A stretch of 62,178 nucleotides of DNA, the filler included, from Bipalium vagum (Eukaryota), in NCBI GenBank assembly GCA_037834085.1. It is 3 parts of 3 records of this genome, joined end to end, with 100 filler letters (N's around TTAATTAATTAA, not from the genome) between each part and the next. Parts side by side here need not be neighbours in the genome. Positions count along the whole stretch, not along the records: positions 18,757 to 42,551 come from JBBMKC010206376.1; 2 more parts are not named here. One strand, written 5' to 3'. The notes under the pieces are model-generated. The model ran no database searches, was not told where the DNA came from, and saw nothing but the letters and a program-made list of their open reading frames with translations. Numbering within the stretch: position 1 is the first letter of the stretch; each line of letters opens with the position of its first letter. Below, piece by piece: positions 1-62,178 of this stretch. The translations under genes and the position numbers were made by a program.

Positions 1-32
<32 letters not shown>

Positions 33-100
33 TATTATTTATTATTTATTATTATTATTATTATTTATTATTATTTTTTTTTATTATATTTATTAGTAGT
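1..100. repeat. (TTA)n low-complexity/microsatellite tract
   Basis: Direct reading: ttattattat... with interruptions; lies in a PARP intron. Confidence 0.9.
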
Positions 101-129
101 TGCAGTAATAATTTTAATATTTCATTACT

Positions 130-3100
130 TGTAAAACGAGTTCTTATCACTGAAGATATCAGTCATTGTTAAAATTGCATTCCATGGTTGATCGTTGGTA
201 ACATATATCGTAGGTTTCCCTTCCAATTCTGTTTTCAATTCTCTCGGATACTGATCAATCTCATTCAAATTATTGTCTGCCATGGAACCCGAAGGTCTCG
301 GTTGATTAATTATTCTCTCCATTTCCATGAAATAATAATTTTTTCTACAAACAAAACCAGTGTTCACAAAAGATTATATTTTATTAATAATGGACAAAAG
401 AATAATATCGATTGGGACAGTTTATATTTTTCATTGCTTTAATATTTCTATTGTTTATGTTTCCACTGAATTTTCACGACAATACTTTGTCCATTACCCT
501 AAGCAATTTATACAAATAAAATTATATTGTTATCTTTATATTAGGCTGTCCGGAAAGTCTCTTTGGTTATTACTAGAACGTAAAAAGTCACAAAATTTTG
601 TTCAATGATAAATTTTTATAATAAATATTGATCATTTTGTTCAACAATGAGTTTCCATCTCTCAGTTAATTTCATTGTCCCAGCTTCATAAAATTTTTTA
701 TTTTTTCCAGCAAAGAAATCGTCCTGATAGGTTTTGAAAACGTCATCAGAGGCTAATGTTTTCCCAGTCAAAGAATTTTGTAAAGAGAGACAGATAGAAA
801 TCTGTTGGTGTATGTCAGTGCCCTATGAGGGATGTGGCAGCACATACAAACCAAGTTCCACCAATTTCTGACGAGTGGCCAAAGAAGTTTGGGGAGTGCA
901 TTGTCATGATGAATCACAACACGTGCACGTTTTACTAATTTTGGACGTTTCTGCTGAGAGCAATCGTTTAATTTTGATAGTTGATGACAGTACGCATGTA
1001 AATCAATTGTTTTGTTAAATGGTAAGAACTGAAAACATAAAATACCCTTGTAATCCAATCATAAGGATAGCATAACCTTTTTTGATGGGTATAATGTTTT
1101 GAATTTCTTTGACTAGTCCCTTTGACCGAACTTTGACCATGATCTTTTTTCGCATTGGACAATATTGTATGCAATCCATTTTTTTCACAGGTTATCAGGT
1201 TTATCAACAAGAGATTGCTTTGATTTCGCTTGAGGAACATTCATAAATATTGATAGGTTCAGTTAATTTGATTTCATCCAGTTTATGTATGACCCAGACA
1301 TTAAGCTTGTTTGAATATCCGAGATTTCCTAAATGACCATCAATAGTAGTTTTCGAAAAATCCAAGTTCTTTGAGGAGATCTCACGAACGGTAATGTGTC
1401 TATCATTTTCGATAATGGACTTTAATTCGTCTTCATTAAGGTAAACTGATCTACCAGAGCTTGATGCATCTTGAATCGAGACATTTCCTGAACGAAATTT
1501 GGTAAAGCAAATCTGGCAAGTGCGTTCTGTTATTCCATAGTCTTTGTCATAGACTGTACATAGTTTTCGATCTGTGTCTGTAAGTGTTTTGCCTTTTTTA
1601 AAGTGTAAAGTGCAATATGTCTTAAATAGTCATTTTTATTTTGTATTTTCAAAAGTGCGCCGTAAATTAGTGTGACTGCAATAGGAAATTTCTTAAGTGT
1701 GAAATTCTTGGTATTCGGCTCCGAGTTCAACATGTAATATACTCTTAGAGTTTCAAGAGCCTTAATAACTTCTGATCGAGTTGGCTATTTTGGAGGTTCA
1801 GGTTCAATATTCCCCTTCACGTTTCTTTGGATGTTTTCTAATTTCGAACAAGTTCAATGATATCTTCATCGTCAAGTTGTCCGTAACAATAAGCTTTTTC
1901 ATCACAATCGACCAATTCCATAAAAATTTTGGGGCTTATCACGGGTTAACAAAAGTTTGTGTCAACTGCTTCTCTGTTGACAATATTTTTTTTTGTCTCT
2001 CTCATATTGGAAGCCTGCTTTACAGAAACAGTTATCTATTGTTTCTGGTTTTACGTTTGACCACGCAACTTTAATAGATGGATTGCATCTAAGAGCTTAA
2101 TGAATTTCACAGTCCATTTTTCATTGTCCACAATCAATAGCGACAATTTTTCTCTTTCATCAGGGGTTTAATTGTAATTTTTGATTTATTATTGTCTATT
2201 ACACAATGGTTTCCATTACACCCGGATCTCTGATATCCCGGTCATCTCATTAGTAAAGAGATGTACAGCAAAAAGGACTTCTAGAAAGGGCTATTTAAAA
2301 AACCAGCTTTCTCTCACACCCGGGTTCTGCTGTACATTAAAATTGTTATTAAATTTAAAATATTAATGGAAACGAATTCATTTTTAACATCAAAACCCAA
2401 AACAGAAAAATTTAGGAAATATAGACCATTATTGTCATACCATGGCAACTTGAAATTTTAAAATCTTAGATTAAAGAACAGAAACCATAGAGTTAGGCAT
2501 CTAAAATTGGACTCACAAAACAGAATATTGTAAACATTTCTCGGGAATTTCAACCCTTGACCTGAAAACTGTGGTCGTTTCATAGTGACATTGGGATCGA
2601 TTGTTGAACATGTTGCAGCATTTGTAGCCATTGGAGCTGTAACGCAAGTTTTTCCAACATTTTGGACAGGGATTTAAGCATCCGAAAACTAGACAGTCTG
2701 CAACTGAGAGCCACAGATCTAATTCACCCCTTGGCACATGTTGTTTGTTGTACTTTAATATTTCAATCACTGTCTCTTTTGGTACCACATCCTTCAGGTG
2801 GTCACGAATACTCCACAGTAATTTATTTTGCATCTATATATTTCAATCAGTATCAAAGCACGCTTTATGTCGCCCGGAATTTTTACTTTAAGCTTCTCTC
2901 TCAAAACATTCGTTTCTTCGTTTCCGTGTCCATCGCCTTCCGGCTCGGTTTGCACACATTCTATAACTTGTATTGTCACACATTTTCCCGAGATATTAGT
3001 ACAAACTTGTGCGGATTTTTTCTTGGTCTGGCCATCTCAACGAATCTATGTCAATGTCTCTAAGATTTTCCAAACTCGTCTTCTCAAAAAAGCAATTAAA

Positions 3101-3295
3101 ATGATACCAACGTCGTATTTTTCCGTCATGCGTTGTTGACTTAACCCTGAATGTTGATAATTGGTATACAAACAAAGTTACCTGCTCCGTCTGTCCTACT
3201 CTTAGGGATTCTTCCAGTATATTTGCTTCGCAAGAGATACACTCTGACCGTGCACTTCTGGCATATTCAGCTACAAATTTATAATCGTTTCCCAT
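130..3295 (-). CDS. PARP1: PARP1-like poly(ADP-ribose) polymerase, 5' part (multi-exon; continues beyond window start)
   Basis: ATG at 3295. PARP-type zinc finger FVAEYARSARSECISC...RWYHFNCFF (exons 3182-3295 and ~3007-3139). PADR1/Zn3 domain MQNKLLWSIRDHLK...VADCLVFGCLNPCPKC...YKCCNMFNNRSQC (~2520-2833). WGR-domain start PWNAILTMTDIFSDKNSFYK followed by a GT donor near 130. Short GT-AG introns restore the frame. Only one N-terminal finger is visible; intactness of the middle exons is uncertain. Confidence 0.8.
541..1745 (-). mobile_element. Degenerate mariner DNA transposon in PARP intron
   Basis: TA-flanked TIR ttaggctgtccggaaag at ~541; frameshifted transposase pieces (LITCEK, WDYKGIL, HHDNA, HLRHIALY..KKAK HTH). 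Confidence 0.85.
1780..2335 (-). mobile_element. pogo/Tigger relic in PARP intron
   Basis: Minus-strand pieces LLIVDN and AWSNVKPETIDNCFCKAGF, typical of the Tigger DDE C-terminus; terminal-like tacagcagaacccggg near 2335. Confidence 0.6.
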
Positions 3296-4165
3296 GTAAA
3301 CAAAGATCGTAACAGTAAAACAGAAAATTAAAAAAACGAGAGTAAAATAATTCCAAAAATGATTACAATTTTCATTTGTTAATTTGAGATATAAAACATC
3401 ATTTGTTTGTTTTAATTATTGTAGACAAATTGATTTTCTATTGTCTTTTCGTAACAGACTAACATTTGGATCGTTGTTATGGGAAACTAATTGGTGCTTG
3501 CAGTGAAATTGAGGAAAAATGATGATAGTAAAAATAATATTAATAACAATAATAATAATAAAATTATTATTATTAATATTAATAATAAAAGTAATCTCTC
3601 AATTATACCTCTTTTCGAAGAACTTATGCTTAATTTTAATTTTGAAAGAACATCCATGAAATATTTAGATTTCTGTTGTCATGAAAGAAAAGTTTTATTT
3701 GAATTAAAAAAAGTGCTGCAACATGTAATCATCATAACAAAGAAATTATTATGACTAAATTAAGTGACTGAAATGAATTTAAAAATTATAAAGTTATCTA
3801 TGCATGTGTTTATGATAAGAAATCAATGTTTTATAAAACAAAAAATAGTGTTTGCTTTATTTCAGGTGAATACTTTTGGAAATTCTTTTTTAGAGAAGAT
3901 TTATCGAATTTTTAGATGGTTCATTTTGTGCTTGAAAAATAATCCTGTTTTATGTGTAATTTGTATAATAATTCTATGTTTTAATTGAAAATCTTCAGTG
4001 ATAAATTTCGATAGAAAATAATTCTTAGACAGTTGCTCTGGTTTTATTTGAAATATCTTTCTTGCAATTTCTAGGAATGCACATGAAAATGTTAGAGTAT
4101 AAGACTCTATTTTCATTTTTTAAGAAAAAATTTAATTTTTTTTATTTTTTCAATCATTTTAATTT

Positions 4166-4354
4166 TTATTCATTTGAATTAGTACTTTCTGTAGAATTAC
4201 AATCTTTTTTGGAATATTTATGATTTTTTTCTAATGGATTTCTCTTTAAAATAAGTTCTATATTTCTTCTATGTTTTTTCGTTCCCTCGTGATTACTTTT
4301 ATTATATTTAGAAATTTCTTTTTTACAAAATTCACAAGACCATTTTTCAACCAT
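4166..4354 (-). pseudogene. Small C2H2-like zinc-finger ORF, probably Polinton/virus-derived relic
   Basis: WSCEFCKKEISKYNKSNHEGTKKH (CxxC...HxxxxxH) in an extremely AT-rich context. Confidence 0.4.
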
Positions 4355-4679
4355 GTCATTTTAATTAGATTTTTTCCTTCTCTTTTCTTCTTCTCTTTCT
4401 TCCTCTTTCCCCTCTTTCTAAAAATTTAGATCTTGTTTCAATAACGTCATTTGTAAAAAAACAAGAAAAAAATGAGGTTTTTCAAGAATGTAAAAATGAA
4501 ATAAAATTTTTTAAAAAACTAAGTCTATATTATGGAAAAAGTTGAAAATTTCAAGTAGAGATTTTTTGATGAAAAAGTGGGGTTTTTCTAAGTGGTGTTT
4601 TTTATTGAAAAAAGGAATTTAAGCCTTAGGGTTGAGATCGCGTCTTTTAACATTTACTGGTGAATGTGCAGAACAGTTT

Positions 4680-5760
4680 TCAATATAAAGCAAAATTTTT
4701 CTATTACCTATTTTAAGTTTTGTATCCCATTCTTGAGCCATTTTTCAAAAAGACTGGCATTCATTCATGCTTTACTGTTGGCAACATATATAAGTGGAAT
4801 CTATGCAATCTTAAAGCATCTTGGATTTTCTGATTTACCAATAATAAACAAAGGTAACTTTTCATTTCCAGTCATGTTATCACCAACCAAAACTGTTATT
4901 CTCTCTTTAATCATTTTGCCTGTCGTACATTGTTTCCAGAAAAGACCAGTTTCGTCCACGTTGAATACATCATTTGGATGATATTGCCCAATATTTTCTT
5001 GGAGCTTATCTTGCTGCCAATTATTAAATGAACCAATCTCTCCTTGATACGACTTGAAGACGATAGAATGACGTTGCAAAAACTTTTGAAGCCATCCGTT
5101 GCTTGCCTGAAAGTAGTTTATCTTTAAAGCTGTTTCAAGAGGTACGGTTTTTTCCTGTAAAAGAAGGCCAGTGACTGGAATGTTGTGGTTTTTAGATTGT
5201 TTAAACTTCATTAGAATCGCCTTATCGAGACTGTCATGTCGACTTTGATATATTCTTTTTCGTTTTAGTCCATCAACATCTACCATAGTGGCATTTTCGA
5301 TCGACGTCTTGGAATTTAGAATCCCAATAATGGTGGTTCTGAGAACTACAAAACGTTTGACCAATTCTGTATGGCTAGAATTCTTAAATGCAGCTTCAAT
5401 AATCTGTTTTTTTTTCATACAATGTCAAGATGCCTCTCTTTAAATGTTTTGGCTCTATTACACGGAATTTTATTTCTACAATTATAAATGAACTAAATAT
5501 CAATAATTAATAATAAATAATGATAAATCAATAAATAATACATAAATCATAATTTGAAATTTTTGCATAATGATTTTAAAAATTAAAACAAATTGAGTAT
5601 CGTTAAATAAAGGTTAAATTTAATGTAAATGTTTATTTGATATTAAAAATAATGTCTTTAAATAGAAGCTGTCGTTAAATAGAGGTTTTATTTAAGGTTT
5701 TCCTTTATCTTTTTCGTCGGGACCGCGCTCAAGCGTGGTTAAATAGATGTTTGATTGTAA
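4680..5760 (-). mobile_element. pogo/Tigger (CENP-B-like) transposon, 5' half
   Basis: ORF 4801-5418 with HTH_Tnp_Tc5 (FQASNGWLQKFLQRH), VFNVDETGLFW, KERITVLVGDNMTGNEKLPLFIIGKSENPRCFK; TIR ...gtttgattgta at ~5759. Confidence 0.9.
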
Positions 5761-6264
5761 TAATATTTTTTTGTAGAATTTCTTGAATATTTAACTTTTT
5801 TATTACTCTTTTGCTGAACTTTTTAAATCGTTGCTTTTATCTTTGTTTTTATCTTTTTTATCGTTTTAATCGTTTTTTTAATCATTGTTTTTTGGTTTTT
5901 TATTTTGTTCATTCTTTATAGTATTTTTACATTTTATTATTTTTAAAGATGTATTTTTTATAAAATTCACATTACCATCTTTTATCCATTTTCTATGAAA
6001 ACAAATTGATTAATGCATATATAAATCGGTTTTAATAATATTCCCATTGATAAATATTTTTTTATTTATACTTGAATTTTCTTATTTAAATTCCAACATA
6101 TGATAAAATTGATATTTTATTTTTAAAGTAATAAATTAATTATGAATAATTACTAAAAAAAAATACTAATAAATATTAAATTGATACTATTCATCTTTAT
6201 AAAATGTTGATTTTGATTGGTTAAATTCGTTATAGATATATGAAAGTGAAAAATTAAAGTCCTA

Positions 6265-6660
6265 ATTTACCAAGTTGTACGATAAAATTAAATAACATAT
6301 CTTTGTCGAACTTGAGCCGTATTGTACGCAACGTATTCGTTGTAATCAAGACGACTTTCCACTTTATTATTTTTAATCTTTCCCTTTGGATACAAAACTT
6401 CTTCTCTATCCAGAAAATTATCTTTAGAATCTGGTCCTCTGAAACCTATACCCTTGCAAATGTGCTTGTTTAAATAAAAGAAAACTATCCATCTTCTTTT
6501 AAAACTGGAGGAGACATTCAACAAGCAATAATAAATAATATATTTTTAGAAAAATTTACAACAGGGAAATATCCAGATGAATTACATTTAAAATCTATAA
6601 ACTCTTTAAATAAAACAAATCCGGTGCATTCATTTTTGAGACCCGGCTCGCATAATGATA
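6265..6660 (-). pseudogene. PARP catalytic-domain C-terminal fragment (second PARP copy)
   Basis: KHICKGIGFRGPD...YPKGK...LDYNEYVAYNTAQVRQRYVI matches the PARP1 C-terminus including the catalytic Glu (YNEY); no upstream exons visible. Confidence 0.75.
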
Positions 6661-6704
6661 AAAGATTAGAAAAATATAATGAAATAATAGAAAATTTTCC
6701 ATAT

Positions 6705-6990
6705 TAATAGACTACCAAAGAAAACCTATAAACTTTGGTTGGATAAAGATACTGAATATTACAAAAGTACATTCGAAGATTTCTGTGATGATAATGAAAT
6801 AGAAATATATTCAATAGAGAATAAGGAAAAGCTATTGTCTTGAAAGCTTTAATATGAAGAATATGATATTTAAAACATTTAAGGAACAAGGTAACAGAAA
6901 ATGGATAAACTTATTACCAACTTTAATAAATATTTATAACAATCGACCATATTCCTTATTTGTTATTTCTGCTCAAGAACCACGTAAGGA
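6705..6990 (+). mobile_element. Polinton/Maverick-type integrase relic
   Basis: Frameshifted DKDTEYY..., IYSIENKEK, KNMIFKTFKEQGNRKWINLLPTLINIYNNRPYS. Confidence 0.7.
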
Positions 6991-7290
6991 TACACAAGAG
7001 TTGTTAAATAATAATAATATTAATATTAATAATAAAGGTAATCCCTCAATTATTTTTTCACTGAAAAGGAAATAAAACATTTATTTCTTTTAGAAAATTG
7101 GACATGAACAATTAAATTTTTTAAAATCAATTTTTGGATTCACACCGAAATAATATTAATAATCAAAAAAAATATAAAAAGGTAAAGGAAAGTTCAATAA
7201 TTGATTTTTATTGTTGAAGTAAACAAACGTTTTCTTCATACATTACTTGAGAAAATTAAGTGCAGGGTGAAATTTCATAATTAAAATCTG

Positions 7291-8097
7291 TCAAGCGTAA
7301 ATATTGATCGAGTAATCGTTATAACGTCCAACTATTTCCAGAGATTTTCCACCCATTTTTGAATAGGTCCAGTCTACGTCTTTTCCATCATTGTTTACAT
7401 ATAAAATCTGAGGAAAAATGAAACCAGTACCATTTAGCCAGGTCTGCCCATATGGACAGTAATCTGGCTGGCTTATTACGACCAAAATGCCTGTATCTTT
7501 ATCACAGCCTCCAACATTGTTCGTATTGATATACATTCTTCTTGCCCAACTGAAGTAGCTAAATGTTAGTCCTCGAAGGTAATTAATTTCCCAAGGAAAC
7601 GAATTACGGAGGTTATCTTTATTAAACCATGAAGTGACATTATCAGTGGGCTTAACGTCGAAAAGTAGATCAACAACAACATTGTCATTGTTGTCTCTTA
7701 CGATGACTTCCATTGATAGCGGTCGTATAGTTTTCCATTCATCGAGAAGTGGACTTCTGAAACTTTCCAACGGACTGCTGTTCACAATTTGAATGAGTTG
7801 ACTGCCATTTCCAGAGTTAATATAAGAAAGGAGTGGATCAAGTCCACTTTTCGAAAACATTTTGTATAAGACGAAAGGACTTTTGATTTTCTGATAGACT
7901 TTCACTGATGATGGTTTGGACATTTTCACTGAGGGTTGATAACAGGTCTCATTGATCATTGCAAAATAACTTGACAATTCTAAATAGCTTGAAGCAGCGC
8001 ATCTTAAGTACGTAAGGGAATCGCTGGTAATAAAGTCAAACCAATATAAATATAAAACAAATATTAAGAAGAAATATGAGGTCAGTAACATAGTCAT
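7291..8097 (-). CDS. Intronless secreted protein of unknown function (268 aa), paralogue of 50984-51814
   Basis: Hydrophobic N-terminal signal-like segment. Shares FRS.LLDEW..IRP.SM...VRD, F.VK..D...SWF..DNL.NSFPW, GC..D.GI and IFPQI.YVN with the second copy. TATA-like tatata about 30 bp upstream; ends in TGA. Confidence 0.8.
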   Translation of the reverse strand: MTMLLTSYFFLIFVLYLYWFDFITSDSLTYLRCAASSYLELSSYFAMINETCYQPSVKMSKPSSVKVYQKIKSPFVLYKMFSKSGLDPLLSYINSGNGSQLIQIVNSSPLESFRSPLLDEWKTIRPLSMEVIVRDNNDNVVVDLLFDVKPTDNVTSWFNKDNLRNSFPWEINYLRGLTFSYFSWARRMYINTNNVGGCDKDTGILVVISQPDYCPYGQTWLNGTGFIFPQILYVNNDGKDVDWTYSKMGGKSLEIVGRYNDYSINIYA

Positions 8098-8384
8098 ATT
8101 AAACTATTTTTCAATTACTCCTTGCTTATATATATTACTCTATTGAAACAAAAACAAGCATTAATGATGTCTCAGTCTTTCAATTTTCTACATTTACCGC
8201 TTTTAAATTCTGTTTCCCTTTCATAAAATGACGTCATATTAATATTCAGAGACACGCTAAGGAATACTTAACAAAAAGTAAACATAAAATAAATAATTCA
8301 TTTGTTTTAGGTCTCCAATTGTCTGATGGAAACAATTATCAATAAACGTTTAAAAAAGAGTAAAACTTAAGAACCAAATTTTAT

Positions 8385-8797
8385 AAGGGACTTGCTTTTC
8401 ACATTGGTATTCCGGATGTCCTAACGTGTCTTTGTCTGATTTTATTCAAAACCCTTATCTTTTTATTGATTTTTTGTTGACTGTTATATGCATACAGAAA
8501 ACTTGTGAAAATACAATAAAATTATAGTTCTCTATTATTAAATACAAAGTCAAACAATATGTTGTATCTCAGATTTAAAATATCATAATAAATTGCCTTG
8601 GAAATGAAAATGTATACAGCATATTGTTTGAATTTGTATGTTATTTAATAATGGAGAAAGTTTTATTTTATTTTCACAAATTTTCTGTATACATGTAACA
8701 GTCAACAAAAAATCAATAAAATGATGGCTTTTGACTTACATCAGACTTCAAGACAAGTTAGGACACCCGGAATACCAATTTGAAAAGCAAGTGCCTT
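8385..8797. mobile_element. Foldback/MITE-like element: ~180-bp imperfect inverted arms around a ~45-bp centre
   Basis: aagggacttgcttttcacattggtattccggatgtcctaac... is the near reverse complement of ...gttaggacacccggaataccaatttgaaaagcaagtgcctt; complementarity continues inward to ~8567/8614. Confidence 0.85.
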
Positions 8798-8799
8798 TT

Positions 8800-9110
8800 G
8801 TTCAGTGCTGTCAAACATTCTGAATGTTTAGGGTAAAATTTTATAAGTAAATCAAAATCTTTTTTCTTTTTTATCGATTGAATAGCTTTCCATTCATCAA
8901 GAAGCAGACTTCTAAAACTTTTTTAAAGCCACCTGATCATAGTTTTAATCACTTAACTACTTACGAACTTTAAAAAAATACCAATCTTAACCACTTCGAA
9001 AATACTTAGTATAATATCTTTATATTTATTACTATACCCTTTGATAAAGGACTTTTAAGAAAATCTTTCATCGATCAATGTATAAAAAGACTAAGTATTC
9101 TTTAGAAATA
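8800..9110 (-). pseudogene. Decayed third paralogue of the 7291-8097 gene family
   Basis: Minus strand near 8870-8925 reads KSFRSLLLDEWKAIQS, versus ESFRSPLLDEWKTIRP in the intact gene; flanks are broken by stops. Confidence 0.55.
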
Positions 9111-10800
9111 TGAAAAGTAAATATTCGCTAAAATAATTAACTAATTAGCGCGGATAAACAAATTAAAATTCATTTATATTTGGAATTTACATAATTACTT
9201 TGACATATTTTTAATTTATTTAAAAAAATTAAAATAAATGATAAAATAATAATTTTAAAGATTTAAAATTTAATAACATCAGAGATTAATTTTAAAAGTT
9301 AAGCCTAAAAATGAAAATAATTTTACTTTTGTTATACAGATTTTTTAAATATATTCGCAAAATATAGGGATTCATTAATTCTCGTTAAATATTGAAATGA
9401 GCATTAACAATAGTTATATTTTTAATTTTAACGTTATATTTAAGTAAAAATAATTTCTTATAATAAATTTCTGAATATCAATATACACACCGTTTTCATC
9501 TCTTTTTGGTAACGTTATGTTTAATTTTGAGATTGTAATTAAACAAAAATTTATTTATTAAAAATGAGCTTCTTTCGGGGTGGATGTACATTTGTATTAC
9601 ATCTCCTCTTGCGTTTTCTGAATTTTTGATTTGGATTGATTTACCATCTCCGCTCATCTTCTAACATGCCCTGAAAATCATTAATTGAGAGAAGACATAG
9701 AAGAGATAGAAGAAAAGAGGATTAAGACAGAGAGTACAATATTAGATAATAAGGATTGCAGATAAGCGTATATACTTATAGGGATGATGTAAGAAAAAGA
9801 ACGAAATAGAGAAAGTTACATACAAAATAAATGATGGAAATAAGAAATAGTAATAATCATTAAATTAGTTTAATTTTAGATTTTCAATGATTCAAAATTA
9901 GTTTTATTTTTCTTGTAAACGTGGTTTAAGTATACATTATATGATTCATAGATTGCTTTTATAATTAATAGATTAGATAGTATTAATTTGATTTTTAGTT
10001 AGACATATTTTCATAAGTGCTGCGTCGTTTTTTGGGTTCCATGACTTGAGGCAACTAACATCGATTGTATCTAGCGACGTCTGTTATCTGATAGTTCGAT
10101 TTAATTATAAGCTTAAATCTTTATATTTCGTACAGTTTCTATCTCTCACGTTTTGAAAGTTAATTTACACATCATATGGCACTTTTTGTCGAGTAAATGG
10201 ATCTTTTTGTTAATATTATCATGAATAATTAGATCTGGTCTACGTCTTGTGGCTTTTTTTAAGTTCGATAGATTTCAAGTCTATGTCTACATTAAATCCA
10301 ATGTCATAAATAATTTCCACAGACTTCTAATGCATTGTTATGTTTTATATTTTTAACTAGAGGAAATGATTAACAGTAATTCAAGATGTGAGCCTCAGTT
10401 TTGTCGTATATATTGTATTTCCTGCATTGTAATTAGCTTTAATTTTATTTGGTTTATAGTATAGTAGAAGATTATTTGTTCTGGTTTTAATGAGAACCTG
10501 CCATTGTTTATCATATAAGTTTTTATTTCTAATTATTTTTTGTTCTAGACTTGAAATGAAAATGTTTCTATTAGTAATATGTAAAATATAAAATTTTTAA
10601 TTTTGCAAGTTTCAGTCGGATTAAAAAAATCTCCAAAGCAATCTAACTAACACTTGTTGTGAATAGTGTCCAATAGTATGTAACACCAATATGAAATATA
10701 TAGTTCATGTAATGAATAAATGAATTTTTGAATAAAAATTTAAATATTTTTTTTCAACCATATTAAACCACATTGATCTAAGTTTGCTCAGTAGTCGGAA

Positions 10801-13800
10801 CTACTTGGAAAGGAAGTCCAACATTTCCAAATCATTCCTAAAGGAAAATTTCAAGTTGATAAAATCGTTGTCTTTTACATGATTGAAATTCTCCGTTTCT
10901 TCAAAGCTAAAAAACATGTCTCTTTCATTTTCCAACTTCTGTTCTTCAGAAAGGCATTGGTTGATTCCACATATCTCAAACTGGGTATTCTTTGGTATAC
11001 ATTCCAAAGTATTGTTGGTATGGTCTGCGAAATTGAAATCCGAATTGTGGAGTCTGTACATTCCGTCGTTAATGAAAATTGAATTTGGTTTTAGTGTATT
11101 TATGATGGACCAGTTGTCATTATTGGAGTCAGTACTGTTAGACAATGGCGGAGTGTATATTGAAGATATGGATTGATAATGTTGATTTATATCCATTTGA
11201 AATTGCTCCATGGAAGACCTTAGCAACAGGGGTTGATAGGACTTGCCTTCATAAGGATGATACATGTAGTCCATAGACATATTAAAAATATTTTCTGAAT
11301 TATCTTTCACCTTAAATTTATAAAAAATTCATTAAAAGTCATTATAATAAACATAGCAAATCGTTAGTGTTAATGTTATTATAATTTAAAATTTATATTT
11401 AGGAATCCAAACTCTTGTTGATTTTATTAAATTAATATTTCATGAAACAGAAAATCAATTTGTTTTATTAGATTGCTTTAAATTAATCTTGTGATTTGAT
11501 ATTTAAATTATAATTGACTCATATTTAGTTCTTTTTATTACTTAAAATTGTGAACAGAAATTCAATCAATCGTTTCTGTTATCTGTATGCATTTAAGCTT
11601 GGACCCAATGCCTCAGAAGCCAGTAGGCATTTGGAGAACATGCAGTAAATGAAAGAACTGTTCGTTTTTGGTTTGATAAGTTTTGTTCTGTTGATGGAAA
11701 TCTGGAAGACGCGTTAACATGAATAATGATGATTTGAGAAAACCAATCAAGTCAAGCAGGTAGAGAATTTAGTTTGATATTTAATGTTAATGAAGAAACA
11801 ACCATATTGGAAAGAGGTTGAAAATAAGTAAATGGTAGAGCTATTTTTCCATAGAATACTGACATCCGATGAAAGTTGAGTAATGTATTCTTAACCAAAA
11901 AGAACACATCATTAGTTACTGCCATGGATTTCTTGCCACAAGTTCCAAAGGCTGAACTTTTCCAGAAAAAGCTTTTACTCTGTGTTTGGTGGACTTTTGA
12001 AGGAATCATCCACCTTAGAACCGAAGAAACAATAACCGCTGACATTTATTGTGCTCAATTAGAAAACAGAACAAACAGTGAACAGAAATAAGTTTCTATT
12101 TGTTCAAAGCAATACTTAACAAAAAACTATAGACAAGATAAAGCAACTTAGGTGGGAGACTATATGTCATCTGCCATGTACCCCTCATCTGTCACCAACA
12201 GATTTCAACTTGGCTAACTCTAAAACAAAATTCTATTAAAGCCAATGATCTCAGCGCAACAGTTTTTCAACTTATTTCTTAATCTTGACAATCATTAGAG
12301 AGAAAAGAAGTTCAAAAATGAATTTGATCGATAAATGAAAGATCCAATTTCTTCCTCAGTAAGAAAAGCATTTTATGAAAATAGAATACCAAGTTGTAAA
12401 ATTATTGGGAAAAGTCATGTGATGGATAAATGAATATATCTGAATTTAAAAATGTTGAATTTTACTTTTTTTTAAATCCGCAAGAATGTAAGTGGATTGC
12501 TCGATATGTATTGGGGAAAAAAAATCAAAAAAAATTTTTTTATTATGATGTTACTTGTAATATTCCTTGTCAGTAAAGTTAATAAAGTTAAAAGAATTAG
12601 TTATTATCATTATTTATTATCCGGATTGATCTCTTTTATCATACGGGATAAAGCGTACAATTCTGAAGGCTTTAATGCTTTTTAGTGGATATGTTCACTA
12701 AATTAAAAGATCGTAGATTAACATCTGGAATAATAATTATTGATAATGCAAGTATCCACAAAACAGCTGAAAATAAAAAAACAATAGAAGATCATTATTT
12801 CCAGCTGAATTTTCTACCCCCTTACGCACCACAACTGAATCCTACTGAAGAGGCAAAATGGAGGTATTACACCAAAACAGAAAATACAAATATTATTGAA
12901 GAGTTAAATCAATGTATCAGCCTTGCTAGTAAATTTATTTCAGCCAATGATTGTGAAGAATTTCTAGCACATGTACGATCATTTGTGCTAAAAGAAATAA
13001 AAGATTTTTGATTACGCTTTTGATTTAGGCAATAAATTTTCTTCTATTTTACATATAATAATAGTTTTACATATATTAATTATTATAATTAATTAATAAA
13101 AGGCGTATATTCAAAAAATAAGTTTATATTGTTTACAAGATTAAGATTAATTATATATTAATAAATATCAGATTATAACAAATTAAATTTGTATTGGATT
13201 AAATTAACCTGAAAACCCTGTATTATGCTTAAAACACAGTCAAGACCGAGTTTATTTCTGGAGGAAAAACAATTAATCATTAAACCAATGCACCAATACA
13301 ACGTTGAAATCTCATGAAAGTGGTATAATGGTATGGTGTTGATTGTCAGCTAATGATGTTGGTAAGATTATGATTTTGGACGGGAAAATAACATCAGATA
13401 TCTATCTTAATATATTGAAAGGCTTAGTAATTAGGAGGGGTAGAGACTGATTGAATCAGATTTTATATATAAACAAGACAATAAACCAATCTATAATCCA
13501 AAAAATCATGGAATATCTTTCCAGAGAAAATGTAAGTATTCTTCAATGGTCGCCATAAAAACCAAACTTTTCTTCAATCGAAAATCTTTGGGATATATTG
13601 AAGAAACGCAAAAGTGACTAACACAACAAATATGGCTGAATTAATAACCTGTATTGAGCAATTGAGAAAATATCGAAAGTATGTGCTTCATTTTGACATA
13701 TTAAAACAATTATACAAATTAATTGATCAATAAATCTTTGGATTAATGAAACTAAAACCCACTATTTCATGTGGAACGACCTTTTCAAAGTTGTGATGTC

Positions 13801-16800
13801 AAATATTTAGATTGATAAATTTAAACAATGAAAGATTTTACAGTTCGAAAAGATTAAATTGACTTCCTGAGAAAATAATATTAAATTAAATTATGATTGG
13901 GTTAAAAGTTTTGAAAATATTTTTACCACAAAAATAAAACTTTACCATGTTTGAATATTTATTTAAAATAAATTTTCTATCTAGTGGTTCTTCCCCGGAA
14001 AATGAAGAGAAATCGGTCTGTTCTCTGTAATTCTAAACAAAATAATATTGTTTAACAATATATAAATAAAAATAATATTTAACTTTGTCCAGTTTCATCC
14101 GTTTATCATTGGTTTTCATTTGGATATTTGGTTTCTCGTGATCATGAACTCCACGGGCCATAAAATAAATACTGTTGGTAGGCTGATAATAGCGCCAATA
14201 GTGCGTGACGGGATTTCCTGATTTTCCGGTGCACGGTTGTTGTATCAGAAACCCGTCACAGTTTGGATTTGGACAGGGCTTATCTGGCAAGGATTAGATG
14301 TACATTATATTTAGATATATTTATTTTATTTATTTATGTTGTACCAAAAAGATTTTCTAGGTTTTTGAAGTACTTTTAGTGAAAATAATTTAATACTGAT
14401 ATCATTATTCAAGAATTATTAATAAATGTTTCGATTTGGAAAAAATGTCCCTGTACTTGTCTAACAAAGAATATACTATAAAATAAAAGGAAGATTCTTT
14501 CAGGAGAATTTTCAGAAATATAAAGGTCTCATACAAATACTAAATGAAAGTAGAAGGACTTAAAGAATTTATTTAAAAAATAGTATTATTAATATATTTT
14601 AATTTTTATGTGATACTCTCTCTGGCATAGAAAGAGATTTCAAGACTGGTTTGAACCTTTGGCATGCCTAAAAATATATCTTCCAGTTAAGGAGAATCAT
14701 CTTACAGCCCCATAATCAGATATTTATAACTATGTACATTTTCATGTATTTTGGATATGAAACTATAAAATATAGTGTGTTTCAAAAGTAGTAGCACATA
14801 CTTTAAACAACCATAATTTTTACAATTATTAAATTATTGATTGGAATTTTTTTCCAATAGAAGATTAAGTACGTCTTAATTTCATATATAACATGGTAAT
14901 TTTTGGTAGAGATGAGCGTTAATTTTTATCAAAACCGAATAATTGAATATTTCCAAGGAAATAATAGAAATCTTAAATTGGCAATTGACCATTTATTTGC
15001 CGAAAATGCGTCAAGAAGATTGGCACAAGGCATTATAAAGCGATATATGTGGATGAAGATCGTATAGAATTTATAAAGAAATCTGGTCGTCTAAGAACAA
15101 TAAATACCAAAGGAAACCAAAAGATTGTAAGATCCTCATTCATAAATAATCCGTCAAAATCGGTTCACAACGCTGGTTATAGTAGTGTTAACAGAATAAA
15201 ACAGACACTTGGTATGAACACATACACTAAAACGAACAAACAAAAGTTTATCAAGAATCAAGAATTAAGAGCACAAAAAGGGAGGAAGTATATTTACAAT
15301 AAAGTAGTACCAGTACGAATTAATTATGACAATTTTGTATAAAATAGGAAAAATTTTAAATTTTGAACTAAGAACAATTACTGCTCTCTTTATTCCTGCA
15401 TTTTTTAATTTTAATTGAATTTAGTTTATTATTTTTACTAAAATTTATTATTTATCATTATCATTAATTTATTATTTAGTATTTATTATTATTAATTTAT
15501 TATTTATTATTAATAGTATTAGATTGTAAAGAAATTAATGGCGATTTTTATGATATCATATTTGCATTATGAATTGTTAAATGACATTTTGTTTTATTAA
15601 TATAAATTTGTTTATATTTTAAATCGAAATCTTTTAAAAAGATGTCAACCAAAATTATTCATAAAGAAAAATTAACTAAAATTTTTTAGGCAAAACGAGA
15701 ATAACGATATCCAAATTAGAGCAGTTTTCATTTATAAATACAAAATGGGTGATAATGCTGAACAAGTCGTTTGATCTCTGAACCGCGTATTTGGAGAATG
15801 TACCACTAATGAACGTAGCGCTCAACGCTGGTTTCAGAGATTTAAGAATGGTGATGAAGATACTCAAGATAAAGATGGTTTTGAACGAAATCTTCCATCA
15901 CCAATGACGATTTGAAGACACTGGTCGAGACTGATCCGCATACAACTGTTCGAGAACTTAGATATGCGCTAGATGTTTCATCTATAACTGTTTTCAGCCA
16001 TCTGCAAGGAATAGGAAAGTCAGAAAAACTTGACAAATGGATTCCACACGAGTTGACAGAAAAATAAAAATTATTTCGTTTTGAGATGTCGTCAAAACTT
16101 CTTTTGCACAACAAAAAGGGATCTTTTCTAGATCGCATTGAGGCATGTGATAAGAAATAAATCCAGTGCGACAACCGCCGACGTTCTCAGCAGTAGTTAG
16201 ATTGACGTGAACCTCCTAAACTTAGGTTGCACCAACTGAAGGTTTTGGTGACTGTTTATTGGTATTCCACTGATTTGATCTTTTATAAGTTCTCTGTGGT
16301 CAAACAATTACCACTGAAAAGAATTTTGTATCAAAAATTGAAGTGCATCTACACAGCTTTTGGTCCAATAGGATAGGTCCACTGCTTCTCCATTCACCGC
16401 AAGTTGCGCAATTTATTCTACAAAAATTGAATCAGTTTGATATTCAAATTCTGTCTCACCCGGCCTACTCATCAGACCTGTTACATACTGATTATTATTC
16501 CTTCAAATATTTGGACAAGTTCTTTAGGGAGAACTTCCCAATGATGATGCTCTCATTAAAGTCTTTGAAGATTTTATAATATTTATGGCTCCAGATTTTT
16601 ATCGAATCGGGATAAATAAGCTTGTGACTCGTTGGGAGAAATGTATACAGATTTGTAAAGGTTTCTATTTCGATAAATAAAATTTTGTTTAAGCTGTGAT
16701 TTGTTCATTTGAAGTTCAATATTAAAAATAGCCATTTATTTCATTAAAACTAATAGTATTTACTATTTATTATTATTTATTAATAGTATAATAATAATAA

Positions 16801-17790
16801 TAATAATTTGGTTCTGTCAAAAAGATGCAGTTCTGGTTCTAATTCGACTTTAAACTTTATAACGTTCTTGAAATCTCAATAAAACATATTCCCATTTAGA
16901 ATCATGTAAAGGCATGTTGACTGACATTAGGATTTTAAGACTAAGGACTTCTTAGAAATATGAATTATTCCTATTTATCAAAAGGAACTGTTTATCTCTA
17001 GATTCTTTATTTATATAAAGATGAAGGAATTCTTTGTACAATCTTCACTTTATTGCTAGTTGGCAAAACCAGATACCACCTAAATACTCTTTAGTATATC
17101 TGCAAATTAGAATTTTTTTTCATGGTAACATTTTGATATTCACATTGATTAATCTTTTCCCTATCAAGCCGACCAAGTTTTCAGTTCTTGGATCTCTTTC
17201 TAAGTTCACCGCTTACGAACACTTCTAATTGATTTAGTATACCAAAGTGTAGACTCCAGCATTCCAAAAGCCCATTGACTCTTCGTCAAATTCAAGTATT
17301 TCAGTACTGAAGTTTGATTTTTCTCCTTTTGTAAAAAGTTTTATAAAATACCCCAAGGGTTTAGTGATCCGATCAATTATCATTAACCTTTTCACTCTCC
17401 TTCAAATCAAAATTACGTTATTTGCAATGAAGAAGGGACCAAAATGAATCAACATTTTATACATTAAATATTTTCTGTGTATTTAAATTAAATGACGAAG
17501 TTTTCTTAATGAAGATACTAATCAGAGTCCTTACTGTTCAACTGACAACGTCGAGCGGCCTCGCTGATCTTCGGAGAAAGTCTCACGGAACTGCTGGGAT
17601 TCGGATACCAGCAACGTTTGGAGCACTTTATCACCCCGAGACAGGATTTCTTGAGGATCATCTTGTTGTGATTGTTGGTATTTCTCATTGCCCAGCCGCT
17701 TTTGTGCTTGCGGGATTTGATGTTCGTGGCACTATATATCATATGGCAGTCTCCGTCTGGCCACATGTCAAAGGCATGGAAAAATTCCGT
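10801..17790 (-). CDS. gcm: Glial cells missing (GCM-domain) transcription factor; exons 17535-17790, 14084-14283, 13946-14032, 10801-11310; first exon not found
   Basis: FDMWPDG...KHKSGWAMRNTNNHN..ILKKSCLGVIKCSKRC, then NKPCPNPNC...PCTGKSGNPVTHYWR...IYFMARGVHDHEKP. All eight expected Cys/His zinc ligands are present. GT-AG junctions with compatible phases (1,0,0) join all four exons; the last exon is low-complexity and acidic. Confidence 0.9.
11545..12480 (+). mobile_element. Degenerate mariner relic (gcm intron)
   Basis: YAFKLG, VNERTVRFWFDKFCS, KLLLCVWWTFEGII, ETITADIYCAQL and HLSPTDF pieces. Confidence 0.75.
12600..13011 (+). mobile_element. IS630/Tc1-family DDE transposase relic
   Basis: IIIIDNASIHK...FLPPYAPQLNPTE. 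Confidence 0.8.
13200..13700 (+). mobile_element. Tc1-like transposase relic
   Basis: Broken GIMVWC, FIYKQDNKP, ILQWSP..PNFSSIENLW motifs. Confidence 0.65.
14772..15345 (+). mobile_element. Tc1/mariner-superfamily element, 5' fragment
   Basis: TA-flanked terminal-like tagtgtgtttcaaaag; HTH linker KKSGRLRTINT...NNPSKSV. Confidence 0.5.
15517..16756 (+). mobile_element. Near full-length degenerate mariner (gcm intron)
   Basis: FIYKYKMG, ERSAQRWFQRFKNGD, KWIPHEL, FLDRI..CD.K, HPAYSSDL..TDY, LVTRWEKCI; degenerate TIRs at both ends. Confidence 0.85.
17050..17450 (-). mobile_element. Possible Gypsy RNase H relic
   Basis: KPLGYFIKLFTKGEKSNFSTEILE resembles the P(I/L)GYFS...EKNYST.ELE motif. Confidence 0.4.
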
Positions 17791-18429
17791 CTTGAAATAT
17801 AAAATTAATTATTCGGCTTCTAAATAATGTTTATTAAAAATTGGAAAATATAATAAAATTATCGGTAAAATCAATAAAAAAAGATTCTAAAATTTTCGCG
17901 TAAAAACAATTTAATTATTTAATTATCTTTTATAGAAATATCATTGTCAGAAAAATATTAAAAAAATATATAGGTAGCATTTTTTACAGAGAATTTTTTA
18001 AAAAATATTTTTCATTTTATTTAACAATTCAAAATTTTACAATTTTTTATATTATATTATTTGTTTAAATTGAATCATTCAAATATTAAATATTATCCTT
18101 CAGATTATATTCATGGATTTCTCAAGGGAAGGATACGTGAAAAAATATTTATTTATTTTATTAATTAGAAAAGAACAGAAAATGAATAAAATTACACTGT
18201 CACAAAATTGATTTTTTTAGATATTGAAATCGATTGAGAATCGTTATTATTAAATAATTATTTATAATTGAAAAATTGATTATTTATAGCAAAATAATTA
18301 AAACAAACAAAAATCAATTTCTAATCAAAATTGAATTCTCAATAAAAAAAGAACTTTAGAAATAAGCGTATTTTTATTTTAGTTTTAATTTTTAATTTTT
18401 TAATATTTGGGTTTGTTTTATAAATACTG

Positions 18430-18656
18430 GATTATGGATTACCATTTGTTTACTTTGTTCTTCCACCGGGGAAAATTTTAGCCTTTAATAATTGGGAAAT
18501 CTGCCATGCCTCGAGCTTTTAAAAAGGCTATCCCAAGTAATATATTTTGGAGATCGAATAATAAAGCTTGGATAACACTTAAATTGTTCTGTGAATATTT
18601 GCTTCATTTTAATAATTTTATGATTCAACAAAATCGGAAAATATTATTGATACTGG
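18430..18656 (+). mobile_element. pogo/Tigger DDE fragment running into gap
   Basis: PLIIGKSAMPRAFK...WRSNNKAWITLKLFCEYL...RKILLIL. Confidence 0.8.
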
Positions 18657-18756
18657 NNNNNNNNNNNNNNNNNNNNNNNNNNNNNNNNNNNNNNNNNNNN
18701 TTAATTAATTAANNNNNNNNNNNNNNNNNNNNNNNNNNNNNNNNNNNNNNNNNNNN
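18657..18756. other. Assembly gap (N44-TTAATTAATTAA-N44)
   Basis: N runs around a six-frame-stop linker, identical to the gap at 42552. Confidence 0.95.
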
Positions 18757-19639
18757 TGGTACTGCCTGGATTCGACAAGAATACCTTGGAATTCCTCGGA
18801 TGAATATCAGATTTGAAAAACGGCTGATGGTGTGGCTCGAATGCCTTGTAGGTGAATTTGGGTAAATACGGATCCAAGGAAATGAGTCAATGTTGTTGGT
18901 TGATTAGTATCTGTTCGTAGGAATTTTCGCAGAGTTGACCTCGTATATTGTCGTAGGAATTTAGGAATTTTTGTGTCTGATAGTCCTTTTCGATTTTGAA
19001 TTTATAGTTGGTGACCGGATTTGTGGATCAGATAATAATAATTGCGGATTCTATTTAGATAATGGCCGGATTTTTTTTTTTAAATAAGTCATTTTTTGCT
19101 CACATTTTCACTAGCATCTGTGTCCAAAATAAACTCCTGCTTCAAATCTGGAAATCTTAATTTTTATTATTTATTCCATTGATAATTATAAATATTTCCA
19201 TAGTTTTCACCTTCCAACAAAGACTTAAAAAACTAAAAAAAAAACTTTTTAAAAACTCAAAATCTACATTATTTATTGTCATAATATTTTTATCAATTTC
19301 TGGTCTAATAGTTTTTGGTAAATCTGAATTAATATTAAAATACTCCAAAAAAATTAACATCTTCATATTTCGAACGTTTGCCAATTTTTTAATTAAAACA
19401 TTTTTAGTCATTAATTTTAGCCTCAATTTCCTCAGTTATACTAGAAGTATTTTTATCTATTTTCTGTAGCAGTTTGTTCTCTTTCTTTTTGTAAATATTT
19501 TATTTCCTGTTTAGATTTATAAACTACATCGGTAACTGATTTATTAAAAAAAAATCTTGTTGAATTTCTCTTTCTTCTTTCCATTGATTTAATTGATTAG
19601 TTTCAAATTCCTTTTTTACTTCTATTAAGTTTTTAAAAT

Positions 19640-19800
19640 CTTTTTGGCATGGAGGATACAATTTTCTTAGCAGAAAGTTTGTACCATTTGTCTTGAACTG
19701 CTTTCCATAATCCATCAGCAGAGTTGTGCGCCATTGTGGTAACTTTTCTTTTGATGATACCCCAGACATTTTCGATGGGATTTAGATCAGGAGAATTATG
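19640..19800 (-). mobile_element. Tc1-like transposase C-terminal fragment
   Basis: NSPDLNPIENVWGIIKRKV...LWKAVQDKW. Confidence 0.7.
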
Positions 19801-22800
19801 GCCGAAAAACGTATGGCATTAAATTCGGCAAGAGTATTAATCACGACAAACACCTTGCCCAAGTCCACCGAATTGAGTCGAATAACTCACAGATGTACAA
19901 GTGCATCTGTGGGCTGATCCTCAACCGCGAGGCTTTCTTTCCCCATATTATTTCGCACAAAAAGGCAACTTCCTCACCTCCGAACAACTCGCTGGACGAC
20001 ATCCCCGTAACAGAGGATGACAAATCGTCCAGTTGACTCGGAGGGCATGCAATCGAGGCCTATCTGAGGGCCAACATCTTGGATCCCCTCATCATCTTTG
20101 TTAGGCCCGGGCCTGCGATTGCCCTCATGCAGAGGAATGCCCGCGACTTTTACTCCCTCTTCCCGTTCCACCGTATGTCCCAGTGGTCCATTCTCCTTTG
20201 GCCCATTCTTTGGGAGAGGAAACATTGGCTCCTCCTTATTGTTGACCACGCTCTTTCCTGCTCTTTCCTCCTCGATCCGGCCAAACCCTCCTTGTCTCGT
20301 GAGCAACTGGAGCTTCACCGTACCCTCAATACGACCATCACGTAGCTCTGTTGCACACTGGAGACAAATGTCATCACGGAGGGATCCATTGACCCAGATT
20401 GCGTCTTCCTTGTTGCCCTCTTTAACCATATCCTTCGGCACGGTCGCACTCCTCGCTCATGGAAAACGTTCAAGACCGTCTTGATTTTGAAGCCGGGCAA
20501 AATCAAGTTCTCCCATCTTCCTGGGTCTTGGCGGCCAATTGCAATCCTGGCCACATCCTATAGATTATTTGCCCTTCTCCTCAACAATCGTCTCTTGGAT
20601 TGGATAATCCCGGCGGGCCTTCTACACCGAAATCAGAAGGCCATCCACTCGCAAAATGGCTGCGGAGAGCACAATGAGACGATTGTTGGCCTATCTGAGT
20701 ATTGTCGATCGATCCAAAAAGAGCTTCATGTGTGCTTTTTGGATGTTGCGGAGGCATTCCTCAGTCTGCCACATGAGCTCCTATGGATCACCCTCCGTAA
20801 GTCTGGGATGGTTGATACCGACATCCAGCTTCTCCAGGATATTTATGAGGACAACTCCACCTTCTATGTGTGCCATCACATCACCACTCCATCCACGGCA
20901 ATACATATAGGGGTCAAATAGGGTTGTCCGCTATCGATGTCTTTGTTCTGTCTGTCGATGAACTTTCTTTTGGTACATTTCCAGTCATATGCAAATCGCC
21001 TTCAGGTCTTTGATGACACTCTCGACTGCCTTGCGTATGCCGATGATATTGCGGTCATAGCGCCGTCACACGGCAGACTTCAGACCATGATTGAGGCTCT
21101 TGTTGCCCTGACCAAGGCTATCCACCTGTCCTTCCGCCCCATCAAATGTGGATACCTTTGCCTTGGCACCCAGGCACTCCCTTTGCTTATCCATGGTGAG
21201 CTTGTCCCTCCAGTTGATCCGGCTCATGTGTACTCATACCTGGGAGTCACACATGGTGCTGACCTCCGCACATCTACGGATGAGATCCTGGAGCGGAATT
21301 TGGATGATTTCAAGCATATCATCCGGTCGGACCTTCACCCGGCCCAAATGATTCACTTGTACAAAACCTTCCTCCATTCGCGGCTTCCATTCCACTTTTC
21401 CAATCGGGTTGTGAACCATCTCACTCTTGCGTCGAAGCAGGCACGTCAATCCCTCCATCGGGAGCAACGGAAGGGTTATGATGAGCGGCTCCGCGAGATG
21501 TTCAGGGAAATCACGGATACAGATCGCCTCCAAAGCACGAATAAAGCTTTTCTTTATTCGCCAACATCACTGGGGAGCTTTGGAGTTACTCGCGCAATTG
21601 ACGATTACCACATATACAGTGTGGTCCAGGGGCTACGATATCTTACGAGCCCGGATATCATCTTTCGGACCTTTTGTATTAACCACCTGCAACATGTGGT
21701 CAAAATGCGCCAATCCGTGACTGCCCGTACGGATCTTGCTGTGGCCCTCTCTTGGCTCTCTAGCCAAAGAACTTTCCCACTTTTTGGACAGGCCACCTGG
21801 TGGAGCAAGATCCGTACGGCCTGTAAAGCCCTGCGTTCACAACGCATCAGTTGTTCATTCATGGTCGCTGGAGATGCTGTGGCCCTCACCGTCATTGTCT
21901 CGACTCCCCAGGAGACTTTCCAATATGTCTTTGATGGTGATAATATTCATAAAGCCACAGCCACCCTCCATGAATCGATTGGCTTCCAACACTTTCTGGA
22001 ATGGAAGTCGCATAAGTCTCAGGGCCTTTTAGTCCCTTGTTTCAGCCTGAGCCCTGTGTCCAACTACATATTACATAAATTCCACCTTCCTCCGGTCATT
22101 TGGCGCTTCCTGCTCAAAGCCCGTAGCAACAACTTAGGGCTTAACTATCGGCCGTTTAATATGGTCAAGGGAAGACCGCTCAACTGCCGACGTTGTAATG
22201 ACCATCCGGAAACCCAGGCCCACATCCTCAATCACTGTAAGAGTCGCCCCTTTGTGCCTACGGCCAAGCACAACTCTGTACTTAATATTGCGACTGAATT
22301 CCTCCGGGCCCTGGGTTTTGACGTTGACGCTGATACTCAGATTCCGGAAATTAATTCTCCTCTCCGTCCAGACCTGGTCATGCCGCACAAGTCGAAAAAT
22401 CAAATCCATATCTTGGATATTAAAGTGCCGTATGACTCTTTTACTAACTTCTCCAAGTCCCGCGAGGCCAACCGCACCAAATATACTGCGCTTGCGGACC
22501 AACTCGCTATCTCCTCTCGTGCGACTATATACCTTGACGTAATTAATGTCGGGTCCCTTGGCTCATGGGACAATGAAAATGATAAACCCCTGAAACAGCT
22601 TGGGCTCAATAAAGATCAACGCGGTGCCTTAGCCCACGCTTTTCTCTTGGCAGCTGTTAGAGAATCCTTCCACATTTACCTCACCCATGTCAAGGGTCTC
22701 CCTGGCCAGGGGCAGCCTAATTATGTAAATTTCTAAATTATTATCATTACTATCTATATTATCTATGTGACTATCATAAACTACTATTTCTTATTATTTA

Positions 22801-23110
22801 TTATTATTACACTTTCCTGTCTCATAACCTCTGTCTATATTCTCGTCCACTCAAACCTGTATATTTTAACTCATTTGTGTTGTATCTCTGTTGCTGTATT
22901 CCTCCCTTGTTTGTGTGTCCTGTGCTGGTCTTTGTACCTTTTTTCTTATGTGTATATATATCCGAATTCAGCTCCCGTTTCAGCCTCAGCCCCGACCAGC
23001 CCATCCTCCGATGTCCAGGCCCCAAGTGGATTGTTGTTCCTGCATTTTGTTTATTCAACTTGTTATTGCGTTGTCTTGTCTTACCCATTGTTTGTTCAAT
23101 TTGACCTTTT
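19800..23110 (+). mobile_element. NeSL-like RLE non-LTR retrotransposon, subfamily A copy 1 (5'-truncated, internally deleted, degenerate)
   Basis: One frame from ~19800: C2H2 finger (MYKCICG...HIISH), TGA 20034, Ulp1-like start (LGGHAIEAYL...RKHWLLLIVD...LLDP), deletion near 20350-20390, RT (WRPIAIL, FLDVAEAF, GVK*GCP, YADD), CCHC (CRRC...ETQAHILNHC), RPDLV...DIKVPYD endonuclease, stop at 22736. The 3' UTR is shared with copy 3; extra TAG stops at 20343 and 20919. Confidence 0.92.
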
Positions 23111-23159
23111 TATCCCTTTTCAATGACATGAATACCCTCAATTTGGTACAGTTATAGTT

Positions 23160-25450
23160 ATTGGTTTTCGCATTTCCATATGCGAAACTTCGGTTAATGA
23201 CCATTCTACGACTTCGACTCCAATTCCAAATAAAGTCACAGCACTTTATAGATCTCGTCGAGATCTTCCAAATGATACATCAGATGCAAAATTCGGACTG
23301 AAATTCAAACATTTACGCAGTGCCAAAGATCGCCAATGCAAAAAAGGCGAAACAATTTCGGCCGAAATTGTGAACAATGCGAATACTGGTCGGATCCAAC
23401 TGCCCGGCCTACCAATGCAAAGCCCTCGACGAGACGATTCCGAGGCAATGCCCAAATCCGCGGTACCACTCGCGGAACCGTGGGTAAATCGTGTTGACAG
23501 TGACCGGAGATGGATGAGCCGCCATGGGTCGACATTTTTCGACTTACAATATTGCTTACCCCGGCTTCCCTGTAAGGAAGCGTCTGGGGAGTCCTGTGGT
23601 CGTTCCAACGGCCGTGGGCAAGCCGAGTTGGCCGGTGGAAAGCCAACCGGAAGTAATTTAGTTAAGTGTTGTCACAAAAATTGAAATTTCCAAATTTTAA
23701 GTAAAGATTTTAATTTTAATACCCCCCAATTAGTTTTCATATTAAATTTATATAAATGTGGCACCAAGGAATCCATCTGTGATGGATTTAACAACAAATT
23801 TAGCCCAGCTTTCAACCTTTTCGTAAAAATACTTAATAAATTTAATTCCAAAATGGCAAAAATTTTATTTTGTCAATTTACGGCTAAATTTGACGATCTT
23901 GGTGTCAAATTAAAGATAAAAATTGTTAGAATACCGAGAACTGTTATGCGTGCGGTCCTTCCTTAATTATAACCGTTTTTATTATTGGCCATTTTACATC
24001 ATTTAAATTTGCGCCTAACAACGTAAATTTAAAAACCAATTTTAACAAAAATTTTTTGAAATTTTTAATTTTAGGTTTTTGACCAAATGTCTGGTACCAT
24101 ATAAAAGAGGATTTTTTTCTCTATTATATGATACCTTTACTTTTTTTCTAAAGAAAAATAACCGGAGATATTACAACTTTAAAATTACCGAATTTATACT
24201 TAAAGAAGTTAATAATTTAATTTTAAGTAAATTCTCCTGTTCTGACTTGACCACCATGACCAACACCGTTGTCCCCAAGACTGAAACTGTACTATTTAGT
24301 ACAACTCCAACGGTGCTCTATCTTTTGAGCCCTCTCCGGACTTATTTGATCGCTCCGGCCAAAAGCTATAGCCTTTTTATAATAATCACTTTACCTAGAA
24401 ATCTAAATAAATTTCTAGCTAAGTATTTCATTGAAAATTTCAAATCTTTGAATGCTTCCAATTCTCTAAATAATTTTTATCCACTACTTACCGCACACCA
24501 AATTAAAGACCGGACGATCCTCTCTCTAAATTACCCAAGCTCTAAAATTGATCGCCACCACAGCCAAAAATATTCAAATTCAAAAAATTCATCTTTTTAC
24601 CATTTTAGTGATCTGAGAATTAATACTTTTCGGCCTTACATCGAATTTTTAACCAAAGACCGCCGCTATAACAACTCTTTTAATGCATTTAATATTTTGT
24701 ATTATAAAACAAACCAGATGGACTGCAATGACTCCCACCATCTCTCCCAGGGCTACACCCCCATAAATTTATTCATTTTTTCCCGAATTTAATTGATTTT
24801 TATACAGAATCCTCCGTGAAAAATCACCATTTATGTTATAATTATGCGCAGGGGGGTGTTATGGAGCGCGTTCTCCCCATGGCAGCTGGCACTTAACCCC
24901 AGCTCTCCATTGGCCCGATTTCAAATTTTGTTTTTCAATGTATAAAAGTATTTTTGAATATTTTTATTTATATTTTTGCCTCATATATTAATTATATACA
25001 TTTAAACAACGTGTACAATGCGTTGTCCCTTGTCTTTGGTCACGAGGACCAAATGTCAAATCATAGCCGATGGGGCTACGAAAAACTTTCAAGTTTACAA
25101 CCAGGATAAGGTAACCCCATCGTATTCCGAGGTTGTATGTAAGACTGTTAGGGGGATTGACGGGCGGCTATATGAACTAGTCCCCCTGGAACCGGCAGGA
25201 CCGCAAGTACAACCACGGCCAACCCAGACCCCTGCCGGTCAACATAAAGGCGGCAATAAGAACGCAGGCCCAAAAAAGAATAATTTGAAAAAAACAGAGT
25301 CACGTAAAATCGGCCGAAATGAAAGACCTTATACGCATGATTTATGAGCTTAGGGCTGAAGTTAGGCGAGATGGGTCTTCAGGCGCTAAGCAATCAGAAG
25401 GACTAAGTCAAGAACAAGTTAGTCATAAGGATCATAAGTATAAGGGCGTA
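23160..25450 (+). mobile_element. Leader and ORF1 start of a third subfamily (C, related to B), 3'-truncated
   Basis: 23555-23645 matches 35090-35180; 24845-24915 matches 36092-36150; ORF 25018 (KCQIIADGA...VTPSYSEVVCKTVRGIDGRLYELVP) matches 36221/36313; 23169-23270 matches 42101-42210. Confidence 0.8.
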
Positions 25451-26419
25451 TAGAGATAATGAAGCCAGCTTTTCAATTGATTACGAGGACTTTTTTAAAA
25501 TCGAGTGTATTGCAAGAAAAAGAAAGAACCACACGTAAATTTATTTTAATGATTTTATTTTTATTTTTTATTAGGAAGTATTTTCAATGATTTGCAGTCG
25601 AGCACTCCTGACAATGGATGCTTTGTGACACTTAATAGACTGTAATCTGAAGATAATGTCTCATAAGTTTTGGAAAATATTATAAAATAGTTTTAACCCA
25701 TTTGAAGTCTTTTACTGAGACCATTCAAGCCAGAAATTATAACAAATGTTGCATCTAACGATGGGAATATTATTAATTAAAATGGAATACACTACATTTT
25801 CTCTATAAGCGAATTTAGAAATAGAGCCGTCTTTAAAATAAATATACACACACAAATGAAAATAATATTGTTTTGAATTGAATAAAAAAAGTTTTTATAA
25901 AAATATATAATTTGGTATCGCCCCCTTCTTGCTTTAAACGACCGTTTTTCTATAAGCTACTTTTTCAGAGAAATAAACTCAGCTGAAGTCAGTAATATAA
26001 AAAATTTAATATATGTTTTGATTACTTAATAAACCGCTAACTTTTATTTTATTTTTTATTCTTTAATTAAAGTTTGTCAGTATTTTTTTAAAAATTTTAT
26101 TCAAATTATTTAATAGTTAATTTAATTTAAATATGAAAGATTTCCTTGTTTACATTTCCACGTTTTCCTGTTTTTCCAACATGTTTGCATAACACTTTAG
26201 TCGACGTCAACTGAAAATCGATAAATATCACTATATACGGAATTTTTTCGATAAAAATGATTTTCTTATTCTCAATTCGAAAAAAATTGTCAATATGACA
26301 GCAGAAAATGATTTTTCTAAATATAAAAATAAAAACGTCGTTTTATCACTTTTTTTTCGTCCAATATTCAATTTTTAAATGTTAAATAAAAAAAACCCTA
26401 AATATGGCTATGTCCACGG

Positions 26420-27170
26420 CATGTCCCGCGCTCGCTCCTCTTTTTTATCGCTTCTAGCTTCATAGCTATGATCAAAAGTGAACTAGCCAATCAGCACGAA
26501 GCTTTTGATTTCCACGAAATTCCATTGGTTTACATACAAGCCAATCAGAATTCGTTTTCAATTATGCTACACAAATTGCAAGAATTTGACATAGCTGGAA
26601 ATACCGACGTCCAATTCCGTCAATTTATGCCTCAAAGTTCCGGAAATTTTCTGCCGCCCGACGATTGGGCTATGCCCCAGCGTAGCTGGGATGAAGAATT
26701 TTCAAATTTTTCCGAAAATTGGAATTGCAGAAAAATTATGAACATGTGGGTTTTTTCCCTTGCAAAGGGAGTTTTACCACATGTAAAATGCGGTAGTTTA
26801 CTTGACCATGATTCCATCTTGATGAATCTCTCTTCGCAGTACACCTCTCTACTGGATTCAATATTCGTCGTCCCGACATCAACTTGGTTCTCACCCAAGA
26901 AATTTAGCAGACATATTAGGATTCGCCTATATTTTTATATGAGAAAAATTTCGGTCCGATCTTGCCCCTTTCCAAAGTTAGGAGGGTTCAAAGTTGGCCC
27001 CTTTTTTCACTTATTATTTAAATTATCAAAATTTTCGGGCACTTTCACATGCTCCCCCAGTCACACCATCATGTGCCAAGGAATGTTATGGTAATTTTAA
27101 ACATCCCCAAACGTCTATTATGCATCCGAGACATTGTCCTGGCCCTGGGGGAGCCTCTGTATTGTACTTA
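26420..27170 (+). mobile_element. Internally deleted leader unit of the RLE element (B-type), with U2-like head and CCAAT boxes
   Basis: 26422-26481 is identical to 27172-27231; 26600-26900 matches 34800-35100; 26900-27050 matches 35850-36000; gccaatca/attgg motifs at 26486-26550. Confidence 0.75.
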
Positions 27171-27171
27171 T

Positions 27172-29970
27172 TGTCCCGCGCTCGCTCCTCTTTTTTATCG
27201 CTTCTAGCTTCATAGCTATGATCAAAAGTGATTTAGCCAATGAGCTTGAAGCTCTTGTTTTTATCGATTTTCTATTGGTTCACATAGGAACCAACGAGAT
27301 ACCGATTCCAATTACAGTATACAAATTGGACTAAATGCTCAATATGGAAAATCTGGACTCCCAATTCCCCGTGGATATGCCCCAGATCTTCGAAAAATTT
27401 TTGCTGCCCGACGATTGGGCTATGCCCCAGCGTAGCTGGGATGAATTTTCTCCAAATTTGGAGAAAATTTTTGGAAGCGAAAAAATATGGAGCATGTGGC
27501 TTTTATCCCTTGCTAAGGGAGTTTTGCCACATGTAGAATGTGGTAAATCTGTTCTTTTAGTGGCCAGATCTCCGCCTTCCCGTTTAGACGCCGCCGAAAT
27601 CCCAATGTTTCCTGAAGCTCGGCTGCTCCCGTCTGGCCTGAGGGGCCCGATGCCCCATCCCGAATTCCAGCGGCACAGTCCAGATCCTATTCCAGCCTCC
27701 CAAAGTGCTCTGGATGCCCTATGGTCCTCGCTGAGGACTCCAGGTGACCATTCGTCAAACATTTGTACATTTTTCTCAATGTTGATCACTCACTTTAACA
27801 TTTTTGACATTATTAATACTGTTTATGTTTTTATCTATGTGTATGATGCCTTAATACCCCTTAAAACCGGCCCTTCTGGCCAAATTTTTAATTTTTATCA
27901 CTATTTCACGTTATATGAGGCTCCCCACCCTTTTGCTAAGTATCTTTTAAACTTATGCATTTCTTGCGCCCATTTTTTGGCTGCTGCCTCCCTTGATGCC
28001 GAACATCACCCTCCTAAAGCATCAAGTCTTATCTCTTTTTCCTTTTCCTGCTTCCAAAACCAGTTTTTCAAGTCTTTTAAATTATCACCACCAATGGGGA
28101 GCCCCAATATTATACTGTATATAACTAATTTATTTGTTTATAAAATAATTTACGAAAATAAAAAGTCCGAGATCCCGGGCCAAAATTATATAATTAGTAA
28201 AAATTTTAAAATTATAAGGTTATTAAAAAAAAATTAGCTCAATCCGTGGCCGGGATCAAAAGTTATGGGCTTTTTAATTTTCCGATTTATAATTGTCAAT
28301 TATTAAATAACTATAAGATTCTACTTAGAGTTATTTGCTATATTTATAATCATATTTGCATTGTTAATTTTATTGATATTTTTACCAATTTAAATTTGAA
28401 TTGCCCTCTGGCCATCTCCACTACTCCCACCTGTCCGTCCTTGACTTCCGGCTGTCTTCCGGTCTCCGTTTTTAGCCATAATTTTGATTGCGAACTTGGC
28501 TCTTTCCTACTGACCTTTTCTGCTGTTTTTGCCACCCTCTTTCGGCTCTGTGCTCACCTCTTCTATCAACAGTTAGTTTTCGCTGCCTCGGTGAGCGCTG
28601 TTAAGGTTCAAATTCTTCGCATGGCAGCGCCCAGTCATATTCCGGTTTTCTACAATCTAAGCTTCTGGAGGACATTCCAGAACACCGAATATGTCCCTCC
28701 AGTGGCTGATGCTTCGCCGTCTCACCCGCCTGTCTCTCCCCCGGCGATCCGACGAAACCACCGACGTAACCGGCGTTGGGGTAAGGGAGGAAAAGGGAAA
28801 TCTAACCCACGCCCTTCTCCTAGTACATCTCTTCCTGAATTTGAAAATCTAATCATTTCCTGCCCTTCTGACTCGTCCTCTGGCCGCACCGTTTCCATCC
28901 GAAGTGGCCCAAATAGACCTCCGGCTCAACCTCCTAGTGAATTTATTCCTACTTGGTTCCCCTCACCTAAGCCTTCATCTCCTGTTCCGATTATTCAATC
29001 TCCGGCTCCGCCTCCTCCTCCTCCTCCTAAGAAACATGTGACATTCAAGGATGTCATCTTGAAGGACCCTGCTAAGATCAACACCTCCATCAAACCGAGG
29101 CCTCCAGCATCTCCAAAAAACCCGCCTCCAAAGGGTCCAAATCCTTCGGATAAAAAACCTCCATCTTCCGGCAAACAAAATCTCTCAACTGGGCAGGAGA
29201 AGGCCCCCCCAGTTGAGGATTTCCTAGCGAAATTTTCCCTTGGCCCTCCGCGGAGATGGGTAAAACGCCCCCATCCAAATGATATCGCCTTGACTGCGAA
29301 CCCTGGCCGCATTGTGTGCAAGGGCTTCACATGCCTTTGTGGAAGGGATCCATCCCTCCAATGGCCTTCGTCAAAGCCTAATATGGAAGCCGCCACGAAG
29401 CTTTGTACGGAGATTCTCCTCGATATTGGCTGGAATCTGCCTTTGAATCCTATTGCTCCTCCGGCATCCACTGTTCCCCCGGCTCCTTGTGTCACTCCGA
29501 ATGGCTCGGACGCTTTGCCCAACACATCTGTTTCGTTGCCTCCGGCCCCTCCTGCTGTTCCGGCTCCTCCTCCTCCGTCTCCTCCTGTTAACCAACTGCC
29601 TTCCAATGACTTGTTGCCTCCGGAATCTCCCAGGGTGGACCTGGATGAAGAATCCGATGTTGACGACATCTCCAATCTCAGTATGGACTCTGACCCTCCT
29701 TCCCCTGTGGCTGAGGACCCTTATCACGGCGTCCTAGAGTCGGCATGTTTATTCGTCGATGCGGAATGCCAATCGGACATCTTTTTTATCGACCAGGCAG
29801 TACAGACAGGGCCATGGACCCCTGTTGAAATTTCCACACAAGCTGACCTGCCAGTCCTTCCACGTCCGTCCATGATAAATACTCTACGCGTTTTGGCCCC
29901 CGTGGCCGCCTTCATCCTAACCCCTTCTCAGAATAATAACCATCCCCACCTCTCTTCTCTGACCCTCGCG
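27172..29970 (+). mobile_element. Subfamily A copy 2: leader plus proline-rich ORF1 N-terminus, fused in frame to subfamily B
   Basis: Collinear with 37595-39790. Pro/Ser-rich ORF (MAAPSHIP..., CKGFTCLCG) switches abruptly near 29971 to sequence matching 36615 onward. Confidence 0.85.
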
Positions 29971-32900
29971 ATAGAAATAAAAGAAAAAGTTAAGTTACCG
30001 GAGAATAAGTATAAGGGCCCCAGCCTTACCATCGAGGCCACCAACGGGGATAGGAAAGTGATGGTCACGGGTGAAGAGGAATGGACCGTCGTAAGAGGAA
30101 AGAAGAAAAACTGGCAGAAGAAGCCGCCAGTGAAATTCCACCAAATCAAAAATCATGACAAACCCAAATGGCAAAATAAGCAAATGCCACATGGTAACCA
30201 ACAGCCGAAAAATCCGCAGCATCCACCGAACAAGAAGCAACAATCTAATAAAACCACATCACAACAACAGCATAAAAATCTACAAGAATCCAACAAGAAT
30301 AAATCAAATAAAGATCCAAACCAGATACCGTCTAACACTGAAAATCTGCAAACTCCATCGAACACCAGGCTATCAACAACTGAAAATACCAGACCAGAAC
30401 CAACACATAAGCCGAATAATTCTAAAACGGCTCCAAATTACAATGTCCCTAAGTACAACCGGGAAAACTGCCCAAGGCCGGATTTGATTGGGCAGAAGAG
30501 ATGGATATTCGCTGGGTTGCGCCCAATCCATGGGCAAAACTCCAATATGTTTAGGGCGACATATCGGGAGATTAAAGTGAACCGACGGAATATGCCCCTC
30601 CTGGTGGACTACCGGTACAATCCGGACATGGAGAAGAAGAAAATTATTGGCTTCGGGTTTGCTCCGCCCGAAAAACCAATCATCACCAAAAAACAAGAAA
30701 ATCCTACGGAGCCAACCATCAATCTTGGTGAGCAAACAATACCAACGCAACCACTCGACACGATCCATGAAACGCCACAAGAAACAGTCATGGAGCCGGA
30801 AACACAATTGATGGAAGTCGATCTCGACGCCGAGCCGACTTGCTCCATTGAAGAAGATTACTTCCCACCTCCACCAGCTGAGGAAGATGATGTCATAATC
30901 CTTGACGAACAAATGCTAGAGGATGACGAAGATGATGACATCATTCCTCCTCCACCAATGTTCAAATCCACAGTTGAAACACAAACTATGATTGAAACGC
31001 GGGATTTCGGCACCCAGACTATGCAAATGAACACCATCGAAACATCCCCGCATGTCACCAGAAAACCTCTTAAACGCCGGAAAACAATGATAACCCAATT
31101 CAATGAAAATAACTCTGATGATGATGTATCTATTATATCAGTCGCGTCCTCCAGGAAATCATCCTCAAACAACGCCCGACCGCTAATCCAAACAACACTC
31201 AAAACCATCAATGCACCTGTCGCAACACCACACGATGTTTACGCTACCAATCCCGGCTGTGATTCACTCTCAGACCTTGATTCTGAAAGTGAATTAAATG
31301 AAACGATATCACAACCAATCATCAACGTGGAAAATATAGCGGAATCCTGTAATGGCTCCATGGATTTGAATACCATAAATTTCTTCGCAGGAGCAATTGA
31401 CAATACGGAAACAATAGCAACTTTTAAAGCCTACAACTCCCTAACGTGTAACTATTGTAACAATAAATACACCTTCAATAACGGCAAGTCCTGTGGGTTC
31501 GACGCCCACCTTCTCAATAATCACCAAATCAAACACACACCAGACTCTATGTACCGATGCATCTGTGGTCAGGCGATAGCTCGGAAAAATCTGCCCTCGC
31601 ACATCAGCTCACACATCAAAGCCACAATGCCAACATCAACCGACGTCTGCGACATTCCACTCACTGCCGCAGACTTGGAGCAAAGCTGACTAGGCAGCCA
31701 CCAGATAGAGGCCTATCTCAGGACCAAAATTACCATCAAGAACCACATCTATATCAGACCCGGTCCTGCGATAGCCCTATCTCAAGGAAAGATTAGAGAT
31801 TTTTACGAAATCTTTCCTTTTCATCTACTCGGCGAATGGCAAAAAATCATGTGGCCAATACATTGGAAATCACACCATTGGCTCATCTTTCTTGCAGACC
31901 GTACCACCAGAAGAACATTTCTATTAGACCCGCAACAGCCAAACCTCGATGAAGCCCAATTGGACCTTTTTTGCCTCCTCACGAACATCATAAATAAAAT
32001 TGGCGCGCCTCTCGACCCAGATCCAATGGAAATGGCCAAACCAGATCACCAGCCAATCCAAACAACACTCAACGACTGTGGATATTTCATCCTTCAATAC
32101 GCCATTGACTTCTCGGCAAATAACGATTTCCACAGCCCAAATATTACAAATTTAAAAGAAGAAATCAACAGCATTGTCACATCAATACTCTCCACCAGGA
32201 TCCGCAAACCAAATGGCAACACATCAACACCAACAATCCATCCAATTCTTGCCGAGGCCTGCATACAGATGGAAAATACCGACATTGACCTCAACTCCAT
32301 CTTAGAGTATGCTAGGCGAGCCACAGCTGACTTATATCCAGCTAGATTTTCAAAAATTATCCTCAAAAAATCACCGGCTCATCTCCTCCAAGACGAATCC
32401 ACCAACTCCGGATATCTCTTGCGACAGAAATATGAGAAGAATCCCAAGGACGTGTTTAACTCACTACTACCATCAAGCAAACCGTCCACCTTTCCATCGA
32501 TTGAGGATATCTCTAGCCATTTTTGCCAAACAACACCAGATCCAATTGACCAAAATTTTCTCCACACACTGCCTCGACATGCAATCCATTCGATTTTCGA
32601 CCAAATCGAACCAACTGATGTTATTTCCGCACTGAAATCTGCCAATAAATCAGCCCCGGGCAATGACGGCATCACTTATTGTGATTGGAAAGAAATTGAC
32701 CCAGACTGCATCTTTTTAACCAAACTATTCAACACCATCATCAGCCGAAAATCCATTCCAAGTCAATGGCAAGAATATAAAACAACGCTACTCCTCAAAC
32801 CAGGCAAAGATGAAAATTCACATCTCGTTTCATCATGGCGACCGATTGCAGTCCTATCCACATCATATCGGATCTTTGCTCTTGTTATAAATAATCGTCT

Positions 32901-34745
32901 CCTGCAATGGATCAAAAATCACCAATTAATTAGCCGCCACCAAAAGGCACTGTTTTCTGACAATGGATGTGCCGAACACAATGCCACCATCACCGGCATT
33001 ATGGAAGCCTCAAAAATGAACAAAAGCCAATACCATATCTGTTTCTTAGATATCGCCGAGGCGTTCCCAAGTGTACCACATGAATTACTATGGGAGACAC
33101 TCTCTAGATCAGGAGTTAGCAAAGACGCCGTTGACATGCTAAAATTAATTTACGAAAACAACAAAACTTTCTATGTTTGTCACCATCTAACTACGGCTCC
33201 AATTCAAATGTTCAAAGGGGTTAAACAGGGTTGCCCACTATCAATGACCCTGTTCTGCCTCGCCATCAACTTTATCATCTGCAAAATGGAAAATCATAAC
33301 CCGAAATTACAAGCTTTCAATTCCGAATGGGCCTGCCTTGCATATGCCGATGACCTGGCCATTCTAGCACCAACCAGAGAGGCACTGCAAAATAAGATCA
33401 AAATTATCACCACACTGGCCACGGGTATCCATTTCAAATTCCGTCCATCAAAATGTGGATACTTAACAAACAAATACTCTGCTCCAATCCGAATATATGA
33501 CCAAGAAATACCAAATATCCAACCAGAAAATGTCTACACATATCTCGGAGTGGTACATGGAGCAGACTTACGGAATTCAACAGACAAAATTCTAGAACAA
33601 AACCTCCGTGATTTACAAACTATTGCAAATACCGAACTCCATCCAGCACAAATCGTCCACGCGTATAAGTCTTTCATTCACTCGCGATTACCTTTCCATC
33701 TAGGTAACCGAGTGATTGACACCTTGACCTTGTCCTCACCATCAGCAAGACAAGCAGAACATCGTGAAGTCAAGGTGGGTTACGATGAAGCGGTCAGGAA
33801 AATCATTCGTGAAGTCACTGACTCATACCGACTTCAAAGTACCAATAAGGCCTACTTATACGCCCCAACAGCACTCGGTGGACTCCAAATCACTACGGCC
33901 TATGACGATTACAACGTCTGCAGCATTATCCAAGCCCTTCGTTTGTTAACTAGCACTGACAACAAGGTGAAAAATTTCTGCAGATCACATCTCCAACAAA
34001 TCGTAATCTCTCGGAAAGACAACAGCCAGGCCCCAATTGAAGAAAGAATGTTACTCTGGTTAAGTGACCGAACAACTGTCACAGGCTTTGGCGCCTCCAC
34101 ATGGTGGACAAAAATCCGCACGGCCATCAGAACTCTCCGTCGCATGAACATCAACTGTGACTTCCACAATGCGATGGATGAAATTCACCTGCGCATTGAA
34201 ATTATAGCACCAAACAACAATAATGAATTACAAGCATCAATTTTCAGCAGAGAAAATATCCACCTCGCCACAGCCCATCTACACGAGGCAATCGCTATGG
34301 TTTATTTCAAAGAGTGGACAAAACATCAGTCCCAAGGCAGACTTGTGCCCTGCTTCAGCCGTAGCCTCAAATCCAACACCATCCTCGGCAAATACCATCT
34401 GCCATCGGCCGTATGGAGATTTCTTCTCAAGCCCAGAAATAACAACCTTGGCCTCAATTACCGAACTTTCAATATTGCCAAGTCCAGGAATATCATGTGT
34501 CGCCACTGTCGCACACAGCCGGAATCACAAGCACACGTTCTCAACCATTGTCCGGCCAAATCCCACATTACCACGATAAAACACAACAAAGTACTCTATA
34601 AAATCGGTAATTGTCTCCGAAATCTCGGCCTCGATGTGGACATTGACACCGCTCCATCTGAAATTAACACCACACTTCGACCAGATATCATTATTCGCAA
34701 CAAATCCAAAAATACCATCAACATTTTGGATGTCAAAGTCACATA
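29971..34745 (+). mobile_element. NeSL-like RLE retrotransposon, subfamily B copy 1: ORF1 C-terminus, UGA, Ulp1-like protease, RT, truncated endonuclease
   Basis: Single frame with one internal stop (TGA 31687-31689). Two C2H2 fingers (CNYC...H....H; CICG...H...H); protease triad SHHWL / LLDP / QTTLNDCG; RT (SAPGNDG, WRPIAVL, FLDIAEAFPSVPH, GVKQGCPLS, YADD, YLG); CRHC...ESQAHVLNHC; RPDII...DVKV, then a junction into the next leader. Confidence 0.93.
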
Positions 34746-37597
34746 GGAGCCAACCAGACACCGATTTCAATTAGAAGATACAAAATCAACCAAATGCGAA
34801 ATTTTCAAATTCTGGACGATCAATTCCTCGTGGATATGCCCCAGATCTCAGGAAAATTTTTGCTGCCCGACGATTGGGCTATGCCCCAGCGTAGCTGGGA
34901 AGAATTTTTTCAAAATTTTGGAAAAATTTTTGGATGCCGAAAAATATGTTGCATGTGGCTTTTGTCCCTTGCTAAGGGAGTTTTGCCACATGTCAAATGT
35001 GGTAATTTACTTGTACATATTACCGTCTTGATGCCTCCTCAGTGGATTCCTCGACCTGCTCCGATATTCACAGCCCCGACTTCAAATTGGCTCTCACCCC
35101 GGCTTCCTCGTAAAGAAGCGTCTGGGGAGTCCTATGATGATGTAAATCATCATGGGCAAGCCGAATCTGCCGGCGGAAAGCAGATACGAGGTGGGAATTT
35201 CGTTTTTTTCAGTTGGATGGGGTTAATTAATGCTTCGAAATTTACAAAATTTTTATCACCCCCTTGCTCCATCAGTACCCTAGCCCATCTGTCACCATAT
35301 ACTGATCAATCTTCAGCCCCTTTTTACTTCTTGGCGGCAAAATTCTCTTACAACAGTCAATTTTTTATTATCACGTTGTTATACAAAACTTTTAAATATT
35401 GCGAATTGGTCCCTTATTTGGTCATCAATAGATGCCAAATTTCATTGCGAATTTATCTAGACCTTCGCTGTCTCTATACCAGTCTTTACTCCGGCGAAAT
35501 TTACATCCAAACTATGGTCTTTTTAACATCATTTGACGCTTTTGAATTTCCGCGTCCAAATATAAACTTATTTATTTACTTAAATAATTATAAATATTTA
35601 TATAGTAAATCTTTAATTCCTAATATCTTTATGAATCCTACGACTGGAACCATCAAACTTACGCAGTTAAGAAATTTGATTGCGCTCTTTCATATGATCC
35701 ATCGACCATCAATCTTAGTTCAGTCGTTTTTTAGTTATCAACGATCCAAATATCCATTAATTAACTATAATTATTATTACGTATCTCTAAGTAAAAACAG
35801 ACTATTTTCGCCGACGATTTCCTTGGCTTCCACTTGCTCTATGTTATTGAAATTTGGTAGGCATCTTAAAATCCGTTCATATTTTTATATGAAGCAAAAT
35901 CTTGGCTTAATCTTGCCCCAATCCAAAGTTATGAGGGCTCAAAGTTAGCCCCGTTTTCCACTAATTATCTAAGCTATCTTTTTATTGATAACTTTCCAAA
36001 TTTTGTAATTCCAACTTTTATTAACAAAAATTTCAACTTTTTTTATAATTTAAATCACCTAAATTCGAACTCCCTTCCTGTTGGGACTAATTATCTGCGT
36101 GGGGGGGATAAACTGGATATTGGCACTGATCCCCAATTTTCCAATGCCCTTTTTTATGTTATTTGTTCTTATCTCTATATTATTATTAATATTTTATCCC
36201 CGATTTACACTAAAATCTTCATGACGAGTATCTATAGAGCGATGCTCGAGACATCCTTAGCCACCAGGGCTAAATGTCAAATAGTAGCCGATGGGGCAAA
36301 TAAAGATTTTAAGTGACCCCATCGTATTCAGAAGTACTAACCAAAACAGTTAGGGGGTCTGATGGGCGGCTCTATGAATTAGTTCCCATCGAACCAGTAG
36401 GGGCCACCAACCAACAATCACGGCCAACTCCGACCCCTACTGGCAAAAATAAAGGCGCCAATAAGAACTCAGGCCCAAAAATCCCATCTAAAAAATCCAA
36501 CAGTCACTCAAACTCGGCCACTTTTAAAGACTTAATAGGTATGATCGAGGATCTTAGAAATGAGATTAGGAAAGACAAAGAAGAAGGCGCTAGGCAGAGC
36601 GAGACTGTAGGGATAAGAGAAAAAGTTAAGTCACCGGAGAATAAGTATAAGGGCCCCAGCCTTACCATCGAGGCCACCAACGGGGATAGGAAAGTGACGG
36701 TCACGGGTGAAGAGGGCTGGACCGTCGTAAGAGGAAAGCAGAAAAACTGGCAGAAGAAGCCGCCAGTTAACCAACATCAAAGCCATAGCAAATGGCAAAA
36801 TCAAAAGAAGAACGATCTTCCAAGGCCACCAAATAAAAACCAGAAGTCAAACAAAGGCCAACAACGAAATTCTCCAAACCAGAAGAACAAACCACCTGAA
36901 AAAGTCTTGAGTGAAAAACTGCCAAACACCGAACAGCAAAGTCCACCAATCAATGTGAATATATCAACGGAAAGCACTATAAAGGAGCCAAGACATAAGC
37001 CGAACAACTCCAAAACGGCTCCAAATTACAATTTCCCAAAGTACAATGGGGAAAACTGTCCAAGGCCAGATCTGATTGGACAGAAAAGATGGATCTTCGC
37101 TGGCTGGCGCCCAATACATGGGCAAAACTCCAATATGTTTAGGGCGACATATCGGGAAATAAAAGTGAACCGACGAAATATGCCCCTCCTGGTGGACTAC
37201 CGGTACAATCCGGATATGGAAAAACGTAAGATAATCGGCTTTGGATTTGCCCCACCTGCAAAGCCCGTTGTAAACAAAAATCAAATGGAACCTGAACAAT
37301 CAACTATCATCGAACAATCAACTATCATCGAACAATCAATGCCAACACAACCAGAAAACACAATCATTGAACCACCACAAGAAACAACCTCAGAGCCGCT
37401 ATTGATGGAGGTCGACCTTGATGCTGAACCGAACTACACTATCGAGGATGAATATTTCCCACCTCCACCAGCCGAGGAGGATGATGTCATAATCCTCGAC
37501 GAACAAATGCCAGAAGATAACGAACATAATGACATCATCCCTCCTCCACCAATGTTCAGATCCACAGTTGAAACGCAAACTATGATTGAAACGCGGG
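34742..37597 (+). mobile_element. Subfamily B copy 2: leader and ORF1 N-terminal part, 3'-truncated
   Basis: Leader matches 27280-27545. ORF from ATG 36221 (frameshift near 36312) matches 25018 and 29971-31000; ends at gaaacgcggg. Confidence 0.85.
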
Positions 37598-40500
37598 CCC
37601 AGTCCCAGGTTCCAGTGGCACAGTCCGGGTCGTATTCCCAGCGACCAAATAGCTTTGGCTGCCCTATGGTCCTCACCTGGGGCTACAGGTGACAATTCGT
37701 CAAACTTTTGGATATTTTTCTCAATATTGAACACTCACTTTGACAATTTTGATATTATTTATACCATTTATGTTTTTATCTGTATGTATGATGCTTTACT
37801 GTCCCTTAAAACCGGCCCTTCTGGCCAAATTTTTAATTTTTATCAATATTTTACATTATATGAGGCTCCCCACCCTTTTGTTAATTATCTTTTTAATCTA
37901 TCTATCTCCAGCGCCTATTTTTTGGCTGCTGCCTCCTTTGCTACCGTACAACATCCCTCTAAAACATCAATCCTTATCCCCCTCTCCTTTTCCTACTCTC
38001 ACATCCAACTTTTTAATCAATTTGAAAATTCACCATCAATGGGGAGCCCCAATATTATACTATCTGTATTTAATGTATTTGTTTATCTTATTTATTCGAA
38101 AATTAAAAAGTCCAAGATCCCGGACCAAAATTACAAAATTAATAAATATTATAAAATTATGAGTTTATTAAAAAAAAATTTAATCAAATCCATGGCCGGG
38201 ATCAAAAGTTATGGGCCTTTTAATTTTCAATATTATAATTGCATATTTCTAAATAACTCTAAGTTTCTACTTAGAGTTATTTACTATATTTCAAATGTTA
38301 ATTTTATTGATAATTTTAATTATATCCTTACCAAATTAAATTTGACTTGTCCTCTGGCCACCTCTATTGTTGTCTCCTCTCCGTCCGTGACTTCCGGTTG
38401 CCTTCCGGTATCCGCTTTTAACCATAAATCTGACCCTGAACTTGGCTCTTTCCTGCTGACCTTTTCCGCTGTTTTAGGCACCCTCTTTCGGCTATGTGCT
38501 CACCTTCTCTGTCAACAGTTGCTTTTTGCTGCCTCGGTGAGCGCGGTTAAGGTTCAAATTCTTCGTCTGGCGGCGCCCAGGCATATTCCGGTCTTCTACA
38601 ACCTAAGCTTCTGGAGGACATTCCAGAACACTGAATATGTCCCTCCAGCGGCTGATGCTCCGCCGTCTCATTCACCTGACTCCCCCCCGGCGATCCGACG
38701 TAACCGCCGACGTAACCGGCGTTGGGGTAAAGGAGGAAAGGGGAAATCTAACCCACGCCCTTCTCCTAATGCATCTCCTCCTGAATTCGAAAATCTAATC
38801 ATTTCCTGCCCTTCTGGCTCGTCCTCTGGCCGCACTGTCTCCATCCGAAGTGGCCCAAATAGACCTCCGGCTCAACCTTCTAGCGAATTCATTCCTACTT
38901 GGTTCCCTTCACCTTTGCCTTCATCTCCTGGGCCTATTTTTCATTCTCCGGCTCCGTCTCATCCTCCTCCTCCTCCTAAAAAACATGTGACATTCAAGGA
39001 TGTCATCTTAAAGGACCCTAGTAAGATCAGTACTTCCATCAAACCGCGGCCCTCAACATCTCCAAGGAATCCGCCTGCAAAGGGTCCAAATCCTTCTGGT
39101 CAAAATCCTTTTTCCTCTGGCAAACAAAATCTCTCAACTGGGCAGGAGAAGGCCCTCCCAGCTGAGGATTTTCTGGCGAAATTTGCCCTTGGCCCTCCGA
39201 AGAGATGGGTAAAACGTCCCCATCCAAATGATATCGCCTTGACTGCGAACCCTGGCCGCATTGTGTGCAAAGGCTTCACATGCCTTTGCGGAAGGGATCC
39301 ATCCCTTCAATGGCCTTCGTCAAAGCCAAATATGGAAGCGGCCACGAAATTTTGTAAGGAGATTCTCCTAGATATCGGATGAAATCTGCCTTCGAATCCC
39401 ATTGCTCCTCCGACATCCACTGTTCCCCCGGCTCCTTGTGTCGCTCCGAATGCCTCGGACGCTTTGACCAATACATCTGTCCCTTTGCCTCCGTCTCCTC
39501 CTGTTAACCAATTGCCTCCCAATGACTTGTTGCCTCCCAATGACTTGTTGCCTCCGGAATCTCCCAGGGTGGACCTAGATGAAGAATCCGATGTTGACGA
39601 CATTTCCAATCTCAGCATGGACTCTGACCCTCCTTCTCCTGTGGCTGAAGACCCTTGCCACGGCATCTTAGAGTCGGCATGTTTATTCATTGATGCTGAA
39701 TGCCAATCGGACATCCTCTTTGTCGATCAGGCAGTTCAGACAGGGCCATGGACCCCTGTTGAAATTTCCACACAGGCTGACCTGCCAGTCCAGACCTCCT
39801 GGGCTTTGGAGTTACTCGCGCAATTGACGATTATCACATTTGCAGTGTGGTCCAGGGACTGCGTTATCTAACAAGCGTTATCACCTTTCGGACCTTTTGT
39901 ATTAATCACCTGCAACATGTGGTCAAAATGCGACAATCCGTGACAGCCCGAACGGATCTTGCTGTGGCCCTCTCTTGGCTCTCTAGTCAGAGAACTTTTC
40001 CGCTTTTTGGGCAAGCCACATGGTGGAGCAAGATCCGTACGGCCTGTAAAACCTTGCGTTCACAAAGTGTCAACTGCTCATTCATGGTTGCTGGAGATGC
40101 TGTGGCCCTCACCGTCATTGTCTCGACCCCCCAGGAGACCTTCCAATATGTCTTTGATGGCGATAACATCCATAAAGCCACGACCACCCTCCATGAATCG
40201 ATTAGTTTTCTGCACTTCCTGGAATGGAAGTCGCACAAGTCCCAGGGACTTGTAGTTCCTTGTTTTAGTCTGAGCCCTCTTTCAAACTATATACTCCATA
40301 AATTTCATCTCCCTCCGGTCATCTGGCGTTTTCTGCTCAAAGCCCGCAGCAACAACTTGGGGCTTAACTTCTGGCCATTTAATATGGTCAAGGGCAGACC
40401 GCTCAACTGTCGTCGTTGTAATGTCCATCCGGAAACCCAGGCCCACATTCTCAATCATTGTAAGAGTCGCCCCTTTGTGCCTACGGCCAAGCACAATTCG

Positions 40501-41310
40501 GTTCTTAACACTGCGACTGAATTCCTCCGGGCCCTGGGTTTTGACGCTGATGCGGATACGCAGATTCCGGATCTCAACTCTCCTCTGCGTCCTGATCTGG
40601 TCATACGGCACAAATCGAAAAACCAAATCCATATTTTGGATATTAAAGTGCCGTATGACTCTTTGACCAATTTTTCCCAGTCTCGTGAAGCCAACCGCAC
40701 CAAATATACATCGCTTGCGGACCAACTCGCAATCTCCTCCCGAGCGACTGTATATCTGGATGTGATCAATGTCGGGTCCCTTGGCTCATGGGACGTTGCA
40801 AACGACAAGCCCTTGAAACAGCTTGGGCTCAATAAGGACCAACGTGGTGCCCTAGCCCACGCCTGGCTCATGGCAGCGGTCCGGGAGTCGTTTCACATCT
40901 ACCTCACCCATGTTACGGGTCTGCCTGGCCAGGGGCAACCAAATCTATAATTTACCCTATTATCATTATCATTACTATCTATTTTATCTATGTAACTATA
41001 ACAATTTAAGACTTTTTATCTTATTCTTATCTATATTCTCCCTTTCCTTACCTCTGTCTATATTCTCCTCCACTCCAATATGTACATTTCTAATTCCTTT
41101 GTGTTGTATCTCGCTTGTGTATATGTCCTGTGCTGGTCATTTTACTTATTTTCCTATGTGTTTATATATCCCAATTCAGCTCCCGTTTCAGCCTCAGCCC
41201 AGACCAGTCCATCCTCCGATGTCCAGACCACAAGTGGATTTTTGCTCCAGTAGTTTGTCTATAGTTTTGTATAGTTGACTTGTCTTAGTACCGTTTTTAC
41301 CCGACCTTTT
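37595..41310 (+). mobile_element. Subfamily A copy 3: leader, ORF1 start, large internal deletion at ~39795, endonuclease C-terminus, 3' UTR
   Basis: 37595-39790 is collinear with 27640-29856; 39800-40950 is collinear with 21570-22730 (CRRC...HILNHC, RPDLV, DIKVPYD); 3' UTR block 41173-41240 matches 22965-23032. Confidence 0.9.
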
Positions 41311-41659
41311 TATCCAATATTCGTAGTCTAAAAACCCTAAATTTTAGTCCTAATGTAAATAACAGTTTGTATAGAAGTGTTTTTATAGTAGTATTTTTAT
41401 TGACCTTTTTATTGTTTCTCTTTCCTGTCCCCACTGGCAGATGTCGACTGCAGTGGGGACAGAAGCAATTTAATCTCTCTAGTAAGCCAGTGTGCCTTGT
41501 CCCGCCCCTTAAATTGCAAATATTTGTCTTTTCAGGTGTCGCGGACGGAGCACAATGGCAAGGTTCTAGAGACTGAGATGTACAGTTAATAATTACAATT
41601 TTATTTAGTCTATGTAACTGGTTTACCAGTTTGTAATGTGTTAATACTAAATAAACATT

Positions 41660-42551
41660 TGTATATAAACCGCTCTTCTCTGTGGAACCACCGATGACAG
41701 ACGAATTGAAATGAATCCAAATCTTCGACTTCGGACTACTCCAATGTGTGAATGGCAACAGTCCTCCTTAGGACTAAATATGATTGTTATGCTAAAAACG
41801 GGTATTGTGGGTTTGCCCCTGATGACTTGGGGTTTACACAATACAGAATCTGGTACAGTTTTGGATTGTCTATCAGCTGAAACTGTTTCCAGATTTTTCC
41901 GGAAACGGACCAGACCAGTAGACGCCCCGCGAGATGACGTCATCGCGCCAAAACGGAGGACCCCGACTTCGACTCCGACGACGATGGGCCAGGTACCAAC
42001 GGGTGCCCCTCTCCGAGTGCTTCCAGATGACTGGCTGACGGCTCCGGTGCGACGAGACCCGACGTCCCTACAGGACTTCAAGCTATTTCGGGATTTCAGC
42101 CGCATTTCCATATGCGGAAATTCGGTACCTTCCAGTGGCCACACATCCTCAACCAAAGCTCCGATGGCCAAAAGCGTCACAGCATTTTATAGATCTCGGC
42201 GAGATCTATCGAATGGTATGCTGGGCGATGGCCTCCGACGACCTGCCGAGGAGGAAATAGTTTGTTTTACTTCGGCCCGAAAAGGCTAAACAATTTGCGT
42301 TGTTTCGCCTTTCTCGAAAGAAGTACAGAGTAATTTTTTTGTTTCGCCTTTTTTGGTGGACAATAAAAATGAAATGTATTTTCTTTCCGACCTGCGATCC
42401 GACGGCCGGATGGGTGAGTCTGGATGGACCCCCGCCCCCGCAAGGCTTGGGAGACTGCTGGCTCATTGCTCGTTGGACGGTAAGTGCTTGGCCGATGGGT
42501 CAAAATACTGCTGTCCGTCAGGGTCAGTCTATATGCCCAAGAATTGCCCGT
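41660..42551 (+). mobile_element. Probable leader of a further array member (C-like), cut by gap
   Basis: cgcatttccatatgcg and gtcacagcattttatagatctcggcgagatct are shared with 23169-23265; GC-rich and non-coding. Confidence 0.55.
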
Positions 42552-42651
42552 NNNNNNNNNNNNNNNNNNNNNNNNNNNNNNNNNNNNNNNNNNNNTTAAT
42601 TAATTAANNNNNNNNNNNNNNNNNNNNNNNNNNNNNNNNNNNNNNNNNNNN
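42552..42651. other. Assembly gap (N44-TTAATTAATTAA-N44)
   Basis: Same linker as at 18657. Confidence 0.95.
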
Positions 42652-42812
42652 CAATTAATTACATAATTTATAGTTAATTTATATTTTATAATTATAAATC
42701 TTGGGAAAGAATTCTTTTCACATCAAAATAAAATAAAAATTAAAATAACAAATTTTTATTAGCACAAATAAAATTGTTTATTAAAAGATCGGATAAAATC
42801 ATTATTAGATTA

Positions 42813-44723
42813 TCAAATAAGGATCACATAGTCATTTGTTTTTGGTTTGTTTTGGGAGTCTCCACATTTCTCCCTCTGGAACATGACTTTTGTCCGCAAA
42901 AGTAGGCATTTGGAATAAGACATGATAGTTTGCATATCGATCGGATAAGTGATGGGAAGAGCTGTAAAGGCAGCATTGATAGATGCCGTCTGCGTTGAAT
43001 GGTTTTTAGTACTCTTTTGCCTCTTAACAGTTTGAGACGATTGGGAGGACATTGTGCGATCATCCGTTTGTAAGGAGATTGACGAAGATTGTGGGGTTTC
43101 TGTCTGAGTAGAAATTGGAAAAAGAAAATCATTGGCCTTTTGAAGAACCTCTTGGATAGGAGGTCTTTTCCGCTTGGACTTCTGAGTCTCCTTGTTTGCG
43201 GTTAAAGGAGGGGCTGCGGGTAATGAAATCGTGTCCAAAATGATGCTTGTGCTAGTCGAAGGACCATTATCGATGACCCGTTGTACTACAGAGTACTGTA
43301 TCATGTTTTTATCAATTTTGGGGATACAGTCTTCATAGTCCGATTCATCGAATGCTGGTACATCAGGTTGCGTGAGGTACGGTTGATTGTCTATTACCAT
43401 TGGAGATGGAGATTTATCTCGATTAGTTGAAAGGTGAGGGTAATTTCCGTAACAATGGCCTGTTCTCAGTCTGCAAATTCGTTAAGATTTTGCGACCGCG
43501 ACCGCTACTGAATGTGCATTCATAAGAAAATGGGGGAGGCGGGGGATGCGGGTGTAAAATGACCTCATTTGCATTATGTATGGGCGGGTCATCACTGAAG
43601 AAAGTCAAATCGGCTCTTACTGACAGTTCAATTTTGAACCAAACTTCGCGTTCATGTGTGTTTGCTTGGCACACTGCACTCTTCTCCATTCGGGACCGCG
43701 TTTGGTTGTGGTTGCCATCTCTGGAATATTAAGTTTATTAGCCAATGGTAATAATCTTAAAGTGACATTGGGTTTTAAATGGCACATATGCTATATTTGG
43801 GGAATATACTGCAAGTCGATGTATTCTGCAATATGTGTCGTTGGAACTTCACATAATGTTAGCATATACTTGACTTAGTTTCGCACTATTATTTTGCCTT
43901 TGATGGCATCAAGAAAAAATTCACAGGCTTTTGGCTCATCCATGCCATTTTGGAAAGCGCCATCAGTGATGCCTGTCTGTTCAAAATTTGACTTAAATCT
44001 TCGTCTGGGTGAGACTTGTTTGGAAAAGGTCAGTGCCATCATATCCTAAAACATGAATGGCAATTAACACATGTTCATGAATCTGGGTTTCAGGTTTAAA
44101 GGTGGTTACATCTGCAAAAACTGCATTGCGATGTAAGTGATAGGGGTATCCCAATTTTTTGGGTTTGGGTAGGAAGTATGGATTTCTGGCCAATAAGGAA
44201 TTTTATTAATCGTCATCCTCATTGATCAATCTGGTGAAAGGTTCATACTCTGGACCTTTAATGTCTTCGTTGACAAGTATAGTGTTAGGTTTCATTGTCT
44301 CAAAACACATAGTACGGGCTCTGCCGACCAAGTTTTCGCATTTAACAGAGAAATATCGTTCAATCGTCAAGGGAGCTGGAATTCCTCCAACACGTAGTAC
44401 AACAGAGTTATTGCACACGTGTACATGAATGGTTTCTTTGGATACATATTATCTTTATAATAGGGGATGACCTCATGGAGGTAGAAATATTTAGGGTTAA
44501 CTACTCTGTGTATATAAAAGGTTCTGATGCCTGTGGAGAAAAATTTGCAGGCATTAGGTATCTCCTTTGTGTCAAAAGGGACATCATGGACAGGAATTAG
44601 TTCTTCTTGGGTATGGTATCTCTCTGTGATTTCACAATTGCTTTTTCCATTATTTGACATTTCAATTATATTACTCTTTGATGAAATATCCAATCAACAC
44701 GTTTTCTAGAAACCGGTGCCATT
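42813..44723 (-). pseudogene. Frameshifted ~600-codon gene with a DEDDh (REX/ISG20-like) exonuclease-fold region and a disordered TQT-rich tail
   Basis: Joined frames: AVFADVTTF...LIAIHVLGYDGTDLFQTSL.PRRRFKSNFEQTGITDGAFQNG...DAIKGKIIV...YIDLQ...TLRLLPLANKLNI. The canonical acidic residues are only partly retained. Confidence 0.5.
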
Positions 44724-44859
44724 TTTATCGATATTTAATAATTCTGTAATTTAAAAATGATAAGTAAACTTTAAAAGAAAAATTAAAACAAATTTTTTTA
44801 ATGATATTAAAAGAATTAATTATTTAATTTGTAATACTATAGTAATGATAATAAGCAAA

Positions 44860-44995
44860 GTGTGACAATATGAGAACTGATATTAAACGATGTCAAATGC
44901 AGCACAGTCAAACCTAAAAAATGGTACTAAAATATAAAATGACATAATGTGAAGTGTTTTATTAAACGACGTGATATTAAACGGGTTTGACTGTA
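44860..44995 (-). mobile_element. pogo/Tigger-type terminal inverted repeat and subterminal repeats
   Basis: ...attaaacgacgtgatattaaacgggtttgactg|TA has the same architecture as the Tigger end at 5600-5759; it interrupts the integrase relic. Confidence 0.65.
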
Positions 44996-45255
44996 TTTAC
45001 TTATGGGCTTTTGGAAAATCAGATCGATAGGCATATTTGAATTACGAAGGTACATCAAATAAAAAGGAGTGAATTCAGTACCTAAGTGCACAGCTTTGCG
45101 GTACGCAAAAAGACATGAGGGAATATGAACATCCCAATCATTTTGTTTGGAATTCACATACGATGACAACATGCTAGGGTATGGTTAAACCTTTCTACTA
45201 AACCATCAGTTTGTGGGTGATATGGTGATGTGTTTAGTTTTAAAATACCAAAATT
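44996..45255 (-). mobile_element. Gypsy/Ginger-type integrase core fragment
   Basis: TSPYHPQTDGLVERFNHT...MLSSYVNSKQNDWDVHIPSCLFAYRKAVH..T.FTPFYLMY. Confidence 0.85.
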
Positions 45256-45294
45256 TGAATTAATAAAAAAAATATTTGATTTGAAGATATCTAA

Positions 45295-45720
45295 ATACGG
45301 GGAACAACTGGGTCCCCAACTTATTAATGATTTGTTACCCTAAAATAATATTGATTAGTATAACTTTACAACAATTTTTTTTATTTATAATTATAAAAAG
45401 GTGTGAATGTATTACACCCACACTTATAACCAATTAAAAAAATAATTGTTAGTGTATCTGATCACAATCTTTTTTTTATTTACAAATAATAAAAGGTTGG
45501 GGAATAATTTGTTCTCCAATTATAACCAATTTAAAAAAAATTGTTAATGTATGTATACAATAAATATATATTTTTATTTATAATTATAAAAAAGGTGGGT
45601 TGCTAAAAATAACCTACCTAACAACTTGCCAAATTAAAAAAATAATTGTGGTATACGTGTAGTGGCCTCGTTTTTTATTTTTCATTACTAAAACTGGGGT
45701 TATTTAACATAGTTTCATAA
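45295..45720. repeat. Array of ~100-bp units: conserved AT-rich flanks around variable palindromic cores
   Basis: tttttatttataattataaaaagg-[hairpin]-ttataaccaattaaaaaaataattg recurs at ~45376, ~45471 and ~45571, with degenerate units at ~45298 and ~45671. Confidence 0.75.
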
Positions 45721-45745
45721 AAAAAATCAAATTTTATTTAAAAAA

Positions 45746-46110
45746 ATGGCGAATAGAAATTTCATTACTGAAAATTGTCAAGCTGTAAATTTTAAAACAT
45801 GTTTACAATGTTTTCAAATAAAACCTATTTCTGAATTTTATTTAAAAATGAATAAATGTAAAAATTTTCATAAATTTAATGTAAGACAACATAAAAAGAT
45901 TCCAGAAAATAGAATAAAATATAATGTATATCATAGAAATAGAAAACAATAAAATCCAATGTTTAAACGTCAACAAAATTTATATACCTGTTTAAATGTT
46001 TAAAAGAACAGAGAGAATCTGAACAAATAAAAATGTTAATCGGATGTAGTTTTGATTTTTTATATAAGTGGATTGAGTTTCAATTTTATGAATGGAATTG
46101 GAAAAATTTC
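45746..46110 (+). pseudogene. Virus/Polinton-associated putative endonuclease relic
   Basis: KTCLQCFQIKPISEFY...CK, then LIGCSFDFLYKWIEFQF...NWKN after frameshifts. Confidence 0.5.
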
Positions 46111-49100
46111 AGACCATTCAAAATTAATCATCTTTCTACCTTCAAGTTTTATTTCAATAAATTTCTCACTTAATAAAACACAATTCATAATTCCTTTAAA
46201 ATCATTATCTTTTTCAATAAGCAAAGTAATTGTTGCTCCATTGATACATAAATTTTCTGCTTGATTCGTTAAATCAAAAAAATATGGAATATAAATTTTG
46301 AAATGTTAATAAACTTTATTGTGGATCGTTATTAAAACATCTACAAGCATTTACATAATTAAAATAAATTTCACTTTTGTAAACTTTTTCAAAATTTATC
46401 TGTTTTATAGGATATAATGAATCAACATGTTGAACTTGTAACGATTTTATTTTATTTTGAATAAACAAACTATTACTTTTTTTATAATCAAAACCTGTTT
46501 TTCTTAAAGCAACAAATAAATAAATTGGAATATTAGGTATATTATATATTTGTAAGGTTTGAGTTGTACCTTCTGTTAAATTTAATTCTATACAGTTTCT
46601 ATTCAAAAAATTAATAATAATATTTTTACTGTCATTCTAAAGACCAGATTTAATTTTGCGTTATTATTTAATTTTAATGAAGGAATAAATAATAAATTTT
46701 TTTTAAAATTTAATTTTAACTCTCCTTTGGTTCCATAAAATATTTCTTTATCATTACCTTTTTTCTTAACAATATTATTTCACCTTAAATATTATAAATA
46801 GCTTTCTAAAAAATTGTATAAAACCAAACATTAATTTTAATAAAAATCTACCTTGAAATTTAATTAAATATAATATTTTTCTTTTTTTAAGTCCTTTATT
46901 ATTTTTTGTTTCATCTTCTTTAATTTTATCAGAAATCCATAAAAATAATTCTTCGTCATTATTTTTATCAATCATTATAAAATTAGTTATAGAATTTGAA
47001 GGACCTAATTTTTGAATAGTTTCAACTTCTGTTGATCCTTATTTTAAAGTTTCATTTGAAAATAAATAAGAAAAAAAGTTATTTTGTAAAGTAATATTAT
47101 CTTCTGATTTTATTTCTTTTATTTCAATTTCATAAATAAGATATGCTTCATATAAATTTAAATGATTTGTGTTTTGTTATTGTTAATGTTAAATTTTTAT
47201 GATCATTTAAATTTAGAATTGTTTCTGGATCTAAACTTACTTCATAATAATCTGTTTTCTCATATACTGTTTTTCGATGATAGTAATTTTTATCGTAATT
47301 CAATACTTATTCCATTTTTAAGAAAACAATAAAATTTTTAGAAAATATATTTGCTTTTAAAAGCTGAAGGTTCTATTTTTAAGTCTCTAAATTTATCAAA
47401 AAATAATTATATTTTTGATTCATGTGAAAATTAAATAATCAATCAAATTCTTCTTTATCAAAAAAATATGATAATATTTTCCAATAAATTTGAGATTTAT
47501 CATTTTGAGAAATTTCAAATAAAATTAAGTCATTTGTATTATTGATCTTAATGTTAAATCAAAGAATGATTGAAATAAATATATTACTGAACACTTTTTA
47601 TGTCTTCCTCTATAAAATACATTTCCATAATATGTTGTTTTTTTCATTTATTACATCATCAAAAATAATTAAATGTTTTTAGTTTTATCCAATTTATCTG
47701 GAGGTTGAATTTGATTTGCTTTATCTGATAATGTTACTCTAATTTCTCGGATTTTATAAGTGTAATTTTTTCATCAAATTTATATTTTTTTCATTTTTAA
47801 ACATTTGACAAACTTCTCTTTAGATAATCCATAATCAAAACAATCTTTAATATATTTTGATGCTGGTTGAAGAAAGGAAAAAATAATCAAATTGTTATAA
47901 TCCAAATAATCTTTCTTTAATAACAAATTATGTAAAAACATTGTTTTACCAGATCCAGAAGGACGAATAAATAACATTCTAAATATTTCTGGTAAATTAG
48001 AATTATTTATAATTTTTATAGAATTATTATTTAAGAAATCATCACAATTTTTTGAAAAAAAAGAAAATAAAAATGTATACCTGCTTTAAATGAACTCTAA
48101 AAGTAATATATTCTCCATTAAAATTTATAAACTCATCATTATCATCTACAAATCTAATTTTTTTTTCATTAATTCTCCTTACAATTACGGGATAATAAAT
48201 CGGAAAAATTGGTCTTTCTAAAATTTTATATTCTTTTCTTTGCTGGGAAATCAAAAATGATATTGGCTTTTTTACCATTAAAAATGATCCATTTATAACA
48301 TTACAATCTATCATATTATTATTGAAATTTGAAATATTAATTTTGAATGAATTAATATTCAGTATACATCTTAATTTCAAATTCTAAAAAATTAACTAGT
48401 GAATTATTTTGAGGAATATGAACTTCACATCCTTTTGCTATTTTTATCATACAATTTCCTGAAACAGAATTACGTTTAATTTTTATGTAATATTCTTTAT
48501 CAATGGTTTTACTATTTGGACCTACAGTCACTCCCAAAGATTTTAAAGTTTTATCATATTTTAATTCATTTTCTATAACTTTTGATATTTCTTCAATTTC
48601 ATTGTAATATTTTTACTAATTGTTTCAGTAATAAATAAATTTAATGCAGTAAAAATTGAATTACTAATAGGAATATAAATAACTAATCCCATTCCAAAAC
48701 TAGAAACCCCTGTCATTATTGCAGATACAACTCCAACAATTCTAGTTACAACATTTGTTCATAATTTTAAATGAGAATCTTTTTTTTAATATTTACATTT
48801 TAATATCTTATAATGTGTTAATAAGTCTTTTAAAACATTTTTTTCATTCATAAAATTTTCAATTCTTAATTTTTCTAATTGATCAATAATTGGATTTAAA
48901 AATCTATCTGATTCAAATTTTTCATATTCATAAAATTTATTTTCTAAATTTGGATAAATTTTATCAAAAGGTGCAATAGCCTCAATTTCCATTTTTTTTA
49001 ATTTAAAATAAAAAATAAAATTTAACATTATATAAAATTAAGATGAAGTCTCAGAACGCTACACTGTAGTGTATATTTGGATAAAACTTTTTCATAAAAA

Positions 49101-49560
49101 TTTCAATCTCTTCCATTTCACTTTTAAATAAAGTTCTTTTAAAAATTAGGATTTCATAAACTTTTATATTTTTTGAATTAAATTGAAATTCATACTTACC
49201 ATTTGTAGGAAAATTTGTTGAATATTTTTTTTCTGAGTTATAGAAAAAATGTAAATGTGTTGGAAAAGTAAGTGATTTAGTACATTTTAAAAATATTAAA
49301 TAGGTTCCTAATTTAGATTCTGTTACTTCTGTTCTTCCTATTGATTTTCCAATAACAAAAAATTAATTCCTATTATTATTATACCAACCAAAAACATAAT
49401 ATTTATTTTCTGTTCCAAAATTTATAATATCATCTTTTTTATTATTACTTTTTTCTGCAACTAATATTATTGTAAAAGGTTCAATTAAAGAATTAGAAAT
49501 ATTTCCAAAATAATATCCATCATTATTTGCAACGATATTTAGACCAGAAACATTTATACT
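46100..49560 (-). mobile_element. Degenerate Polinton/Maverick virion-morphogenesis module: major capsid (~46100-47315), packaging ATPase (~47335-48040), minor capsid (~48075-48600), hydrophobic ORF (~48600-48990)
   Basis: ATPase FRMLFIRPSGSGKT, LIIFDDV, RGRH...VIYLFQSFF; minor capsid CNVINGSF...ERPIFPIYYPV...RFVDDNDEFINFNGEYITFRVHLKQ; major capsid ITLQNNFFSYLFS...LMFGF...PIYLFVAL...YP. Confidence 0.75.
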
Positions 49561-49564
49561 TTTT

Positions 49565-50297
49565 GATATTGGTCATACAAGGCAGGTATCTGGGTACCCC
49601 ATGAATTGACCAAAAAAGCTGTTAGACTATCTGTTTGTCAATCACTCATTCTGAAGAACAACAGTGATTCGTTCCTTCAACGTATTGTCATGGCGGACGA
49701 AAAGTGGATTCAGTACCAAAAGACAAAATTAATGGTTATTGTCAGGTGAAACTCCAATTCCAACACCAAAACCAGTTCTTCATCTTACAAAACCTATGCT
49801 ATGCATTAGGTGGGATTGTTGTGGGGTAATCTATTGGGAATTGCTCGAATCAAACCAGAAAATTGATGAATATGAAAACTTGATTAAAATTAGTCCAGCT
49901 TTAGTCAACAGAAAAAGTATCATCTTTCATCAGGACAATGCCAGGCCACACACCTCGAAGATCACATCTAAAAAATTTAAAGACTTCGGATGGGAGGTTA
50001 TGGCTCACTCACCATATAGCTCCAACAGATTCTCACCTCTTCAGATCTATGCAGCACTTCTTGTCTGGAAAAAGATTTAAAAATGAAGATCAGATCAAAA
50101 AGGAGATCCAATCATTTATTGACTTTAAATCTTCCTCGTTCTTTGAAAAAGGGATGAAATGCTTGGTTGACAAGTGGCAGGCTATGGTAAAAAAATAATG
50201 GCGATTATGTGATCGACTTATAATAAGTTTAAATGTAAAAATTTGTAAAATAAAATTTTTTTGATATAAACGAGGTTACTTTCTGACTTACCTACTA
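49565..50297 (+). mobile_element. Mariner 3' portion
   Basis: WVPHEL, IVMADEKWI, MLCIRWDCCGVIYWELL, FHQDNARPHTS, APTDSHLF, LVDKWQ; terminal repeat near 50275-50297. Confidence 0.88.
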
Positions 50298-50983
50298 TTA
50301 ACACTTTTTCGAGAGAGTTGGTGAGCCCAATTATAAGCATCCTTATAACAGTTTCACTTCCGACCTAGACCGTTACACTATTAATAATATTAACATGTAT
50401 GGGTTTGCAATCAATAAGAGGCAACATTATATAATGATTTAATAAGTAATATGGATAACCTTCATATCTAAACAAACTTTTATCAAACCAAATTTAAAAA
50501 TTTTGGTGAACATTACTATATTTGCAAATAAACTAATAAAAGTTTTCTTCAATGCATTTTTGTAGTAGGACTGTCCATAGTGGCTCTTTAAAGGATGATG
50601 CCGTCTGGTGTCAATAGTTCCACAATGAATGCCAGCCTGAGTTCTGTTCAATGCATATTTCTTCGGCATAATGAAAGTAGAATGGATAGTTGGATGGGAC
50701 GTGAAGAAAGCGTTAGAAACAATCAGGATATTGTAAAGTATGCCACCCAACATTTTAAGCTTTTGCTCCTGGTTATCCCGTGTCGCAGTAAGTGTCGAAA
50801 ACAAAAACTAAGAAAAAATGAATGTTCTATGATTTTTATTCTCCTATCACATATAATAAAAATAAACTCAGATAATAAAACAAATAAAAGTAAATAGTTA
50901 GGCATTTCAATAAGCAAGATAAAGGTTTAAGTAACATAGAACCTAATTAAAGTATTTAAAATGAGGAAAAGAACAGTAAACGT

Positions 50984-51814
50984 CTAAGAGTAGACAGTGA
51001 TGGTGTTATCGTACGTCCCAACTATCTCCATTAATTTTGCAACCTTTGCATTTTTAATCCACAGTCCTCCTTGACCACCGACATTGACATAGAAAATCTG
51101 AGGGAAAATGTAAGCGGTTTTGTTCGGCCAGGAATTGGAATAATCGCACCTATCTCTAAAATACCCTATAAAAAATATTCCAACATCCGTGGTGCACCGA
51201 TGGTTCACAATATTTATATAAAATGATCTCGAGTTCTTTTTTTGTTGCACATCAAATATTTTTCTACCGATTATGCTAAAATAATAAAACTTTTGTTTTT
51301 GTAAATAGGTAACGTTCCAGGGAAATGAATTATTTAAATTATCAATGATGAACCACGACTCTAACGTGTCTGACGTCTTGACATTAAAGACCATACTTAC
51401 CACAACCTTATCACTGTAATCTCTCACAGTCAAACTCATGGACTTTGGTCTAATGTTATCCCATTCATCCAAAAGTATACTTCGAAAGTTTTCAAAGTTT
51501 CTATTCATGGCTAAGATCGTGCTCGATGTGCCTCCTGTACCATTCTTATAAAATAAATACGGATGGATACCGCTTCCAGATAAAATTCTAAATAAAACAA
51601 AACTACCGGACTTTGCTTTGTATGGTTTCTTTACAACCACCTCGTGAATTCGAGATGATATAGATCGGGGTAAATAGCAGGAACCATTTATCATAACGAA
51701 ATATTTTCTATAGTTACTAAAACAATCGGAACCACAGCGCAGTTTAGCAAAGCTGTCAGCATGAATGAATAAAACGAAAAAACTAAATATAAATAGACGA
51801 CAAGTTCCAAGCAT
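50984..51814 (-). CDS. Intronless secreted protein of unknown function (276 aa), paralogue of 7291-8097
   Basis: Signal-peptide-like N-terminus, collinear similarity with the first copy over its full length, tatata element upstream. Confidence 0.8.
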   Translation of the reverse strand: MLGTCRLFIFSFFVLFIHADSFAKLRCGSDCFSNYRKYFVMINGSCYLPRSISSRIHEVVVKKPYKAKSGSFVLFRILSGSGIHPYLFYKNGTGGTSSTILAMNRNFENFRSILLDEWDNIRPKSMSLTVRDYSDKVVVSMVFNVKTSDTLESWFIIDNLNNSFPWNVTYLQKQKFYYFSIIGRKIFDVQQKKNSRSFYINIVNHRCTTDVGIFFIGYFRDRCDYSNSWPNKTAYIFPQIFYVNVGGQGGLWIKNAKVAKLMEIVGTYDNTITVYS

Positions 51815-51992
51815 AATAGAATTTTGAGTTATGTTAAAATATTAATGGAATAATGAAATCAGTGACTGCTACTGTATATATATATTCGATGATGATTGGT
51901 TAACTCTGTTTTGGAACATTCCAGCTTTTGTGAATTATAAAAAATTCATTTTAATATCACCTATTATCTTATTTGTCACCCGAGAGATACCT

Positions 51993-51993
51993 G

Positions 51994-52068
<75 letters not shown>
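51993..52068. repeat. Compound (CTA)n(TAA)n microsatellite
   Basis: Direct reading. Confidence 0.95.
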
Positions 52069-52069
<1 letters not shown>

Positions 52070-53959
52070 CTTGAAGAATGAGATTAAAATGGAAAATGAT
52101 GTCATATCGGTTCCTAAATATTCTTCAGTGAAAAATTGTTTGACAATTTTTTTGGATTCTTACAGACAAATATTATCATTGATTTTTTATTTGGGAAAGA
52201 CGTTTACGATCAAAGTTGGTGCATTTTCCATCAAATCTCGAATGATAAATTCAAAATTTAACATTCACCTGACATATGGGTACCAAAGTTGTCTGTCTTA
52301 GGAAAGAAATATTACAAATATAAATAAAATAATGACTGAATACAATATTGTAGAAGGAGCGTATTATAATGGAGAAAAAAATAATTTGATTTGGTTTGAT
52401 ATTCCAAGTAATACAGTTGAAAAGCGATAGAGAATAATCGAAGACAGAAAACTGTAATTGATTATCCTATAATTATAAAAACAGTAAATAAAGAAAATTC
52501 AAAATATGAGATGAGAAGAATAAATTGGTTGACTTTAACAATGAAGAAATCAATTTAACAATCCACCTGAAACAAGATTAAAATATTAAAATATGTTAAC
52601 AAAATAAAATAAATTTTTAGACGATAATACGAAGAAAAAATTAATCACCACACAAGGTTACCTTCATGTTTTAGAATGTTGATAATTGGACCATCCTGTT
52701 CTGGAGAAACAGTATTATTATTATCGAAAATATAATTAAGCTGAGAGTGTTAAAACTAAGAAAATACAGTCCAAATATCATCCCAATGTTTGGTGTACAT
52801 GCACTACAAGAAAGGTTTCGTTGAAGGTTAATTTGAGATATTAAAAGCCGGAGATTCTTTAATCGATTTTCTAGCTCAGATTTTTAAAGTTTCATTTTAA
52901 CGCAATATCTTTTTTTAATCGTTATCGTTGCTGAATGGTCAACCTTTTATAAAATAATTATTAAAAGGTGATAATATAAAATAATTAATAATACATAATA
53001 TTATCAAGTTAATAATAATAGATAATAAAATTTAATAAATAATTGAAAATAAAAAGAGAATTATTCTATAAATATAATCTATCTGTATTAATGTTTTAAT
53101 ATTATTTCCCATTAGTTGCAGAGATATTACTGAAATTAAAGAGAAAGCAAGATGCACATTCTCCTCCATTGTTTTGGTCGTCACCAAATGGCTCTCGCAA
53201 CACTGATTGAGGATATATGATGAACAGTACATCAATTATCATTTCTATTGTTATCATTTCCCTGGTTAGAATCTTTAAAAGAAATTATAACAAGCAGAAC
53301 ACGAAGAAATAACATTTAAAGAGATATAAATAATTTTTTAATGATTTAATATGTTATTTTTATTTATTATTAAAATAATATATTAATGTGAAATATTATT
53401 AAAGCAGTGAGCTTTGTAAAGTGTAAGTAGTATCACTGAAACATTACCTGAAATTTTATTTTTAATCAATATCAAAGTGCCTACAGAGGGTTTAACTGTA
53501 AGCAATTCTGGTCTGCCAGAATCGAATTTTTGGACTATAACTACCAGGTTCCTTATGCCGCGGAAATGTGTATTAAGCAGCACTGAGCATTCATAATGGA
53601 ACTATTTGACAATATGAGGAATCATTTTCCTTTAAAGCAAAAAAGCATGAGCCTACCTTTATGGACAGTCCTACTGCAAAAATGCATTGAAGAAAACTTT
53701 ATTACTTTATTTTTCACGCCTAACCCTAAAGAGAGAAATGCTCACCAATATTTCAAATGACTGACGCAATTACACACAATGTGTCCTTTCTGACGATAAT
53801 TATCGGTATATCCAGACTTTGGAACACGAATCTTTATGTCTTTTGGAAATATTCTATCTTACACTAATTTTCTTTTTATTTATTATTTTTTATTTTTTTT
53901 TAATATATGTGAACGATTCAATTATGTTCTTTATTTAAATTATTTGATTTTTTTTATTT

Positions 53960-54545
53960 TTTTAAAATTTAAATATGAACCGTTTAGTTTAGATCGCCTA
54001 AATAGTCAGAAACCACGCTTTCTAAAGGCTTAGCATTATGAAAATTGATTGCGTCATACTACATAAACACGGAACCATATTGTTCATTGTTTGAGGTACA
54101 TCTAAAATAATTTTCAATAAAATATACTTAAAATAAACTTAAAACCAAACAAAAAATGTTTTTTCAAGAATTGGACCACAAGTTTGAATGTGGAACTCTA
54201 AAAGAAAAAACGGAATATTTTATTGGTCGTGAATAATTGCCTTGTCCATCCTGATTTAGGCAGCCTAAAATATGTAAAGTTTGAATTTATTCCACCCAAC
54301 ACTACAGCAACCATTGGGCATGGGAATAAAGAATGTTTTAAAATCAATATATCGATCAAAAATAATAAATTATATACTCGAATTAATTGAAGATAAATCA
54401 ATCACTAATTGCAAAAATGCAAAAGATATTATTTCAGAAAATAGCAACTTAAAAGTGATACTATTTATCGCTGACTGTTGGTAAACTGTTAAAGTGAGCA
54501 CCATACAAAGTAGCTTTGCAACTCGGGGTTTTAAAATGCGAAAAA
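53960..54545 (+). mobile_element. pogo/Tigger DDE relic
   Basis: SQKPRFLK, ILLVVNNCLVHPDL..LKYVKFEFIPPNTT, QPLGMGI. Confidence 0.7.
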
Positions 54546-55669
54546 TTACAGTTTTATGAAAATAGAAGTTTATTTATATGTTGATAATCATTAGGAATTT
54601 TTGACAATCGATAATTTAACATGTCATGTTAAACAAACATTAGTCCACCCTTTTCCAAGTACCAGACAAAATCTTTAATATTTCTACGAGTAGTATGTTT
54701 TTTATTTTACGTTGTTGTCCAACTTCACATTTTGAACTATTCCTTAGTTAAGTTTCCAGCTATGTGACCCATGGTTTCAATACGATATATAATTTTAATG
54801 TATCAATGTTAATATGAACGTATTAATTAAAGTACACTTATAAGTACAATTATTTGACAATTTCGAAAATTTGATTAATAAAAAATTCATTTAAACAAAA
54901 CGCGCAACCTTCAAACATGTGACATTTTAAGCGAATTTCAACCAAATCAAAATACCTATTTTGCTAAACTTTTAACGAGTTACACATTGAGATTTATTAA
55001 TAAAACATTTCCATTTGATGATTTTCTTCGAATTTCATCGCTGCAAAGACGTTTGTTACCTAAAGAAAAAACCATCAACGAATTGCAAAAGAATATTTAT
55101 GGCAAAATAGTTCAACGACCTCAGATGGTGATGCATGTGAGACAAATCATTACGATTAAAAGGTTGAAGGTTATCATCATGTACCAAGATCAGAAGTGGT
55201 TTGGGAAAATAGGAAATCATTTACCTTTTATTCAGAATCGTTTCGCATTCTGTCCCAAGAACCCAGCCTTCGTAAAGAGCAGCAATATCTGATATTATTC
55301 AAATTTATCTAAAAAAAGTATAGAAAAGGATATGTATATTATACGGTTTGCTTCTTGGTCATAGTCGTCTGAAACTACAGGAACGTATGGAATGTATAAT
55401 ACAAATCACGGAGAAATCGTTTTCCGACAATTGACACTTGCAGATTAAAAAACCTGCAGATCAAGTCTCAACTTCGACGAGCAACGTTAACATGAACATG
55501 CCCATAAAAGTAATTGTCGAGAGAAAAGAACAAAAAATCAACTGACTTCATAAAAATGTGGTAAGATCTAACACGTTATGTTTTCTTAAAACAGTTTATT
55601 TAAACAAATTATTTATTTTTAAAAATTTTATTAATATTTTTAAAAATTTTAAATTGAGAATAATAATAT

Positions 55670-56515
55670 TAAAGTCCCGATCTCAATGATCTTTCGATGG
55701 ATGATGCCAGTAGTAGTTTTTTTAAAATCGATCGACCACCCATAAAAAATCTTAATAATCTTAACAGTCCATTAATCCAGACTTTATCTTGACAGCGAGA
55801 TAATATCTTGATAAATTATTAATAATAATACTTAATTAATATTAATATTTGTAATATTCACGACCTTTAGGGTTTATGACCTTAGGCAAGCCCAACATAT
55901 AGACTTTAAACTCCAATCCTTAATAAACTCTTCCTCAAATGGATTAAAATACCAATCGTAACCAAAAAGCCCTTTTCTACCATAATAGATGCTCAGAGCA
56001 CACTTCTTATTTAATAAGCCTTCTTGAACCAAAAAACCTCACAATCTTGAACGTTACATTTGATAACATTTCACAAGAACTCATTTGGATTATGATCTGA
56101 AAAATAGGATGTTATTCAGAAACAATCAATCTCCTAAAACTACTCTATAGTGACGTTAAAACCATATGCCAAAGCCATCATACTTTTTCTCCTGAAATAG
56201 ATATCGTATGTGAGGTTTGACCAGGATGACAAATTTTCATGACTCTTTTCTATTTTACATTAGAACCGCTGCTTAGAAAGTCCTCAGATCATCAACAACA
56301 CATAATTCACAAGTCTTGCCTACGCGGATGATATATTTGTCTTTCGGGATGATTCTAAACAAATTAAATAAGTATGAAGTCAAATAAGGTTATTAGTAAC
56401 GCTGAATTAAACAATAAGCAACTTTCTAATTAAGGCAAGAGCAAATAATTTACCCATATATTATAAACCAAGTAGAGTTAAAGCTAAGCTTCCCCTAATG
56501 TGTAGGAAAAAGAAA
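55670..56515 (+). mobile_element. Heavily decayed RT/RLE retrotransposon related to the central array
   Basis: NQKALF..NRCSEH, ELIWIM...INLLKLLYSD.KT..QSHH, LAYADDI, FLIKARANNLPIYYKP...LMCR (compare FLLKARSNNLGLNYRP). Confidence 0.7.
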
Positions 56516-56569
56516 AACACACTTATTAGAGATGAAATTGCCATATCACATGGAAATTAACTTTAGGAG

Positions 56570-58135
56570 CGTTAGAAAAACACTTATATTAAATATAAAT
56601 CTGTTTTGGCATATCCTTTGACTGGTCGAGGGTTTAAAAACAGATTAATAAGCAAAGGCTCAAATTAATAAATCTCCAGAAAATTAGAACATAAGAGTAT
56701 AGATATTCTTTCTTTCGCCACCTTGAATCACTTTGCATGTTTTCCATTTTTTGATATGCAAATTCAATGTGGCATCTTTTTCCAACATAATCCAGTTTCA
56801 ACTGCACTGAATACCTGTTCTGATGTGTAGCCCTTATTTTGTATAATTTCAACAAAATCTAATGCAATTTCTCCAAATATTTTTATATTTTGTAATGAGA
56901 ATCCTTTTTTTATAAAACTTTCAAATCATCCTCTGCAAGCAGCGAAATCGCAAGGTTTCTTCTCATGATTGTTCAAATCTCTTTAAATGTTCAGTGTTCT
57001 ATTTTGAATAATGTTTTGGATCACGTATATTTTGACCGACTCGGTCAAAAAAGATACTGGAAAATCAAACACAAATAATATTCGATTTACAAATTTATTA
57101 AATAAAAAGTGATTGACAATTTCTCGATTGAATAATTTGTCATCCCTAAATCGATTTAATTTTTTGGTTGTGAGCATCTCTAAACAATTGGGAATAGGAT
57201 CTCCTTTTCGTGTAGATGCGCCACGAATCACTATCAGTGTGTCTTTTTTATGTTCATTCTTTGAATTTTTTGCCATGATCACCGCTTTTATTTAAAAACA
57301 TTAATAAGGTAACATAGATATTATAAATTACCTGATAATAATAATACAGTTTTCTCTTAAAAACAGAATTGCATCTGGTTGACACCCATCACTATTCTAT
57401 TATCTTAAATTTAACATCCATTTTTTTATTGTCACATGAAGAAGTTCAGTATTTACATAAAATCGGCCAAAAACTATACTTGGTCTATTCGATCGGTCAA
57501 CAAAGATATTTGTTAGTCTTTTCGGTAAAAAACACGATCCAATGTTTCTACCTATAAGTATATTTTTGGCGTTGCAATCGTCTATTCAAATCATTAGAGC
57601 CATTTCCATTTTTTAAAATTATTACTGTGTGAGCATTATTTTTCTTACTGATGAAAAATTCTGTCCAACTAATGGATCCAATTTTATTTTTATGAACTGT
57701 TCTAACTGTTGCCTCATTCAACATTAATTTTTTGCAATAGACGATAGTCTCTCGCCTTTTTTGAGAACATCTAGAATAATAATCTTTTCTGCAATTGAAA
57801 TAAATTTTCTCTTCTTTTTAATTATATCCTTAATATTCGACATTCAATATTCTTTATCTACAGTAATATTCAATGAAAATCCTGAATTTTAAAAAGTAAC
57901 TCAAATTCAAAACATTTCAATGATAACAAAACTTACTGCAATGTACTAATCACAATTTCTTAATATTTAACAGTTTAAAAATTGCTAAATTTTAAATTCC
58001 TTAATTGATCAGTTTAAACAAAAATATATTCTTATATAAATTTGAAATGGAAAATAAAAATTACAAATTTTTGTAAAATCCGTGTTATTTAAAGCGCGCT
58101 GTCAAAAACCGTGTTATACGAGCCCAAAATGTACC
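56570..58135 (-). mobile_element. pogo/Tigger transposon, degenerate
   Basis: N-terminal KKRKFISIAEKIIILDVLKKGERLSSIAKKLMLNEATVRTV (psq-type HTH) near 57700-57845; broken downstream DDE pieces; subterminal ccgtgttat repeats at 58080-58120. Confidence 0.75.
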
Positions 58136-58196
58136 ATATTCCCATGGCAATACTTAATTATTAATGTATCAACATTTTTTAAATAATACTCTTAAA

Positions 58197-59020
58197 TATC
58201 AGGTAACGAACTAAGTTTTTTTGTGTTTTCAGTTGTTTAAATTTGTTGCCCCCTGGGATTTTCATATATCTAACCATTTATATTTTTTATTTTGCTGCTT
58301 AAACACGTGAGTTTTAAATTTACTGTATAATTAATGTTATTAACCATTATTCCGTGGAATAGGTGCTCCAAAAGTTCGCTGGACAAATCAAAATTCGAGA
58401 AATTATTTATTACGAATGGATAAATAACACAAGCACAAATGAAACTGTCTTAAAACGAAACGAGGTTCTTAGTAAAGGAACAATGCAACTGCGAACAGTA
58501 CAAAATTTTTTCAAAAAATTCAATAGTGACGATTTTTAATTGGAAGACAAAGAGAGGTCTAGAAGGCCAAAAGAGTAGAAGGAATATCAATTTATGGACC
58601 TTCTTGAACAAAACAGATTAATTAGTGATAAACAAATACCGCTTGCGTTAAATATAAGCGATACAGCCATAAGAAACCGACTGAAAGTGTGAGGATTCAC
58701 TTGTAGACTCGACAAATGGGTTCCCCACCATCTAACTGAAGATAAAAGTTGGATCGCATTGAAATTTGTTCAGGACTTCTCGAAAGAAACCGAAATGATC
58801 CTTTTCTCGACCGGATAGTCACTTGCAAAGAAAAGTGGATCTATCATGACAGCATAACCAGGCAAAAATCGTGGTCGTTAAAAGAAGAGCCTGTGCAAAA
58901 AATTGAAAAACGCGATCTTACACGAAAAAAGATTCTTTTAAGCATTGAATGGGATTCCCGTGGAATTATTTATCAGGAGTTTCTGAAATCCGAGGAAATT
59001 TGATCAAAGTTTCGCGGTAC
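58197..59020 (+). mobile_element. Mariner 5' two-thirds, degenerate
   Basis: TA-flanked terminus at ~58197; RTVQNFFKKF, ERSRRP, KWVPHHL, FLDRIVTCKEKWI, KILLSIEWDSRGII. Confidence 0.85.
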
Positions 59021-59739
59021 ACTGAATTAAAAATTAATTTTAAAAATTATTAAACCTACATTCAAATCTTTCTCGATATCACTTGTTTTGTCCCTATAAC
59101 AAAGGAAAACACACAGAAATCACAATAAGGTTTATTCAGTAACTCAAGCTTTACAAATCAATAACAACGACAACAATCCAATCGATGACAATCACGCAAG
59201 ATTAAAACAAATATTAGGATCTCAATTAAGTCTGTTCATATAAAATAGAAGCTCTATGACAAATAGTTAATCAAAAAATAAAGTCAATGAACGAGTTCGT
59301 ATTTATTCTCGATGTCCATTAATAATAATATATCAATCAGTATGGGATACTATGAAATGTAAATAATCGATTGTAAACGGCTAAAATCAAATCAATAATA
59401 ATGAACAAATACGTAAATATTTAACGATATAAAAAAAATAATAATTAATGTGTTAAGAAATAACTTAGGATAGATTTTAGAAGAAGAACCAATGACAGAA
59501 GCCAAACTGAACATCATTTGTGAACAAAATTTTTGACAATGAAGAAAATTTATTAAAAAAACCCGAGGAAGGATTAAACTGTTATATATAATATAAATAT
59601 AAAATATATAATAAAATTCAAATATTATACATTTTAATCAACTTGCGATAGTATCATGCTTAATTAAAATATTTCATCAAATTCTCGTTGGTTAAAATTA
59701 TATTTTTAATAAATCAGAAAACTGACAATCCACTGGGTT

Positions 59740-60060
59740 TTACTTTACCCTGATTGGATGTTAATGTCTGGTCATTAAATCTTTAACCATAAATGATTCT
59801 CTCATAAATGTCATCGAAATTATTCATAATTACTCGGAATTCTTCTGCGCAAACTTGACCTATTCGTACAGCGCAATTCAATGAATGAGCTAAAACTTTA
59901 CTATTTATACTTAATTGCAAATGTTCGCTAATACGTGTTCTGAGATGATGCTGTGTCTCTACCATGTGTAGGCTATCACAACCATGAAATTTAAGTTGGT
60001 AAACGATATTTCCTTGCAATGTTGCAGGAATTAGTGTTTTAATTTTGAAATAATTTAAGC
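59740..60060 (-). mobile_element. Penelope-like GIY-YIG endonuclease relic
   Basis: NIVYQLKFHGCDSLHMVETQHHLRTRISEHL matches the NVVY.I.C..C...YIGET...L..RI.EH pattern. Confidence 0.7.
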
Positions 60061-60164
60061 TTTCGCTGTGATTGAAATTACCTTTAAATGGTTATGTGAA
60101 GACTAATCAGACCTGGGGAATTTTTTAATTATTTTAATTACTTATTTTAGAATATTTAAAAACT

Positions 60165-60480
60165 ATGGACGAAATTTTAAAAACTTTTAAAAAATAGTCG
60201 TACATATAAGCAGAGACTGTCCAGAGAAGAAAAGTAGTGAGTTTTGGATGTGGAAAAACAGGACACATACGTCGGAATTGTACAGTTTACAAATTTCAAA
60301 GATGTGGAAGAAATGGTCACCAAGCTTCAGAGTTCTACACATATTTAAATGGAGGTTAGAGAAGAAACAGGTATTTTTACGAAAGTAATCAGGAGATGAG
60401 TGGAAATAAAAGAATTAATTCGGTTAGTGAAAATATTTATGTGATATCGGAAGGAGATTGCATCAGTTCGTTTGTGCTTG
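60165..60480 (+). mobile_element. Gag-like CCHC zinc-knuckle relic
   Basis: FGCGKTGHIRRNC and QRCGRNGHQASE. Confidence 0.55.
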
Positions 60481-60560
60481 AATTATGAAAATATTTTAAT
60501 TCAAATTATTTCGGAAGACATTGAAATGAACTCACCGAATAAAAATATAAGCAAGATAAA

Positions 60561-60983
60561 TTGTTAGACATCCCAAAAGAAGCGGAAGACAGTATTTTTA
60601 ACTCAATTATTGATGAAATCCAGTCCGAAGAAAAAAATGAAATTAAAGAAAAAGAAGTATTGAATATAATTTTAAATTCGAAGATCAAAAATATTTCATT
60701 TTCAAAAAATTATGACAATTTAACAAATTTAAAAAATTGTCTTTGCATTGTCAAGAAATGTGACATGCAATTGAAAGTGGAATTTAAAAATCAATTGCGC
60801 ATATATTCATTTCTGGGGAAAGCTATGAAGAAAATCAAAGGCTTTACCAAAACAAATTATATTCCATATCTAAAACAGAATGGAATTTTGTATTCGAGGA
60901 ATTATGTTAATTTCCTGATACAAATTTTTTCATTTACTGATAAATATAATTTACTGAACGCCGTTCACTGCTCTAACCAATAA
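60561..60983 (+). other. Unassigned 140-aa ORF, probably mobile-element derived
   Basis: Open frame in AT-rich DNA; no recognised motif. Confidence 0.25.
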
Positions 60984-61288
60984 TATATCATTATAATATT
61001 TTATTATAGATTTTTGTTAATATTAGAAGAAACCGTGATAAAATATAAAGGTCTTAATATATATTTGTATTTTATAATCTTTATTAAAATATATTGATTG
61101 ATAAAAGGGAAAATGGTCATCCTAAAATAATCTGTACTTATGATTGGATACAGCGGTGTACGCCGCTCACATCTATATCCAATAGCAGAACATATTTTTG
61201 TTTTCTAATTTAGTATCCTTGATGTATTTCTGTTGGGCTATTAGTTGACCACTAAATTTAATAAAATTTATAAATTTTTTATTATAAA

Positions 61289-62178
61289 AATGGATAAAAC
61301 TAGCAAAGCTCATGAAAGTTTTACTCAAGAAAAATTACAACAAGTAATTGATGTTAGTAAACCAAAAGTAATGACTTTTAATGGTGTAAAAACATATTTG
61401 TCTAAAAAAACATTTAATGAAATTCGAGATAAAGTCAAAGCGACCAAAGCTCTAGGAAGCTCAGCTTCTGAAATGGAAGGTAAAGTACTTCCATTAATAG
61501 CAATTTTAGGTGCAATATTTGCAGGATTAGGTGCTGCTGGTGGAGTTTTAAGTGGTGTTGCAACTGCTGTGCAAAAGCAAAAGGTGTACCAAAAGAAGTA
61601 ACGAGTGAAATTCTAGGAAGCAAAATTTCCACATCTGGTTTGGCGTTGTATTATGACCCACCTAAAGAAGGCGGACTTATGTACGACCATTATTTTGGAA
61701 AAGGGTAAAGAGAGATTCAATTTTAAACAGTTTAGAATTTTAAAATTTTAATAAATCAGATAGAAAAGAATTAAAAGAGTTATTACAAAAGATGTCTAAA
61801 AATAAAATTAAAATGCTTAAGGAAGGGAGTAGTTTGTATTTTGAAAGGACATAACCCTTGACAACTTCGTTGGAACGAAGGCGAAAGACTTTACTTTGAC
61901 CTTTATTAAAAAAACTAAATTTTATTTAAAAAAATGATTTTAAATATACTTGATTTCCTTTGTAAATATGGTATTAATACAATTTCAAATTTTGATTTAA
62001 TAGATATGGCTGAAGATTTAGAGATGTCCTTAAAAATTTTAATGCGGAATGAGATTAGTGAAAAAAGAATAAAGTCTGAAAAACCTTTAATTATCAAAAT
62101 TAAAATCAAAAAGGAATTCATTGGGTTGGTTATTATAATGAATACTATTTTGATTCTTACGGTTTACCACCACTTGAA
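61289..62178 (+). mobile_element. Polinton/Maverick relic: Gly/Ala-rich core-like protein and adenain-type cysteine protease
   Basis: GKVLPLIAILGAIFAGLGAAGGVLSGVATAV (61289-61601). From ~61945: ISNFDLIDMAEDL..., then after a frameshift NQKGIHWVGYYNEYYFDSYGLPPLE (GxHW...YFDSYG.PP). Confidence 0.75.

Follow-up and report, generated by a model that had tools for sequence, protein, structure and literature searches.

A family of non-LTR retrotransposons in the genome of Bipalium vagum carries an in-frame TGA at the Trp position that opens its Ulp1-like protease domain. We consider it probable, at roughly 0.8, that this stop is passed by programmed UGA readthrough, which would produce a fusion of ORF1, protease, reverse transcriptase (RT) and endonuclease.

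In the proposed mechanism, a single in-frame UGA-C separates ORF1 from the frame for protease, RT and endonuclease. Ribosomes would read through the UGA a few percent of the time, and a single RNA would thereby serve for abundant ORF1 protein and a small amount of the full-length enzyme. A near-cognate tRNA (Trp, Arg or Cys) may decode the UGA, probably aided by the C at +4 and, in some lineages, by a 3' stem; insertion of Trp would restore the usual WL motif. Only the fusion would contain a complete protease, which may then cleave the polyprotein. Sister families appear to use an upstream UGA-C site with a conserved hairpin for the same purpose. A broader reading, on which we find the balance even, holds that readthrough is the standard control of the ORF1-to-polymerase ratio in a large NeSL/R5-like branch of LINEs, and would be the first such case among non-LTR elements. 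Two positions would carry the signal: one upstream, a UGA-C whose hairpin is kept through amino-acid changes, and one within the protease fold, a UGA that would make both protease activity and self-processing of the polyprotein (at Gly-Gly or Ala-Gly) dependent on readthrough.

The element and its copies in the window

The window, by which we mean the whole stretch of DNA analysed (62,178 nucleotides in three joined parts), contains as its second part (18757-42551) one complete contig of an AT-rich animal genome of 441 Mb. By its predicted domains, the element that carries the stop is an RLE-type non-LTR retrotransposon of NeSL/R5-like build (Table 1). The frame 3' of the stop in the subfamily-B copy matches Peptidase_C48, over its cut-off, and RVT_1 (E 2.6e-26). 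A CCHC finger and a restriction-like endonuclease follow 3' of the RT, and their motifs (CxxC...H...C and RPD...DxKVPYD) were read directly from long copies.

The earlier note had placed the stop of a subfamily-A copy at 20034-20036 in the frame DIPVTEDDKSSS*LGGHAIEAYLRAN and had aligned it without gaps to DIPLTAADLEQS*LGSHQIEAYLR of subfamily B; we recovered the same position and frame as well as the alignment, with the B stop at 31687-31689. The other nonsense mutations mentioned there for the A copy are the TAG codons at 20343 and 20919. This copy is dead: it is truncated at its 5' end at about 19805, carries these two TAGs and has lost about 654 nt including the region of the catalytic Cys. 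The 'B' copy of the window is a composite, an A-type 5' piece (27172-29969) on a B-type body whose 3' end is cut. Individually the two copies prove nothing, and genomic copies were therefore counted.

Table 1. Coordinates of the features discussed, given along the window except for the site-2 loci in the last row
Feature	Position	Strand	Remarks
Decayed subfamily-A RLE non-LTR copy: ORF1 end (zinc finger), TGA, Ulp1 (part deleted), RT, CCHC finger, restriction-like endonuclease	19805..22736	+	
Last ten codons of ORF1, part of the Ulp1 fold	20004..20033	+	Counterparts in the B model (residues 11-20) align with yeast Ulp1 from residue 434-441
Site 1: conserved in-frame TGA at the Ulp1 Trp position	20034..20036	+	121/127 in-frame copies
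CTC Leu codon, +4 C context	20037..20039	+	C in 124/127; CTA 70, CTT 29, CTC 21, CTG 2
Predicted long-range stem, 5' arm, from +16	20049..20061	+	93.9% of cells paired, 19 copies of A and one sister lineage
Predicted long-range stem, 3' arm, PGPAIA codons	20109..20122	+	Pairs with 20049..20061
Copy-specific nonsense TAG codons, A copy	20343..20345 and 20919-20921	+	
Joint of in-frame internal deletion of ~654 nt, A copy	20383..20389	+	Compared with A copy L127
3' untranslated end of the A copy	22737..23083	+	Also in a second A fragment, 39803-41287
A-type 5' piece fused in frame to B-type ORF1	27172..29969	+	79-88% identity to 5' parts of A copies L127, L132, L133, L239
B-type ORF1, ending with two zinc-finger-like motifs and the Ulp1 start	29977..31686	+	
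Equivalent stop of subfamily B, context TGA CTA G	31687..31693 (TGA 31687-31689)	+	
B ORF2: Peptidase_C48, RVT_1, CCHC finger, endonuclease	31690..34743	+	3' end cut by the 5' region of another element
Site-2 loci	L161, L172-L174, L176, L185-L187, L189, L191-L220; e.g. L173:1661-1735		In-frame TGA-CA and hairpin, upstream of the protease

A conserved TGA among genomic copies

Protein, DNA and Pfam searches of the genome gave several hundred candidates, and 190 loci were fetched. The first 120 yielded 112 called copies; three misframed ones (L062, L106 and L110) were dropped and 18 more distant ones added, which makes 127 in-frame copies. Also left out before this count were the eight uncalled loci and L151, in which the TGA lies one codon off. 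At the position in question, hereafter site 1, the codon is TGA in 121 copies and TGG, CGA, AGA, TCA, GGA or TAA in one each, counts that overstate independence since the copies are related by descent. The sole copy with TGG is broken 3 codons before and 9 codons after the site, and TGA is present in every one of the 13 copies whose frame is open for 380 codons or more before it and 180 or more after it. The 19 lineage representatives are 25-66% identical in protein, with synonymous sites near saturation. A search for sequencing runs that contain the junction listed no RNA run; the contigs of the one run listed, possibly the window's own source and not counted as support, agreed with the TGA in all of the 40 matches listed.

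The 30 fetched loci of subfamily A gave TGA in 24 cases, TGG in one, CGA in one and no call in four. Its most intact copy (L035/L127) has 1128 open codons ahead of the site and 469 behind it, and the TGA is its only stop. These counts bear out the earlier suggestion that the stop at the Trp of the Ulp1 WL motif is a feature of the family; TGG in the consensus or in the youngest A copies would speak against it, and the best-preserved A copies carry TGA.

Four control Trp columns, 50-64 codons downstream, read TGG in 361, TGA in 14 and TAG in 4 of 392 cases. Similarly, the ORF2s of five copies from four lineages, 1106-1144 codons long, contain 80 TGG and no inner TGA, and one of them ends in TGA. 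The code is therefore standard and the effect local. The base at +4 is C in 124 of the 127 copies, and Leu directly after the stop is encoded by CTN 105 times and by TTR once, against 578 CTN and 157 TTR summed over other Leu columns (TTR about a fifth). As judged from sequence, the TGA of site 1 is real and no decay mutation.

A stop inside the Ulp1 domain

In the NeSL and cellular proteases of S5 Fig of PMC4640811, the Ulp1 motif opens with W. A model of the read-through junction reached a mean pLDDT of 79 and aligned to SENP5 and Ulp1 from residue 11, ten residues before the stop, with Z of 7.1-7.3, middling values that refer to a partial domain. Foldseek returned rows of the Ulp1 family only, all of them weak, and sequence searches of the PDB gave no significant match. 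On the side of the sequences, dN/dS was 0.17 over codons -16 to -1 and 0.15 over codons +1 to +27 in 15 closer pairs, used in place of raw pN/pS among deep lineages, which is saturated.

The first Met after the stop lies anywhere from codon 29 to codon 159 in long copies, is not conserved and in some falls past catalytic residues. The catalytic Cys is an ordinary codon further downstream. Since the Ulp1 fold begins before the stop, both flanks are under selection, the Met varies and the lineages share no splice donor, translation most likely crosses the stop at site 1. In this context, site 1 combines features expected of UGA-C readthrough, namely a conserved UGA with C at +4 and selected sequence before any start codon.

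A conserved aromatic-Gly-Gly or Ala-Gly motif directly precedes the zinc fingers or the protease in the window (31400-31480) and in homologues, in the forms NFFAG, NFFGG, NVFGAG and KLFGG, with LKGGS in L161, L171 and L173. It resembles an Ulp1-type self-cleavage site, a likeness that we mention as an idea only.

RNA structure downstream of site 1

The earlier note had drawn a local stem between CUCGGA and UCUGAG just after the stop. It can be drawn in the copy of the window, but over 19 related copies 72.6% of its cells are paired, no better than in shuffles. A different, long-range stem joins +16 to +28 with +76 to +89; in 19 copies, drawn from subfamily A and one sister lineage, 93.9% of its cells are paired, and three of its pairs have changed on both sides. 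Of the earlier interpretation, the conserved stop at the Ulp1 Trp stood and the local stem was not supported; the stem with support is the long-range one, in subfamily A and that sister lineage.

A joint fold revealed no stem common to all site-1 lineages. Folding beyond codon shuffles (z <= -2) was found in 7 of 15 lineages after the stop, yet also in 6 of 15 in the interval before it. In these alignments C at +4 is general at site 1, and the predicted stem belongs only to subfamily A and one sister lineage.

A second site in sister families

Sister elements of the same genome have TGG, TAY, CTN, TTG or TTT at the Ulp1 position (W, Y, L or F), so that Trp is not essential there. In them a further in-frame stop lies some 40 to 230 codons upstream of it. 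In all eight first-found copies with the region in view, this site 2 reads TGA CA, exactly 16 codons before a [LM]TGV[DE] motif. A genome search with a pattern that leaves out the stop gave at least 118 matches against 0 for a control, and TGA precedes 38 of the 39 matches examined. From +10 a hairpin of 15 bp follows, 95.6% paired over 26 copies and with three pairs changed on both sides; its covariation score was reached by none of 500 shuffles. The search pattern itself selected for the 5' arm and the CA and left the 3' arm free.

Two proteins from other assemblies start with MPASV...LTDAD and MPASD...ISDAE, in the same register as the site-2 junction, and their residue changes appear to be those that compensating base changes in the hairpin would cause. 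The UGA-C and hairpin of site 2 likely do the same job as site 1. A 3' stem 8-16 nt after the stop, a further feature expected of UGA-C readthrough, is supported at site 2 and in subfamily A with one sister lineage, and is not common to all site-1 lineages.

In some sister families two or three Ulp1-like domains stand in tandem, of which the later appear degenerate (L161, L172-L174 and L169; proteins P0003, P0057, P0058, P0066 and P0067).

Relatives in other assemblies

A metagenome contig of another assembly (L221), 39% identical to subfamily B, has TGA CTA at the same codon. The RT tree was built only from elements of the B. vagum genome and unnamed relatives, with sponge elements outside; in it the site-1 elements and eight unnamed proteins form a clade (support 93/97), and the site-2 elements fall into two further clades outside this one. 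For each of these eight proteins, which bear an RT and come from other assemblies, the called start is a Met within the protease that lies downstream of site 1, as expected of gene calls below a stop. Three short predicted proteins from other assemblies (P0048, P0050 and P0051) read W, W and L across the site-1 position, and in the protease tree they group, with weak support, among site-1 members. The stop at site 1 may not be universal. Searching for relatives that are longer and fused yielded a single distant protein of 3798 aa, which is weak evidence either way, and viral contigs contained no relative.

Alternative explanations

Alternatively, ORF2 might be made on its own, either through reinitiation past the stop or from an internal promoter, with a non-AUG start right after the UGA. 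Termination-reinitiation is the described route in the non-LTR elements SART1 and LINE-1, which in SART1 needs downstream structure (PMC5972666), and the retrotransposon Tca2 has a promoter at its junction (PMC2194720). At site 2, moreover, most copies have GTG or ATG as the third codon past the stop. We give this explanation a small chance. The codon after the site-1 stop is CTA, CTT or CTC in 120 of 127 copies and offers no usable start, the unconserved first Met comes too late for the catalytic residues of some long copies, and the ten residues upstream of the stop belong to the Ulp1 fold, while at site 2 the long copy L161 has GCA for GTG, and the GTG is accounted for by hairpin pairing. 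A-to-I editing of the RNA from UGA to UGG, which would give Trp, is very unlikely. The stop is one transition away from TGG at a Trp position and has double-stranded RNA nearby; yet edited RNA would be copied into TGG elements, and TGG is found in one of 127. The A also lies outside the supported stems, its 5' neighbour is a G, which ADAR disfavours, and site 2 is not at a Trp motif.

Removal of the stop by splicing, or its bypass by trans-splicing, would be in keeping with the tie of NeSL elements to spliced-leader genes. No offset of a GT donor is common to more than 5 of 20 lineages, however, and three lack any donor within 60 nt; protein conservation extends on both sides as far as the stop, and the intron-less copies that spliced RNA would yield were not seen, which makes this route less probable again. 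Hardly plausible, and lowest in our estimate, are a general meaning of TGA as Trp or selenocysteine in host or element and a dead mutation shared by descent, even though relatives have Trp at the position and many copies are decayed. A variant code is contradicted by the TGG at other Trp codons (361/392, and 80/80 in long ORF2s) and by the ORF2 that ends in TGA. Selenocysteine is disfavoured by the position, which is not a Cys, and by an Rfam search of 18757-42551 without a SECIS match at E <= 1. A dead mutation could not persist across lineages with saturated synonymous sites and intact ORF2s of 1100 codons.

Relation to known systems

Programmed UGA readthrough, the reading we prefer, is known in viruses and LTR elements. 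For non-LTR elements, a literature search outside R5's original description and Repbase found no report of it. The R5 element from the planarian Girardia tigrina, attributed to Burke et al. (2003), is reportedly NeSL-related, from a flatworm and with two ORFs; it may carry the same stop, which would lower the novelty. New here are the second site and the covarying stems.

In architecture, the B. vagum element resembles NeSL-1 and its relatives of Caenorhabditis as well as Utopia-1_TSP, which are described as RLE-type with N-terminal zinc fingers, an Ulp1-like protease, RT, a C-terminal finger and an endonuclease (Kojima and Jurka 2015, PMC4640811). Families of Utopia generally code for a single protein according to that paper, whereas the B. 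vagum element departs from the single-ORF architecture and is split by a conserved in-frame TGA. Likewise, the NeSL proteases listed there have a sense codon at the site-1 position, where the B. vagum elements have UGA.

The closest parallels to the signal are viral. In the type II readthrough of alphaviruses as summarized in PMC13517186, Sindbis virus has UGA CUA with a stem at +16 and VEEV has UGA CGG with one at +12; the same source places the gag-pol stop of MoMLV within the first protease residues. The B. vagum elements share with these alphaviruses and gammaretroviruses the UGA-C and a 3' stem, which lies at +10 or +16, together with a structural ORF upstream and a polymerase downstream. 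They differ in being LINE-class elements rather than viruses, and in having a site-1 stem that is lineage-specific. As to the amino acid inserted, UGA readthrough of human MDH1 is described as giving Trp and Arg (PMC5133446).

Among retrotransposons, Tca2 of Candida albicans also has gag and pol in frame with a UGA between them, but it is an LTR element, and in the yeast reporters described in PMC2194720 its junction alone drove no readthrough. Similar junctions can therefore fail in reporters, which counts against readthrough. SART1 and LINE-1 are non-LTR elements in which one RNA yields less ORF2 than ORF1; they reinitiate at an AUG after termination (PMC5972666), whereas the B. vagum elements have no conserved AUG and a domain that straddles the stop.

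How LINE-class elements produce their second protein is a standing question, to which the described answers are separate starts and the reinitiation and 2A skipping reported for non-LTR elements in PMC5972666. Retrovirus-like readthrough, if true, would add a route for this class, and the two sites would offer natural, covariation-backed signals for the study of readthrough. Gene callers and repeat libraries, for their part, would truncate an intact family of elements or mark it as dead.

Neighbouring features of the window

Copies of different subfamilies lie nested in long clusters, in the window (18757-42551) and also at L133, L134, L135, L236 and L239. The A/B chimera of the window is in frame, with its junction at about 29970. 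The 3' flanks of five long copies, compared by eye, gave no common insertion target, and copies are often mutually nested; the nested subfamilies may target each other. No tRNA or Rfam family was found in 18757-42551. Next to the A copy lies a decayed fragment of a Tc1-like transposase, recognized by eye (19640-19804, minus strand).

Two kinds of repeat occur in 5' regions, both without an Rfam match. One is a structured RNA-like motif at 23540-23643 and 35077-35181, with two hairpins around CTGGGGAGTCC...GGGCAAGCCG, which may be a ribozyme variant. The other is the A-type 5' end, repeated at 26422-26795, 27172-27546 and 34739-35005 with a conserved GATTGGGCTATGCCCCAGC block. Elsewhere in the window, two related single-exon ORFs of about 270-285 aa lie on the minus strand of different stretches (7291-8103 and 50984-51841); they have signal-peptide-like starts and no convincing Pfam family. 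Also on the minus strand, at 2996-3415 and 4801-5424, are a PARP-type zinc finger exon and a decayed Tc5/pogo-like transposase.
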